From NCBI GenBank assembly GCA_965112155.1, contig OZ218105.1: a stretch of DNA of 64,000 nt; one strand, written 5' to 3'. Below the pieces are notes generated by a model. The model saw nothing but the letters and a program-made list of their open reading frames with translations. It was not told the origin of the DNA and made no database searches. The stretch comes from Podarcis liolepis. Lineage: Eukaryota. Positions 1 to 64,000 of this stretch are shown here, in pieces. Within the stretch, counting starts at the first letter, position 1; the number at the start of each line of letters is the position of its first letter. Both the position numbers and the translations under genes were made by a program.

Positions 1-246
1 GTGTTTCCTGTGAGAGGAGACAAGTTACAAAAGCATCAAACCCAAAACTTATATTATGGGGGGAAATAACTATATATACAATAATGATATGTAAAAGAAT
101 TCCAAAACATTATGGGGGTAATTAAAGTTCTGGACCTCAGACCACATTCAATTATCAATCCTTGGGTTCAGTCCTTCTGCATCAGTCCAACAGCAAGTTA
201 ATTCCTCTCTTTTGAATAATTAGATTTACGGTACTTTCATTAATCG

Positions 247-282
<36 letters not shown>

Positions 283-1416
283 GACTGTAGGAGCTGGGTT
301 GGAAGGCAGTAATCTTTCTCTGCCACCCATCAGGTGCTTTGTGCCATTTTGATGATGAGTGTTACTTGCTCAAGCTGATTTTTGGTTAGCTTTTTATGTG
401 AGCAGCTTGCATCCTCTCAATTGCATTAGAGCCTTTGCACATTGTGGTGGGTCACTTAGCTTGTGCCAGTGAAAAGCTAACCAGCTTAAGAGGAGCCCAG
501 TCATCTTCTCCCCTGCTCAGAGGGGACTTTTTGCTCTGCAGTGCAGAGTGGACTGCATGGTTTCACCTGACTGCTTTATTCTCATGCCCCATCCTAATCC
601 TTCTTAATAAGTGTTAATGAGAATGATGTGTCAACGCGAGTCTTTATACATGGTGATTTCAGTTCTTCACTATGAAAAGGAGTCTAGTGTAGCTTTGGAT
701 ATAGGCTTGATGGCTAGCATTGAGTGGAAAGTGCATTGTGGCATGATATGGAACCACCTCCCTACTGTATCCTTGTCACATTGCCCTATTAAGGTGTAGA
801 TAGGTGTAATTGTCACATTGCCCTATTAAGGTGTAGATAGCAGGATTTTAACAATTTTTATAACATCCATATAATAAGCATGGCTTTTTTTCAGCCGCAA
901 CTCACCAGAACTCAATTCCCACACCTCTCAGGTGGGTGCCATGGCTATAATAGGAGAAAAAGGCAGGCCTTTATGGTCAATTTCTGCACCTCTTTTTCTA
1001 GAAAAATAGCACAGAAAATAGGGATTGTACTGGTGGAATGTTCCATCATGCATTTTTTCAAAAAATCCGGGGGAAATACTTTCTTCTGTTTTCTTCAAAC
1101 ATTCGAGCTCTACATGTGAAGATTTCTTTACTTCATTCCCTTTGGCAATGAATCTGCTATATATACCATTTAGCAAGTCATCCCACTCATCTCACATTGT
1201 TAAAGCGGCATTTATTTTTATTTCATTTTCTAAAACATATAAAACATTTATCCTGCCAAATGGGCAATGCAAGGGGCTTTTAACGATACTGAAACAAGGC
1301 AAAAATTAACAGAGTAAATAAATCCAAAATCATAAATAATGAGTACAGAGGAAAACAAATATCAAGAATTACACCAAGAGATAGAAAATGAAGCTTTCTG
1401 AACTTTTCTGAAGTCT

Positions 1417-2412
1417 TCACATCCGGGTTTGAACTGGTACTTCTTGTTCCTCTCTGCAGTTTTCCTCCTCTTTGAAAAGTCTCTGGAGTATGACCTTCAT
1501 GTCCTCCCTAGATCGAGCCCTCTTGTTTCTCCCAATCAGGAAATAAATCAGTGGGTTAATACTGCTATTCAGGCAGCTGCATAAGAACCCAACTGGTATT
1601 GCAAAAAATCCAACATTATGGTCTATAAGTGTAGGGGAAAGTCTGATTAATAAAATGCAAGTAAATGGGAAAGCTAAGAAGAGGAAGAAGAGGAGGGCAA
1701 GCAGGATGGCTGTTAAAGCTTTTCCCTTCTTCCTCAGTTGTGATCTGAAGCAAACTTTTATAAACAGGACCAGAGTGGAAACAGTCATGAGTGGGAGGCA
1801 AAGTATAGCATTCATTAGAAGCAGATAGAAAAGGGGATTCATTGTATCTCTAAAAAGATAAAGAATCATGCTGATTACAGAGAGCAGGAAAGAAATGATC
1901 CATATTGTGGCACACACAAGGGTGGGAAAGTGTGGTGGTCGGTGGCATCGATGCCAAAGTGGGAAGACGACAGAAACACACCTGTCCATGCTAATGGCTG
2001 TCAACAGATATTGACCAGTGTTGTACATGAACAACAACAAATACTCGAATACTTCAAACAAGTAAATATAAAAAGTGAAGAATTGAAATAAACTCAAAAT
2101 TCTCATAATCGAACAACAAGATAAGCTCATGAGAGCCCCAAGGTCAGCAACAGCCAGATGTAGTATGAAAGTGGTAAAAGGATTCCTCTTCATGCAAAAA
2201 CCAAGAAACCAGATGACAGTTCCATTCCCCATAAGTCCAAAAATGCTAATAAGTAAAATGGAGATGGAGATAAGAATGTCTGCTATTTCATATGGTGATA
2301 ATTCATGATCAAAAACATCCTGGGGGGTTAGGAAGTCAGTTCTATTTTCTGCTCCAATGTCTTCCCATGAAGCATTCCAAGGGGACCTGGATCCCAGGTC
2401 ATCATTGCTCAT
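1417..2412 (-). CDS. MRGPRH-like: Mas-related G protein-coupled receptor (MRGPR/MAS family), intact, 331 aa
   Basis: 7 hydrophobic segments; GNxxV in TM1, LAVAD in TM2, DRC at the DRY position, PLWHRCHRP (MRGPR-typical ICL2), NSSINPLIY in TM7; N-terminal NxS/T sequons; intronless CDS. Family is clear, exact orthology is not. Confidence 0.92.
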   Translation of the reverse strand: MSNDDLGSRSPWNASWEDIGAENRTDFLTPQDVFDHELSPYEIADILISISILLISIFGLMGNGTVIWFLGFCMKRNPFTTFILHLAVADLGALMSLSCCSIMRILSLFQFFTFYIYLFEVFEYLLLFMYNTGQYLLTAISMDRCVSVVFPLWHRCHRPPHFPTLVCATIWIISFLLSVISMILYLFRDTMNPLFYLLLMNAILCLPLMTVSTLVLFIKVCFRSQLRKKGKALTAILLALLFFLFLAFPFTCILLIRLSPTLIDHNVGFFAIPVGFLCSCLNSSINPLIYFLIGRNKRARSREDMKVILQRLFKEEENCREEQEVPVQTRM

Positions 2413-2532
2413 CTTGCAGGATCTCTACTTCTGAGCTACTCCTTCCATGGCTCTTCCTACCAGGAGAAAAGAAACAAATGTGGAGTCAGTTTTGCCTACA
2501 AAGCTCAACCATATTAAAGTGAGACACTCATA

Positions 2533-3440
2533 TTAGAAATAGAAATACTTTATTGTCACTGAACCACTTGTTTACAGTGAGATTAAATGAGCCCCCCCTC
2601 CACAATCTCTCAGTCCTTTTACACGTCAGCTGCAATGTGGCTGTCTTCCATTCAGCGGCCTTACAGCCCACGGGTAGAAAATGTTCTTTAACCTTATGGT
2701 GCTGCTTATCGTGTGCTGGCCAGGGTGTGAGTCATCCCTTAGAATGTTCCTCACTCTTCTGAGGCAAAAGTCTCCCACAATGACATCTAGAGGACTCCAG
2801 GGACAGCCCACGATATCATGTGTTGTCTTTACCACCCTCCATAGGGTCTCTGTCCATGGCTGTCAAACTAGCGTACCACACCATAATACAGTATGAGACT
2901 GATAGAAGGAAATCATCAGTTGCTGTCCAACCTTGTTCTTTCAGAAGACCCTAAGGAAATTATGTCTCTTTTGGGCCTTCCTAACCACCTGTGCTGTATG
3001 ACCTTCCAAGTTTGGTCTTCACTAAGATGGACTCCCAGGTATTTAAAGGAAGAGACTCTCTCCACACAGCCCCCCCCCCCCCGTGATATGCAATGGGACT
3101 AGCTCCCCTCTCTTCCTCCAAAAGTCCAACACCATCTCCTTTGCCTTGCCAATGTTTAGGTGCAGATTGTTCTCTGAGCACCATGTGGATACCATTTGAA
3201 CCTCCCCCCGTACGCAGATTCATTTCCGCCTGTAATAAAACCCATTATGGTGGTGTCATAAGCAAACTTAATAATTGCAGTAGATGGGTCAGATGAAATG
3301 CAATCATATGTATACAACAAATACAGGTATGGACTTAGCACGTGTCCCTGTGGAGTGCCAGTGCTGAGCTTCAGGAAGGTAGATGTAACAGGTCCAATCC
3401 TTACTCTTTGTGTCTGATCTCTCAGAAAGTCTTTAAGCAT
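2533..3440 (-). mobile_element. 5'-truncated Rex1/Babar-type non-LTR retrotransposon (RT C-terminal part), degenerate
   Basis: STGTPQG-VLSP-LY-LYTYDC and IKFAYDTT (decayed FADD); 3' end AATAAA followed by TATTTCTATTTCTA on the minus strand; frameshifted; inverted paralog at 50504-51435. Confidence 0.75.
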
Positions 3441-4819
3441 TCATTTTTGAACTAAAATTCCCCTCTTCTGCTCTGTGAGTCAGACTTGACATCTCAAACT
3501 AACATATCGTGTCCTAAACCCTGGGAGTGGGATGGTTGGATGGGCTCAGTGCTTCAAACCTGGAGTGGAGAAGAGGAACGGGAGAAGGAGTTGAGCAGCT
3601 CTGGTGACCAGCAAAACAAAAGCCATTATGATTATTAGTACCCCACATATCTGACTGCGTTCCCCAGCCACAGTGGAAAGCTTTCAACATAAAAAAACCA
3701 TAACAAAACGATGCTTTGGGAAGGCATGTGTATGTTTGTACTATTATTAAAATGTGATATTTAACAAAACCAGATAAAATAAAACTCAACTGAAATCCAC
3801 TCTCCTGGTCTCACAATGGCCAAACAGATGCTTAAGGGAAGCCTACAAACAGCTTCAGAACACAACAGTCATCTCCACTCCTCTGGTTTTCTGCTGGCCC
3901 ATCAGCTCTTTAATTTCCCAACCCACTCGGGGCAACTTTGAAGAGCAACCTGTTTTTTTGTTTTTGTTTTTTTACGGGACATGGGAACACTTCTGTTCAA
4001 TCCCCAATACATTGACATATCCCTGAATATTCCTCAGATGAAAATAGGGTCATTTTTAATTCCTCTCCTATTGACCCTCCTCAATCCCCATTCTTTGTCT
4101 CTCACATAGTATTTCCTATCATAAGAAGGACAATTGCCACCACCAGTAAACTGTTGTATCCCTACTGTAGAGCACTTGTGAGGCAGATTATTGGTTTGTC
4201 CAGCCCAGTATTCAACCTGGGCTTTTCTGCCTGAAATGCATGTACACTTCTGCCTTTGGTTCCTCTCCCAGGAGGGAGAGGAGAACAGAATGGAATGGCT
4301 GAATAAGATGTCAGGCACACATATGTATGTAAACATCTATGTAGAGTAAATAACATGGCACTTTCTGGTTGGATTATTTTCCTTGTTCAGATTGAGGGCT
4401 TGTCCACCTTCCACCAGTCCCATTCCAAAAAGGCACAGTTTCACGCAGTTTTCAGGTACTTTCCAGGCACCGGTCCAAGTGACCTTGTCTTTGCTGTTCA
4501 GCTTTCCCCTGAAAACCATGCTTGTTCCCTCTGAATTGAAATGAACAGCAATCTGTGGAAAAACCCAATGGTCATTTGTTTCGATTCAGAAATAAGGAGA
4601 AGGTTTTCCTTTGGGAAATGGAAGGCCAAATGAGGTGTGGAGGAGCCCTGAGAACCTGTTTTTATATATCCCAGTGGATGTTAGAGGGTCAGTCATAGAC
4701 ATGAATGGAAACATTTGAAAATTTGTGTAGTTTGAATTGGGCAGATATGGCCATTATCTGTTTTCACGATAAATATGTTAATTAAATGGCTGGGGAAAAG
4801 ACACAAATGGAGAGGGGAC

Positions 4820-5011
4820 CGTACTTAACCTGAAACTGTTCTTAACCTGAAGCACCACTTTAGCTAATGGGGCCTCCTGCTGATGCCAGAGCACGATTTC
4901 TGTTCTTATCCTAAAGCAAAGTTCTTAACCTGAAGCACTATTTTTTGGTTAGCGGAGTCTGTAACCTGAAGTGTATGTAACCTGAAGTGTATGTAACCCG
5001 AGGTACCACTG
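4820..5011. mobile_element. Partial Tc1/mariner (Tigger-like) MITE
   Basis: Ends in CCCGAGGTACCACTG followed by TA; internal TAACCTGAAG repeats; inverted paralog at 48370-48570. Confidence 0.7.
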
Positions 5012-6413
5012 TATACATTCTGTGTTACTTAGGATTTCAAGCATGGGCAAAGTGCATCTAACTGTGCTGTTCATTCTGCCACTAGTTCCTCTTTTTTCTT
5101 CTTGCTGCAGCGTAGATGCAAAACTAAGCACCATTTCTCATTCTGATACAATCAGCACTTAACTGTTAAATTTGGAACATAAATCTGATAACAGATGTCA
5201 CCGAGTTGTGCCAGAGCACTAAGAATAAGCATATGTAGCTTTTGTTACGATTTATCCAATTTTGTTCTATAGAGTAACACATCTGAATCTGTTCCTAAAT
5301 CCACATATCAAATATACAAACCATCCAGTCAGTCATGACTCACATATGGAAAAACAACAGTGATATTTTAATCTACAGTTTATTGTGCCCTAATCTGCTC
5401 TCATCCGTGCTCTCTAATCACAGAATGCACATAGTAAAGAATAATAGGAATGCCATTTATGTCACAAAGGAACTGGTATCTCTTCAAGGGTATTCCTCCT
5501 GCATGCACACCTCTGCCAGCCAATTATGGTTCCCCTCTTGCTTTTACAAATAAACTGCATCAACTTGAAACATTTGCATACCTGTGAGAAACTCTTGATC
5601 AGCAATCTTCAGAGATGGTGTGTGGAATGCAGAAGGAAGTAGAATATCCTGTGCTGGGATAAGTAGCGGGTCAGAGCATTTTCAGAAATGAATGTAGCTC
5701 CAAAGAAACAGCAGATGTTTTATCAAGCTTCCTGCTAGATGTTCAGGGCTCCACCCACTAATTTATATCAGTTATTTTATCTGTTCTTGTCAAGATGGCT
5801 GGTGTAGGATGAGATTCTTAACTGCATTCAAGGTTGCATCAAACATAAGACACATCAGAAGAAAAACATTCATAAAGACAAGCCCTCCACAAAGGCCAAC
5901 TCTTCAGCTTGCTTTTATGATGTGTTTTCTTCTTACGATGTGCCTTGTGTTTGATATCTGTTTGTTGTACTATAGCAGCAGGATCAGTGGGAAGTGGAGG
6001 AGAGGTGGGAGGGCTTACGACAAATAACTTTCTACTCAGCTCTGCTTCCTCACTTCACACTCTCTGTGTCCATCTCTCACATGGGGAAGGGTGAACTGCT
6101 CAGCTCTGAATTTGCTTGGCTGTCCTATCTATCCAACATTCTGGTGTCAGAATCATTCCCCTTCCTCACCATTCAGACCTTCTGACACCAATCCCCAATT
6201 CTCGTCACAGGATTTCCAGGATGTTTCCCAGCACAAATACCTTATTGTTGACATTTATTTTCTCCACTCTCCTACCTTATGGAGTATGGCCCACTGGCAA
6301 TTTCTAATTAGCAAAATGCTTGACTTTCAGTCAGAGAGCCCCACAACCATCTCTGCATGAGCTGCTATGGCAGATATTATTTTTTAATAATAACAATAGC
6401 CAGGAAGAAAGTA

Positions 6414-6550
6414 AAGTGGTACCTCGGGTTAAGTACTTAATTCGTTCCGGAGGTCCGTACGTAACCTGAAACTGTTCTTAACCTGAAGCACCACTTTAGC
6501 TAATGGGGCCTCCTGCTGCCGCCTCGCTGCCAGAGCCCAATTTCTGTTCA
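6414..6550. mobile_element. Partial Tc1/mariner (Tigger-like) MITE
   Basis: Starts AGTGGTACCTCGGGTTAAGTACTTAATTCGTTCCGG; shares internal sequence with 4820-5011. Confidence 0.65.
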
Positions 6551-6738
6551 AAGCAGAAGTACCAAGAGATATAAGAAGAGATAGAAAATGAGGTGTTTTT
6601 TGGAGGAAAACTCAATCAGTTTTTTATTAAAGCCTTTGTGTTACAAAGCAAACAGATAAACATGGAAAGGTAACCTGTAGTCTCCACTTTTAGTTCATAG
6701 TCTTTTTCATGGGTTGATTTTTTTTTAAGTCATCAGAT

Positions 6739-7289
6739 TCAGGATTGGACCTGAATATCTCTCTTCTTTCTCCCACCTTCCTCCTCCTTGAAAACCCTTT
6801 GGATTATTACTTTCAAACTCTCCCTTGACCGACTATGTTTCTTTCTTCCAACCAGGAAATAAATCAAAGGGTTAACACTGCTGTTTAGGCAGCTGCATAA
6901 GAGCCCAAGAAATATTTCAGTATCATTTCCATCTTTACTGGAAAAATGGATTAATGAAATGCAAGTAAATGGGAAACCTAATAAGAGGAAGAAGAGGAGG
7001 GCAAGTAGGATGGCTGTTAAAGCTTTCCCCTTCTTCCTTTGTTGTGATCTAAAGTAAACTTTTATAAACAGGACCAGAGTGGAAACAGTCATGAGTATAG
7101 CATTCATTAGAAGCAGGTAGAAAAGGGGATTTGTTGTAACTCTAAAAATAAAAAGAATCATGAAGATTACAATAAGCAGGAAAGCAATGATCCATATTAA
7201 GGCACACACAAGGCTGGAAAAGTGTGGTGGTCTGTGGCATTGATGCCAAAGGGGGAAAATGGCAGATACACACCTGTCCATGCTAATGT
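6739..7289 (-). pseudogene. MRGPR pseudogene, 3' half only (DRC to C-terminus)
   Basis: ORF starts at MDRC; upstream sequence switches into a microsatellite at ~7290; CLPL missing from TM5; C-terminus most like 59177-60139. Confidence 0.88.
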
Positions 7290-7686
7290 CTCTCTCTCTC
7301 TGTGTGTGTGTGAGAGAGAGAGGGGGGGGGGAGGGAGAGAGAGAGCTACAGAATGCCTCCTTCCACCTGGTTTTTAGTTTTTTTCCATTTAATCATTCCA
7401 TATCCCATTCCAGTGAATTTTCTTTGGGTTGTTCTGGGGTTTTTATGCCCCTCTCAGCGCTACACAAAGCATGCCTCTTATGCAATGGTGGTATAGTTTT
7501 GGATACAGAAGCCCAAACATGGGAAGTATCAACTTGATATTGCTGCACATGAGACTTAGATATGTGATATAGTAGACTCTGTATGAGAATGGTCTACTGG
7601 GCACATGTTCATGACCGTTAAATGCCAGGACATTGTTATCTGCCACCAGCGCTATCTTGTTTGAACTTCTGCAGAAGATAGTTGGG

Positions 7687-9125
7687 TGTTTCCTGTGAGA
7701 GGAGACAAGTTACAAAAGCATCAAACCCAAAACTTATATTATGGGGGGAAATAACTATATATACAATAATGATATGTAAAAGAATTCCAAAACATTATGG
7801 GGGTAATTAAAGTTCTGGACCTCAGACCACATTCAATTATCAATCCTTGGGTTCAGTCCTTCTGCATCAGTCCAACAGCAAGGTAATTCCTCTCTTTTGA
7901 ATAATTAGATTTACGGTACTTTCATTAATCGCGAGCACACGCGCGCTCACACACACAGATTGTAGGAGCTGGGTTGGAAGGCAGTAATCTTTCTCTGCCA
8001 CCCATCAGGTGCTTTGTGCCATTTTGATGATGAGTGTTACTTGCTCAAGCTGATTTTTGGTTAGCTTTTTATGTGAGCAGCTTGCATCCTCTCAATTGCA
8101 TTAGAGCCTTTGCACATTGTGGTGGGTCTCTTAGCTTGTGCCAGTGAAAAGCTAACCAGCTTAAGAGGAGCCCAGTCATCTTCTCCCCTGCTCAGAGGGG
8201 ACTTTTTGCTCTGCAGTGCAGAGTGGACTGCATGGTTTCACCTGACTGCTTTATTCTCATGCCCCATCCTAATCCTTCTTAATAAGTGTTAATGAGAATG
8301 ATGTGTCAAGGCGAGTCTTTATACATGGTGATTTCAGTTCTTCACTATGAAAAGGAGTCTAGTGTAGCTTTGGATATAGGCTTGATGGCTAGCATTGAGT
8401 GGAAAGTGCATTGCGGCATGATATGGAACCACCTCCCTACTGTATCCTTTGATGATTTTTTCAAAAAAATTATTGAAAAGATAGAGATACATTGATGTCA
8501 TGAATCACTTCTGCTAATTGTCACATTGCCCTATTAAGGTGTAGATAGCAGGATTTTAACAATTTTTATAACATCCATATAATAAGCATGGCTTTTTTTC
8601 AGCCGCAACTCACCAGAACTCAATTCCCACACCTCTCAGGTGGGTGCCATGGCTATAATAGGAGAACAAGGCAGGCCTTTATGGTCAATTTCTGCACCTC
8701 TTTTTCTAGAAAAATAGCACAGAAAATAGGGATTGTACTGGTGGAATGTTCCATCATGCATTTTTTCAAAAAATCCGGGGGAAATACTTTCTTCTGTTTT
8801 CTTCAAACATTCGAGCTCTACATGTGAAGATTTCTTTACTTCATTCCCTTTGGCAATGAATCTGCTATATATACCATTTAGCAAGTCATCCCACTCATCT
8901 CACATTGTTAAAGCGGCATTTATTTTTATTTCATTTTCTAAAACATATAAAACATTTATCCTGCCAAATGGGCAATGCAAGGGGCTTTTAACGATACTGA
9001 AACAAGGCAAAAATTAACAGAGTAAATAAATCCAAAATCATAAAATAGTGAGTACAGAGGAAAACAAATATCAAGAAATACATCAAGAGATAGAAAATGA
9101 AGCTTTCTGAGCTATTTTGAAGTCT
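7687..9125 (+). repeat. Near-identical direct segmental duplicate of 1-1416
   Basis: Same sequence at a ~7.7 kb offset; ORF-track peptides 435-617/8110-8292 and 1025-1309/8733-9017 are identical or nearly so. Confidence 0.9.
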
Positions 9126-10127
9126 TCACATCCGGGTTTGAACTGGAACTTCTTGCTCCTCTCTGCAGTTTTCCTCCTCTTTGAAAAGTCTCTGGAGTAT
9201 GACCTTCATGCTCTCCCTGGATCGAGACTTCTTGTTTCTCCCAATCAGGAAATAAATCAGTGGGTTAATACTGCTATTCAGGCAGCTGCATAATAACCCA
9301 ACAGACATTGAAACAAAGTGCATTTTAGAGTCTATAACTACAGGGAAAAAACCGATTAATAAAATGCAGGAAAATGGGAAAGCTAAGAAGAGGAAGAAGA
9401 GGAGGGCAAGTAGGATGGCTGTTACAGCTTTTCCCTTCTTCCTCTGTTGTGATCTGAAGTAAACTTTTGTAAACAGGACCAGAGTGGAAACAGTCATGAG
9501 TGGGAGGCAAAGTATAGCATTCAATAGAAAGTGGAATAAAGCGGTATACTGTGGAACGGTAAAAAGAGCAACAATCAAGTTGATTGCAATGAGCAGGAAA
9601 GAAGTGATCCATATTGTGGCACACACATGGGTGGAAAAGTGTGGTGGTCGGTGGCATCGATGCCAAAGGGGGAAAACGACAGAAACACACCTGTCCATGC
9701 TAATTGCTGTTAACAGATATTGACCAGTGTTGTACATGAAGAAAAAAAGAATGGAACCCAATAATACAATCAAATGCATATAGGGAATGAAGAATAACTC
9801 CAGAAGATGTATAATGGAAAAAGCAAATAAGCATATGAGAGCCCCAAGGTCAGCAGCAGCCAGATGCAGGATGAAGGTGGTGAAAGGATTCCTCTTCATG
9901 CAAAAGCCAAGAAACCAGATGACAGTTCCATTCCCAATGATTCCAAAAATGCTAATAAGTAAAATGGAGATAAGTAAAATGGGGATAAGAATGTCTGCTA
10001 TACGATATTGTGGCAATCCATGATCAGAACCATCCTGGGGGGTTAGGAGGTCAGTTCCATTTTCTGCTCCAATATCTTCCAACGAAGCATTCAAAGTGGA
10101 CCAGGATCCCGGGCCATCATTGCTCAT
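9126..10127 (-). CDS. MRGPRH-like: Mas-related GPCR, intact, 333 aa
   Basis: Same 7TM motifs (GNGTV, LAAAD, DRC, PLWHRCHRP, NPLIY); uninterrupted ORF. Confidence 0.92.
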   Translation of the reverse strand: MSNDGPGSWSTLNASLEDIGAENGTDLLTPQDGSDHGLPQYRIADILIPILLISILLISIFGIIGNGTVIWFLGFCMKRNPFTTFILHLAAADLGALICLFAFSIIHLLELFFIPYMHLIVLLGSILFFFMYNTGQYLLTAISMDRCVSVVFPLWHRCHRPPHFSTHVCATIWITSFLLIAINLIVALFTVPQYTALFHFLLNAILCLPLMTVSTLVLFTKVYFRSQQRKKGKAVTAILLALLFFLFLAFPFSCILLIGFFPVVIDSKMHFVSMSVGLLCSCLNSSINPLIYFLIGRNKKSRSRESMKVILQRLFKEEENCREEQEVPVQTRM

Positions 10128-10749
10128 CTTGCTGGATACCTACTTCTGAGCTTTTTCTTGTATAGCTCTTACTACCAGGAGAAAATAAACAAAGGTGGAG
10201 CCCGTTTTAGCTATAAAGCTCAACCTATTAAACTGAGACAAACAATAATAAAAGAGACATGCTATAGTGGGAATTAATGACGGATCAACAAACACATTAG
10301 GAATATAGTTTGTCACAACTTTTCAGTTTCAAAGGCTTAGGGGGGAAATGGAATTTGCCAATGTGTTGTGGATCTTTCCTCTGAGTAAAAAAACTGCATT
10401 CACAACATCAGTAAGCACATCGTTTTAGAACTCAAATTCTCCTCTTCTGCTCTCTGACTCAGCCTTAAGATCAGAAACTTACCTCTTGTGTCGTGAACTT
10501 TGGTTGGTTGGGTGTTGGAGAAGAGGAGTGTGAGAAGGAGTTGAAGAGCTCTTGTGATTCTGGAATGAATTGGGAAGGCATGTGTAATTTTATTGTTATT
10601 AAAATGTGATTTTGAACAAAAGTGGATAAAATAAAACTCTAGTTGAATTGGGATTGTTAAGAAATATGAAAATTAGAAAAAAAATATCCACAATAGATCA
10701 GCCAGACAGCAAGAGTTTTACAATGTGGAATGTATTAGACAAACCATTA

Positions 10750-11180
10750 CAGAAAAAAGACAAAAACAGAAGAAAAATAAAAAATAAAACCATCCTTATC
10801 AAATTCTCCACTTTCTTTACCTTCTTTCCATGACCTCCTCCTCCTCCTATCTCTTGTCTCTTGATTAATAATTGTCACAGCAAATCCTTTCCATAATTCA
10901 TAATATTCTGTCAATACATTACCTTGCTCTATTTTCATCTTATCTTAAACCTTAAAACTTAAAATTTACATCTTATTTATACCAGCTTCTCATAACCATT
11001 ACCTTTTTACCTAATTCTTTAAACATTCTTACAAGAGCCTAGTAATTTCATTTCAACATTTTTGCAACTTTCATAAAAACATTTCTGACGATAGGAAAAA
11101 AAAAGAGAATAAAAACAATCCAATCTTCTTCCAGCGTCCCCTCCCCCTGGTCCCGGGATTATCAGTCCTTTTTGTCCCTT
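10750..11180 (-). mobile_element. Degenerate L1/Tx1-like 3'-end fragments
   Basis: Replaces paralogous host sequence after 10749; minus-strand peptides YYELWKGF and RDQGRGTLEEDW-like resemble the ORF2 C-terminus at 36375-38090. Confidence 0.4.
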
Positions 11181-11184
11181 ACCT

Positions 11185-12054
11185 TTATAGGGCGCACCTA
11201 GTTTTTAGGGGGGGGGGTTTCAAGGAAAAAAAAAACATTTAAAGGGAGTGCTGAGCAGAGCCTGTATGCATCCCAGGCTCTGCTCAGCGCTCCCTTTCAC
11301 AAGCCGCGTGGAGTGTGTCTGTGGCTCTTGGGGGCTTTTTCCCAAGGAGGGAGAAGGGCAGCCCTTCAGTGATTGGCTCTCCTCCTCCCTCCTCAGGGGA
11401 AAGCCCCCAAGAGCATCTCCAGAGGGCAGCGGGATGAAGGCTCGCTGCTGCCCTGTGGAGGCTTCGCGGGCTACCCCAGAGCTGCTCAGGAGCTTATCGG
11501 GGCTGGCGTGGAAAGCCCAGACTTCCCCCACCAGCCCCAACGAGCTCTGGGAGTATTCCCTACCTCCTGCAGAATCCGCACACTCTTTAAAGGGGCTGTG
11601 CGGCTTCTACTGGCTTTTCTACTGGCAGAAGCTGATCGCTCATTAAAGAGGCGGCACGGCTTTTACTGGCTTTCCCCCCACCTCTCGCAGAAGCCGCACA
11701 CTCTTTAAAGAGCGCACTGCTCTTGGGGGCTTTTCCCTGAGGAGGGAGAAGGGACTAACTGGCTGTGTCAGTCCCTTCTCCCACCTAATAGAAAAGCCCG
11801 CAGGAGCCGTGCGCTCTTTAAAGGGTGCGTGGCTCCTGGGGGCTTTCCTACAAGGTGGGAGAAGGGACTGATGAGGCCAGTCAGTCCCTTCTCCCTCCTG
11901 GGGAAAAGCCCGCAAGAGCCACACGGAGCTTGTGTGCGGCTCTTGGGGGCTTTTCCTGCCTGCCTCCCCCCTGCATTCACTCCATAAGACGCACACACAT
12001 TTCCCCTTGCTTTTTAGGAGGGAAAAAGTGTATCCTATGGAGCGAAAAATATGG
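11185..12054. mobile_element. Tc2/pogo-like MITE, left end truncated
   Basis: Right TIR CCTATGGAGCGAAAAATATGG followed by TA; palindromic internal subrepeats. Confidence 0.75.
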
Positions 12055-12223
12055 TATATATGCAATAATGATATGCAAAAGAATTCCAAAACATAATGGG
12101 GGTAATTAAAGTTCTGGGCCTCAGACCAAATCCAGTTCTGAATCCTTGGGTTCAATCCTTCTGCATCAGTCCAACAGCAAGTTAATTCCTCTCTTTTGAA
12201 ACATCAGATTTACTTTCATTAAT

Positions 12224-12403
12224 CTAAATGCTAATAAGTAAAATGGAGATAAGTAAAATGGGGATAAGAATGTCTGCTATACGATATGGTGATAATTCAT
12301 TATCAAAACCATCCTGGGGAGTTAGGTCAGTTTCATCTTCTGCTGCAATATCTTCCAACGAAGCATTCAAAGTGGACCAGGATCCCAGGCCATCATTGCT
12401 CAT
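12224..12403 (-). pseudogene. MRGPR 5' fragment (N-terminus to mid TM1, 59 codons then TAG)
   Basis: ATG at 12403; [59 protein letters not shown]; nearly identical to the start of 16840-17838; the rest is deleted. Confidence 0.88.
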
Positions 12404-14086
12404 CTTGCTGGATCTCTACTTTTGAGATTTTTCTTGTATAGCTCTTACTACCAGGAGAAAATAAACAAATGTGGAGCCAGTTTTAGCTATAAAGCTCAAC
12501 CTATTAAACTGAGACAAACAATAATAAAAGAGACATGCTATAGTGGGAATTCATGACTGATAAACAAACACGTTAGGAATATGGTTCACAGGAATATTTG
12601 TCACAACTTATCAGTTTCAAAGGCTTAGGGGGAAAATGGAGTTTGCCGATGTGTTGTGGGTCTTTCCTCTAAGTAAAAAATCTGCATTCACAACATCAGT
12701 AAGCACATCGTTTTAGAACTCAAATTCTCCTCTTCTGCTCTCTGACTCAGCCTTAAGATCAGAAACTAACCTCTTGTGTCGTGGACTTCGGTTGGTTGGG
12801 TGTTGGAGAAGAGGAGTGTGAGAAGGAGTTGAACAGCTCTTGTGATTCTGAAATGAATTGGGAAGGCATGTGTAATTTTATTGTTATTAAAATGTGATTT
12901 TGAACAAAAGTGGATAAATAAAATTCAAGTTGAGTAGGGATTGTTAAGAAATATGAAAATTAGAAAAAAAAACCACAATAGATTAGCCAGACAGCAAGAT
13001 TTTTACAATGTGGAATGTATTAGACAAACCATTACTCTATCCTGCGTAGTACTTTCTCCTCTGACTGAATGTGGGAACCAAAAATTTATGCCATCTTCAG
13101 CAGCTATCCACCCGGTATCCTTCTAAAAGAACACTCCAGGGAGTTAGCTTGTCCCATCTATCAGCCAAAGGTGCACAGCATTGAAATTCAGCTACAGATC
13201 CCCTCTTACCTTTGCTAATGAATGATACCAAAAGTAGCTATTCGCATTGCTCTCAAAAACTTTGACTCAGCATCCCTCCGGCATGGTGAGTGGGAGCAGC
13301 AAGTCGTGCTGGAATAAGCAGGTAATCGGAAGATTTGCAGAAATTGTTAAGACGCCTCATCTGGCTCTTAGCAAGATGTGTAGGATCCTGCCCATGTCAA
13401 TCCGGTCCTGTGTAATCCATTTGCCAGCATCGTGTGATAAGCTGGTTGCTTTGTGCCTTGGGTCTCAGGATAGCATTTGGCAAACTCAGGAGGAGATTCT
13501 TGCCGTCTAAAGTTCAGTGTCCCAAGCAAGCACTCTTGAGAAGAGAGAGTTTGCAAGTGGTAAGCAGGTCCAACTTCTCTTTGCCCCTATCTGGGTGAAA
13601 TATCTTCCTTGATTAGAGTGTCACCTGATCCATTAACAGAAAGACTAACCAGTGTATTCAGAGAGTAATCAGTTTGCGATTGGTTCTGCTGGGGAAGAAC
13701 TTAGGCTGGGGTGGAGAAATATATCTGAAGAACAAAAAAGAGAGTCCTGCTAGATCAGGTCAGGTGCCCTTGCAGTCAATTGTCCTGGTCTCACAGTGGC
13801 CAAACAGATGCTTCAAGGAAGACCACAACAGCTTCTGAACACAACAGTACTCTCCTCCCCCGTGATGTTCTGCTGGCAGGCCTCAATCGCCTTAATTTTC
13901 CAACCCCCTTGGGAAAACCTTGACATGTCTGGGAGGCCAATCTGCTTTTTTGGGTGGGGTGTGGGCACACTTCTCTCCGATCCCATATGCACCAGTTCTT
14001 TACAGCCTCTATTTATTGATATCAAGCACTCTTCATTCCATCTTGGCGACAAGGAAAAAAATAATTCTCAGTCTGAATAAGGCTGC

Positions 14087-14224
14087 NNNNNNNNNNNNNN
14101 NNNNNNNNNNNNNNNNNNNNNNNNNNNNNNNNNNNNNNNNNNNNNNNNNNNNNNNNNNNNNNNNNNNNNNNNNNNNNNNNNNNNNNNNNNNNNNNNNNNN
14201 NNNNNNNNNNNNNNNNNNNNNNNN
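14087..14224. other. Assembly gap (N run)
   Basis: Ns at the position where paralogs carry (GT)n(GA)n. Confidence 0.99.
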
Positions 14225-14618
14225 CCACCTGGTTCTTAGTTTTTTCCATTCAGTCATTCCATATCCCATTCCACTGAATTTTTTTTCGGGTTGTTCTGGG
14301 GTTTTTATGCCCCTCTCAGCGCCACACAAAGCATGTCTCTTATGCAATGGTGGTATAGTTTTGGATACAGAAGCCCAAACATGGGAAGTATCAGGTTGAT
14401 ATTACTGGACATGAGACTTAGATATGTGATATAGAAGACTCTGTATGAGAATGGTCTACTGGGCACATGTTCATGACCGTTAAATGCCAGGACATTGTTA
14501 TCTGCCACCAGAGCTATCTTGCTTGAACTTATGCAGAAGATAGTTGGGTGTTTCCTGTGAGATGAGACAGTTACAAAAGCATCAAACCCAAAACTTATAT
14601 TATGGGGGGAAATAACTA

Positions 14619-15400
14619 CCGTATTTTTTGCTCCATAGGGCGCGCAGGACTATAGGGTGCACCTAGTTTTTAGGGGGGGGGGGTTTCAAGAAAAGAATAT
14701 ATTTAAAGGGAGTGCTGAGCAGAGCCAGGATGCATCCCAGGCTCTGCTCAGCGCTCCCTTTCACAAGCCGCGTGGAGTGTGTGTGTGGCTTTTGGGGGCT
14801 TTTTCCCGAGTAGGGAGAAGGGCAGCCCTTCAGTGATTGGCTCTCCTCCTCCCTCATCGGGGGAAAGCCCCCAAGAGCATCTCCGGAGGGCAGCGGGATG
14901 AAGGCTCGCTGCTGCCCTGTGGAGGCTTCGCGGGCTACCCCAGAGCTGCTCAGGAGCTTATCGGGGCTGGCGTGGAAAGCCCAGACTTCCCCCACCAGCC
15001 CCAACAACCTCTGGGAGTATTCCCAACCTCCCGCAGAATCCGCACACTCTTTAAAGAGCGCACCGCTCTTGGGGGCTTTTCCCTGAGGAGGGAGAAGGGA
15101 CTAACTGGCGGCGCCAGTCCCTTCTCCCACCTCATAGAAAAGCCCGCAGGAGCCGCGCGCTCTTTAAAGGGTGCGTGGCTCCTGGGGGCTTTCCTACAAG
15201 GTGGGAGAAGGGACTGATGAGGCCAGTCAGTCCCTTCTCCCTCCTGGGAAAAAGCCCGCAAGAGCCACACGGAGCTTGTGTGAGGCTCTTGGGGGCTTTT
15301 CCCGCCTGCCTCCCCCCTGCATTCGCTCCATAAGACGCACACACATTTTCCCTTGCTTTTTAGGAGGGAAAAAGTGTGTCCTATGGAGCGAAAAATACGG
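14619..15400. mobile_element. Tc2/pogo-like MITE, complete
   Basis: TA|CCGTATTTTTTGCTCCATAGG ... CCTATGGAGCGAAAAATACGG|TA; empty site in paralogs (e.g. ~70, ~7757, ~41072). Confidence 0.85.
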
Positions 15401-15594
15401 TATATATGCAATAATGATATGCAAAAGAATTCCAAAACATAATGGGGGTAATTAAAGTTCTGGACCTCAGACCAAATCCAGTTCTCAATCCTTGGGTTCA
15501 ATCCTTCTGCATCAGTCCAACAGCAAGTTAATTCCTCTCTTTTGAAACATCAGATTTACTTTCATTAATCGTGCACGCGCGCACACACACACTT

Positions 15595-15629
<35 letters not shown>

Positions 15630-16839
15630 GAGATACAGAGACTGCAGGAGCTGGGTTTGAAGACAGTAATCTTTCTCTATCACCCATCAGGGCTTTATGC
15701 CATTCTGATGATGAGTGTTACTTGCTCATGCTGATTTTTGGTTAACCTTTTATGTGAGCATCTTGCTTCCTCTCAATTGCATTAGAGCCTTTGAACACTG
15801 TGGTGGGTCACTTAGGTTGTGCCAGTGAAAAGCTAATCAGCTTAAGAGGAGCCCAATCATCTTCCCCCCTGCTCAGAGGTGACTCTTTGCTCTGCAATTC
15901 ACAGTGGACTGCATGGTTTCACCTGACTGCTTTATTCTCATGCCCCATGCCAAGCCTTCTTAATAAGTATTGACCAGAATGATGTGTCAAGGTGAGTATC
16001 TATCCATGGCGATTTCAGTTCTTCACCATGGAAAAGAGTCTAGTGTAGCTTTGGATATAGGCTTGACGGCTAGCATTGAGTGGAAAGTGCATTGAGGCAT
16101 GTTATGGAACCCCCCCCTCCCCAGTATGCTCTGTATTTCCCCCAAAGAACTTTTTGGGAAAGATAGTGAAGCATTGATGTCATGAATCACTTCTGCTAAT
16201 TGTCACATTGCCCTATAAAGTTGTAGATGGCAGAATTTTGTGGATTTCTATATGCACATAGTTACAATGTCTATATCACTACCTTCACATAATAAGCAGC
16301 GATCTTTTTCAGCCAGAACTTTCCGGAACTCAATTCTGGCACCTCTCAGATGGGTGCCATTTAAATTGTAATAGAACAAAGGAGACCTTTATGGTGAGTT
16401 TCTGCACCTCTTTTTCTAGAAAAATAGCACAGAAAATAGGGATTGTACTGGTGGAATTTACTATCATGCACTTTTCAAAAAATCTGCGGAAAATACTTTC
16501 TTCTTTTTTTTTTCAAACATTCGAGCTCTACATGTGAAGATTTCTTTACTTCATTCCCTTTGGCAATGAGTCTGCTTTCTATACCATTTAGCAAGTCATC
16601 CCACTCAACTTACACTGTTTAAGCGGCATTTATTTTTATTTCATTTTCTAAAACATACAAAGCATTAATCCTGCCTAATGGGCAATCCAAGGGGCTTTTA
16701 ACAATACTGCTGAAACAAGGACAAAAATTAACAGGGTACATGAATTCAAAATAATAAAATAGTGAGTACAGAGGAAAAGAAGTACCAAGAAATACACCAA
16801 GAGATAGAACATGACACTTTCTGAGCTACTTTGAAGTCT

Positions 16840-17838
16840 TCACATCCGGGTTTGAACTGAAACTTCTTGTTCCTCTCTGCAGTTTTCCTCCTCTTTGAAA
16901 AGTTTCTGGAGTATGACCTTCATGCTCTCCCTGGAACGAGCCTTCTTGTTTCTCCCAATCAGGAAATAAATCAGTGGGTTAATACTGCTATTCAGGCAGC
17001 TGCATAATAACCCAACAGATATTGCAACAAAGTACATTTTATAGTCTATATCTGGAGGGAAAAAACTGATTAATGAAATGCAAGATAATGGAAAATCTAA
17101 GAAGAGGAAGAAGAGGAGGGCAAGTAGGATGGCTGTTACAGCTTTTCCCTTCTTTCTCTGTTGTGATCTGAAGTAAACTTTTGTAAACAGGACCAGAGTG
17201 GAAACAGTCATGAGTGGGAGGCAAAGTATAGCATTCAGTAGAAAGTGGAATAAAAGTGTATACCGTAGAACAATAAAAATAGCAACAATCAAGTTGATTG
17301 CAATGAACAGGAAAGAAATGATCCATATTGTGGCACACACAAGGGTGGAAAAGTGTGGTGGTCGGTGGCATCGATGCCAAAGTGGGAAGACGACAGAAAC
17401 ACACCTGTCCATGCTAATAGCTGTCAGCAGATATTGACCAGTGTTGTACATGAAGAAAAAAAGAATGGAAACCACTGTGACAATCCAATGCATGTAGGGA
17501 GTTAAGAATGACTCCAGAAGATATATAATGGAAAAAGCAAATAAGCATATGAGAGCCCCAAGGTCAGCCGCAGCCAGATGCAGGATGAAGGTGGTGAAAG
17601 GATTCCTCTTCATGCAAAAGCCAAGAAACCAGATGACAGTTCCATTCCCAATGATTCCAAAAATGCTAATAAGTAAAATGGAGATAAGTAAAATGGGGAT
17701 AAGAATGTCTGCTATACGATATGGTGATAATTCATTTTCAAAACCATCCTGGGGAGTTAGGTCAGTTTCATCTTCTGCTCCAATATCTTCCAACGAAGCA
17801 TTCAAAGTGGACGAGGATCCCAGGCCATCATTGCTCAT
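16840..17838 (-). CDS. MRGPRH-like: Mas-related GPCR, intact, 332 aa
   Basis: 7TM MRGPR motifs; uninterrupted ORF; has Asp in TM6 (FLDFP, where paralogs have LAFP). Confidence 0.9.
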   Translation of the reverse strand: MSNDGLGSSSTLNASLEDIGAEDETDLTPQDGFENELSPYRIADILIPILLISILLISIFGIIGNGTVIWFLGFCMKRNPFTTFILHLAAADLGALICLFAFSIIYLLESFLTPYMHWIVTVVSILFFFMYNTGQYLLTAISMDRCVSVVFPLWHRCHRPPHFSTLVCATIWIISFLFIAINLIVAIFIVLRYTLLFHFLLNAILCLPLMTVSTLVLFTKVYFRSQQRKKGKAVTAILLALLFFLFLDFPLSCISLISFFPPDIDYKMYFVAISVGLLCSCLNSSINPLIYFLIGRNKKARSRESMKVILQKLFKEEENCREEQEVSVQTRM

Positions 17839-19537
17839 CTTGTTGGATCTCTACTTCTGAGATTTTTCTTGTATAGCTCTTACTACCAGGAGAAAATAAA
17901 CAAAGGTGGAGCCCGTTTTAGCTATAAAGTTCAACCTATTAAATTGAGACAAACAATAATAAAAGAGACATGCTATAGTGGGAATTAATGACTGATAAAC
18001 AAACACATTAGGAATATGGTTCACAGGAATGTTTGTCACAACTTATCAGTTTCAAAGGCTTAGGGGGGAAATGGAGTTTGCCAATGTGTTGTGGATCTTT
18101 CTTCTAAGTAAAAAAACTGCATTCACAACATCAGTAAGCACATCGTTTTAGAACTCAAATTCTCCTCTTCTGCTCTCTGACTCAGCCTTAAGATCAGAAA
18201 CTAACCTCTTGTGTCGTGAACTTTGGTTGGTTGGGTGTTGGAGAAGAGGAGTGTGAGAAGGAGTTGAAGAGCTCTTGTGATTCTGAAATGAATTGGGAAG
18301 GCATGTGTAATTTTATTGTTATTGAAATGTGATTTTGAACAAAAGTGGGTAAATAAAATTCAAGTTGAATAGGGATTGTTAAGAAATATGAAAATTAGAA
18401 AAAGCCCCACAATAGATTAGCAAGACAGCAAGAGTTGCGGAATGTAGAATGTATTAGACAAACCATTGCTCTATCCTGCGTAGTACTTTCTGCTCTGACT
18501 GGATGTGGGAACCAAAAATTTCTGCCGTCTTCACCAGCCATCCACCTGGTATCCTTCTAACAGAACACTCCAGGGAGTTAGCTTGTCCCACCTATCAGCC
18601 AAAGGTGCACAGCATTGTCATTCAGCTACAGATCCCCTCTTACCTTTGCTAATGAATGATACCAAAAGTAGCTATTCGCATTGCTCTCAAAAACTTTGGA
18701 TCAGCATCCCTCCAGCATGGTGAGTGGGAGCAGCAAGTGGTGCTGGAATAAGCAGGTAATTGGAAGATTTTCAGAAATTGTTAAGGCGCCTCATCTTGCT
18801 CTTAGCAAGATGTGTAGGATTCTGCCCATGTGTCTTCAGTTCTGTGTAATCCATTTGCCAGCATCGTGTGATAAGCTGGTTGCTTTGTGCCTTGGGTCTC
18901 AGGATAGCATTTGGCAAACTCAGGAGGAGATTCTTGCCTTCTAAAGTTCAGTGTCCCAAGCAAGCACTCTTGAGAAGAGAGAGTTTGCAAGTGGTAAGCA
19001 GGTCCAACTTCTCTTTGCCCCTATCTGGAGAAATATCTTCCTTGATTAGAGTGTCACCTGATCCATTAACAGAAAGACTAACCAGTGTATTCAGAGAGTA
19101 ATCAGTTTGCGATTGGTTCTGCTGGGGAAGAACTTAGGCTGGGGTGGAGAATTATATCTGAAGAACAAAAAAAGAGAGTCCTTATATATCAGGTCAGTGG
19201 CCCTTGCAGTCAATTGTCCTGGTCTCACAGTGGCCAAACAGATGCTTCAAGGAAGACGACAACAGCTTCTGAACACAACAGTACTCTGCTCCCCCGTGAT
19301 GTTCTGCTGGCAGGCCTCAATCGCCTTAATTTTCCAACCCCCTTGGGAAAACTCTGACATGTCTGGGAGGCCAATCTGCTTTTTTGGGTGGGTTGTGGGC
19401 ACACTTCTGTCCGATCCCATATGCACCTGTTCTTTACAGCCTCTATTTATTGATATCGAGCACTCTTCATTCCATCTTGGCGACAAGGAAAAAAATAATT
19501 CTCAGTCTGAATAAGGCTGCAATCTAGCCAGGTCAAG

Positions 19538-19541
<4 letters not shown>

Positions 19542-19613
<72 letters not shown>
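19542..19613. repeat. (GT)n(GA)n compound microsatellite
   Basis: Direct reading; inverted paralog at 34462-34533. Confidence 0.95.
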
Positions 19614-19617
<4 letters not shown>

Positions 19618-19939
19618 ACTGCATGCCCCCTTCCACCTGGTTCTTAGTTTTTTTCCATTCAGTCATTCCATATCCCATTCCACTGAATTTTTTTCGGGTT
19701 GTTCTGGGGGTTTTATGCCCCTCTCAGCGCTACACAAAGCATGTCTCTTATGCAATGGTGGTATAGTTTTGGATACAGAAGCCCAAACATGGGAAGTATC
19801 AGCTTGATATTGCTGCACATGAGACTTAGATATGTGATATAGAAGACTCTGTATGAGAATGGTCTACTGGGCACATGTTCAAGACCGTTAAATGCTAGGA
19901 CATTGTTATCCCCCACCAGAGCTATCTTGCTTGAACTTC

Positions 19940-21236
19940 TGTAGCACCCTGCTTGTGGTTAACGCTTAGCTGGAATGAAATATTCAACGCAGCAATAGAG
20001 AAATTAAAATAATTATTTATTTGTCAGACAAATAAATGAGAGGCACAGTGGTATATGGTTACCAAGCTCTGGCCTGCCCTCCTGCCATTATGGCCAGCCC
20101 TTATATTCCCTTAATCCAGCCCCCTTTGCTCCTCCTGTGGCTGCCTCTGTCCAATCAGCCTGGTTGGATTTCCTATTGGCTGATTGCTAGAACCAATCAC
20201 AAAAAGATACACCCATATTCTCCTGTCCTTATATGGAACACAAAGAGCTATATATTGTTACATCTATAAATGACAAATAAGTAGTAATATATCTTACATG
20301 TGTCTCAACAAGGAATCTTAATTACCAGCTCACCTCTTGCCCTCCTTGCCCTATTGCCTTCTAAAACAAATGGTTAATCTTAAATTTTTATCTTAAACAT
20401 ATGTCAAGGATCTTGAGTTTCACATCAACATTGAAAGATCTCCTTCATTTGAAGGTTTCCAAACAAATGTCTGACAGCCATATATCAGGACCGCTTGGAT
20501 GGCGTCTTCCTGTCTGGCAAGAGGGCTGGGCTGGTGGCTGACTTAATTCCAGGATAAATACTCTTACAACTATATGAAATCTAGCATTTCTTAAATCCTT
20601 TGCATAATTACATTTAAGCCAATATATTTAATACACAACACAAGTAGCCTCTTAAAAGGAATAAGGTCTTTGTAAAGAAGGAACTCAGTTTAAAACAGTT
20701 TCAGAAGAAACCTCTTTAGTTTACATCCCCCCCTTCAGCCAGCTGCTTTCCCCTTAGCTCTTCCCAACATTTATTGCCCTTAAACTCTCTCAGTTTAAGA
20801 AAGAAACAGCTTTAAAAAGACTTCCCAAAAATGCTTTAAAAAGACTTCCCAAAAAGCCTCTCTTTCTGCCAGCTAGATGCTTTCTCCATTTGGCCTTTAA
20901 CCTTGGAAAGAAGATATGGCTCATTTTACTGGGAGGCACATTGGCATTATTTTACTATTTACTCATTCCTAATTATATTTATCTCTGCCTTTGTTATCTT
21001 CTGTAACATGTAGGGTCAGTGTCCTTACTCAGTCTGTAATTTCAGCTTTTACGACTTTGAGAATTGTTTTCTGCTATCAATCAAAAAGGGGCCCCTTGTC
21101 TAGGAGGAAAACACTGTCAGTGTTTTCTTAAGCAGCTGGTCTGCCTGGCATGAAACTTTTGAAAATTAAGCTCTCTCTTTAATATACAAGTCCTGATCAA
21201 ACATTAATAAAATGCAGGCTTATGCCTGATGCCTCA
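19940..21236 (-). mobile_element. Solo LTR, ~1.3 kb
   Basis: TG...CA termini with 4-bp TSD CTTC (19936-19939 and 21237-21240); empty site GAACTTCTGCAG in paralogs; on the minus strand a CCAAT cluster (~20150-20200), TATA-like ~20105 and AATAAA ~20016. Confidence 0.8.
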
Positions 21237-21327
21237 CTTCTGCAGAAGATAGTTGGGTGTTTCCTGTGAGAGGAGACAGTTACAAAAGCATCAAACCCAA
21301 AAATTATATTATGGGGGGAAATAACTA

Positions 21328-22226
21328 CCGTATTTTTCACTCCATAGGGCACGCAGGACTATAGGGTGCACCTAGTTTTTAGGGGGGGGGGGTTCAAGAA
21401 AAAAAAATATTTAAACGGAGTGCTGAGCAGAGCCTGTATGCATCCCAGGCTCTGCTCAGCGCTCCCTTTCACAAGCCGCGTGGAGTGTGTCTGTGGCTCT
21501 TGGGGGCTTTTCCCCGAGGAGGGAGAAGGGCAGCCCTTCAGTGATTGACTCTCCTCCTCCCTCCTTGGGGGAAAGCCCCCAAGAGCATCTCCGGAGGGCA
21601 GCGGGATGAAGGCTCGCTGCTGCCCTGTGGAGGCTTCGTGGGCTACCCCAGAGCTGCTCAGGAGCTTATCGGGGCTGGCGTGGAAAGCCCAGACTTCCCC
21701 CACCAGCCCCAACAAGCTCTGGGAGTATTCCCCATCTCCCGCAGAATCCGCACACTCTTTAAAGGGGCTGCACGGCTTCTACTGGCTTTTCTACTGGCAG
21801 AAGCCGATCGCTCCTTAAAGGGGCTGCGCGGCTTCTACTGGCTTTCCCCCCACCTCCCACAGAAGCCGCACACTCTTTAAAGAGCGCACCGCTCTTGGGG
21901 GCTTTTCCCTGAGGAGGGAGAAGGGACTAACTGGCTGCGTCAGTCCCTTCTTCCAACTCATAGAAAAGCCCGCAGGAGCCGCACGCTCTTTAAAGGGCGC
22001 GTGGCTCCTGGGGGCCTTTCTACAAGGTGGGAGAAGGGACTGATGAGGCCAGTCAGTCCCTTCTCCCTCCTGGGGAAAAGCCCGCAAGAGCCACACGGAG
22101 CTTGTGTGAGGCTCTTGGGGGCTTTTCCCGCCTGCCTCCCCCCTGCATTCGCTCCATAAGACGCACACACATTTTCCCTTGCTTTTTAGGAGGGAAAAAG
22201 TGTGTCCTATGGAGCGAAAAATACGG
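21328..22226. mobile_element. Tc2/pogo-like MITE, complete
   Basis: CCGTATTT...AAATACGG TIRs with TA TSD; same host site as 14619-15400. Confidence 0.85.
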
Positions 22227-23669
22227 TATATATGCAATAATGATATGCAAAAGAATTCCAAAACATAATGGGGGTAATTAAAGTTCTGGGCCTCAGACCA
22301 AATCCAGTTCTGAATCCTTGGGTTCAATCCTTCTGCATCAGTCCAACAGCAAGTTAATTCCTCTCTTTTGAAACATCAGATTTACTTTCATTAATCGTGC
22401 ACACACACACACACACACACTTAGAGAGAGAGAGAGAGAGAAAGACAGACAGACAGACAGACAGACAGAGAGATACAGAGACTGCAGGAGCTGGGTTTGA
22501 AGACAGTAATCTTTCTCTGCCACCCATCAGGGCTTTGTGCCATTCTGATGATGAGTCTTACTTGCTCATGCTGATTTTCGGTTAACCTTTTATGTGAGCA
22601 GCTTGCACACTGTGGTGGGTCACTTAGGTTGTGCCAGTGAAAAGCTAATCAGCTTAAGAGGAACCCAATCATCTTCCCCCCTGCTCAGAGGTGACTCTTT
22701 GCTCTGCAATGCACAGTGGACTGCATGGTTTCACCTGACTGCTTTATTCTGATGCCCCATCCCAATCCTTCTTAATAAGTATTGACCAGAATGATGTGTC
22801 ATGGATGATGTCTCTATCCATAGCGATTTCAGTTCTTCACCATGCAGAGGAGTCTAGTGTAGCTTTGGATATAGGCTTGATGGCTAGCATTGAGTGGAAA
22901 GTGCATTGAGGCATGTTATGGAACCCCCCCTCCCAGTATGCTCTGGATTTCCCCCAAAGAACTTTTTGGGAAAGATAGTGAAGCATTGATGTCATGAATC
23001 ACTTCTGCTAATTGTCACATTGCCCTATAAAGTTGTAGATGGCAGAATTTTGTGGATTTCTATATCCACATAGTTACAATGTCTATATCACTACCTTCGT
23101 ATAATAAGCAGGGATATTTTTCAGCCAGAACTTTCCGGAACTCAATTCCGGCACCTCTCAGATGGGTGCCATTGAAATTGTAATAGAACAAAGGAGACCT
23201 TTATGGTGAGTTTCTGCACCTCTTTTTCTAGAAAAATAGCACAGAAAATAGGGGTTATACTGGTGGAATGTCCCATAATGCACTTTTTTCAAAAAATCTG
23301 GGGAAAATATTTTCTTCTGTTTTCTTCAAACATTTGGGCCCTACGTGTGAAGATTTCTTTACTTCATTCACTTTGGCAACAAATCTCTTTTCTATACCAT
23401 TTAGCAAGTAATCCCACTTGTCAAAGTCTGTTGAAGTGGCATTTCTTTTTATTTTATTTCTTTTTATTTCATTTTCTCAAACATGTAAAACACTTATCCT
23501 GCAAATTAGGGGAATCCAAGGGGCTTGTAATGATACTACTGAAACGAGGACAGAAATTAAGAGTAAATGAATCCAAAATAATTAAAAAATGGTGAGTACA
23601 GAGGAAAACAAGTACCAAGAAATACACCAAGAGATAGAAAATGAAGCTTTCCTAGCTAGTTTGAAGTCT

Positions 23670-24207
23670 TCACATCTGGGTTTGAACTGGAACTTCTCGT
23701 TCCTCTCTGCAGTTTTCCTCCTCTTCGAAAAGTGTCTGGAGTACAACCTTCATGCTCTCCCTAGACTGAGCCCTCTTGTTTCTCCCAATCAGGAAATAAA
23801 TCAGTGGGTTAATACTGCAATTCAGGCAGCTGCATAATAACACAACAGATACTTTAAAAGATGAAACATTATAGTCCAAAGGTGGATTGAAAAAATAGAT
23901 TAATCAAATAAGAAGATAAGCAAATGAGGGTCCCAAGGTCAGCAACAGCCAGATTTAGTATGAAAGTGGTGAAAGGATTCCTCTTCATGCAAAAACCAAG
24001 AAACCAGATGACAGTCCCATTCCCTATAAGTCCAAAAATGCTAATAACTAGAATTAAGAAATATAGAATATTTACTGCTGTAAGATATAGTGATGATTTG
24101 TGATCAAAACCATCCTGGGAGGTTAGGTGGTCAGTTCCATTTTCTGCTCCAATATCTTCCCATGAAGCATTCAAAGAGGACGAGGATCCCAGGCCATCGT
24201 TGCTCAT
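23670..24207 (-). pseudogene. MRGPR pseudogene with internal deletion of TM3-TM6 and a frameshift
   Basis: N-terminal ORF 23869-24207 (TM1-TM2) joins directly to ECL3/TM7/C-tail ORF 23670-23879; total 538 bp versus ~1 kb in paralogs. Confidence 0.88.
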
Positions 24208-24801
24208 CTTGCTGGATCTCTACTTTTGAGCTACTTCTTGTATAGCTCTTACTACCAGGAGAAAATAAACAAAGGTGGAGCCCGTTTTAGCTATAAAGCT
24301 CAACCATATTAAACTGAGACAAGCAATAATAAAAGAGACATGCTATAGTGGGAATTCATGACTGATAAACAAACACTTTAGGAATATGGTTCACAGGAAT
24401 GTTTGTCACAACTTATCAGTTTCCAAGGCTTTGGAGGGAAATGGAGTTCGCCGATGTGTTGTGGATCTTTCCTCTGAGTAAAAAAAACTACATTCACAAC
24501 ATCAATAAGCATATCATTTTAGAACTCAAATTCTCTTCCTCTGCTCTCTGACTCAGCCTTAAGATCAGAAACTAATGTCTTGTGTCGTAGACATTGGTTG
24601 GGTTGTGGAGAATATATAATTGGTGGTACTGCTATTATTGCAATATGGAAAGATTTGCTTTGATTTGTCATTAATTCAAGATTTTCAATGAAAAAGAATA
24701 AAAATTAGTTAAAAAACAAAAAAAGAACAAGAGAGATATAGTTAGAAGTGAAAATCTTTTGAAAGCATCATAACTGAGTGCTGTAGGTTTGAGTTGTGGA
24801 G

Positions 24802-24837
<36 letters not shown>

Positions 24838-26266
24838 GACACAAACACACACACACACCCCAACCAACACACACAGAGAGACTGCATGAGCTAGATTTGA
24901 TGAAAGTAATTTCCCCCCAAAAGCCACTGGTTGTTTCATGCCATTCTGATAGTGAGTGTTCCCTGTTTAGGCTGACATTCTGTTAGCTGTTGATGTCACT
25001 TTTAGAATGGGTGAGCTGCTTGCTGCCAGTGGGTTGGATAAGCACATTAGCGCATTGTGCTGGGGCAATTAGTTTGTTCAAGTCCAAAATGAATCAGTTT
25101 AAGAGGAGCCCAGTTATTGACCCCCCCCCCCTTAGGAGATGGTGTGTGGAAGGCAGAAGGAAGTAGAATATTCTGTGCTGATAAAAGTAGGGGGACAGAG
25201 CATTTTCAGAAATGAATGTAACTCCAAAGAAACAGCAGATGTTTCGTCAAGCTTCCAGCTAGATGTTCAGCACTCCAGCCACTATTTTTTATCTGTTCTT
25301 CAGCAGCTTCTCAATATCACGTGGTAAGATTTCCCCCCACCATTGGTTATCAATATGGCTTATGTAGGAGAAGAATCTTAACTTCTAAAGCTTCATGTCA
25401 TACAAAGGAGTTCTTAAGGAAAGTGGGTAAGCAACTTCTAGGCAGAAGGAACCAGGCAACCAGGATACAAAAATATCCTTACTGATGATGCCATGTTTTA
25501 CCTTTATCTTCCCATGTTCAAGCCAGTTAACAGCATTGTGAGTACACAATAAATGATATGCATACAAGGGTGTATCAAACACAAGACACATCATAATAAG
25601 AAAATAATTCATAAAACAAGCTCTTAATGAATGCCAACTCTTCAGTTTCCCTTCATGACTTATGATGTGTCTTAATATATATATTAGGTGGGCTTACGAC
25701 AAATAACCATTCAGACCTTCTGACATCAATGCCCAATTCTATTCACGGGATTTCCAGGATGTTTCCCAGCACAAATACCTCATTGTTGACATTTATTTTC
25801 TCCACTCTCCGAGCTTATGGAGTATGGCCAATGGGAATTTTTAATTAGAAAAATGCTTGACTTTCGGTCAGAGAGCCACACCACTGTCACTGGTATAAGC
25901 TGGTATAGCAGATATTATTATTATTATTATTATTATTAATAATAATAAATAATAGCCAGGAACAAAGTAAAAGAACCACAAAGAACTGCTAGCATCACTC
26001 ATCTGAGACCTCCAGCTATAGGACAGTATATGAATTCAAAAAATAATATTAATATATAATTCTGTCATTGAAAATAATGGAAAGAGGGTTTACCTCTATG
26101 TCTCCCCAGAGATATACAATCTGTGGATATTAACAAGTAGACTTATAGTAATAAGTTACAGAGTTCAGAGTAGAACAATTACCTGTCATGGTCCAGTTTA
26201 CGGGCGGTCGAAGTCCTGGCAGAGGAAAAAAATAAATGCTCAATCTGAATAAGGCTGCAATCTAGC

Positions 26267-26437
26267 NNNNNNNNNNNNNNNNNNNNNNNNNNNNNNNNNN
26301 NNNNNNNNNNNNNNNNNNNNNNNNNNNNNNNNNNNNNNNNNNNNNNNNNNNNNNNNNNNNNNNNNNNNNNNNNNNNNNNNNNNNNNNNNNNNNNNNNNNN
26401 NNNNNNNNNNNNNNNNNNNNNNNNNNNNNNNNNNNNN
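26267..26437. other. Assembly gap (N run)
   Basis: Ns at the microsatellite position of the duplicated unit. Confidence 0.99.
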
Positions 26438-26765
26438 CACCTGGTTCTTAGTGGTGATATAGTTTTGGATACAGGAACCCAAACATGGGAAGTATCAACT
26501 TGATATTACTGCACATGAGACTTAAATATGTGATATAGAAGACTCTGTATGAGAATGGTGTATAGTGGACACTTGGATTGCGAACCTAAGTGACCCACCA
26601 CAGTGTGCAAGCTGCTCACATAAAAGGTTAACCAAAAATCAGCATGAGCAAGTAACACTCATGATCAGAATGGCACAAAGCCCTGATGGGTGATAGAGAA
26701 AGATTACTGTCTTCAAACCCAGCTCCTACGGTCTCTGTCTCTGTCTGTGTCTCTGTATCTCTCTC

Positions 26766-26804
<39 letters not shown>

Positions 26805-26991
26805 TAGTGCGCGCGCACACACACACGAGCACGATTAATGAAAGTAAATCTGATGTTTCAAAAGAGAGGAATAAACTTGCTGTTGGACTGATGCAGAAGG
26901 ATTGAACCCAAGGATTGAGAACTGGATGTGGTCTGAGACCCAGACCTTTAATTACCCCCATTATGTTTTGGAATTCTTTTGCATGTCATTA

Positions 26992-28166
26992 CAGTGGTGC
27001 CTCGCAAGACAAAATTAATTCATTCCGCGAGTTTTTTCGTCTTGCGATTTTTTTCGTCTTGCGAAGCACGGTGTCGGGAAAGTTTTGGGAAAGCTTCAAA
27101 AATCACCAAAGTCTTCAAAAACCTCAAAAAAGGGGGGTGCTTGGGAGGGAGGGAGAGGCGGGCACGGGCGTGGGGGGAGGTGGGGCGGAGGTTGCTGCCT
27201 GAGCCCCCAGGATCGGTTCGGCTCGCCTTGCTCCGACTCTTTGCACTACAGTCGGTGCCATCTTGCTGCTGCTGCTGCTGTCGCCGTGGTAGTCAAAACT
27301 CCTACCGGCCTAAAAGTTGTCTGGTGCAAAATCCTTTCTGCAGCAGCAGCCCGAAAGAAAGCGAGAGCACCAGCCAGCCAGCCGCCCGCCACGGGCAGGA
27401 GGGAGGGAGGAAGCGTCGGCGACGGTGGATGCCTATTGCCCCTGTTGCTGCTGCAGCCGGCCAGCCAGCCAGAAGCGCGCGAGCGGAGAGGGGTGCATCC
27501 AGCCCGTTGGAGAGGAGTGCGGGGGCGTGTCCCCGGTGGCTCCTGAGCTGACCTTGCCTGGCCCGGCGCCTTCCGAGCTGCCAAAGGGCGACTCACCTGC
27601 TGCCTGCGCTGTGCCGGGACTAACTCGAGCGGGGCGAGGAGAACACACACTCGCGCACACACACACCGAGAGGCAAACTTGCCGCAGCCGGCGACGTCGC
27701 GGGGTTGGAAAGCGCGGAGATGCAGGTAGGGGGCGCCCCTCGCAGGGCGAGCGCTGGAGGGCCCGGGCAGGTGCTCTTGTCACCACCAGGGGGCTGGGGG
27801 GAGAGAAGGAAGGAGCCCCGTCCGAAGAGCCCCAGAGCCTGGCCTCCCTAACTGGGAGTTGTGGGGAGGGAAGTGTGCGCGCCTTGCTATTTTTTGTCGA
27901 AACAAAGCTCCCTCTCCCTCAGAACCCTCCTTCATGCGTTCTTGCCCCTACAGAGACGCACACCGCATGCTATGAGTTGCTCCTCGAAGTCAAGTCGCAA
28001 CTGTATTAACGGTTTTAAGAAAAAGGAAACAAACTTGCAAGACGTTTCCGTCTTGCAAAGCAAGCCCATAGGGAAAATTGTCTTGCGAAGCAACTCAAAA
28101 ACGGAAAACCCTTTCGTCTTGTGAGTTTTCCGTCTTGCGAGGCATTCGTCTTGCGAGGTACCACTG
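26992..28166. mobile_element. Tc1/mariner (Tigger-like) non-autonomous element with GC/CpG-rich interior
   Basis: TA|CAGTGGTGCCTCGCAAGAC ... GTCTTGCGAGGTACCACTG|TA; repeated CGTCTTGCGA subterminal motifs; empty site in paralogs. Confidence 0.85.
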
Positions 28167-28441
28167 TATTGCATGTATAGTTATTTCCCCTCATAATATA
28201 AGTTTTGGGTTTGATGCATTTGTAACTGTCTCCTCTAACAGGAAACACCCAACTATCTTCTGCAGAAGTTCAAGCAAGATAGCTCTGGTGGCAGATAACA
28301 AGGTCCTGGCATTTAACGGTCATGAACATGTGCCCAGTAGACCATTCTCATACAGAGTCTTCTATATCAGATATCTAAGTCTCATGTGCAGTAATATCAA
28401 GTTGATATTTCCCATGTTTGACCTCCTGTATCCAAAACTAT

Positions 28442-28798
28442 GGGGATGCGGGTCACGCTGTGGGTTAAACCACAGAGCCTAGGACTTGCTGACCAGAAGG
28501 TTGGCGGTTCAAATCCCCGTGACGGGGTGAGCTCCTGTTACTCGGTCCCTGCTCCTGCCAACCTAGCAGTTCGAAAGCACATCAACGTGCAAGTAGGTAA
28601 ATAGGTACCACTCCAGCGGGAAGGTAAACGGTGTTTCTGTGCACTGCTGCGGTTCGCCAGAAGCGGCTTAGTCATGCTGGCCCCATGACCCGGAAGCTGT
28701 ACACCGGTTCCCTCGGCCAGTAAAGCGAGATGAGCGCTGCAACCCCAGAGTCGGCCACGACTGGACTAATGGTCAGGGGTCCCTTTACCTTTACCTTT
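28442..28798 (+). mobile_element. Sauria SINE, full length
   Basis: tRNA-like head with B-box-like GGTTCAAATCC; 3' tail (ACCTTT)n; 13-bp TSD TATCCAAAACTAT (28429-28441 and 28799-28811). Confidence 0.9.
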
Positions 28799-28998
28799 TA
28801 TCCAAAACTATACCACCATTGCATAAGAGGCATGCTTTCGTAGCACGGAGAGGGGCATAAAAACCACAGAACTACCCAAAGAAAATTCAGTGGAATGGGA
28901 TATGGAATGGCAGAATAGAAAAAACTAAGAACCAGGTGGAAGGGGCATGATGTAGTGCTCTCTCTCTCTCATACTTATACTTATACTCATACACATAA

Positions 28999-29055
<57 letters not shown>

Positions 29056-30699
29056 CCACCTCTTGGTCTGGCTAGATTGCAGCCTTATTTAGAAAGAGAA
29101 TTTATTTTTTCCTTGTCACCAGTATGGAATGAAGAGTACTCAGAAAAAAGAGAGGCTTTAAAGGATTGATGCATCTGGGATTGTGCAGAAGTGTGCCCAC
29201 ACCCCACCAAAAATAGCAGGTTGACCTCCCACATGTGTCATGTCGTCCCAAGGGGGTTGGAAAATTAACGCGATTGAGGCCTGCCAGCAGAACATCACGG
29301 GGGAGGAGAGTACTGTTGTGTTCAGAAGCTGTTGTGGGCTTCCATGAAGCATCTGTTTGGCCACTGTGAGACCAGGACAATTGACTGCAAGGGCCACTGA
29401 CCTGATCTAGAAGGACTCTTTTTTTTTCTTCAGATATATTTCTCCACCCCAGCCTACGTTCTTCCCCTGCAGAACGAACCGCAAGCTGATTTCTCTCTGA
29501 ATACACTGGTTAGTCTTTCTGTTAATGGGTCAGGTGACACTCTAATCAATAAAGATGTTTCTCCAGATAGGGGCAAAGAGAAGTTGGACTTGCTTACCAC
29601 TTGCAAACTCTCTCTTCTCAAGAGTGCTTGCTTGGTGCACTGAACTTTAGAAGGCAAGAATCTCCTCCTGAGTTTGTCAAATGCTATCCTGAGACCCAGT
29701 GTGGAATACAGTCATCTTATAACATGATGCTGGCAAATGGATTACACAGAACTGAAGACACATGGGCAGAATCCTACACATCTTGCTAAGAACCAGATGA
29801 GGCGTCTTAACAATTTCTGCAAATCTTCTGATTACCTGCTGATTCCAGCACCACTCGCTGCTTCCACTCACCATGCCGGAGGGATGCTGATCCAAAGTTT
29901 TTGAAAGCAATGTGAATAACTACTTTTGATGTCATTCATTAGCAAAGGTAAGAGGGGATCTGTAGCTGAATGGCAATGCTATGCACCTTTGGCTGATAGG
30001 TGGGACAAGCTAACTCCATGGAGTGTTCTCTTAGAAGGATACCAGGTGGATGTCTGGTGAAGACGGCAGAATTTTTTGGTTCCCACATCCAGTCAGGGCA
30101 GAAAGTACTAGGCAGGATAGAGTAATGGTTTGTCTAATACATTCCACATTATAAAACTCTTGCTGTCTGGCTAATCTATTGTGGGGGTTTTTTCTTCTAA
30201 TTTTCATTTTTCTTAATAATCCCAATTCAACTTGAGTTTTATTTATCCACTTTTGTTCAAAATCACAGTTTAATAACAATAAAATTACAAATGCCTTCCC
30301 AATTCATTCTAGCTTTTGTTTCCCGAATCACAAGAGCTGTTCAACTCCTTCTCACACTCCTCTTCTCCAACACCCAACCAACCAATGTCCGTGACACAAA
30401 AGGTTAGTTTCCGATCTTAAGGCTGAGTCAGAGAGCAGAAGAGGAGAATTTGAGTTGTAAAACAATATGCTTACTGATATTGTGAATGTAATTTTTTTAC
30501 TCAGAGCAAAAGATCCACAACACATTGGCGAACTCCATTTCCCCCCAAAGCCTTTGAAACTGATAAGTTGTGGCAAACATTCCAAAGACTATATTCCTAA
30601 AGTGTTCATCAGTCATGAATTCCCACTATAGCATGTCTCTTTTGTTATTGTTTGAGTGTCTCAGTTTCATATGGTTGAGCTTTACAGCTAAAACCGACT

Positions 30700-30726
30700 C
30701 CACATTTGTTTATTTTCTCTTGTTAG
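30700..30726 (+). promoter_or_regulatory. Putative 3' splice acceptor for the MRGPR coding exon (conserved in all paralogs)
   Basis: Pyrimidine tract plus TAG 40-44 nt upstream of the ATG; AG ends at 30726, 38617, 51512, 59132, with mirror sites on the minus-strand genes. Confidence 0.65.
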
Positions 30727-30766
30727 AACTATACAAGAAAAGGCCCAAAAGTCCAGATACAGCAAG

Positions 30767-31762
30767 ATGAGCAATGATGGCCAGGGATCCTGGTCCACTT
30801 TAAATGCTTCATTGGAAGATATTGGAGCAGAAAATGGAACTGACTTCCTAACCCCCCAGGACGGTTTCGATCACGAATTATCACCATATCATATAGCAGA
30901 CATTCTTATCTCCATCTCCATTTTACTTATTAGCATTTTTGGACTTATGGGGAATGGAACTGTCATCTGGTTTCTTGGCTTTTGCATGAAGAGGAATCCT
31001 TTCACCACTTTCATACTACATCTGGCTGTTGCTGACCTTGGGGCTCTCATGAGCTTATCTTCTCATTCGATTATGAGAATTTTGAGTTTATTTTCATCCT
31101 TACCTTTGTATAGTTACTTGTTCATAGTATTCGACTATTTCTTGTTGTTCATGTACAACACTGGTCAATATCTGTTGACAGCCATTAGCATTGACAGGTG
31201 TGTTTCTGTTGTTTTCCCACTTTGGCATCGATGCCACCGACCACCACACTTTTCCACCCTTGTGTGTGCCACAATATGGATCATTTCTTTCCTGCTCTCT
31301 GTAATCAGCATGATTCTTTTTATTTTTAGAGATACAATGAATCCCCTTTTCTATCTGCTTCTAATGAATGCTATACTTTGTCTCCCACTCATGACTGTTT
31401 CCACTCTGGTCCTGTTTATAAAAGTTTACTTCAGATCACAACTGAGGAAGAAGGGAAAAGCTTTAAGAGCCATCCTGCTTGCCCTCCTCTTCTTCCTCTT
31501 GTTAGCTTTTCCATATACTTGCATTTTATTAATCAGATTTTCCCCTCCACTTATAGACTATAAGGTTATATTTTTTGCAATACCAGTTGGGTTGTTATGC
31601 AGCTGCCTGAATTGCAGTATTAACCCACTGATTTATTTCCTGATTGGGAGAAACAAGAGGGCTCGATCCAGGGAGAGCATGAAGGTCATACTCCAGAGAC
31701 TTTTCAAAGAGGAGGAAAACTGCAGAGAGGAACAAGATGTTCCTGTTCAAACCTGGATGTGA
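30767..31762 (+). CDS. MRGPRH-like: Mas-related GPCR, intact, 331 aa
   Basis: 7TM MRGPR motifs; uninterrupted ORF. Confidence 0.92.
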   Translation: MSNDGQGSWSTLNASLEDIGAENGTDFLTPQDGFDHELSPYHIADILISISILLISIFGLMGNGTVIWFLGFCMKRNPFTTFILHLAVADLGALMSLSSHSIMRILSLFSSLPLYSYLFIVFDYFLLFMYNTGQYLLTAISIDRCVSVVFPLWHRCHRPPHFSTLVCATIWIISFLLSVISMILFIFRDTMNPLFYLLLMNAILCLPLMTVSTLVLFIKVYFRSQLRKKGKALRAILLALLFFLLLAFPYTCILLIRFSPPLIDYKVIFFAIPVGLLCSCLNCSINPLIYFLIGRNKRARSRESMKVILQRLFKEEENCREEQDVPVQTWM

Positions 31763-33154
31763 AGACTTCAGAAAAGTTCAGAAAGCTTCATTTTCTATCT
31801 CTTGGTGTAATTCTTGATATTTGTTTTCCTCTGTACTCACTATTTTATGATTTTGGATTTATTTACTCTGTTAATTTTTGTCCTTGTTTCAGGAGTATCG
31901 TTAAAAGCCCCGTGGATTGCTCATTTGGCAGGATTAATATTTAGTATGTTTTAGAAAATGAAATAAAAATAAATGCCGCTTTAACAGTGTAAGTTGAGTG
32001 GGATGACTTGCTAAATGGTATAGAAAGCAGACTCATTGCCAAAGGGAATGAAGTAAAGAAATCTTCACATGTAGAGCTCGAATGTTTGAAGAAAACAGAA
32101 GAAAGTATTTTCCGCAGATTTTTTAAAAAGTGCATGATAGTAAATTCCACCAGTACAATCCCTATTTTCTGTGCTATTTTTCTAGAAAATGAGGTGCAGA
32201 AACTCACCATAAAGGTCTCCTTTGTTCTATTACAATTTCAATGGCACCCATCTGAGAGGTGCCGGAATTGAGTTCCGGAAAGTTCTGGCTGAAAAAGATC
32301 CCTGCTTATTATACGAAGGTAGTGATATAGACATTGTAACTATGTGCATATAGAAATCCACAAAATTCTGCCATCTACAACTTTATAGGGCAATGTGACA
32401 ATTAGCAGAAGTGATTCATGACATCAATGCTTCACTATCTTTCCCAAAAAGTTCTTTGGGGGAAATCCAGAGCATACTGGGGGGGGGGGGGTTCCATAAC
32501 ATGCCTCAATGCACTTTCCACTCAATGCTAGCCGTCAAGCCTATATCCAAAGCTACACTAGACTATTTTCCATGGTGTAGAACTGAAATCGCCATGGATA
32601 GATACTCACATTGACACATCATTCTGGTCAATACTTATTAAGAAGAATTGGCATGGGGCATGAGAATAAAGCAGTCAGGTGAAACCATGCAGTCCACTGT
32701 GAATTGCAGAGCAAAGAGTCACCTCTGAGCAGGGGGGAAGATGATTGGGCTCCTCTTAAGCTGATTAGCTTTTCACTGGCACAACCTAAGTGACCCACCA
32801 CAGTGTGCAAGCTTTGGTTAACCAAAAATCAGCATGAGCAAGTAACACTCATCATCAGAATGGCACAAAGCCCTGGTGGGTGATAGAGAAAGATTACTGT
32901 CTTCAAACCCAGCTCCTGCAGTCTCTGTATCTCTCTGTCTGTCTGTCTTTCTCTCTCTCTAAGTGTGTGTGTGCGTGTGTGCACGATTAATGAAAGTAAA
33001 TCTGATGTTTCAAAAGAGAGGAATTAACTTGCTGTTGGACTGATGCAGAAGGATTGAACCCAAGGATTCAGAACTGGATTTGGTCTGAGGCCCAGAACTT
33101 TAATTACCCCCATTATGTTTTGGAATTCTTTTGCATATCATTATTGCATATATA

Positions 33155-34050
33155 CCGTATTTTTCGCTCCATAGGACACACTTTTTCCCTCCTAAAAAGC
33201 AAGGGAAAATGTGTGTGTGTCTTATGGAGTGAATTCAGGGGGGAGGCAGGTGGGAAAAGCCCCCAAGAGCCTCACACAAGCTCCGTGTGGCTCTTGCGGG
33301 CTTTTCCCCAGGAGGGAGAAGGGACTGACTGGCCTGATCAGTCCCTTCTCCCACCTTGTAGAAAGGCCCCCAGGAGCCACGCACCCTTTAAAGAGCGAGC
33401 GGCTCCTGCGGGCTTTTCTATGAGGTGGGAGAAGGGACTGACGCAGCCAGTTAGTCCCTTCTCCCTCCTCAGGGAAAAGCCCCCAAGAGCAGTGCGCTCT
33501 TTAAAGAGTGTGCGGCTTCTGCGGGAGGTGGGGGGAAAGCCAGTAGAAGCCGCGCAGCCCCTTTAAGGAGCGATCGGCTTCTGCCAGTAGAAAAGCCAGT
33601 AGAAGCCGCGCAGCCCCTTTAAAGAGTGTGCGGATTCTGCAGGAGGTTGGGAATACTCCCAGAGCTTGTTGGGGCTGATGGGGGAAGTCTGGGCTTTCCA
33701 CGCCAGCCCCGATAAGTTCCTGAGCAGCTCTGGGGTAGCCCGCGAAGCCTCCACAGGGCAGCAGCGAGCCTTCATCCCACTGCCCTGTGGAGATGCTCTT
33801 GGGGGCTTTCCCCCGAGGAGGGAGGAGGGCAGCCAATCACTGAAGGGCTTCCCTTCTCCCTCCTCGTAGAAAAGCCTGCAAGCGCCGCACACACACTCCA
33901 CGCGGCTTGCGAAAGGGAGCGCTGAGCAGAGCCTGGGATGCATACGGGCTCTGCTCAGTACTCCCTTTAAATATATTCTTTTCTTGAACCCCCCCCTAAA
34001 AACTAGGTGCGCCCTATAGTCCTGCGCGCCCTATGGAGCAAAAAATATGG
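33155..34050. mobile_element. Tc2/pogo-like MITE, complete (inverted paralog)
   Basis: TA|CCGTATTTTTCGCTCCATAGG ... CCTATGGAGCAAAAAATATGG|TA. Confidence 0.85.
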
Positions 34051-34458
34051 TAGTTATTTCCCCCCATAATATAAGTTTTGAGTTTGATGCTTTTGTAACT
34101 GTCTCATCTCACAGGAAACACCCAACTATCTTCTGCATAAGTTAAAGCAAGATAGCTCTGGTGGCAGATAACAAGGTCCTGGCATTTAACGGTCCTGAAC
34201 ATGTGCCCAGTAGACCATTCTCATACAGAGTCTTCTATATCTCATATCTAAGTCTCATGTCCAGTAATATCAAGTTGATACTTCCCATGTTTGGGCTTCT
34301 GTATCCAAAACTATACCACCATTGCATAAGAGACATGCTTTGTGTAGCGCTGAGAGGAGCATAAAACCCCCAGAACAACCCAAAGAAAATTCAGTGGAAT
34401 GGGATATGGAATGACTGAATGGAAAAAACTAAGAACCAGGTGGAAGGGGGCATGCAGT

Positions 34459-34538
<80 letters not shown>

Positions 34539-35965
34539 CTTGACCTGGCAGCCTTATTCAGACTGAGAATTATTTTTTTCCTTGACGCCAAGATGGAATG
34601 AAGAGTGCTCGATATCAATAAATAGAGGCTGTAAAGAACTGGTGCATATGGGATCGGACAGAAGTGTGCCCACACCCCACCAAAAAAAGCAGATTGGCCT
34701 CCCAGACATGTCAAAGCTTTCCCAAGGGGGTTGGAAAATTAACGCGATTGAGGCCTGCCAGCAGAACATCACGGGGGAGGAGAGTACTGTTGTGTTCAGA
34801 AGCTGTTGTGGTCTTCCTTGAAGCATCTGTTTGGCCACTGTGAGACCAGGACAATTGACTGCAAGGGCCACTGACCTGATCTAGAAGGACTCTTTTTTGT
34901 TCTTCAGATATATTTCTCCACCCCAGCCTAAGTTCTTCCCCAGCAGAACCAATCGCAAACTGATTACTCTCTGAATACACTGGTTAGTCTTTCTGTTAAT
35001 GGGTCAGGTGACACTCTAATCAAGGAAGATATTTCTCCAGATAGGGGCAAAGAGAAGTTGGACCTGCTTACCACTTGCAAACTCTCTCTTCTCAAGAGTG
35101 CCTGACTGGGACACTGAACTTTAGACGGCAAGAATCTCCTCCTGAGTTTGCCAAATGCTATCCTGAGACCCAAGGCACAAAGCAACCAGCTTATCACACG
35201 ATGCTGGCAAATGGATTGCACAGAACTGAAGACACATGGGCAGAATCCTACACATCTTGCTAAGAGCCAGATGAGGCGTCTTAACAATTTCTGCAAATCT
35301 TCTGATTACCTGCTGATTCCAGCACCACTCGCTGCTTCCACTCACCATGCCGGAGGGATGCTGAGTCAAAGTTTTTGAGAGCAATGCGAATAGCTACTTT
35401 TGATGTCATTCATTAGCAAAGGTAAGAGGGGATCTGTAGCTGAATGGCAATGCTATGCACCTTTGGCTGATAGGTTGGACAAGCTAACTCCCTGGAGTGT
35501 TCTTTTAGAAGGATACCGGGTGGATAGCTGCTGAAGATCACAGAAAATTTTGGTTCCCACATTCAGTCAGAGGAGAAAGTACTAGGCAGGATAGAGTAAT
35601 GGTTTGTCTAATACATTCCACATTGTAAAACTCTTGCTGTCTGGCTAATCTATTGTGGGTTTTTTTTCTAATTTTCATATTTCTTAACAATCCCTATTCA
35701 ACTTGAATTTTATTTACCCACTTTTGTTCAGAATCACATTTTAATAACAATAAAATTACACATGCCTTCCCAATTCATTCCAGAATCACAAGAGCTCTTC
35801 AACTCCTTCTCACACTCCTCTTCTCTAACACCCAACCAACCAAAGTCCACGACACAAGAGGTTAGTTTCTGGTCTTAAGGCTGAGTCAGAGAGCAGAAGA
35901 GGAGAATTTGAGTTCTAAAACGATGTGCTTACTGATGTTGTGAATGCAGTTTTTTTACTTAGAAG

Positions 35966-36266
35966 AAGAAATAAGGAAGATATTTCAAAAATATTATAAG
36001 GACTTATATAAAAGAGGAAAGGAAACAAAACAAGAAATAGAGCAGTTTTTGCAAGAACATCATTTAAAACAAATCCCAAAAGAAGAAAAAGAGATACTAG
36101 ACCTGGAAATTACCCAAGAAGAGATAAAGAAGGCTATTAAAAAGATGAAAAACGGGAAAGTGCCAGGCAAATATTTGGCGTGGCAAATAAGAGAAAGAAG
36201 AAAACAAAACACGATTAGTAAGATAAGGGAAGGAGAAAGATTGTGGAAGAGCCAAAAGAAATAAGG
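35966..36266 (+). mobile_element. Rearranged internal L1/Tx1 ORF2 fragment
   Basis: EIRKIFQKYYKDLY...EEIKKAIKKMKNGKVPG followed by KYLAWQIRERRKQNTISKI, both typical of the vertebrate L1 ORF2 linker. Confidence 0.7.
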
Positions 36267-36374
36267 GGAGTCCAGGATACAAGAGGTTAGTTTCTGATAT
36301 TAAGGTTGAGTCAGAGAGCAGAAGAGGAGAATTTGAGTTCTAAAACGATGTGCTTACTGATGTTGTGAATGCAG

Positions 36375-38364
36375 ATAAGAAATGACCAGCAGGTTAAAGG
36401 TGTGCAGGTCGGAGCTAAACATTATAAGTTAAGAGCGTTTGCAGATGACCTAGTATTGACTTTGCAAGAGCCAAACACTAGTACGAAAAAGGTTTTAGAA
36501 ATAATACAACAGTTTGGCCAGGTAGCTGGATTTAAGTTGAACAAGCAAAAAACTAAAGTTTTAGGGAAAAACTTAACAGATATGGAAAAGGAGAAATTTC
36601 AAGAGGAAACAGGTTTGACTGTGGTAAAGAAGGTGAAATACCTAGGGGTTTATTTAACATCTAAAAATCTGAATTTGTATAAGGACAACTATGAAAAATG
36701 TTGGTCAGAAATTAAAAAAGATCTAGAAATATGGTCAAATTTGAAACTGTCAATGCTAGGCCGAATCGCTGTGATTAAAATGAATGTATTGCCTAGAATG
36801 CTTTTTCTGTTTCAGACCTTGCAGATTCTCGACAAGATGGAATGTTTCAAGAGGTGGCAGAAAGATATTTCGAAATTTGTCTGGCAGGGCAAAAAGCCCC
36901 GAATTAAATTTAAGATATTGACAGATGCCAAAGAAAGAGGGGGTTTTGCCCTGCCGGACTTAAAATTGTACTACGAGGCAGCAGCTTTCTGCTGGCTGAA
37001 AGAATGGATGCTCCTCGAGAACACTGATATCTTGGATCTAGAAGGTTTTAACAATGCTTTTGGTTGGCATGCATATCTTTGGTATGATAAAGTAAACAGC
37101 GCTTTTAAAAATCACATTGTTAGGAAAGCATTGATTAATGTTTGGATAAGATACAAAGATCTATTGGAAAATAAAACCCCTAGATGGGTGTCACCAGTGG
37201 AGGCCAAAGCAGTGAAGAGACTCAATACGGAGGCCGGATGGCCGAAGTATTGGGAAATCTTAGAACAGGATGGAGACAAGTTCAGACTACAAAGTCAGGA
37301 GAAATTGAAGCATAAAGTTGGAAACTGGTTTCAATATCGTCAAATAATGGAATTTTTTAAACAGGACAGGAAAATTGGTTTCCAGGTGGAAAAATCAAAA
37401 TTAGAAACTGAACTGTTAGAACCCAATACTAAGATTTTATCTAGAATGTATAACTTGCTGTTGAAATGGAACACACAGGATGAAACAGTAAAATCTGCTA
37501 TGATTAAGTGGGCTCAGGATGTTGGACATAACATCATGTCAGCTGACTGGGAATGGTTATGGAACACCGGTATTAAATTTACGGCATGTAATGCCTTAAA
37601 GGAAAACATTATGAAAATGGTATACAGGTGGTACATGACCCCAGTCAAGCTGGCAAAAATCTATCATTTGCCTGATAATAAATGTTGGAAGTGTAAAGAG
37701 ACTGAAGGTACCTTTTATCACCTTTGGTGGACTTGCCCGAAGATTAAGGCCTTCTGGGAAATGATCTATAATGAAATGAAAAAGGTACTTAAATGTACCT
37801 TTCCCAAAAAGCCAGAGGCCTTTCTTCTGGGCATTGTCGGCCAATTGGTGACAAAGAAGGATAGAACTTTTTTTATGTATGCTACAACAGCGGCAAGAAT
37901 ACTCATCGCAAAGTATTGGAAGACACAAGATTTACCCACTCTGGAAGAATGGCAGATGAAAGTGATGGACTATATGACATTGGCCGAGATGACAGGCAGA
38001 ATCCGTGACCAACGAAAAGAGACGGTGGAAGAAGACTGGAGAAAATTTAAAAGTTATCTGAAGGATTATTACAAACTTAATGAATGTTAAAAATGTCGTG
38101 GTTTTCAGAAACAAGGGGGTACAGGGATATATGGTTAGAGGATAGAAAAGGACTAAGTTGACAGAGATTTGAAAGCAATAATTGGGAGTTGCTAGTTGAA
38201 GTATGGACATTGGGATGCAGAGAGGGGGGTATGGGGAAGTCCAAGAAAAGAGGTTTATAAGAAAATATGTATGAAACTATGCGTGTTTGTTTGTCATTTT
38301 CATTGTTTGTTTGTCTTTTTAAAACGTTGTAAAACCAATAAAAATTTTATAAAAAAAAAAAAAA
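36375..38364 (+). mobile_element. 5'-truncated L1/Tx1-clade LINE with open ORF2 3' part, 3'UTR and poly(A)
   Basis: FADD, KYLG, GGFALP and CWKC...HLWWTC motifs; AATAAA then A-tail at 38351-38364; 19-bp TSD ACTGATGTTGTGAATGCAG (36356-36374 and 38365-38383). Confidence 0.92.
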
Positions 38365-38661
38365 ACTGATGTTGTGAATGCAGTTTTTTTACTTAGAGGA
38401 AAGATCCACAACACATTGGCAAACTCCATTTCCCCCCTAAGCCTTTGAAACTGATAAGTTGTGACAAACATTCCTGTGAACCATATTCCTAATGTGTTTG
38501 TTTATCCGTCATTAATTCCCACTATAGCATGTCTCTTTTATTATTGTTTGTCTCAGTTTAATAGGTTGGACTTTATAGCTAAAACGGGCTCCACATTTGT
38601 TTATTTTCTCCTGGTAGTAAGAGCTATACAAGAAAAAGCTCAGAAGTAGAGATACAGCAAG

Positions 38662-39663
38662 ATGAGCAATGATGGCCCGGGATCCTGGTCCCCTTGGAAT
38701 GCTTCATGGGAAGATATTGGAGCAGAAAATGGAACTGACCTCCTAACTCCCCAGGATGGTTCTGATCATGGATTGCCACAATATCGTATAGCAGACATTC
38801 TTATCCCCATTTTACTTATCTCCATTTTACTTATTAGCATTTTTGGAATCATTGGGAATGGAACTGTCATCTGGTTTCTTGGCTTTTGCATGAAGAGGAA
38901 TCCTTTCACCACCTTCATCCTGCATCTGGCTGCTGCTGACCTTGGGGCTCTCATATGCTTATTTACTTTTCCCATTATATATCTTCTGGAGTCATTCTTA
39001 ACTCCCTATATGCATTTGATTGTATTATTGGGTTCCATTCTTTTTTTCTTCATGTACAACACTGGTCAATATCTGTTGACAGCCATTAGCATGGACAGGT
39101 GTGTTTCTGTCGTTTTCCCGCTTTGGCATCGATGCCACCGACCACCACACTTTTCCACCCTTGTGTGTGCCACAATATGGATCACTTCTTTCCTGCTCAT
39201 TGCAATCAACTTGATTGCTGCTATTTTTAACATTCTACCGTATACCATTTTATTCCAGTTTCTAATGAATGCTATACTTTGCCTCCCACTCATGACTGTT
39301 TCCACTCTGGTCCTGTTTAGAAAAGTTTACTTCAGATCACAATAGAGGAAGAAGGGAAAAGCTTTAACAGCCATCCTACTTGCCCTCCTCTTCTTCCTCT
39401 TCTTAGCTTTCCCATTTTCCTGCATTTCATTAATCAGTTTTTTCCCTGTAGTTATAGACTATAAAATGCAATTTGTTGCAATATATGTTGGGTTATTATG
39501 CAGCTGCCTGAATAGCAGTATTAACCCACTGATTTATTTCCTGATTGGGAGAAACAAGAGGGCTCAATCTAGGGAGAGCATGAAGGTCATACTCCAGAGA
39601 CTTTTCAAAGAGGAGGAAAACTGCAGAGAGGAACAAGAAGTTCCAGTTCAAACCCGGATGTGA
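38662..39663 (+). pseudogene. MRGPR with one premature stop (CAG>TAG at 39343-39345, ICL3)
   Basis: Frame continues after the TAG (RKKGKALTA...NPLIY...VQTRM); paralogs have CAG or CTG at this codon. Confidence 0.88.
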
Positions 39664-41334
39664 AGAAATACTTCAAGATAGCTGAGAAAGCCTCATTTTC
39701 TATCTCTTCTTTCTATCTATTTCTTGGTACTTGTTTTCCCCTGTCCTCACTATTTTATTATTTTGAATTCATTTACTCTGTTAATTTTTGTCCTTGTTTT
39801 AGCAGTATCGTTAAAAGCCCCTTGGATTGCCCATTTGGCAGGATTAATGCTTTGTATGTTTTAGAAAATTAAATAAAAAAGAAATGCCACTTCAACAGAC
39901 TTTGAGTTGAGAAGGATGACTTGCTAAATGGTATAGAAAACAGACTCATTGCCAAAGGGAATGAAGTAAAGAAATCTTCACATGTAGAGATTGAATGTTT
40001 GAAGAAAACAGAAGAAAGTATTTTCCCCAGGTTTTTTAAAAAGTGCATGATAGTTAATTCCACCAGTACAATCCCTATTTTCTGTGCTATTTTTCTAGAA
40101 AAAGAATGCAGAAATTCACCATGAAGGCCTCCCTTGTTCTCTTATAACAGCCATGGCACCCATCTGAGGGGTGTGGGACTTGAGCTCTGGTGAATTGTGG
40201 CTGAAAAAAAAGCCATGTTTATATCGATGTAGTGATATAGAAATTATAACTATGTGCATATAGAAATCTACACCTTTATAGGGCAATGTGACAATTAGCA
40301 GAAGTGATTCATGACATCAATGCTTCTCCAACTTTCCAATAATTTTTTGGGGAAAAAACACCAGAGCATACCGGGGGGGAGATGGCTCCATATCATGCCA
40401 CAATGCACTTTCCACTCAATGCTAGCCGTCAAGCCTATATATTCAAACATGCACTAGACTCTTTTGCATGGTGAAGAACTGAAATCACCATGTATAAAGA
40501 CTCACCTTGACACATCATTCTCGTTAACACTTATTAAGAATGATTAGGATGGGGCATGAGAATAAAGCCGTCAGGTGAAACCATGCAGTCCACTCTGCAC
40601 TGCAGATCAAAGAGTCCCCTTTGAGCAGGGGAGAAGATGACTGGGCTCCTCTTATGCTGATTAGCTTTTCACTGGCACAAGCTAAGAGACCCACCACAAT
40701 GTGCAAAGGCTCTAATGCAATTGAGAGGAAGCAAGATGCTCACATAAAAGGCTAACCAAAAATCAGCTTGAGCAAGTAACACTCATCATCAAAATGGCAC
40801 AAAGCACCTGATGGGTGTCAGAGAAAGATTACTGCCTTCCAACCCAGCTCCTACAGTCTGTGCGTGTGTGTGTGTGTGTGTCTGCGCGCGCGCGCGCGTG
40901 ATTAATGAAAGTACCGTAAATCTAATTATTCAAAAGAGAGGAATTAACTTGCTGTTGGACTGAAGCAGAAGGACTGAACCCAAGGATTGAGAATTGGATG
41001 TGGTCTGAGGTCCAGAACTTTAATTACCCCCATAATGTTTTGGAATTCTTTTGCATATCATTATTGTATATATAGTTATTTTCCCCCATAATATAAGTTT
41101 TGGGTTAGATGCTTTTGTAACTTGTCTCCTCTCACAGGAAACACCCAAATATCTTCTGCAGAAGTTCAAGCAAGATAGTTCTGGTGGCAGATAACAATGT
41201 TCTGGCATTTAACGGTCATGAACATGTGCCCAGTAGACCATTGCGTGTTGAGTCCCACAAAGCCACCCTCACCAATAACTCACACTTCACACGTTAATTT
41301 TGTTTAAGGTTTTTGGCATGATTTTGGCCACAAC

Positions 41335-41340
41335 TTTATT
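41335..41340 (-). terminator. Poly(A) signal of the YR retrotransposon
   Basis: AATAAA in TTTTAATAAAGTTGTGGCCAA, 92 nt from the element 3' end. Confidence 0.6.
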
Positions 41341-41352
41341 AAAATACATATA

Positions 41353-41693
41353 CGTGAGTGGTTGCTTAGGCATTGGTTAAGACTATCTGTCCTTGCCCAG
41401 GGACAGGGCTGGCCTTCCGGATTCCAGCGGAAGCCAGCCTGGGAAACAAGTATTGGGTGAGAAGGTGAGGCTGGGTAACAGTCCCACACCTCTCACCCTC
41501 ATGTTCCTGTGGGGCTTGCACGGCCCAGGTCCGACTCCGGGGACAAGGACGAAAGAATGGCAAGCCCCTGGATTCCTTTAACGGAATTCCCTTTCCGCCA
41601 CCATTGGAGGGGTAGGCACTTACCCCTCCCAACCAATTTTAAACCAATGCCTAACCGCCAATGGAGCCTTAGCTCGCCGCCAAACCACTCACG
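41353..41693 (-). ncRNA. Putative structured cis-acting RNA in the 3' UTR of the YR element
   Basis: Long-range inverted repeats 41353-41363/41683-41693 and 41366-41378/41642-41654 enclose several hairpins; motifs shared with 55806-56162. Confidence 0.55.
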
Positions 41694-42263
41694 AACTCAG
41701 CCAAGACCTTAGCTTAGCCACCACAGCACCCAACCACGCCTTATTCCCTAAGGCCGAAAGATGCACCCCATCATCCCTGAATAGAGATTCCTCCCTAGGC
41801 AGAATCTCAGGATGGGAAATCACGTCACCTCCCAACTCGAAAACTTTTTCCGAGACCGCTGAATTGATCCGCTTCCTAGCCCTCTCAGTGGCAGTTGGGC
41901 AACGACTGCCTCTCCAACTGCGCCTTTGCAAAAACTTTGACCAGAAAATTTTTGTTGCCGGCACCATTGCCCGCAGCACTTCAAGATCTCCCAGGATAGC
42001 AGCACGTAACGAAGCACAGTCCATAGAAACCAGGTCGTTCTCACCCAACTGCACCACAATGGCCGTGGGCGGCCCTTCCTCTGCCAGCTGCCTACGAATC
42101 AGTGGCAGAAACTCAGTCCAGGACATCCCCCTTCTGGCCAGCCAAGATACGCGCACGTGAGGAGGAAGGCCGAGACCCGGTCCCAATCTGAGCTGCCTGG
42201 CTCCAACAGCGGCCCAATGTACGATACTGTGCCCCACCATCCATATGCGTACGGCTGCTAAAC
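41689..42263 (-). CDS. SGNH/GDSL hydrolase (esterase) ORF of the YR retrotransposon
   Basis: IWMVGHS (block I), RGMSW (block II), QLGENDL (block III), DGVH (block V); ATG at 42240, with the frame open back to a splice acceptor at 42264. Confidence 0.85.
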
Positions 42264-42296
42264 CTGGTATAGAGAAACAAAATATAAAACATCATG

Positions 42297-43220
42297 TTAG
42301 CGAACATAGCCTCTAAACGCGTTCGACTTCCAACGACCCAAGTTCTTTATCCTGCCCGCAGACAGGCCCCAATGTGCTGCCATCGTGGCAGCCCCGATCC
42401 TGAAAGAATGTGGGGCAAAATCACTAGCAGAAGCACCACAAGCCGCAATGGCCTTCCGCATCACCCTTGCAAACTGTCGCCTAGACAGAGGCGACCCATC
42501 TTCGTGCTGCAATAATGGACCTTCTCCCGGAGCCCGGAGGGACAAGTACCTCCTGACATCTTTGACCGGACACGGACCCACCTCCCTTGCGGCCGGTAAA
42601 CGAATGAGGGCTCCCCTTCCACCCTGATCCGTTTTAGAATTCCTGATGAGGAGTCTTAGCTCATCTGGAGATAGCTGTGCATCCTGAAACAATAACCCCC
42701 TGGAACGACCATTATTGTGCTCCTCCCATACGAGCTCACCAACCCTTAGTGCTCCGAAGAAGGCAATAGAAAAGGCCGCAGAAAAAAGGCGAGCCTCATA
42801 CCTAGACCAGCAAACGCTCCTCAGCTCTTTGCGCATCTTGCACAGCAAATCATATGATATAGGGTGCCTAGTAGCTGGCTGGGAAGGACAAAGCCTACCC
42901 CATCCCTCAAGAGCCTTACGTACGGAAAACTTAGCGCAAGGATCCTTGTCAAAATAAGCTTTGCAGAAAAAGGCAATGGCAGCTGCCTGAATTCTTAGCG
43001 TCTTCGCTGCACGTCCTAACTGAAACAGGTGCGCCAAATATCTTAGCACCTGAGAAGTCAAGGGGGAAGCCCCCCTTTGCTCCCCGGCCGACTGATATGT
43101 AAAGGACAAAAAATCAGCCCATGCTTTGGTGTATGACCTGAGTGTAGAAGGAGAAATAGAAGCCATTACTCCCTGAAACACTAGCTCCTGCCAAGGCTCC
43201 AGAGATGATCCGGGAAACAT
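42297..43220 (-). CDS. Tyrosine recombinase
   Basis: FFGALRVGEL (R), SKTDQ (K), HSFRIGAAT (HxxR), GRWKS...GYVR (W, Y nucleophile). Confidence 0.95.
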   Translation of the reverse strand: MFPGSSLEPWQELVFQGVMASISPSTLRSYTKAWADFLSFTYQSAGEQRGASPLTSQVLRYLAHLFQLGRAAKTLRIQAAAIAFFCKAYFDKDPCAKFSVRKALEGWGRLCPSQPATRHPISYDLLCKMRKELRSVCWSRYEARLFSAAFSIAFFGALRVGELVWEEHNNGRSRGLLFQDAQLSPDELRLLIRNSKTDQGGRGALIRLPAAREVGPCPVKDVRRYLSLRAPGEGPLLQHEDGSPLSRRQFARVMRKAIAACGASASDFAPHSFRIGAATMAAHWGLSAGRIKNLGRWKSNAFRGYVR

Positions 43221-45193
43221 TCCGGACGTTTCCGAGCCTCTGGAACCAGAAGTCTGAACCGCTCCATCTGAAAACGGGACAGAGCATCAGCAATTTCGTT
43301 AGACACCCCCGGAACAAAACGTGCGGAAAAGACTATATTATAGCGTAAACAATGTAAAACAAAAGCCCGTAAGAGGGCCGACACCCTAGGAGAGCGGGAG
43401 GACAGCTTGGCCAACACGTTTACCACCGCCTGGTTATCAGTCCAGAAGCAGACTCGTCGGTCCCTGAACTCTTCGACCCACAAGTGCACTGCCACTGCAA
43501 TGGGAAAGAACTCAAGAAAAGTTAGGTCCCGAGTAATGGCTGTTCCCTGCCAATCAAGAGGCCAGCGCTTGGCACACCACCTACCCATCCAATATAGACC
43601 AAAACCTTGGGATCCTGCAGCATCTGAATGCACCTGAAAATCGTTCTGCAAGTTCAGAGTATCTTGCCATAACGATACCCCATTAAAATCCTCCAAAAAT
43701 TCCAGCCATATGCTGAGATCAGCCCTCACCTCCCTGGAAAGACGAACACGATGATGCGGGGCCTTCAAGCCCACCGTGAGGCGAGCCAATCGAGAGCAAA
43801 AGGGGCGGCCAGGGGCCACCACCCTACAGGCAAAATTCAGGTGACCTAACAGCGACTGGATCTGCAGTAGGGACACCTTCTTTAAGGGAAGCAATTCCTC
43901 TATAACATTTTTCAAAGCCACCAGCTTATCCTTTGGCAAGCTAGAGGTTTGAGACACCGTATCCAAAAGGATGCCCAAATACGTAAGCTGAGTCGAGGGG
44001 CCCTCAGTCTTTTCAGCCGCCAATGGGACCCCTAGCTCCTCAGTAAGGGCAGCTAAAGCACGCAACAGAACCGAGCAATTGTCAGTATTACACTCAGAAG
44101 CCAATAAAAAATCATCCAAATAATGAGTAACCCCTTCCAACCCGGTTTTCAGCTTGAGGGCCCATTCCAAAAAGGTGCTAAAAGATTCAAAAGCAGCGCA
44201 CGCTATAGAGCAGCCCATGGGCATGGCCTTGTCAAAATAGTATTTTCCCTCAAACTGGAAACCGAGCAGCCAGAAATCCTCCGGATGAATCGGGAGCAAG
44301 CGGAATGCCGACTCAATGTCGCATTTTGCCAATAACGCAGCTGGTCCAAACTTCCGGATCATCTTGATCGCGTGATCAAGAGAGGCATACCTAACTGAGC
44401 AAAGTTCTGGAGGAATCACATCATTAACTGAAGTACCCCTAGGGTGAGATAAATTATGAATCAAACGGAATTCACCAGGGGCCTTCTTTGGCACGATGCC
44501 CAGTGGGGAAACATGCAAATTAGTAAATGGAGGGGCACAAAAGGGGCCAGCCATCCGATGCATAGCCACCTCTTTCGTCATCTTCCTTCGGGCAATCTCT
44601 GGCAATTCACGAACTGATTTCTGATTAGACGAATTCCGAGCCACGGGAGGCTTGGCTACCGGAATCCGAAAACCAACTGAAAAACCGTCGCTCAGGTAAC
44701 GAGCGGCCTCCCTATCCGGGTAAAACCTGAGCCACTCTTTTAGGGCCGGCAGACGAATAGGAGTCTGGGCCAGTGAAGTCAGCACCTCATTTTGCTGTTC
44801 CTGAGGTTGAGGGTGTGGGGGGGGCTGCCTTGGGGGGTTGTTGAGAGCCCCCTTTTCCCCCACGAAAGGGCCGCCGCCCACCAAAACAAGAGGAAGCCGG
44901 ATGCAATCCATTGCACTTCTCACAAGTGTGCGCAAATCTACAAGTTGAACGCTGACAGGAAGTCCTGTTAAAATCCCAACACGGCAATCGACGGCCAGGT
45001 CTGAAGGCAGAGACACCCTGTTTCTGCTGCTCCGGTACCTTTTTGTCAATGAGTGGGGCAACATGAGTAGTCCACACATCGAGATCTTTCCGATCCCAGC
45101 GTGCAGACGGAATCTTGGCCGCACGACGCCTAAAGTTCTCATCATATTTGATTGCGGCTTTATCGCCAGCCTTGGTAAAGGCAGAGCGTACAA
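43181..45193 (-). CDS. Reverse transcriptase-RNase H (DIRS type); true start uncertain, overlaps gag
   Basis: FRLIHNLS, KCDIESAF, MPMG, HYLDDFL, YLGI; RNase H SDAA, FLEFFPI, TDNQAVV, NEIADALSR; no methyltransferase tail seen. Confidence 0.95.
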   Translation of the reverse strand: MYALPLPRLAIKPQSNMMRTLGVVRPRFRLHAGIGKISMCGLLMLPHSLTKRYRSSRNRVSLPSDLAVDCRVGILTGLPVSVQLVDLRTLVRSAMDCIRLPLVLVGGGPFVGEKGALNNPPRQPPPHPQPQEQQNEVLTSLAQTPIRLPALKEWLRFYPDREAARYLSDGFSVGFRIPVAKPPVARNSSNQKSVRELPEIARRKMTKEVAMHRMAGPFCAPPFTNLHVSPLGIVPKKAPGEFRLIHNLSHPRGTSVNDVIPPELCSVRYASLDHAIKMIRKFGPAALLAKCDIESAFRLLPIHPEDFWLLGFQFEGKYYFDKAMPMGCSIACAAFESFSTFLEWALKLKTGLEGVTHYLDDFLLASECNTDNCSVLLRALAALTEELGVPLAAEKTEGPSTQLTYLGILLDTVSQTSSLPKDKLVALKNVIEELLPLKKVSLLQIQSLLGHLNFACRVVAPGRPFCSRLARLTVGLKAPHHRVRLSREVRADLSIWLEFLEDFNGVSLWQDTLNLQNDFQVHSDAAGSQGFGLYWMGRWCAKRWPLDWQGTAITRDLTFLEFFPIAVAVHLWVEEFRDRRVCFWTDNQAVVNVLAKLSSRSPRVSALLRAFVLHCLRYNIVFSARFVPGVSNEIADALSRFQMERFRLLVPEARKRPECFPDHLWSLGRS

Positions 45194-46313
45194 TCGACAG
45201 ATAAACTAACAAATGAAGGGACCTACGTGGATAAGCTGCCATGACTATACCGGCGAAGACCTGAAAACAGTCAAGCCAGTGTTCGAAGGTCCTGCCCGCC
45301 GCAGAAACCCCTGAGCGCTTTTTAGTAGAAGCGCTTCCTTTTTCCTGCTCTTCAGAAGGCGGGGCTAACTTGAAAATGTCTACATAGCGTCCATTTAAAA
45401 TCCTGGCCCGCCATTTCGATGACAAGTGTGAGCCTGGGATAATATCCCTGGCCGAATTGGTTGAGACTTTAATGTCGGGAACCAACACACCATCCCTGCA
45501 TTCTTGAACAGCTCCATACTTTGCCCGATGAGCGTTGGACCTGCGCTCCCAAGCCCACCTAGGAAGCCCCGAAGCCGATTCACCAAAACCCCAATAAAGT
45601 TCCAAGTGAGTACCCTCATCGTCGGAGCTAGAGGAAGACGTACCCGAAGTGGAGGAAGTGGAGTCATCCTTCCTGCGCTTTGCACGTTTCCGAGACGCCC
45701 TCTTGTGGCGACGCTTCCCTCCCAAGGACTTCCTGGCGGGGACCGGGAGACTGTCTTCGACAGAGGATTCCGAATCAGGGTGCTGCTGAGACGGAACTGA
45801 AACAGACTGCATAGAGACAACATGTGAGATACCAGAACCGGATGCCACAACCGGTAGAGAGCGAGCAGGTGTGCGCCGGCGAGTGGACGCAGCCAACGGT
45901 GCGCTCCTTCCCGAGGCCCGCCTGGAAAGGCGGCCTGACCGCCGAGGCCAGTTCTGTATTACAGGTAAGCCAGGAGACTGGGATAACTGTGGATTCCTAA
46001 TTAAACCCTGTGGTGACGATCCTTCTCCCTCATCCTCGCTAGATGACGATGAAGCCGGAGGCGGCACCACTGCTGAAGAGGGCGGGCCCCCAGACGTGGA
46101 CGGTTGAGAAGAACGATGTTGCAGGAAAAGGTCCAAATCAGCTGCGAAGCGAGATAGAGCCGCAGGGTCACCTGCCATGCCTGCCACCAACGATTGCACT
46201 CGCCCCACCGGTTGATTGGTGGGGGGAGAGCGGAGCACTTGGGATGGACCTCTGATAGGCCGTTTTGACGTGATGGCAGAGCTGGAGCGCGTAGCAGCTT
46301 TCTTTGGAGCCAT
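44787..46313 (-). CDS. Gag-like ORF1 of the YR retrotransposon
   Basis: Ser/Arg-rich N-terminal half with a basic NLS-like stretch; YDENFRR; C-terminal CWDFN...C...C.FAHTCEKC..LH...C zinc finger typical of DIRS/Ngaro Gag. Confidence 0.88.
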   Translation of the reverse strand: MAPKKAATRSSSAITSKRPIRGPSQVLRSPPTNQPVGRVQSLVAGMAGDPAALSRFAADLDLFLQHRSSQPSTSGGPPSSAVVPPPASSSSSEDEGEGSSPQGLIRNPQLSQSPGLPVIQNWPRRSGRLSRRASGRSAPLAASTRRRTPARSLPVVASGSGISHVVSMQSVSVPSQQHPDSESSVEDSLPVPARKSLGGKRRHKRASRKRAKRRKDDSTSSTSGTSSSSSDDEGTHLELYWGFGESASGLPRWAWERRSNAHRAKYGAVQECRDGVLVPDIKVSTNSARDIIPGSHLSSKWRARILNGRYVDIFKLAPPSEEQEKGSASTKKRSGVSAAGRTFEHWLDCFQVFAGIVMAAYPRRSLHLLVYLSIVRSAFTKAGDKAAIKYDENFRRRAAKIPSARWDRKDLDVWTTHVAPLIDKKVPEQQKQGVSAFRPGRRLPCWDFNRTSCQRSTCRFAHTCEKCNGLHPASSCFGGRRPFRGGKGGSQQPPKAAPPTPSTSGTAK

Positions 46314-46729
46314 ACCTGCTAGCAGGAGATAAAATCAAAACCAGTTAAATTACCGATCGCAACAGCAAAATAAGGCTAGCAACCTCCAGACAATAAGCCC
46401 TGCTGGGCCTTCCACCAGCTGTTACTAGATCACCTCAAATGAATTCTAGGCCGCAGCTCGGAAAAGACTGTCTCTTGGCCAAGGCAATAGCCAGGTGTAT
46501 TCGTCTCTTACAGTATCTATCTATCTATCTATCTATCTATCGGAAAATAAAACAAAGATGCAGTCGTAAGCACTGATGCCAGCCCAAGAGGCCCCAGCAG
46601 GCCCAAACGCAAATAAATTACCACCAAGCAGCAGTAATATTACTTGCCCAGTCACTTATTTAGCGGCAGTGTGATAAATTAGCAGCCAGCAGGGGCAGGG
46701 GTAGGGGGGGTGGGGGGTGAGGCCCAGTC

Positions 46730-47270
46730 CCTCACAAAACAATTGAGGCGCAGTACCTCTCAGAGCCACTAGGGGGAGCCTCCGTCGGCAAGACGATGCC
46801 CCAAAATGGCGGAGCCAACCAGAATGACTCGGCAATAGTAGCTAGGCCGCGAGCGCGCCCAGGGCCGCGGCGCTGACGCGACGGGCCTGTATTTGCCCCC
46901 CCCGCACGCCCACGCGAGGCGGGCGGGCCCGCTGGCTCAAGAATGGGGCCCGCTGAAATCACCCCGGCGGGGCGCTCCCCCGCCGCCGCCGCCGCGCGGC
47001 CGCCGGACACAGCCCCGGAGAACGGGGCGTCGCCGACGCGGCAGCGACCTCGGCGAATTGGGCCTGGATCCCGCCGCCCGCCGCGACCCCAGGTAGGCCC
47101 GAGTGCACAGGAGCCGCAATGAGGGCGGGGGGGGGGGTCTAAGGCGCTCCGCTACGGAGCTATGGATGGGAGAAGGGCGGGCCGCGGCCCTGCGAGGGCA
47201 CGGGCGCTTCCCCCGGCGCACGGGAGGAGGCCTCCCCTGGACTGGGGGGGGCACCCCCGCTCCCACTAAA
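46730..47270. promoter_or_regulatory. CpG-rich 5' region of the YR element
   Basis: Very high GC content and undecayed CpGs compared with the AT-rich host. Confidence 0.5.
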
Positions 47271-47519
47271 CTGCAATTAAATTAACTAAAGAAGCCAAAT
47301 TAAATTAACTAATAAATAAACAAAAGGACAGATCTAGACGAAAGAGGAGGAAGGGAAAAAACGGGAAGGAAATAATAAAGGGAGAGGAACAGAAGGCAAT
47401 AAGGCCCAAAGAAAATCAACGTCCAATAAACAATTCTTTATACTCAGCAACCGGCTCCAGACAATCTGCTCCGTGATCCGATGCAGAGGCCAAGAGGACT
47501 TCCCCACGTGAGTAACCTG

Positions 47520-47527
47520 TATTTATA
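47520..47527 (-). promoter_or_regulatory. Putative internal TATA box (TATAAATA) of the YR element
   Basis: ~160 bp inside the 5' terminus, same strand as the ORFs. Confidence 0.5.
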
Positions 47528-48369
47528 GCCTCTGTCCTTCTCTCTCAATTGGAAACATGCTAAACTCCCCAGCAACCCAATTAACCCTTTAAGGGATTCT
47601 ACTTTGTCCAAACCTGCCTGGTAACAGCAGGGTGGCTTGTATTCTCCCACCCGCAACCCATGCTCTCTTTTGATGGAGAACACGCTTTCCCATACAGAGT
47701 CTTCTATATCACATATCTAAGTCTCATGTGCAGCAATATCAAGCTGATACTTCCCATGTTTGGGCTCCTGTACCCAAAACTATAGCACCATTGCATAAGA
47801 TACATGCTTTGTGTAGCACTGAGAGGGGCATAAAACCCCCAGAACAACCCGAAGAAAATTCATTGGAATGGGATATGGAATGACTAAATGGAAAAAAACT
47901 AAGAACCAGGTGGAAGGGGGCATGATGTATGTTGGTCTCTCTCTTTCACACAAACACACACAGAGAGAGAGAAAGAGAGAGAGAGAGACCATCTCTTGGT
48001 CTGGCTAGATTGTAGCCTTTTTTCCTTGTCCCCAGGATGGAATGAAGAGTATTCCCAAAAAATAGAGGCTTTAAAGAATTGAGGCATGTGGGATTGGGCT
48101 GAAGTATGTTGAAGACCCAGCAAAAAAAGCATATCGGCCTCCCACACATTTCAAAGTTTTCCCAACAGGATTGAAAAATCAAATAGATTAAGGCCTGCCA
48201 GCAGATCATCATGAGGAGGATAGTCCTGTTGTGTTCAGAATGAGAAATGGTGGTCAGTTTTGCATCTACGCTGCAGCAAGAAGAAAAAAGAGGAACTAGT
48301 GGCAGAACGAACAGCACAGTCAGATGCACTTTGCCCATGCTTGAAATCCTAAGTAACACAAAATGTATA

Positions 48370-48570
48370 CAGTGGTACCTCGGGTTACATACGCTTCAGG
48401 TTACATACACTTCAGGTTACAGACTCCGCTAACCAAGAAATAGTGCTTCAGGTTAATAACTTTGCTTTAGGATAAGAACAGAAATCGTGCTCCGGCAGCA
48501 CAGCTTCAGCAGGAGGCCTCATTAGCTAAAGTGGTGCTTCAGGTTAAGAACAGTTTAAGGTTAAGTACGG
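48370..48570. mobile_element. Partial Tigger-like MITE (inverted paralog of 4820-5011)
   Basis: TA|CAGTGGTACCTCGGGTTAC. Confidence 0.7.
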
Positions 48571-50503
48571 TCCCCTCTCCATTTGTGTCTTTTCCCCAGC
48601 CATTTAAATAACATATTTATCGTGAAAATTGATAATGGCCATATCTGCCCAATTCAAACTACACAAATTTTCAAATGTTTCCATTCATGTCTATGACTGA
48701 CCCTCTAACATCCACTGGGATATATAAAAACAGGTTCTCAGGGCTCCTCCACACCTCATTTGGCCTTCCATTTCCCACCAGGAAAACCTTCTCCTTACTT
48801 CTGAATCGAAACAAATGACCATTGGGTTTTAACACAGATTGCTGTTCATTTCAATTCAGAGGGAACGAGCATGGTTTTCAGGGGAAAGCTGAACAGCAAA
48901 GACAATGTCACTCGGACCGGTGCCTGGAAAGAACCTGAAAACTGCGTGAAACTGTGCCTTTTTGGAATGGGACTGGTGGAAGGTGGACAAGCCCTCAATC
49001 TGAACAAGGAAAATGATCCAGCCAGAAAGTGCCATGTTATTTACTCTACATAGATGTTTACATACATATGTGTGTCTGACATCTTATTCAGCCATTCCAT
49101 TCTGTTCTCCTCTCCCTCCTGGTTCTCCATTTCCCCCCTCTTAGATATTCAGAAGCCCCCTCCCCCCGGTCTGATTTCCAGGTTCCATAGTTACACCTGT
49201 GGGGCTCCATACACACCATGTAGTCAAAGCATATCATTTCCCCCAAAGAAAACCAGACACTGTAGTTTTACCCCTCACCCAGTTGTTCCTGGCAACTTAT
49301 TTACTCACTTTTCTCAAGAATGCTTCTCTATGACATCAAGACTTTGGAGGCAAGAACCTCCTCTTAACTTTCTTGACAACCAGTGAACAAAATTCTTCTT
49401 GCCACAGGATGTTGGCATACTGCTTAAGAACAGATGAAGAGTAATGGCTGGAGCCCTAAACATCTTGGGGAGAGCTTGGTGATACATCTATTTTCTCCTC
49501 CTTGGGTCTGTAGTCAGTTCTGCCAATCTTCCGACTACCTCCTCATTCCAGCACATGATTTTTTGCTTCTTGCTGCCTCCAACTCACCATTTTCTTAGAC
49601 TGCTGATCAACAATTGCTCACAGGTATGTGAATGTCTCAAGTTGACATGGTTCATTTGCAAAAGTGGGAGAGGAACCAAAGGCAGAAGTGTACATGCATT
49701 TCGGGCAGAAAAGCCCAGGTTGAATACTGGGCTGGACCAACCAATAAACTGCCTCACAAGTGCCGTACAGTAGGGATACAACAGTTTACTGGTGGTGGCA
49801 ATTGTCCTTCTTATGATAGGAAATACTATGTGAGAGACAAAGAATGGGGATTGAGGAGGGTCAATAGGAGAGGAATTAAAAATGACCCTATTTTCATCTG
49901 AGGAATATTCAGGGATATGTCAATGTATTGGGGATTGAACAGAAGTGTCCCCATGTCCCGTAAAAAAACAAAAAAACAAAAAAAACAAAACAGGTTGCTC
50001 TTCAAAGTTGCCCCGAGTGGGTTGGGAAATTAAAGAGCTGATGGGCCAGTAGAAAACCAGAGGAGTGGAGATGACTGTTGTGTTCTGAAGCTGTTTGTAG
50101 GCTTCCCTTAAGCATCTGTTTGGCCATTGGGAGACCAGGACAGTGGATTTCAGTTGAGATTTATTTTATCTGGTTTTGTTAAATATCACATTTTAATAAT
50201 AGTACAAACTTACATGTGCCTTCCCAAAGCATCGTTTTGTTATGGTTTTTTTATGTTGAAAGCTTTCCACTGTGGCTGGGGAAAGCAGTCAGATGTGTGG
50301 TGTACTAATAATCAAAATGGCTTTTGTTTTGGTGGTCACCAGAGCTGCTCAACTCCTTCTCCCGTTCCTCTTCTCCATTCTAGATTTGAAGCACTGAGCC
50401 CATCCAACCATCCCACTCCCAGGGTTTAGGACACGGTATGTTAGTTTGAGACGTCAAGTTTGACTCACAGAGCAGTAGAGGGGAATTTTAGTTCAAAAAT
50501 GAA

Positions 50504-51435
50504 ATGGTTAAAGACTTTCTGAGAGATCAGACACAAAGAGTAAGGATTGGACCTGTTACATCTACCTTCCTGAAGCTCAGCACTGGCACTCCACAGGGAC
50601 GCGTGCTAAGTCCATACCTGTATTCGTTGTATACATATGATTGCATTTCATCTGACCCATCTACTGCAATTATTAAGTTTGCTGATGACACCACCATAAT
50701 GGGTTTTATTACAGGCGGAAATGAATCTGCGTACAGGGGGGAGGTTCAAATGGTATCCACATGGTGCTCAGAGAACAATCTGCACCTAAACATTGGCAAG
50801 ACAAAGGAGATGGTGTTGGACTTTTGGAGGAAGAGAGGGGAGCTAGTCCCGTTGTTTATCACGGGGGGCTGTGTGGAGAGAGTCTCTTCCTTTAAATACC
50901 TGGGAGTCCATCTTAGTGAAGACCAAACTTGGAAGGTCATACAGCACAGGTGGTTAGGAAGGCCCAAAAGAGACATCATTTCCTTAGGGTCTTGTGAAAG
51001 AACAAGGTTGGACAGCAACTGATGATTTCCTTCTATCAGCCTCATACTGTATTATGGTGTGGTACGCTGGTTTGACAGCCATAGACAGAGTTCCTATGGA
51101 GGGTGGTTAAGACAACACACGATATCGTGGGCTGTCCCCTGAGTCCACTAGATGTCATTTTGGGAGACCGTTGTCTCAGAAGAGTGAGGAACATTCTAAG
51201 GGATGACTCACACCCTGGCCAGCACATGATAAGCTGCACCAACAGACTAAAAAACATTTTCTACCCATGGGCTGTGAGGCTGCTGAATGGAAGACAGCAA
51301 CATTGCAGCTGACGTTCAGGGTTGGTACGTACGACAGCACACAGAGTGTAACAAGGACTGAGAGATTGGGGGGGGGGGGTTATTTAATCTCACTGTAAAC
51401 AAGTGTACAGTGACAATAAAGTATTTCTATTTCTA
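50504..51435 (+). mobile_element. 5'-truncated Rex1/Babar-type LINE
   Basis: TGTPQG, KFADDTT, LHLNIGKTKEMVLDF, KYLGVH; tail AATAAAGTATTTCTATTTCTA. Confidence 0.8.
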
Positions 51436-51556
51436 ATATGAGTGTCTCACTTTAATATGGTTGAGCTTTGTAGGCAAAACTGACTCCACATTTGCTTCTT
51501 TTCTCCTGGTAGAAAGAGCCATTGAAGGAGTAGCTCAGAAGCAGAGATCCTGCAAG

Positions 51557-52540
51557 ATGAACAATGATGGCCTGGGATCCTTGTCCCCTTGGAATGCTTC
51601 ATGGGAAGACATTGGAGCAGAAAATGGAACTGACATCCTAACCCCCCAGGACAGTTTTGATCATGAATTATCACTAAATCATCCTATACCAGCAATTATT
51701 CTATATTTCATAATTATAGTTATTAGCATTTTTGGACTTATGGGGAATGGAACTGTCATCTGGTTTCTTGGTTTTTGCATGAAGAGGAATCCTTTTACCA
51801 CTTTCATACTACATCTGGCTGTTGCTGACCTTGGGGCTCTCATGACCTTATCTTGTTGTTCGATTATGAGAATTTTGAGTTTATTTCAATTCTTCACTTT
51901 TTATATTTACTTGTTTGAAGTATTCGAGTATTTGTTGCTGTTCATGTACAACACTGGTCAATATCTGTTGACAGCCATTAGCATGGACAGGTGTGTTTCT
52001 GCTGTCTTCCCACTTTGGCATCGATGCCACCGACCACCACACTTTTCCACCCTTGTGTGTGCCACAATATGGATCCTGCTCACTGTAATCAGCATGATTC
52101 TTTATCTTTTTAGAGATACAATGAGTCTCCTTCTCTATCTGCTTCTAATAAATGCTATACTTTGCCTCCCACTCATGACTGTTTCCACTCTGGTCCTGTT
52201 TATAAAAGTTTACTTCAGATCACAACTGAGGAAGAAGGGAAAAGCTTTAACAGCCATCCTACTTGCCCTCCTCTTCTTCCTCTTCTTAGCTTTCCCATTT
52301 ACTTGCATTTTATTAATCAATTTTTTCATTTTAGACTATAATGTTGTATTTTTTGCAATACCAGTTGGGTTATTATGCAGCTGCCTGAATAACAGTATTA
52401 ACCCACTGATTTATTTCCTGGTTGGGAGAAACAAGAGGGCTCGATCCAGGGAGAGCATGAAGGTCATACTCCAGAGACTTTTCAAAGAGGAGGAAAACTG
52501 CAGAGAGGAACAAGAAGTACCAGTTCAAACCCAGATGTGA
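51557..52540 (+). CDS. MRGPRH-like: Mas-related GPCR, intact, 327 aa (ATG at 51557)
   Basis: AAGATG start is homologous to the paralogs; 7TM motifs; in-frame 3-codon deletion in TM4. Confidence 0.88.
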   Translation: MNNDGLGSLSPWNASWEDIGAENGTDILTPQDSFDHELSLNHPIPAIILYFIIIVISIFGLMGNGTVIWFLGFCMKRNPFTTFILHLAVADLGALMTLSCCSIMRILSLFQFFTFYIYLFEVFEYLLLFMYNTGQYLLTAISMDRCVSAVFPLWHRCHRPPHFSTLVCATIWILLTVISMILYLFRDTMSLLLYLLLINAILCLPLMTVSTLVLFIKVYFRSQLRKKGKALTAILLALLFFLFLAFPFTCILLINFFILDYNVVFFAIPVGLLCSCLNNSINPLIYFLVGRNKRARSRESMKVILQRLFKEEENCREEQEVPVQTQM

Positions 52541-53693
52541 AGACTTCAAAATAGCTCAGAAAGCTTCATTTTCTATCTCTTGATGTATTTCTTGATATTT
52601 GTTTTCCTCTGTACTCACTATTTTATGATTTTGGATTTATTTACTCTGTTAATTTTTGCCTTGTTTCAGGAGTATCGTTAAAAGCCCCATGGATTGCTCA
52701 TTTGGCAGGATTAATATTTTGTATGTTTTAGAAAATGAAATAAAAAGAAATGCCACTTCAACAGACTTTCAGTCGAGGATGACTTGCTAAATGATATAGA
52801 AAACAGATTCATTGCCAAAGGGAATAAAGTAAAGAAATCTTCACATGTAGAGCTTGAATGTTTGAAGAAAACAGAAGAAAATATTTTCCCCAGATTTTTA
52901 AAAAAGGGCATTATGGAACATTCCACCAGTACAATCCTTATTGGCTCTGCTATTTTTATAGAAAAAGAGCTGCAGAAACTCGCCATAAAGGTCTCCCTTG
53001 TTCTCTTATGCAATCCACGTGAGAGATGCCAGAAATGAGTTCCGGTGAGTTCTGGCTGAAAAAAACCCCTGCTTATTATATGGATGTAGTGATATAGAAA
53101 TTATAACTATGTGCATATAGAAATAAAAAGAATTCTGCCATCTAACCTTTATAGGGCAATGTGACAATTAGCAGATGTCGTTCATGACATCAATGTTTCT
53201 CTATCTTTCCAATAAAGGTTTTGAAAAGAACACCAGAGGATACAGGGGGGGAGATGGTTCCATATCATGCCACAATGCACTTTCCACTCAATGCTAGCCA
53301 TCAAGCCTACATCCAAACCTACACTAGACTCCTTTGCATGGTGAAGAAGCAAAATCACCATGGATAAAGACTCACCTTGACACATCATCCTATTTAGAAG
53401 GATTGGGATGAGGCATGACAATAAAGCAGTCAGGTGAAACCATGCAGTCTACTCTGCAATGCAGAGGGAAGGGTCACCCCTGGACATGGGAGAAGATGAC
53501 TGGGCTCCTCTTAAGCTGATTAGCTTTTCACTGGCACAACCTAAGTGACCCACCACAGTGTGCAAAGGCTCTAATGCAATTGAGAGGCAGCAAGCTGCTC
53601 ACATAAAAGGCTAACCAAAAATCAACCTGAGCAAGTAACACTCATCATCAGAATGGCACAAAGCCCTGATGGGTGACAGAGAAAGATTACTGT

Positions 53694-53835
53694 NNNNNNN
53701 NNNNNNNNNNNNNNNNNNNNNNNNNNNNNNNNNNNNNNNNNNNNNNNNNNNNNNNNNNNNNNNNNNNNNNNNNNNNNNNNNNNNNNNNNNNNNNNNNNNN
53801 NNNNNNNNNNNNNNNNNNNNNNNNNNNNNNNNNNN
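53694..53835. other. Assembly gap (N run)
   Basis: Ns at a microsatellite-bearing position of the unit. Confidence 0.99.
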
Positions 53836-54300
53836 TTCAAAACAGAGGAATTAACTTGCTGTTGGACTGATGCAGAAGGATTGAACCCAAGGGTTGAGAA
53901 TGACTTGTGAGCCCAAGGATTGTGAATAGAATTGGGGATTGATGTCAGAAAATCTGAATGGTGAGGAAAGGGAATGATTCTGACATCTGAGTGTTGGATT
54001 GATTGGACAGCCAAGCTAATTCAGAGCTGAGCAGTTCACCCTTCCCCATGTGAGAGATAGACAGAGAGAGTGTGAAGGTATTTGTCCATAAGCCCAGCCA
54101 CCTTTTCTCCACATCCCACTGATCCTGCTGCTATAGTCAAACAAATAGATATCAAACATAAGGCACATTGTAAGAAGAAAACAAGTCATAAAGGCCAGCT
54201 GAAGAGTTGGCCTTTATGAAGAGCTTGTTTTATTAATCATTTTCTTATTATGATGTGTCTTGTGTTTGATACAACCTTGTATGCAAATCATTTATTGTGT

Positions 54301-54620
54301 ACTTGCCGATCAGAAGGTCAGTGGTTTGAATTCCCACGACGGGGTGAGCTCCCGTTGCTCGGTCCCTGCTCCTGCCAACCTAGCAGTTCGAAAGCACGTC
54401 AAAGTGCAAGTAGATAAATAGGTACCGCTCTGGCGGGAAGGTAAGCGATGTTTCTGTGCGCTGCTCTGGTTCGCCAGAAGTGGCTTAGTCATGCTGGCCA
54501 CATGACCCAGAAGCTGTACGCCGGCTCCCTCGGCCAATAAAGCGAGATGAGCACCGCAACCCCAGAGTCTGCCACGACCGGACCTAATGGTCAGGGGTCC
54601 CTTTACCTTTACCTTTACCT
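54301..54620 (+). mobile_element. Sauria SINE, 5'-truncated
   Basis: Colinear with 28483-28798; (ACCTTT)n tail. Confidence 0.88.
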
Positions 54621-55449
54621 ATAGCTCTGTTTAGAGTAGGTAATGTCTTGATAATATAATGTTTTAAGTTTTTTTGAATTAATCCAGCATATTTCCTTTT
54701 AATTGTTGAATGATTCTGTGTACATTGCGGCAGCCTTTGGCTATGTGCAATAAAACTGACTGACTCAGGTATGTGAATGTTTCAAGTTGGTGAAGTTCAT
54801 TTGCAAGAGCAAGAGGGGGACCATAATTGGGTGGCAGAGGTGAACGTGCAGGAGGACTACTCTTGAAGCGAAACCAGTTTCTTTGTGACATAAATGGTCC
54901 TGTTGTTCTTCTTCATTATATGCATTCTGTGATTAGAGAGCATGGAAGAGAGCAAATTGGGGTATAATAAACTGTAGGTTAAAATAATGTGTATTTTTTT
55001 TCCATATGTCAGTAGCTGACTGGATTGTTTGTCTGTGTATTTAATATGTGGATTTAGGAACAGACCAAGATGTGTAATTCCAAGTCGGACTTTCTGATCC
55101 CCTTGGTCAGCACTGTCTGCTGTAAAGGGGGGGGGGAGCATTCTCAATGATCCTATAGGATCTCAAGGAGAGGATCTCCAGGATTTCCCCTCCCTTGGTC
55201 CCTTGAACTAGAGTCACCACAGCTTAAATTTTGGCACCTCTGCATGTAACATATGTATTATAATCCCCAAACTATAGTCCCTCTCCAGAACCACTTCTTA
55301 TTATAGCTGCACAGACTGTGATTTTCATTTTTTTAAAAAAGTGATGAAAAAGAGAATTTAAATTGGACCAATAAGAACAATGACCGCTCCCCACATCAAA
55401 TGGGGGGTGCCTTTTGCCTGGTTGCACACAGCCCCCCCCCCAGATCCCA

Positions 55450-56245
55450 GTGTGGACCCTGGTAGTTTGGGCTGGCTTCATCCTCCCCAGGTTGGATATC
55501 TGGAGGTCTCTGCCTACCTCAGCCAATTGCCCAATCCCGCCTGGGGAGGCGTTACAAGGAGTTCGGCCAGGTAAGGGGAGGGACCACCCTGCCCACACAA
55601 CAGAAGGTGAATCCTACCTGCGAAGTGTCAGTTGATTCCAGAGCTTCTCCCACCCTGCCCTCCCTCCGTTAAGTCTTCTTTTGCAGGTTAACCTCTTCTG
55701 CACAGGTATGCAGGCGCTGCTATGTCTTGGTCACTGTTGAAGGGCCGGAAAGGAATTTTCCAGCATTGGCAGGTTTTGCCTTTCCAGTAGCAAAACATCA
55801 AAACTTTGGCAGTTTCAGGCCTTGGGCGGGATCCTTTAGTCTATCTTCCTAAATGGGGTGTGTGTGTGAAGTGGTGACCCACGCCCCCCTTGCGGCGGTC
55901 AGCCCAGGGTTCACTGTTAAAGGGGTCTTGAGGGGAGGCATTGGCGAAACACCAAGAGGTTGTCATTGCTGTCCCCTCCAACGGCGGCGAAACAGGGGCG
56001 GGCTCTCTGCTTGAACATATGTTCTCCAGAGCCAGCACAATCCCCACACATTCTGGGTAACCCTGATGTCTTCCAGATCCCCGGCTGCGGATTCGGAAGG
56101 ATAAACGCCCAGTGCCTGAGCCAAGGTCTCCCTACACCTGAAATTTAATAAAGTTGTGGCCAATTGCAATCCCATAGCACGTTGTTTTGAGTCATTATTC
56201 CGCTCAGGGGTTGCCTGGGGTTGGGGGGACTCTGCCTGTCCACGC
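55450..56245 (+). mobile_element. Putative non-autonomous relative of the YR retrotransposon (non-coding; 5' end uncertain)
   Basis: Shares TTTAATAAAGTTGTGGCCAA, CCCCTCCAAYGGYGGCG, the paired AGGC/GCCT arms and the CACGC|AA terminus with 41243-41693; candidate TIR GTGTGGAC/GTCCACGC. Confidence 0.6.
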
Positions 56246-56901
56246 AAAAGTTACATACACTTTTTAACACTGCTGCTGTTGTTTTCCCAATATATTGCCT
56301 TGTTTTTGCCTCATTATCCTTTGAGTTACTCCACCATAAGTACCAAGCCCCATAAGTGCCAATCATAGGTACGAAACTCAGAACCAAGAAATCAAAGGAA
56401 GTCTTTAGATTCACAACTGAGATTCTTCTTGGTGTCCTATCTGTTATCAGATTTCTGTTTCACACTTAACAGCTAAGTTCTGATTGTATCAGAATAGGAA
56501 ATAGTGGTTAGTTTTGCAACTAGGTTGCAGCAAGAAGACAAAAGAGGAACTAGTGGCCGAATGAACAGCACACTTAGATGCTCTTTGCCCATGCTTGAAA
56601 TCCAAAGAAACACAAAATGTATACTTGGAACATAGAGGCAAATGTCCAGGGTTTTGGCAGGAACAATAGGTGAGTATTTCAAGTAATCAGTTCCCTGTTT
56701 CTTCTCTGTCACTTTGCAAAATCCTATTGAGCTCAATGAGCATTGGATTAATTGGAGGGTCCCCTCTCCATTTGTGTCTTTCCCCCCAACTATTTATTTG
56801 ATATATCTGTTGTGAAAAATCAATAATGGCCATATCTGCCCAATTCAAACTACGCAAATTTTCAAATGTCTCCATTAATGTCTATGGCTGACCATCTAAC
56901 A

Positions 56902-57037
56902 CAGTGGTGGCCAAACTTGGTCCTCCAGCTGTTTTGGGACTACAACTCCCATCATCCCTAGCTAACAGGACCAGTGGTCAGGAATGATGGGGATTTTAGT
57001 CCCAAAACAGCTGGAGGACCAAGTTTGGCCACCACTG
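56902..57037. mobile_element. hAT-type palindromic MITE, 136 bp
   Basis: CAGTGGTGGCCAAACTTGG ... CCAAGTTTGGCCACCACTG; 8-bp TSD ATCTAACA/CTCTAACA (7/8 match); empty site at ~48705 and ~62750. Confidence 0.85.
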
Positions 57038-58538
57038 CTCTAACATCTCACGGGGCATATAAAAACAGGTTCTCAGGGCTCCTCCACACCTCATTTAGCC
57101 TTCCATTTCCCGTCCAGGAAAACCCTCTCTGTACTGCTGAATCGAAACAAATGACCATTGGGTTTTCTGCAGATTGCTGTTCATTCCAATTCAGAGTCAA
57201 AGAGTGTGTTTTTCAACGGAAAGCTGCACTGCAAAGGCAAGGTCACTTGGACCAGTGCCTGGAAGGTCCCCGGAGAAGGCTTGAAACTGTGTCTTTTTGG
57301 AATGGGACTGGTGGATGGGTGGATGAACCCTCAATTTGAACAAGGAAAATGACCTAGCCAGAACATGCCATGTTATTTACTGTACATAGATCTTTACATA
57401 CATATGTGTGTGTGTGCCATCTCATCCAACCATTCCATCATGTTCTCCTCTCCTACCTGGTTAACCATTGTCCACCTCTTAGTCATTCAAAAGCCCCCCC
57501 CCCCCCATGATTTCCAGGTTCCATAGTTACGCCTGTGGGGCTCCATACACACCATGAATTCAAAGCATATCATCCCCCCCAAAGAATCTCAAGCACTGTA
57601 GTTTTGACCCTCACCCAGTTCCTCCCTGCAATTTATTTTCTCACTTATCTCAAGAATGCTATTCTATGACATCAAGACTTTGGAGGCAAGAACCTCCTGT
57701 GTAATCAGCTCTCTTGACAACCAATGAACAAAATTCTTCTTGCCACAGGATGTTGGCAAATTGCTTAAGAACAGATGAAGAGTAATGGGTGGAGCCCTAA
57801 ACATCTTGGGGAGAGCTTGGTGATACATCTATTTTCTCCTCCTTGGGTCTGTAGTCAATTCTGCCAATCTTCTGACTACCTCTTCATTCCAGCACATGAT
57901 TTTGTGTTTCTTGCTGCCTCCAACTCACCTTGTCTTTAGACGGCTAATCAACAGTTGCTCACAGGTATGTGAATGTCTCAAGTTGACATGGTTCATTTGC
58001 AAAAGTGGGAGAGGAACCAAAGGCAGAAGTGTACATGCATTTAAGGCAGAAAAGCCCAAGTTGAATCCCTGAAGAAGGAATACTGGGATGGAGAAACCAA
58101 TAACCTGCCTCACAAGTGCTCTACAGTAGGAATACAACAGTTTACTGGTGGTGGCAATTGTCCTTCTTATGATAGGAAATGCTATGTGAGAGTCAAAGAA
58201 TCGGGATTGAGGGGGATCAATAGGAGAGGAGTTTAAAATGACCCTATTTTCATCTGAGGAATGTTTGGGGATATGTCAATGTATCTGGGATTGAACAGAA
58301 GTGTCCCCAATGCCCTGTAAAACAACAACAACAGGTTGCTCTTCAGAGTTGCCTGAAGTGGGTTGTGAAATTAAAGAGCTGATGGGCCAGCAGAAAACCA
58401 CAGGTGTGGAGATGACTGTTGTGTTCTGAAGCTGTTTGTAGGCTTCCCTTAAGGATCTGTTTGGCCATTGGGAGACCAGGACAGTGGATTTCAGTTGAGT
58501 TTTATTTATTCTGGTTTTGTTAAATATCACATTTTAAT

Positions 58539-58582
<44 letters not shown>

Positions 58583-58583
58583 C
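58539..58583. repeat. (AAC)n microsatellite
   Basis: Direct reading. Confidence 0.95.
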
Positions 58584-59176
58584 TTACATATGCGTTCCCA
58601 AGGCATTGTTTCATTATGTTTTTATTTATGTTGAAAGCCATCAACTGTGGCTGGGGAACCCAGTCAGATGGGCTGGATACTAATAATAATAATGGCTTTT
58701 GTTTTCCTGATCTCCAGAGCCATTCAACTCCTTCTCCTGTTCCTCTTCTCTTCTCCACTCCAGTTCTGAAGCACTGAGCCTATCCAACCACCCCACTCCC
58801 AGGACAAAATACGTAAGTTTCAGATGTTAAGACTGACTCCGAGAGCAGAAGAGGGGAAATTTAGTTTAGCTTACTGATGCTGTGCCTGCAGATTTTTCTA
58901 CTGGGTGGAAAAATCTATAACCATACTGCATTTCCCCCTAAACCTTTGAAACTGATAAGTTTTGACAAGAATTCCAATGAACAATATTCCTAAAGTGATT
59001 GTTTGTTTGTTTATCGGTCATGAATTCCCACTACAGCATGTCTCTTTTGTTATTGTATGAATGTCTCACTTTAATATGGTTGAACTTTATAGCAAAAAAA
59101 TGAATCCACATTTGTTTATTTACTCTTGGTAGGAAGAGCCATACAAGAAATAGCTGAAAAGCAGAAATTAAGCAAG

Positions 59177-60139
59177 ATGAGCTATGGTAGCCTGGGAACC
59201 TGGTCCACTTTGAATGGAACCGGCAATGGAACTGGGCTCCCCAACTCCCAACATGGTTCTGGTGATATATTTTCATCGATTTTTTTAACAGAAATTATCA
59301 TCATCTCCGTTTTACTTATTAGCATTTTTGGACTTATGGGGAATGCAACTGTCATCTGGTTTCTTGGCTTTTGCATGAAGAGGAATCATTTCACCACCTT
59401 CATCCTGCATCTGGCTGCGGCTGACCTTGGGACTCTCATATGCTTATTTACTTTGTCCATTATACGTCTTCTGGGGTTATTTTCATTTTCATTCTTAGAT
59501 TATTATTATTTGTTATTACCTTGGGGTTCCATTCTTTTTTTATTCATGTGCAACACTGGTCAATATCTGTTGACAGCCATTAGCATGGACAGGTGTGTTT
59601 CTGTCGTCTTTCCCCTTTGGCATCGATGCCACCGACCACCACACTTTTCCACCCTTGTTTGTGCCACAATATGGATCATTGCTTTCCTGATCTCTGTAAT
59701 CTTCATAATTCTTTATGTTTTTAGACTTCCAATGAGTTCCCTTTTCTATCTGCTTCTAATGAATGCTATACTTTGTCTCCCACTCATGACTGTTTCCACT
59801 CTGGTCCTGTTTATAAAAGTTTACTTTAGATCACAACAGAGGAAGAAGGGGAAAGCTTTAACAGCCATCCTACTTGCCCTCCTCTTCTTCCTCTTCTTAG
59901 CTTTCCCATTAACTTGCATTGTATTATATATTCTCTGCAATGGTGGAAACAATACTAAACTATTTCTTGGCCTCTTATGCAGCTGCCTAAACAGCAGTGT
60001 TAACCCACTGATTTATTTCCTGGTTGGACGAAAGAAAAACAGTCCATCAAGGGAGAGCTTGAAGGTCATATACCAGAGGGTTTTCAAGGAGGAAGATTGC
60101 AGAAAGAAGCGAGATGTTCCGGTCCAAACCCAGATCTGA
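59177..60139 (+). CDS. MRGPRH-like: Mas-related GPCR, intact, 320 aa (ATG at 59177), most divergent paralog
   Basis: AAGATG start; 7TM motifs; distinct N-terminus, ECL3 and C-tail. Confidence 0.9.
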   Translation: MSYGSLGTWSTLNGTGNGTGLPNSQHGSGDIFSSIFLTEIIIISVLLISIFGLMGNATVIWFLGFCMKRNHFTTFILHLAAADLGTLICLFTLSIIRLLGLFSFSFLDYYYLLLPWGSILFLFMCNTGQYLLTAISMDRCVSVVFPLWHRCHRPPHFSTLVCATIWIIAFLISVIFIILYVFRLPMSSLFYLLLMNAILCLPLMTVSTLVLFIKVYFRSQQRKKGKALTAILLALLFFLFLAFPLTCIVLYILCNGGNNTKLFLGLLCSCLNSSVNPLIYFLVGRKKNSPSRESLKVIYQRVFKEEDCRKKRDVPVQTQI

Positions 60140-61671
60140 TGACTTTAATAAAGAATTGAGCCATAAAAAAGATTATGAACTGAAAGTGGAGATGACAGAT
60201 GTACCTTTCCCTGTTTATCTGTTTGCTTTGTAACACAAAGCCTTTAATGTATTTATTTTTTTAAAAAAAAATTGATTAGGTTTTTCCCCAGAAGGCTTCA
60301 TTTTCTATCTCTTCTTATATTTCTTGGTACTTGTTCTACTCTGAACTCAGTATCATATTATTATGAATATATATGTTAATATCCACAGATTGTATATCTC
60401 TGGGGAGTCATAGAGGTAATCCCTCATTTCCATTTTTTTTTCAATGGCAGATTATTATTCATTGAATTTATATATTATTAGTATTTATTGAATTTATATA
60501 CCACCCTATACCTGGAGGTCTCAGATGAGTAAAGCCTGCAGTTCTTTGTGGTTCTTTTAATTTCTTCTTAACTGTTTCATTATTTATTATTATTATTATT
60601 GATTTTTTTTTTAAAAAAATGCTATACCAGCTTATGCAGTGATGGTTGTGTGCTCTCTGAACAAAAGCTAAGCATTTTCCTAATTAGAAATTGCCACTGG
60701 GCCATACTCCATAACATATGACAGTGGGGACAATTAATGTCAAAATGAGGTATTTGTGCTGGGGAAAATCCTGGATATCCCATGAATAGAATTGGAGATC
60801 GATGTCAGAAGGTCTGAATGGTGAGAGAAGGGAATAATTCTGACACCTGAGTATTGGATAGATTGGACAGCCAAGCAAATTCGGAGTTGAGCAGTTCATC
60901 CTTCCCCTTGTGAGGGAGGGACAGAGAGTGTGTGAAGTGAGGAAGCAGAGCTGAGTATAAAGGTATTTGTCTTAATCCTACCCACCTCTCCTCCATTGTC
61001 CACTGATCCTGAAGCCATAGTACAACAAATAAATATCGAACATAAGGCACCAAAGTCCATTATCTTCATGTTATTTTAGATGCTGTTCAATTGTGCAGCA
61101 AAACATTGTCATCTGACCGATTAATGAAAGAAAATCTAATGTTTCAAAAGAGAGGAATGAACTTGCTGTTGGACTTCTGCAGGATTGAGCCCAAGGATTG
61201 AGAATTGAATGTCGTCTGAGGTTCCAGATCTATAATCATCCCCATAATGTTTATGCATATAGTTATTACATATATAGTTATTTCCCCCATTATATAAGTT
61301 TGGGGTCTGATGCTTTTGTAACTGTCTTCACCAACAGGAAACACCCAACTATCTTCTGCAGATGTCCAAGCAAGATAGCTCTGGTGGTAAAAAAACAAAG
61401 TCCTGGCATTTAACTGTCAAGAACATGTGCCCAGTATACCATTCTTATACAGAGTCTTCTATACCACATATTTCAATCTCATATGCAGTACTATCAAGTT
61501 GATACTCCCTATGTTTGGGCTCGTGTAGCATAAAAGGCATAAACCCACAGAACAACTCAAAGAAAATTCAGTGGCATGGGATATTGAATGAGTGAGTGGG
61601 GGAAAACTGAAAACCTGATGAAAGTGTTGGTTTACAAGCCCCCTCCAGAGAGGCTGGCCCCTCTCACTGCT

Positions 61672-62378
61672 CTTTTTTTTTCCATATAAGTATTTATTGA
61701 TTTTCCAAAAGTAAGAAAAAGAAAAAAAGAATAAGATACCAAAGCAAAGATTAAAGAAAAGAAATAACAGCACAAAACAGATACTCCGTATATACAATAA
61801 AATTTTCCATCTGTCAAATTAACATGGTCATCTCTTTCTGGACTTCCTTCAGCCCGCCTGTGAATCTTCCGCAATAAGAATCTAAGATACACATTACCTA
61901 TTATGTATTGTCATTAGATACTCTTTTACCTCTGTTTTCCTTAGACAATACCTCTTCCTCTTTCACAGTGCTTCTCTGAATCCCCTTAACGTTATTTGAC
62001 CTTCACTAAGGTGTTCCAAGTAATCTACATATTTCCCCCATTCCTTGACAAACTTTTGGTCTCTTAGATGTCTGATCTTTCCCGTTAACCTATCCAAATC
62101 CACGTAGTCTAGTAACTTCGATCTCCACTCCTCTATTGTTGGCATTTCCTTTTTTTCCACTTCTGAGCAAGGACTATCCTTGCAGCTGTTGCTGCATAGT
62201 ACATAAATTTGTGATCTTTCTTTTTAATTTCATTCCCTAGTATTCCTAGCAGGAAGATTTCAGATTTTTTGGTGAATGTATACTTTAGGACCTTCTTTAA
62301 TTCAATATATACTTCTTCCCAAAATTCTCTCACTCTCCTGCACTCCCACCACATGTGGTAGAAAACACCCTCCTTCTC
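61672..62378 (-). mobile_element. 3' fragment of L1/Tx1 LINE, frameshifted
   Basis: HMWWEC...FW, AATAARIVLAQKWK and PTIEEW; AATAAA and A-tail at ~61672-61697 on the minus strand. Confidence 0.85.
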
Positions 62379-63245
62379 CTCACAAGCAAGAAGACAAAAG
62401 AGGAACTAGTGGCAGAATGAACAGCACTGTTAGATGCACTTTGCCCATGCTTGAAATCCAAAGAAATACAAAATGTATACTTGGAACATAGAGGCAAATG
62501 TCTAGGGTTTTGTCTGGAACAATAGGCGAGTATTTCAAGTAATCAGTTCCCTGTTTCTTCTCTGCCATTTCCCAAAATCCTATTGACCACAATGAGTAAT
62601 GGATTAATTTGGAGGGTCCCCTCTCCATTTGTGTATTTTCCCCAGCTATTTAATTAACATATTTATTGTGAAAATAGATAATGGCCATATCTGCCCAATT
62701 CAAACTATACAAATTTTCAAATGTTTCCATTCATGTCTATGGCTGACCCTCTAACATCCACTGGGATATACAAAAACAGGTTCTCAGGGCTCTGCCACAC
62801 CTCATTTGGCCTTCCATTTCCCACTAGGAAAACCCTCTCTTTACTGCTGAATCGAAACAAATGACCATTGGGTTTTTCCGCAGATTTTTGTTCATTCCAA
62901 TTCAGAGGCCAAGAGTGTGTTTTTCGGGGGAAACTTTTTGGAATGGGACTGGTGGAAGGTGGACAAGCCCTCAATCTGAACAAGGAAAATGATCTAACCA
63001 GAATGTGCCATGTTATTTACTCTACATAGATCTTTACATATATATGTGTTTCTGACATCTTATCCAACCATTCCATTCTGTTCTCCTGTCCCACCTGTTT
63101 CTCCATTTTCCCTCTCTTACAGAAGCCCGCCCAGCACCTTTCCATGTTCCATAGTTACACCTGTGGGCCTCCACACACACCATGCATTCAAAGCATATCA
63201 TTCCACTCAAAGAATCCCAAGCACTGTAGTTTTTCCCCTCACCAG

Positions 63246-63958
63246 TCTGTGGCTCTTGGGGGCTTTTCCCCGAGGAGGGAGAAGGGCAGCCCTTCAGTGA
63301 TTGGCTGCCCTCCTCCCTCCTTGGGGGAAAGCCCCCAAGAGCATCTCCGGAGGGCAGCAGGATGAAGGCTTGCTGCTGCCCTGTGGAGGCTTCGCGGGCT
63401 ACCCCAGAGCTGCTCAGGAGCTTATCGGGGCTGGCGTGGATATAGAAGCGCTGGGAGTATTCCCAACCTCCCGCAGAATCCGCACACTCTTTAAAGGGGC
63501 TGCGCGGCTTCTACTGGCTTTTCTACTGGCAGAAGCCGATCGCTCATTAAAGAGGCGGCACGGCTTTTACTGGCTTTTTCCCCACCTCCCACAGAAGCCG
63601 CACACTCTTTAAAGAGCGCACCGCTCTTGGGGGCTTTTCCCTGAGGAGGGAGAAGGGACTAACTGGCTGCGTCAGTCCCTTCTCCCACCTCATAGAAAAG
63701 CCTGCAGGAGCCGCACGCTCTTTAAAGGGCGCATGGCTCCTGGGGGCTTTTCTACAAGGTGGGAGAAGGGACTGATGAGGCCAGTCAGTCCCCTCTCCCT
63801 CCTGGGGAAAAGCCCGCAAGAGCCACCCTGAGCTTGTGTGCGGCTCTTGGGGGCTTTTCCCGCCTGCCTCCCCCCTGCATTCACTCCATAAGATGCACAC
63901 ACATTTTCCCTTGCTTTTTAGGAGGGAAAAAGTGTGTCCTATGGAGCGAAAAATACGG
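63246..63958. mobile_element. Tc2/pogo-like MITE, left end truncated
   Basis: Right TIR CCTATGGAGCGAAAAATACGG|TA; same family and host flank as 11185-12054. Confidence 0.8.
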
Positions 63959-64000
63959 TATATATGCAATAATGATATGCAAAAGAATTCCAAAACATAA

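Follow-up and report, generated by a model that had tools for sequence, protein, structure and literature searches.

The 64,000-nucleotide stretch of Podarcis liolepis DNA analysed here, hereafter the window, contains a whole copy of a Ngaro-type tyrosine recombinase (YR) retrotransposon lying on the minus strand, and at higher coordinates a short non-coding element carrying a homologue of its 3' region (Table 1). Four ORFs, coding for a gag-like protein, a reverse transcriptase (RT)/RNase H, a YR and an SGNH esterase, are all open in the long copy. The 5' and 3' modules that enclose the ORFs are called A and B respectively.

Table 1. Features of the retrotransposon copy and of the short element, in window coordinates
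Feature	Position	Strand	Remarks
Whole Ngaro-type YR retrotransposon copy	41243..47685	-	6,443 bp; delimited by six empty paralogous sites; identified by ORFs/domains
Element polarity	5' end 47685, 3' end 41243	-	
5' terminal inverted repeat	47679..47685	-	GCGTGTT (sense strand)
3' terminal inverted repeat	41243..41249	-	AACACGC (sense strand)
Flanking trinucleotide ATT	41240..41242	.	Single ATT at empty sites; read as target-derived
Flanking trinucleotide TTT	47686..47688	.	Three bases extra relative to empty sites; presumably from the element's junction
CpG-island-like part of long 5' UTR	46686..47285	-	GC 0.67-0.80, CpG o/e 0.66-1.12
TATAAATA box (TATA), predicted promoter	47520..47527	-	159-166 bp inside 5' end; read from sequence
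ORF1, gag-like	44787..46313	-	508 aa; C-terminal CCCH and CCHC-type zinc knuckle; no significant Pfam family
ORF2, RT and C-terminal part read as RNase H	43181..45193	-	RVT_1 E=4e-13
ORF3, tyrosine recombinase	42297..43220	-	307 aa; R, H-x-x-R and Y motifs present
ORF4, SGNH/GDSL esterase	41689..42240	-	183 aa; Lipase_GDSL_2 E=1e-5; GHS, GEND and DGVH blocks intact
3' module (B)	41243..41660	-	About 410 bp; holds the poly(A) signal; common to a very high-copy repeat family
AATAAA poly(A) signal	41335..41340	-	92 bp from 3' terminus; followed by a GU-rich stretch
Non-coding element	55450..56245	+	796 bp; termini GTGTGGAC/GTCCACGC; no internal repeats

ORF2 overlaps ORF1 in a different frame and ends 40 nt past the start of the YR ORF. 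Its RNase H part was recognised by eye from the motif NEIADALSR, and a Pfam search with the C-terminal 262 aa of ORF2 returned no family at E<=5 and no methyltransferase domain. RT homologues were found at 83-90% identity in Podarcis muralis and at 48-49% to Xenopus proteins, and homologues of the SGNH protein are present in Podarcis and Lissotriton. For ORF3, Phage_integrase (E=9e-5) and a SAM-like N-terminal domain were obtained, both below Pfam's cut-off. Judged from sequence, the element is a Ngaro-superfamily retrotransposon of a lacertid lizard, as indicated by the order gag, RT/RNase H, YR with an extra SGNH ORF after the YR, by the lack of a methyltransferase, by the ATT and TTT flanks and by the RT and SGNH homologues; the copy, of which the CpG o/e is mostly 0.5-1.1, is young and coding-intact. 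The preliminary description of an intact YR retrotransposon with Ngaro-like genes is thus borne out by the four open ORFs, the RVT_1 match, the YR motifs and the SGNH blocks.

The gag-like, RT/RNase H and YR genes and the extra SGNH hydrolase ORF, the latter a Ngaro trait in amphibians, are shared with DrNgaro and with DIRS-53_XT and DIRS-54_XT of Xenopus (PMC9210276), as are the lack of a methyltransferase and insertion without target-site duplication. DIRS-53_XT, on the other hand, has split repeats with A=236 bp and B=152 bp, whereas the lizard copy has one B of ~410 bp and no A2. DIRS1-like elements (Dictyostelium DIRS-1 and the DIRS-like elements of Xenopus) are also YR retrotransposons with a transcript devoid of the termini, but the long inverted terminal repeats, internal complementary region (ICR) and methyltransferase domain that set them apart are missing from the lizard copy. 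Finally, Crypton DNA transposons resemble it in their tyrosine recombinase mobility, short or absent terminal repeats and lack of target-site duplication, yet they carry no RT, RNase H or gag, all three of which the lizard element has.

In the letters of the window the copy begins with GCGTGTT at 41243-41249 and finishes with AACACGC at 47679-47685, forming 7-bp terminal inverted repeats. The sequences on either side of it (up to 41242 and from 47686) adjoin each other directly at six empty sites, paralogous to this one, within the window, near 7588, 14450, 19858, 28346, 34219 and 61443, so that the exact ends proposed earlier from such sites stand. The empty sites read ...GACCATT followed directly by CTCATACAG, and the occupied site reads ...GACCATT, then the element (GCGTGTT...AACACGC), then TTTCCCATACAG. 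No target-site duplication is seen: ATT lies to the left, TTT to the right, and one ATT is present at the empty sites. These flanks fit the DIRS-order model, in which, as set out in PMC7192593, a short trinucleotide is found at each end and one of the two comes from the target. Entry would have taken place through YR recombination at the ATT/TTT trinucleotide, between the genes of a GPCR cluster arranged in tandem. Joining the 3' end to the 5' end gives a virtual junction, AACACGC-TTT-GCGTGTT, which is a perfect 7+7 palindrome. The termini had also been described as carrying an offset inverted block (41257-41269 against 47629-47640); the terminal sequences and the block are indeed present, but the block lies marginally above chance (p about 0.04, 1000 shuffles). 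The ends may resemble core plus arm-type recombinase sites, as suggested, but the subterminal block barely exceeds expectation.

The TATA box and the AATAAA were located at the distances from the ends given before, and a CCAAT is read about 30 bp upstream of the TATA box. With a start predicted near 47495 and a poly(A) site predicted near 41310-41320, a simple mRNA driven by the predicted promoter would contain neither terminus, as had been argued; some 190 bp would be missing from its 5' side and some 70 bp from its 3' side. Termini lying outside the transcript are, however, the very layout that split direct repeats (A1-ORFs-B1-A2-B2) serve, which points to a lost A2-B2 and not to a new mechanism.

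No such repeats were found in the copy, in agreement with the preliminary inspection by eye. A blastn search (word 9, E<=0.01) of both strands detected no second copy of either end inside the element, and neither did a repeat search (seed 8) or a comparison of shared 10-mers. Smith-Waterman alignment of the virtual junction with the interior gave scores of 14 and 12 for the two strands, where shuffles averaged 13.7 and 13.3, and a pattern search for the junction with up to 3 mismatches found nothing. Between 40700 and 48300 no direct repeat rises above chance, and the arrangement A1-[ORFs]-B1-A2-B2 is therefore not displayed by the copy. Neither is the DIRS1-like arrangement of long inverted terminal repeats and an ICR, given that the terminal repeat is of 7 bp only and that the inverted-strand junction alignment is at chance, nor the PAT-like one, both the split direct repeats and the methyltransferase domain being absent.

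The 3' module differs greatly in copy number from the rest of the element. Word depth in public contigs, determined over 41213-47212, is 114,000-275,000 across B versus 250-400 in the coding body, that is, about 1000 times the body depth in three runs from two organisms; one raw-read run was matched by 29 reads only. The coding body itself is at roughly 10 times single-copy depth, while the 5' UTR over 46413-47212 has the depth of a single-copy sequence, with contigs that match it exactly, and hence no amplification is seen of the form with this 5' UTR. Joints among the public contigs over 41213-47212 were small single-contig skips. B apparently ranks among the high-copy repeats of the lacertid genome. 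A tRNA-type SINE is ruled out for B, as Rfam gave no match near family threshold and ARAGORN no tRNA-like head. An unrelated nested insertion was likewise rejected, since B holds the only poly(A) signal of the element, its end forms the inverted repeat with the 5' terminus and its boundary at 41243 is the one set by the empty sites. A depth spike at 43213-43612 was considered as a cis element of non-autonomous copies and discarded, its loose ends being diverged homologues of the same coding sequence; more simply, it is the most conserved RNase H coding stretch, common to many Ngaro/DIRS families. Proteins reading across a B1/A2 junction were also dropped, the open frames at both termini having just 17-35 codons. 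A search with the conserved 20-nt tail motif found nothing in the genome contig collection, and in metagenome contigs gave two bacterial chance matches at the start of a bacterial gene.

A parallel to the abundance of B is offered by VIPER and SIRE of trypanosomes, where, according to the summary in PMC7192593, terminal sequences of a YR retroelement recur in a far more abundant short interspersed element, although host group and sequences are unrelated to those of the lizard element.

The short element consists of a 386-bp 5' part, unrelated to the long copy, and of a B-module homologue of about 410 bp (55836-56245; nhmmer E=6.6e-8), within which the 20-nt block around AATAAA is identical to that of the long copy. 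The two elements belong to different families, as B alone is homologous, and distantly so. With its B homologue behind an unrelated 5' part and no internal repeats, the 796-bp element looks like a solo A-B type relative with candidate boundaries, an empty-site search for it having given no clean result. It matches in this the solo A-B units of Ngaro in Cafeteria burkhardae, which have been attributed to recombination between repeats (PMC8547959). A-ORFs-B and A-B forms are thus found together in one window.

With regard to its origin, the copy is probably an A-ORFs-B derivative of an ordinary repeat-bearing Ngaro from which a presumed former A2-B2 has been lost. It would have kept a single A, holding the predicted promoter, and a single B, holding the poly(A) signal, the internal B1-A2 junction being the missing part. 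The loss may reflect a homologous deletion after insertion, with B1 and B2 as the partners, a switch of template by the RT from one B repeat to the other, or resolution by the YR, ahead of integration, of a circle with two junctions. Loss of all or part of the split repeats is common among Xenopus Ngaro copies (PMC9210276), and in this the lizard copy resembles them; the accounts of degenerate and solo Ngaro elements (PMC9210276, PMC8547959) are nevertheless general and do not single out a coding-intact A-ORFs-B with exact ends. Experiments on DIRS-1 have shown that retrotransposition cannot do without the internal copy of the ends (PMC7192593). The lizard copy, having no internal template to restore the missing ends of its transcript, is probably immobile in cis, and its gag, RT, YR and SGNH proteins could act in trans for repeat-bearing or non-autonomous relatives. 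Counting against the derivation from a repeat-bearing Ngaro, the young and fully open state of the copy places the loss of A2-B2 at or soon after insertion.

This same youth, leaving little time for genomic deletion, speaks for the third of these routes taken as an explanation in its own right, a mechanistic sub-case that overlaps with the collapsed derivative. The element's own YR would split a cDNA circle with two junctions (B1/A2 and B2/A1) in two, one circle holding A-ORFs-B and a mini-circle holding A-B, each of which would integrate, with no later genomic deletion. Products of both predicted types, the 6,443-bp A-ORFs-B and the 796-bp A-B, lie in one window, and the exact, duplication-free and trinucleotide-flanked insertion of the main element is as expected of YR integration. 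However, the two elements are of different families with distant homology in B alone, the boundaries of the short one lack empty-site confirmation, and on one copy alone such a primary product is indistinguishable from homologous deletion between B1 and B2. We consider this origin rather unlikely.

An assembly artefact is more doubtful. The true locus would then be A1-ORFs-B1-A2-B2, with the B-A2-B loop skipped by the assembler, and the hyper-abundance of B lends this some substance, as B...B loops collapse easily in graph-based assembly and a collapse of B1-A2-B2 would yield an identical clean A-ORFs-B-flank. Nevertheless, a loop of ~800 bp would be bridged in a long-read assembly, if that is what was used, the sequence on both sides of 41243 follows the six empty sites without irregularity, and the N runs of the window are far from the element.

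Improbable to a slightly greater degree is a genuinely repeat-less Ngaro lineage, in which A-ORFs-B would be a functional master whose ends are rebuilt with no copy of the junction inside the element. This might happen, for instance, through a DNA circle, excised by the YR and transcribed over AACACGC-TTT-GCGTGTT, or through structure-guided priming. In favour, every test run agrees on the absence of internal end copies, the copy is young with four intact ORFs and exact ends, its virtual junction is palindromic, short A-B type elements without internal repeats exist and B is very abundant. Against it, the 5' UTR, at single-copy depth over 46413-47212, gives no sign of amplification, and a circle transcript started at the predicted TATA box would be cut off by the first poly(A) signal without crossing the junction. 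The subterminal "arm" block hardly departs from chance, all characterised Ngaro elements, the SGNH-bearing ones of Xenopus included, use split repeats, Ngaro copies that lack them are regarded as degenerate (PMC9210276) and the ICR is essential in DIRS-1 (PMC7192593). Just as little credence is given to a broader form, whereby the lacertid Ngaro lineage and its abundant short A-B partners would spread as single-module A...B units devoid of any internal junction copy, with ends regenerated at the DNA level, via YR excision or resolution to circles bearing the palindromic junction. The earlier proposal that the element regenerates its ends in another way is consequently unsupported, the termini outside the transcript being expected with split repeats and the 5' UTR over 46413-47212 being single-copy, and the copy is not taken as evidence for a new way of copying.

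If the derivation from a repeat-bearing Ngaro is right, the locus provides a well-delimited, coding-competent Ngaro copy deprived of its end-rebuilding repeats, which is useful for annotation, and such copies could stay protein donors to non-autonomous relatives. The abundant B module and the coexistence of A-ORFs-B and A-B forms could prove of greater value than the original claim. They raise the questions of whether Ngaro cDNA circles are resolved by the element's own recombinase and whether a large non-autonomous family is driven by Ngaro elements, on the model of SIRE and VIPER. Single-module propagation, if true, would make the element a hybrid of a retrotransposon and a Crypton-like DNA element.

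The absence of any internal copy of either end, as asserted in the preliminary description of this 6,443-bp Ngaro-type tyrosine recombinase (YR) retrotransposon, was confirmed in both orientations by all repeat and junction searches: a repeat search for direct or inverted copies, blastn at word size 9, 10-mer sharing, a shuffle-controlled Smith-Waterman comparison of the interior with the virtual 3'/5' junction, and a degenerate pattern search for that junction. The 7-bp terminal inverted repeat claimed at the same time (GCGTGTT/AACACGC) is real, and the offset inverted block near the termini is present yet statistically marginal (p ~0.04).

The window is a tandem array of single-exon GPCR genes of the rhodopsin family (7tm_1), which are ~331-359 aa long and lie on both strands, and intergenic segments of the duplicated gene units provide six empty paralogous sites at which the left and right flanks are contiguous. 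All six read GACCATT followed directly by CTCATACAG, while the occupied site reads GACCATT, the element (GCGTGTT ... AACACGC) and then TTTCCCATACAG; a single ATT was therefore present in the target, and the trinucleotide adjoining the element is ATT at its left end and TTT at its right. These flanks match the trinucleotide rule of the DIRS order, under which the target supplies one copy and the circle junction the other (PMC7192593). In Xenopus, DIRS-like elements have TTT at either end (PMC9210276). Elsewhere in the cluster, a 573-aa ORF (36369-38090, plus strand) matches the C-terminal part of RVT_1, is a fragment of another retroelement, probably a LINE, and adjoins a truncated GPCR ORF (38662-39345).

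ORF search and translation showed four open ORFs in the element. For ORF1 no Pfam family was found; its C-terminus carries a CCCH-type finger and then a CCHC-type knuckle, an ending like that of gag proteins. ORF2 matches RVT_1 (Pfam, E=4e-13), and its C-terminal part beyond that domain, in which the Pfam search found no family and no methyltransferase domain, is read, on the strength of its NEIADALSR motif, as a putative RNase H. ORF3 matches Phage_integrase (E=9e-5) with the R, HxxR and Y residues all there, and ORF4 retains the GHS, GEND and DGVH blocks intact. The CpG observed/expected ratio is mostly 0.5-1.1 along the element, which marks the copy as young. The closest RT matches are Podarcis muralis proteins (83-90% identity), then Zootoca vivipara, other squamates (~55-60%) and amphibians including Xenopus (48-52%); the SGNH ORF is 80-82% identical in Podarcis lilfordi and P. 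muralis and 42% in Lissotriton. These matches place the window in a lacertid lizard.

Coordinates of features in the window, with contig word depth in one public run (X1)
Feature	Coordinates	Strand	Details
Element	5' end 47685, 3' end 41243	minus	
ORF1	46313-44787	minus	508 aa
ORF2	45193-43181	minus	overlaps ORF1 in a different frame
ORF3	43220-42297	minus	307 aa; YR
ORF4	42240-41689	minus	183 aa; SGNH/GDSL esterase
5' UTR	46413-47212		depth 14-54; exact-match contigs 35-43
Coding body			depth ~250-400; other contigs 4-5% different
RNase H (putative) C-terminal coding region	43213-43612		depth 6,000-17,000
3' end	41413-41612		depth 114,000
3' end	41213-41412		depth 275,000
Second element	55450-56245	plus	796 bp, non-coding
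B-module homologue in second element	55836-56245	plus	
GPCR gene examples	1417-2412, 9126-10127, 16840-17838, 30767-31762, 51461-52540, 59126-60139		
N runs	14087-14224, 26267-26437, 53694-53835		

Presence in public runs was scored by the share of the element's sampled words: two runs contain ~55-58% of them, related organisms 30-48%, and none of the RNA runs searched in this way contains the element. Logan contigs from three runs (X1, X3 and X4; two organisms) were aligned to 41213-47212, and the three depth profiles were the same; as summed contig depth is not copy number, only the thousand-fold contrast is used. Depth over the ORFs is ~10x that of the 5' UTR, which has no sharer at 90% identity or above among the contigs of the three runs and whose exact-match contigs are taken as single-copy. 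Exchange of the 5' module, or very rapid evolution of it, may account for this. A 600-bp CpG-island-like block (GC 0.67-0.80) lies in the 5' UTR and reaches 47285, past the aligned stretch, and a 447-nt contig matching the 5' UTR exactly occurs in the second organism too (X4). The RNase H region, NEIADALSR motif included, stands 20-50x above the remaining body; its loose contig ends belong to diverged homologues of this coding sequence. It is therefore probably common to many Ngaro/DIRS families, and hundreds of copies from families other than this one probably contain it with at least 90% identity.

The 3' module, B (41243 to ~41660, ~410 bp), reaches ~1000x the depth of the coding body in all three runs and both organisms, and peaks at 41298-41340, 43 nt that surround the poly(A) signal. 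All loose contig ends within the tail are diverged homologues of it, and those at 41272 stop ~28 nt onward, at the element's terminus, and start with the same CGTG(C/T)TGAG end as the element; a repeat family of very high abundance therefore has B in common with it, terminus included. B lacks a tRNA-like head, and Rfam gave nothing near any family's threshold.

The second element starts with GTGTGGAC and ends with GTCCACGC (putative termini). Its positions 387-725 align to sense positions 6032-6373 of the main element (nhmmer E=6.6e-8), and a 20-nt block, TTTAATAAAGTTGTGGCCAA, ~100 bp from its 3' end is identical in the two. Its initial 386 bp contain CCAAT motifs and show no relationship to the main element; no internal repeats were found. 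With these putative ends its form is that of a solo A-B unit (A being the 5' module) such as a related family would yield, and it is probably such a unit or a non-autonomous Ngaro relative. Solo A-B units have been reported for Cafeteria Ngaro elements (PMC8547959).

In the main copy a TATA box lies ~160 bp inside A (predicted promoter), and AATAAA, followed by a GU-rich stretch, stands 92 bp short of B's outer end; this is the layout in which an internal B1-A2 copy must restore the untranscribed ends. To our knowledge, every characterised Ngaro element is arranged A1-ORFs-B1-A2-B2. The equivalent internal region of DIRS-1 is experimentally essential for retrotransposition (PMC7192593); the SGNH-bearing Xenopus family DIRS-53_XT has split repeats (A=236 bp, B=152 bp), and Xenopus copies have often lost part or all of theirs (PMC9210276).

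Since collapse of the B1...B2 direct repeat would leave one A and one B, and the single-copy 5' UTR gives no hint of amplification of the form without repeats, we favour, with moderate confidence, the main copy being an A-ORFs-B derivative. Three routes could have led to the collapse: homologous deletion, a switch of template by the RT from one direct repeat to the other, as is known for retroviruses, or resolution by the YR of a circle with two junctions. That such circle resolution yielded the main copy and the A-B units as its primary products, a sub-case overlapping the derivative reading, is possible though doubtful; assembly collapse of a B-A2-B loop is unlikely, and a genuinely repeat-less lineage very unlikely.

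As an A-ORFs-B derivative, the main copy probably cannot move in cis and may serve other elements in trans as a source of proteins. B resembles a tail held in common with a non-autonomous family of very high abundance, a relationship comparable to that of SIRE with VIPER.

Follow-up and report, generated by a model that had tools for sequence, protein, structure and literature searches.

A folded 3' UTR domain of a Ngaro-type retrotransposon in Podarcis liolepis, recurring in a gene-less element, is a candidate cis-acting RNA module

An intact tyrosine-recombinase (YR) retrotransposon of Podarcis liolepis, here called E1, carries a closed multi-hairpin domain of 341 nt in its 3' UTR, between the stop codon of its SGNH hydrolase gene and the polyadenylation signal. 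A diverged version of this domain recurs in E2, a gene-less element in the same window (the whole 64,000-nt stretch of contig OZ218105.1, assembly GCA_965112155.1, that was analysed), and parts of the domain are strongly over-represented relative to the SGNH coding sequence in contigs from four other organisms. With moderate confidence, we favor the reading that the domain is a cis-acting 3' RNA module, a template handle common to E1 and its non-autonomous relatives. That it acts as RNA, and that the step it serves is recognition, packaging or priming, is what we infer from these observations. A sequence-only reading of this region had proposed either a cis-acting RNA for the reverse transcriptase (RT) or a ribozyme. 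The strong non-coding structure, its position, its recurrence in E2 and in repeat contigs, and a lean in the variants all speak for the former; the ribozyme finds no support. Coordinates of all features are collected in Table 1.

Table 1. Features of E1, its 3' domain, the associated repeat blocks and E2. Summed contig depths are to be read as orders of magnitude only.
Feature	Position	Strand	Basis or remark
E1, intact YR retrotransposon, 6,444 bp	41243-47686	-	ORFs, Pfam, empty sites
gag-like ORF of E1	46313-44787	-	ORF
RT/RNase H of E1	45193-43181	-	Pfam RVT_1, E 4e-13; YLDD readable in ORF
Tyrosine recombinase of E1	43220-42297	-	weak Phage_integrase and SAM-like matches; HxxR and C-terminal Y readable
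SGNH esterase of E1, 183 aa	42240-41689	-	Pfam Lipase_GDSL_2
Closed multi-hairpin 3' UTR domain, 341 nt	41353-41693	-	z about -6.3; main helices P at least 0.9 in context
P1 5' arm CGUGAGUGGUU	41683-41693	-	P 0.96; includes SGNH stop UGA 41691-41689
P1 3' arm AACCACUCACG	41353-41363	-	11 Watson-Crick pairs with 5' arm
P2 5' arm UUAGGCAUUGGUU	41642-41654	-	P 0.95; 13 Watson-Crick pairs
P2 3' arm AACCAAUGCCUAA	41366-41378	-	pairs with P2 5' arm
Hairpin a, 4 bp, in the 28-nt bulge separating P1 and P2	41664-41675	-	P 0.88
Hairpin b, 9 bp, GGAGGGGUA/UACCCCUCC	41606-41629	-	P 0.91
Hairpin c, 8 bp including two G.U pairs	41579-41600	-	P 0.51 on sense RNA
P5 helix, 9 bp (41568-41560 / 41519-41511), around small hairpin 41523-41550	41511-41568	-	P 0.97
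Hairpin d, 10+5+3 bp	41455-41498	-	P 0.93
Hairpin e, 7+5 bp	41407-41439	-	P 0.95, 0.84
Hairpin f, 6 bp	41387-41406	-	P 0.90
3' tail beyond domain	41243-41352	-	contig depth drops about 16-fold at about 41294-41298
SGNH coding part	41702-41850		summed contig depth X4 17-150; X13 240-1,430
Most of domain			summed contig depth X4 2,000-8,000
Block B (hairpin c and P5 5' arm)	41558-41605	-	summed contig depth X4 22,000-55,000
Block A	41294-41389	-	summed contig depth X4 37,000-173,000; X13 up to 1.4 million
E2, gene-less element of about 0.8 kb	55450-56245	+	same 3' architecture; presumed ends
E2 two-part closing stem	55804-55828 / 56108-56128	+	UCAGGCCUUGGGCG/CGCCCAGUGCCUGA plus CUUUGGC/GCCAAGG
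E2 copy of motif CCCCTCCAAYGGYGGCGRAA	55973-55992	+	motif common to E1
E2 17-mer AATAAAGTTGTGGCCAA	56147-56163	+	identical in E1 at 41340-41324

Judged by its gene content, E1 is of Ngaro type. A gag-like first ORF, RT/RNase H and a tyrosine recombinase are followed by an SGNH hydrolase ORF, and a methyltransferase is absent; Ngaro-like SGNH elements have the same gene order and likewise lack a methyltransferase. In the amphibian Ngaro-like elements DIRS-53_XT and DIRS-54_XT the hydrolase follows the recombinase, according to the summary of Goodwin and Poulter (2004) in PMC9210276, and DIRS-54_XT, like E1, is described as being without conserved terminal repeats (PMC9210276). Unlike Ngaro-like elements, E1 has 7-bp terminal inverted repeats and TT in place of split direct repeats. 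Because these repeats are missing, we label E1 Ngaro-type rather than a proven member of the group.

The Pfam matches of the recombinase to Phage_integrase (E 9e-5) and Phage_int_SAM_4 (E 3e-3) are both below the Pfam cut-off. The window is lizard DNA, and the SGNH protein shares 74-82% of its residues with seven annotated Podarcis proteins, 45% with an eighth and 42% with a newt homologue. The GHS, GxND and DxxH blocks are invariant in an alignment of 14 homologues. Every homologue ends at the same stop codon, C-terminal read-through into the UTR having been checked; on the minus strand the TGA is followed by AATAAA at 41340-41335. With the SGNH alignment and the YR protein as queries, no related loci were found in viral contigs. 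A spurious ORF of 88 aa in the UTR was compared by phmmer with 1.8 billion representatives, and its sole match, P0018, was rejected as meaningless because the 15 tandem repeats of that protein (3,021 aa) inflate the E-value.

The ends of E1 are set by five empty copies of the flanking host repeat within the window, which read straight through from ...gaccatt to ctcatacag...; TT stands on either side of the insertion. Read along the sense strand, the element runs from 5' AGCGTGTT to AACACGC 3', its two ends forming a 7-bp terminal inverted repeat (GCGTGTT / AACACGC); closing the element into a circle would create the palindrome AACACGC-TT(T)-GCGTGTT. These exact ends rule out truncation as the reason for the missing split direct repeats. 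Self-BLAST of E1 at word size 7 found no A1 ... B1-A2-B2 arrangement, no direct 10-mer is common to the last 470 nt and the first 2.1 kb of the element, and internal copies of the termini of at least 9 nt do not exceed chance level. DIRS-like features are missing as well: E1 has neither long inverted terminal repeats nor an internal complementary region (ICR), and its inverted matches are limited to the 7-bp repeat and one 10-mer. The structured domain lies 110 nt from the 3' end of the element and matches the termini over at least 9 nt only in one chance-level 9-mer. The last ~55 nt of the 3' tail are subfamily-specific.

E1 is encoded on the minus strand, and the RNA of the domain is therefore the reverse complement of the letters first quoted for it; the sequence-only reading had given its pairings in plus-strand sense, from which the RNA differs. 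Its central claim, a closed multi-hairpin structure between the SGNH stop and the poly(A) signal, is nevertheless borne out by folding and by the coordinates, and the closing stems of 11 bp (P1) and 13 bp (P2) lie exactly where it had placed them. The check that it had suggested, folding energy against dinucleotide shuffles, came out in its favor: over the 341 nt, the sense strand reaches a minimum free energy of -162.5 kcal/mol (z -6.31) and the plus strand -159.8 kcal/mol (z -6.37), and none of 100 shuffles is as stable on either strand. Folded as single-stranded DNA, the plus strand gives a z-score of -6.7. The helices keep mean pair probabilities of 0.90-0.97 when folded within 807 nt of transcript context, and the closing-arm duplex (-36.1 kcal/mol) is reached by 0 of 1000 shuffles. 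P1 and P2 enclose about 270 nt of hairpins, and the last helix ends 12 nt before AAUAAA. Throughout, nearly every helical pair is Watson-Crick, and neither strand folds better than the other.

Among the internal hairpins first described, those now labeled a, b, d and e were recovered. The one placed at ~41570-41590 belongs to the plus-strand reading; on sense RNA the competing hairpin c is predicted, with a probability of only 0.51. Hairpin f is additional to the original set. Following hairpin b is a conserved motif, CCCCTCCAAYGGYGGCGRAA, at 41612-41593 on the minus strand. When the whole window was scanned for folding in 341-nt pieces, the domain ranked 9th of 183, the eight stronger pieces being long palindromic repeats of a different family. 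The fold is unusual, yet strong folding per se is not rare in this repeat-rich DNA. Runs of N occupy 14087-14224, 26267-26437 and 53694-53835 of the window.

Two further pairings, which cross each other, had been read as a pseudoknot or as two alternative folds. Both are present in the sequence, and they define an alternative that is nearly isoenergetic with the main fold. At -20.5 kcal/mol, the long-range duplex is no more stable than the sum of the local hairpins that it replaces (-11.4 and -9.1 kcal/mol), so the pseudoknot, which has neither energetic gain nor comparative evidence behind it, is unsupported, and the modeled energies make an alternative fold plausible. Forcing the long-range helix as a nested alternative, with loss of P5, costs 2.7 kcal/mol. 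In this conformation the 3' half of hairpin f would double as an arm of the alternative helix (41540-41550 / 41389-41398).

E2, judged from its sequence, is a diverged homologue with the same closed architecture, its closing stems written in different letters. The two elements, which are the full-length sequences compared here, align in their 3' regions with an nhmmer E-value of 7e-7 at an identity of only about 50%. Dimensions are closely kept: the domain measures 341 nt in E1 and 325 nt in E2, and the distance from the end of AATAAA to the end of the element is 92 nt in E1 and 93 nt in E2 (presumed end). The presumed termini of E2, GTGTGGAC / GTCCACGC, resemble the GCGTGTT / AACACGC of E1; no empty site was found for them. 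The E2 segment homologous to the 3' arms of E1 pairs with an upstream segment at -35.4 kcal/mol, and 2 of 1000 shuffles reach this energy. Relative to P2 of E1, three pairs of this stem are changed on both sides (U-A to C-G, U-A to G-C and U-A to C-G), alongside one mismatch and one U.G pair. The sense strand of E2 folds at -134.2 kcal/mol with 13 G.U pairs, compared with -120.8 kcal/mol and 5 G.U pairs for the antisense strand, a difference in the sense that a role of the structure in RNA would predict. Its whole-domain z-score of -2.5 is modest, as expected of an old copy. We discarded "compensatory" counts from a MAFFT alignment with RNAalifold, since at an identity of about 50% the alignment of E1 with E2 was structurally wrong. 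No tRNA-like gene was found, and E2 has no tRNA-like head; bacterial-type promoters and terminators, which are not relevant to this DNA, were not found either.

The 3' region is also part of a repeat population that is both large and diverse. When contigs from four sequencing runs, each of a different other organism, were aligned to 41150-41850 (701 nt) at a likeness of at least 80%, each run yielded 58 to 2,214 matching contigs, which places the region in such a population. Contig depth is a poor measure for ranking gene parts, and we use it, together with contig counts, only for orders of magnitude; on that scale, summed depth over blocks A and B exceeds that over SGNH coding sequence 100- to 1000-fold, and all four runs agree. 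Block A, the most heavily covered and best conserved stretch, comprises the 3' arms of P1 and P2, AATAAA and the 17-mer AATAAAGTTGTGGCCAA. Counts of distinct contigs carrying a listed variant run in the same direction, with 85-104 at 41320 and 4-7 at 41693. Loose ends of contigs cluster at 41298, 41389/41398, 41547/41557 and 41595, and a few contigs fuse block A straight to block B. This modular coverage and these loose ends suggest that the members of the repeat population have the two conserved blocks in common and vary between them. None of the listed runs containing the stretch is recorded as RNA; in the one run guessed to be RNA, coverage is confined to the repeat-like part. Exact-pattern scans with the conserved motifs gave 6 matches in metagenome contigs, all attributable to chance and with no upstream similarity, and no match in genome contigs or viral contigs; a literature search for the 17-mer and the motifs, squamate SINE papers included, found nothing.

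The variants in these contigs, which are unlinked and of which 40 of 114 were listed, can be set against the structure. Within the domain, 13 of the 24 listed variants fall at unpaired positions, compared with 121 of all 341 positions (35%) being unpaired (binomial P 0.047, among the 40 of 114 listed); those at 41422, 41423 and 41427 lie in the loop of hairpin e. The other 11, again among the 40 of 114, fall at paired positions; pairing survives on the sense RNA in 6 of them and on the antisense in 2; the sense changes that keep a pair are C-G to U.G or G.U to A-U. Most other copies differ from E1 at each partner of the terminal P1 pair: 72-87% have C>T at 41353, and 75-89% have G>A at 41693. 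We take this apparent double change as suggestive only, since both sites are CpG and may have decayed independently, and the variants are unlinked and incompletely listed (40 of 114). In all four runs, sense C>U and A>G changes are about twice as numerous as G>A and U>C; the excess fits wobble-tolerant selection, and it fits a mutational or editing bias equally well.

In the papers searched, we found no description of a structured 3' domain or RNA in YR retrotransposons, Ngaro-like SGNH elements included. The search of Rfam that the sequence-only reading had called for was run on the whole window and returned 0 matches at gathering score, R2_retro_el and the self-cleaving ribozymes included. 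A permissive search of 40000-43000 and 55300-56400 gave two matches at chance level (E about 0.4-0.6), SCARNA21 at 18.6 bits (60 needed) and Plant_SRP at 14.4 bits (105 needed), which leaves the ribozyme proposal without a family to stand on.

Comparable systems exist in other classes of element, the closest in function being the R2 3' UTR and the common 3' tails of LINE/SINE pairs. The 3' UTR of R2 non-LTR retrotransposons (R2_retro_el) is a few hundred nucleotides long, keeps its fold while its sequence drifts and, according to work from the Eickbush laboratory, is recognized by the element's own protein to start reverse transcription. The E1 domain is likewise a structured 3' UTR of a few hundred nucleotides; R2, however, belongs to a different, target-primed and endonuclease-based class, and the domain matches nothing in Rfam in sequence or structure. 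LINEs and SINEs form partnerships through a common 3' tail, as in eel UnaL2/UnaSINE1. There, as here, an autonomous element and far more numerous gene-less elements have the same conserved 3' module, whereas the autonomous partner E1 encodes a tyrosine recombinase and E2 has terminal inverted repeats and no tRNA-like head. Retron msr-msd and the hepadnaviral epsilon, which the sequence-only reading had invoked, are also structured RNAs beside an RT gene, but the E1 domain lacks a 2'-OH branch context, a protein-priming bulge motif and an Rfam match, so the likeness is analogy only. Within the DIRS order the start of reverse transcription is unexplained: no primer has been identified for DIRS-1, although a 3' hairpin has been suggested as one (PMC7192593). 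Like the domain, the ICR and 3' hairpin of DIRS-1 are non-coding cis elements close to the 3' end of their YR retrotransposon. The ICR can pair with either terminus of its element, whereas the domain matches those of E1 at chance level only.

Several other explanations deserve weight. The fold may have no function of its own and be a by-product of a mosaic 3' region recombined from abundant repeats, in which inverted segments happen to pair. The modular coverage, with its sharp boundaries at 41389/41398, 41547/41557 and 41595 and its deletion joints between blocks, is what such a history could leave behind; other repeats in the window fold more strongly, and comparative evidence is thin. We nonetheless consider a mosaic by-product somewhat unlikely, given that E1 and E2, though diverged, have closing stems that differ in sequence yet match in position around a domain of the same size, and that P1 joins the Ngaro-specific stop-codon sequence to the abundant block A, a pairing that a random mosaic would not produce. 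The domain could instead be an element for RNA export, stability or 3'-end processing upstream of the poly(A) signal, by which the unspliced full-length transcript would leave the nucleus or be processed efficiently. Simple retroviruses offer a precedent in their constitutive transport element, which is likewise a structured RNA located after the last ORF and before the poly(A) signal. The strong fold between the last stop codon and AAUAAA suits this role, as does the retention of the domain by gene-less derivatives, which likewise need to be expressed. However, no similarity to the constitutive transport element was found; the domain is much larger and branched, with no internal symmetric loops or two-fold repeated loop motif seen and no matching Rfam family; moreover, the conserved 17-mer runs past AATAAA into GTTGTGGCCAA, and this reach suggests more than a poly(A) signal. 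We regard an export or processing role as unlikely.

A third possibility is that the fold acts in DNA or single-stranded cDNA, in place of the missing split direct repeats or ICR. The closing stems or small palindromes would then supply the duplex on which strand transfer, second-strand priming or the tyrosine recombinase depends. Since Watson-Crick pairs make up nearly the whole of the E1 helices and neither strand folds better, a role at the DNA or cDNA level stays conceivable; the DNA fold of the cDNA strand is strong, no split direct repeats or ICR were found in E1, DIRS-1 makes single-stranded cDNA intermediates (PMC7192593), and circularized termini would form the palindrome described above. 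E2 points the other way. In cDNA, the G.U pairs of its closing stem would turn into A.C mismatches, and its antisense fold is less stable by 13 kcal/mol; in addition, single variants that keep pairing number 6 on the sense and 2 on the antisense strand (among the 40 of 114 listed). A function exclusive to DNA thus seems quite improbable to us. A self-cleaving ribozyme or viroid-like circular RNA module would share with the domain its closed, branched shape and nothing further, and neither the permissive regional nor the whole-window searches found a hammerhead, HDV-like, twister or other family at threshold; we judge this explanation extremely improbable.

The reading that we favor, a cis-acting template handle, would have the domain mark a transcript as a template for the machinery of E1 itself. 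Gag or RT may recognize or package RNA through the domain, and reverse transcription possibly initiates there. Gene-less derivatives that retain the module, namely E2 and the abundant repeats in related lizards, could then be copied in trans, because the module would act in cis on any RNA carrying it. Such a scheme would resemble that of SINEs that borrow the 3' tail of their LINE. A cis-acting module that derivatives need would be expected to leave just such a pattern, with the architecture present in E2 and in the repeats and the best-kept blocks beside the poly(A) signal.

A more far-reaching version of this idea would join the RNA and DNA roles. Bacterial tyrosine recombinases act on folded single-stranded attC or CTX-phage sites. 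By extension, this lizard YR lineage might have dropped split direct repeats and come to use the folded 3' domain as a device for both replication and integration: in RNA the domain would serve as the template handle of the RT, and the folded single-stranded cDNA would prime itself or close the circle, joining the short terminal inverted repeats for the tyrosine recombinase. We consider this very improbable as a whole. Were it true, the handle would be what lets the element drive a SINE-like family of huge size, a partnership new to the DIRS order.

E1 is an intact element without the usual terminal repeats, and its 3' domain is a concrete candidate for the missing cis element. Even if the fold is a by-product, the analysis provides a precise annotation of an intact Ngaro-type element. 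If the conserved blocks instead mark what the machinery of E1 needs, they would explain how a rare autonomous element sustains an abundant non-coding repeat family in lacertid lizards.

The stop codon of the SGNH esterase gene, which opens P1, the outer closing helix of the multi-hairpin 3' UTR domain of E1, is positionally conserved in our alignment, because every one of the 13 SGNH homologues, the most divergent at 39% identity, terminates at the same residue (...WLGL-stop; window 41689-41720). The sole phmmer match to the spurious 88-aa ORF in this UTR was P0018, a predicted protein of 3,021 aa in which a unit of ~125 aa is repeated 15 times in tandem; its E-value of 1e-24 arose because weak matches to identical repeats were summed. 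The pentamer CCAAT/ATTGG occurs six times in the 407 nt at 41294-41700 (shuffle mean 0.8; whole-window average 2.4 per kb). Several copies sit in complementary arms, and alternative pairings between such arms could form, for example 41668-41657 with 41610-41598.

Other repeats in the window are listed in the table. The five nested-palindrome copies, ~96% identical, fold far more strongly than the 41353-41693 domain, at ~55-110 kcal/mol below shuffled sequence in the segments scanned; BLAST shows no relationship between them and the Ngaro 3' region. Beside E2, the gene-less element that shares the 3' architecture of E1, the stem of a MITE-like hairpin starts with a match, at 3 mismatches, to the 17-mer common to both elements.

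Repeat features of the window
Feature	Positions	Remarks
Empty sites of the E1 host repeat	near 14450, 28346, 34219, 7588, 19858	
Nested-long-palindrome repeat, 5 copies	~11345-12030, 14755-15440, 21575-22260, 33169-33850, 63177-63860	both orientations
Near-perfect MITE-like hairpin, ~75 bp, GTGGTGGCCAAACTTGGTCCTCCAGCTGTTTTGGGACTA...	~56900-57038	directly downstream of E2

The minus strand has a TATA-like box, GGCTATAAATACAGG, at ~47440-47460, ~230 nt in from the E1 5' end; a G+C-rich leader (46300-47300) comes after it. Any transcript begun at this box would lack the E1 5' terminus. AATAAA ends 92 nt before the 3' end of the element in E1 (41243-41340) and 93 nt before it in E2 (56152-56245), a near-equal spacing despite the divergence of the intervening sequence. 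If AATAAA is used, the RNA would be without the last ~70 nt of the element, and there is no repeat that could serve as a source for restoring those ~70 nt.

E1 is inserted in another repeat. Because this host repeat has uninterrupted copies in the window (at least five), the ends of E1 are exact: its junctions lie at 41243 and 47686, with TT flanking both sides. The termini form a 7-bp terminal inverted repeat, GCGTGTT/AACACGC. Once circularised, E1 would have at its junction the palindrome AACACGC-TT(T)-GCGTGTT, similar in appearance to a minimal tyrosine-recombinase site.

Follow-up and report, generated by a model that had tools for sequence, protein, structure and literature searches.

At 55450-56245 of a 64,000-nucleotide stretch of DNA from Podarcis liolepis (the window; coordinates are those of the window, on its plus strand unless stated otherwise) lies a segment that holds no ORF of note and from which the autonomous Ngaro gene set is absent, and whose 3' part resembles that of an intact tyrosine-recombinase (YR) retrotransposon of the Ngaro type 8 kb away. 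The question raised by this locus is what such a segment is, and by what route it came about. The earlier note on this DNA had considered it a SINE/MITE-like parasite of a YR retrotransposon. We lean, with a confidence slightly above even, toward a different answer: the unit, extending from ~55380 (or 55450) to 56247, would be an aged and mutated copy, without ORFs, of a dispersed repeat composed of one A-type and one B-type terminal module of a Ngaro family deeply diverged from the intact copy, generated as a by-product of Ngaro copying.

The intact Ngaro copy occupies 41243-47685 on the minus strand. Its four ORFs correspond to a gag-like protein, a reverse transcriptase (RT; PF00078), a tyrosine recombinase with Phage_integrase and SAM-like domains, and a GDSL/SGNH hydrolase; RT, YR and SGNH hydrolase together are the gene set given for vertebrate Ngaro elements (PMC9210276). 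The closest relatives of the SGNH ORF come from Podarcis muralis and P. lilfordi (82-74% identity), and it also matches a far more distant Podarcis protein at 45% identity, and the presence of this second relative beside the close ones points to at least two deep Ngaro lineages in Podarcis lizards. A sequence search of 41243-47685 found no split direct repeats. The non-coding 3' module of this copy, 41243-41700 on the minus strand, begins right after the stop codon of the SGNH ORF (41689-41691). At its other end, the 1.37-kb leader contains a very GC- and CpG-rich block (46850-47300, minus strand) and a (GATA)n microsatellite (46521-46544, minus strand), and an acceptor-like CTCCTGCTAGCAG/GT closes the leader just before the gag ATG (46313).

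When 55450-56245 was set against the reverse complement of 41243-41700, all of the motifs listed in the earlier note were present at the positions and in the order claimed. These are TTGGCRGTT (55806 in the unit and 41661, minus strand, in the Ngaro copy, to which all second positions in this sentence refer), GAGGGG...CCCCTCCAAYGGYGGCG (55930-55989 and 41628-41596), CTTCC...GGAAG (56070-56099 and 41433-41414), CCARTGCCTRAGC (56109 and 41376) and the 20-mer TTTAATAAAGTTGTGGCCAA (56144 and 41343). TGAGTYATT, GGGACTC and a terminal CACGCAA are found in both elements alike, and the distance from AATAAA to the end is, as had been stated, 93 nt in the unit and 92 nt in the Ngaro copy. The 20-nt block, at 56144-56163 of the unit, is identical in the two elements and includes the poly(A) signal AATAAA (56147-56152); within the 64-kb window it occurs at these two sites only when up to three mismatches are allowed, where 0.01 would be expected. 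A metagenome scan with the same 20-mer gave two matches, both located at the start of a bacterial gene, and we dismissed them as chance. In the tail past the poly(A) signal, 56164-56247, a GU-rich stretch with TGAGTCATT (56188-56196) is followed by GGGACTC (56226-56232) and the terminal CACGCAA (56241-56247).

Could this sharing of motifs reflect chance, or a common low-complexity or GC-rich composition? The poor alignment of most of the sequence between the motifs would fit such an explanation, but a gap-tolerant colinear chain score of 114, against 67.6 +/- 7.1 for dinucleotide shuffles (z ~6.5) and 82 for the best of 230 real windows, refutes it, as do the nhmmer match between the two 3' modules (E 2.4e-7 and, reversed, 6.7e-7, with ~340 nt aligned) and the restriction of the 20-mer to two sites; we consider the chance explanation practically negligible. 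The same two comparisons bear on the earlier proposal that the sequence between the motifs is unalignable and that structure rather than sequence is conserved, which did not hold up: the stretches between motifs are weakly alignable, which argues for deeply diverged homology and not for structural likeness alone. A MAFFT alignment of the two modules put several of the motifs wrong, and for this reason the chain score, nhmmer and an alignment anchored on the motifs were used instead. Judged by sequence comparison, the B module is thus homologous to a bona fide Ngaro 3' module, in nhmmer and chain score, in motif order and in the CACGCAA end. On the other hand, the link between the unit and the neighbouring Ngaro copy is a likeness at the level of motifs, so the parent of the unit would belong to a different Ngaro family from the copy at 41243-47685. 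A role of the neighbouring copy itself as the partner is not supported, the two elements being too diverged from each other.

One detail of the correspondence is ambiguous. The GAGGGG hairpin with its GGCGG motif is present in two copies in the unit and in one in the Ngaro copy. The first, GGGGTGTG...CACGCCCC followed by CCTTGCGGCGG (55855-55898), is the one that nhmmer pairs with the Ngaro GGGAGGGG...CCCCTCC and AATGGTGGCGG, whereas the earlier note had picked the second, GAGGGG...CCCCTC followed by CAACGGCGGCGAA (55930-55991), which is the better sequence match to the Ngaro motif.

The B-type domain of the unit, 55767-56135, homologous to 41654-41313 of the Ngaro copy, is predicted to fold into a closed bundle of hairpins, among them the two described above and the CTTCC...GGAAG hairpin (56070-56099). 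The 3' modules of both elements form closed multi-hairpin domains more stable than those of shuffled sequences (z -2.7 for the unit and -4.1 for the Ngaro copy). The bundle of ~300 nt is closed by a long-range helix of 18 bp between 55806-55828 and 56106-56124. That the first and fourth motifs pair with each other despite changed bases, as had been noted before, is corroborated by the duplex energies: -28.3 and -21.1 kcal/mol in the two elements, across spans of ~290-300 nt, compared to -12.4 +/- 3.1 and -8.1 +/- 2.6 kcal/mol for shuffled partners. Read by eye, the closing helices of the unit and the Ngaro copy differ by three two-sided compensatory changes (C-G to U-A, G-C to U-A and C-G to U-A) and one wobble-compatible change. 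The consensus fold of the anchored two-sequence alignment, an alignment fitted to the motifs, has a z of -5.7 against column shuffles, and covariation in the inner hairpins cannot be proved from two sequences. Folded as a whole, the element is no stabler than its shuffles (z 0.05); thus an end-to-end fold of the unit is unsupported and the B domain alone stands out. The motif TTGGCRG from the 5' strand of the closing helix occurs twice in both elements, 22-39 nt apart (55767-55774 and 55806-55813 in the unit; 41683-41677 and 41661-41655, minus strand, in the Ngaro copy), and a duplicated 5' strand facing a single 3' strand makes two alternative pairings possible. Positioned just 5' of the poly(A) signal, the closed bundle probably acts as a cis-acting signal of the Ngaro RNA or cDNA, through which the element's own proteins would recognise it or start priming.

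Next to the question of homology stands that of whether the unit is peculiar to this locus. Let us consider that a single Ngaro insertion at this locus left behind an isolated deletion relic or a fragment truncated at its 5' end, as the age of the element, its mutations and its want of ORFs might suggest. Contigs of two DNA runs, from two species, and two RNA runs were placed on 54450-57250. Summed contig depth is 1e4-9e4 inside 55390-56235 and ~20-200 in the unique flanks, a ~100-1000x difference seen in two lizard species; summed depth is not itself a copy number, and its ratio to single-copy depth gives several hundred to a few thousand copies at at least 82% identity. The right edge is sharp at 56245-56247, with depth falling from ~7e4 to ~60 across 56236-56330, and the contig of another copy aligns up to 56247, after which 106 nt remain unaligned. 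A single contig spans 55669-55849, across the boundary of the 5' and 3' modules, and its continuity indicates that the A-B junction is a property of the family and not a local deletion. The element is therefore not single: it is multi-copy, with a fixed right end and the same junction in another copy, and the left edge of this dispersed repeat is approximate. A deletion relic, largely refuted by read depth and the shared junction, is also hard to reconcile with homology that begins exactly where the non-coding 3' module of the Ngaro copy begins, after the SGNH stop codon, and with the lack of any coding relic beside the B module: tblastn with the Ngaro proteins and 17 relatives found nothing below E 0.08. 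We regard this explanation as very unlikely.

The same contigs give an impression of age. At the listed sites where the copy at this locus deviates, 32-100 contigs (47-100 outside 56088) share the family letter, and the listed family copies differ from the unit by 13-17%; the agreement of the contigs against this copy, together with that difference, marks it as an old member of the family. RNA reads in the two RNA runs were few and on both strands, and do not show that the unit is expressed as such or where its transcripts end. In run X1, a contig links 55593 to 55807 through GGG, the right breakpoint being the first base of the closing helix, and hence at least one family member lacks 213 nt of the 5' module (55594-55806).

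The left end is less sharply defined than the right. The start at 55450 had been based on a 7/8 inverted match between GTGTGGAC (55450-55457) and GTCCACGC (56238-56245), and it has become doubtful: one contig joint leads from 54498 to 55379, depth is raised in the bins 55296-55483 in all four runs, and in the two DNA runs the bin 55390-55483 has a depth ~40% above that predicted for a 55450 start, although low-complexity A/T sequence at 55320-55350 may make the depth further upstream appear higher than it is. The left end probably lies near 55380, which would give a unit of ~0.87 kb. The probable 5' extension, 55380-55449, contains a 9-bp hairpin with the loop CATCAAA (55385-55409), 5 nt from 55380, that is kept in the whole-element fold. 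It is mirrored in the Ngaro copy by a 6-bp hairpin, TTCTC-CATCAAAA-GAGAG (47681-47662), starting 4 nt from its 5' end. The 8-nt inverted repeat would then probably be internal to the unit and not terminal. The terminal 8-mer GCGTGGAC is not enriched in the window, where the pair of terminal motifs has no further copy, and GYGTGGAC occurs 3 times in the window compared to 1.55 expected.

Beyond this hairpin and a CCAATTG motif placed at a comparable offset, no significant similarity links the 5' half of the unit to that of the Ngaro copy: nhmmer, local alignment and a band test of k-mers along the diagonal all fell short of significance. The non-coding 5' module (55450-55766) has two CCAAT boxes, at 55523-55527 and 55531-55535, as well as a local hairpin formed by 55482-55497 and 55534-55549. 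We label it "A" solely from its position, the promoter-like CCAAT boxes and the one shared terminal hairpin. In 54500-57500 no internal direct repeats were found beyond chance, nor was a second copy of the unit found in the window, and with no internal direct repeats the unit would hold one A and one B. We thus picture the layout as an A-B terminal unit, a single promoter-side module with its two CCAAT boxes joined directly to one B-type module. A splice-donor-like CAG/GTAAGG (55566-55576) and an acceptor-like TCTTCTTTTGCAG/G (55673-55688) are located ~115 nt apart in the 5' module, and no spliced reads are listed.

To which class of repeat, then, does the unit belong? The earlier idea of a SINE/MITE-like parasite survives in part. 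The unit is indeed non-coding and multi-copy, with a fixed 3' end and a 3' module homologous to that of Ngaro, but it has no pol III head and no target-site duplication (TSD), and its 8-nt inverted repeat is probably not terminal. As a SINE it was rejected because a tRNA search found no tRNA head and Rfam gave no match at E<=1; as a MITE, because the sole inverted match is the 7/8 8-mer, probably internal, and the flanks lack a duplication. A size of ~0.8 kb, CCAAT boxes and an AATAAA ~90 nt before the end resemble the U3-R-U5 arrangement, and one might think of a solo LTR from an unrelated LTR retrotransposon or endogenous retrovirus that shares the poly(A)-region motif by chance. The unit, however, ends in ...CACGCAA on the right and begins with ATGACC or GTGTGG on the left instead of having TG...CA ends, it has no TSD, the CACGCAA end is common to both elements, and what is shared with the Ngaro 3' module is not one motif but homologous sequence of ~340 nt; a solo LTR is accordingly highly improbable. 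The unit is best filed with the solo AB and SIRE-like units, known in a few protists, and is neither a SINE nor a MITE. A-rich flanks abut both elements, GGAAA/GCGTG...CACGC/AATGG in the Ngaro copy (47685/47686 and 41242/41243) and ...CACGC/AAAAG in the unit (56245-56249), where slashes mark the edges. A short AA core could be shared with the target, as would be expected of crossover by a tyrosine recombinase; from two copies this cannot be judged.

The canonical layout of Ngaro elements, with split direct repeats (SDRs), is A1-ORFs-B1-A2-B2 (PMC9210276), and a single A-B unit might be derived from it by any of three routes. Once the element is inserted, A1 and A2 might undergo homologous recombination and leave such a unit, in the way a solo LTR arises; the RT might switch template between the direct repeats; or the recombinase might resolve the two B/A junctions of a circular intermediate. 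Let us then ask what would become of a unit so formed. With AATAAA 93 nt before the end, followed by GU-rich sequence, and with any promoter necessarily inside A, RNA made from a single unit would start within A and end short of the last ~70 nt, and would thus be without both termini; the tail 56164-56247 is probably absent from transcripts ending at the AATAAA site. In the SDR model, an internal B1/A2 junction would restore the ends, but a lone A-B unit has no such junction from which its termini could be restored, and single units would therefore be dead ends or by-products, not a self-sustaining SINE-like lineage. On its anatomy and on precedent, the A-B unit would more likely be a Ngaro by-product than a SINE-like parasite. 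Roughly judged, several hundred to a few thousand copies is a high number for a mere by-product, and this counts against our reading.

That number is also among the considerations behind an alternative which we regard as possible but less likely than our own reading, namely that the unit belongs to a true non-autonomous Ngaro partner, SIRE- or TOC1-like, whose A-B elements are copied in trans by autonomous Ngaro proteins that read the fold of the B domain. Replication would then be carried by masters, either AB-AB dimers or copies that have SDRs but no ORFs, from which single units such as this one descend in collapsed form. The high apparent copy number together with the fixed 3' end, the B-domain architecture kept despite deep sequence divergence, and the resemblance of the unit to a transcription unit, with CCAAT boxes and AATAAA, would all agree with such a partner, and non-autonomous YR retrotransposons are known: TOC1 (PMC9940879) and possibly SIRE (PMC6681497). 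Nevertheless, the copy at 55380-56247 has no split direct repeats and on the standard model would have no means of restoring its ends, neither a dimer nor a master copy was seen in the window, family-level RNA reads are few and on both strands, and the neighbouring Ngaro is similar at the level of motifs only, unlike the near-identical tails of typical LINE/SINE pairs. A bolder version, in which AB units would be the vertebrate counterpart of SINEs for YR retrotransposons, ORF-less, pol II-transcribed and copied in trans via the B-domain fold from dimer or SDR masters, or else would be produced through an integration-competent AB mini-circle made by the recombinase, we consider rather doubtful.

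The by-product reading draws its precedent from units of this kind elsewhere. The genome of the protist Cafeteria burkhardae contains solo AB repeats of Ngaros, which Hackl et al. (2021; PMC8547959) attribute to recombination and compare with solo LTRs; these are likewise ORF-less, isolated A+B terminal units of Ngaros, scattered in the genome. The two cases differ in the host and in that matching full-length elements are seen in C. burkhardae, whereas none with the modules of the lizard unit was seen in the window. The lizard unit is also abundant (very roughly 1e3 copies) and old, and has a closed hairpin domain of ~300 nt in B, while the part of the report cited makes no mention of such a domain for the C. 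burkhardae units (PMC8547959).

A second parallel is found in trypanosomes. SIRE is likewise short, abundant and gene-less, is made up of the modules from the 5' and 3' ends of a YR element with split direct repeats, and poses the same question of mobilised element or remnant. In Trypanosoma cruzi, SIRE corresponds to A2+B2 of the YR retrotransposon VIPER (Vazquez et al., 2000; Ribeiro et al., 2019; PMC6681497), and the authors of the latter work do not decide between mobilisation and a remnant. It differs from the lizard unit in that VIPER does not belong to the Ngaro superfamily, in the kingdom of its host and in its size, ~0.43 kb versus ~0.8-0.87 kb.

TOC1 has 5.7 kb and keeps split-repeat ends that permit its replication; the lizard copy, in contrast, is a single unit without repeats. 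TOC1, found in Chlamydomonas, is a non-autonomous retrotransposon of the DIRS order (PMC9940879), and likewise a non-coding YR derivative reliant on an autonomous relative. Solo LTRs and non-autonomous LTR derivatives (TRIM, LARD) are likewise regulatory modules from the ends of an element, equipped with promoter and poly(A) signal, that remain alone once the internal region is lost, but the lizard unit is without LTR ends or TSD, and its parent works with a tyrosine recombinase rather than a DDE integrase. Where a SINE and its partner LINE have a 3' tail in common, the idea is similar, in that a structured 3' module is the handle for the RT of the partner. From such SINEs the lizard unit differs in that a pol III head, an A-rich or simple-repeat tail and a TSD are all missing, and in that it resembles the autonomous element nearby far less than the members of known LINE/SINE pairs resemble each other.

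The replication of YR retrotransposons is poorly understood, and we know of no cis-acting RNA or DNA signal defined for Ngaro elements. That two almost unalignable Ngaro lineages keep the hairpin bundle, the 20-nt poly(A) block, a tail of ~92 nt and CACGCAA points to these as parts under functional constraint. Abundant AB units in lacertids would supply hundreds of sequences for a covariation test of the B fold, and would let the choice between by-product and parasite, the question left by SIRE and VIPER, be tested directly. For annotation, such units belong under DIRS/Ngaro-derived repeats, not under unknown repeats or SINEs.

Lastly, a few observations concern the surroundings of the unit. 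Two very abundant repeats flank the locus, at 54450-54637 and 56894-57081, with summed depths of 1e6-1e7 and thousands of RNA reads on both strands. The former has a 90% identical copy at 28583-28798, and the latter includes an inverted repeat with 58-nt arms (56902-56959 and 56980-57037) that are 93% complementary; both are probably host SINEs or hairpin-type repeats. On either side of the unit, the intronless plus-strand ORFs 51461-52540 and 59126-60139 carry 7TM domains of the rhodopsin family (Pfam 7tm_1, E ~1e-14), and the AB unit appears to be located inside a receptor gene cluster. Further away, a 573-aa ORF at 36369-38090 on the plus strand matches part of the reverse-transcriptase domain (PF00078, E 1.6e-7); it has no relation to the Ngaro copy and is probably a fragment of a LINE or another retroelement.
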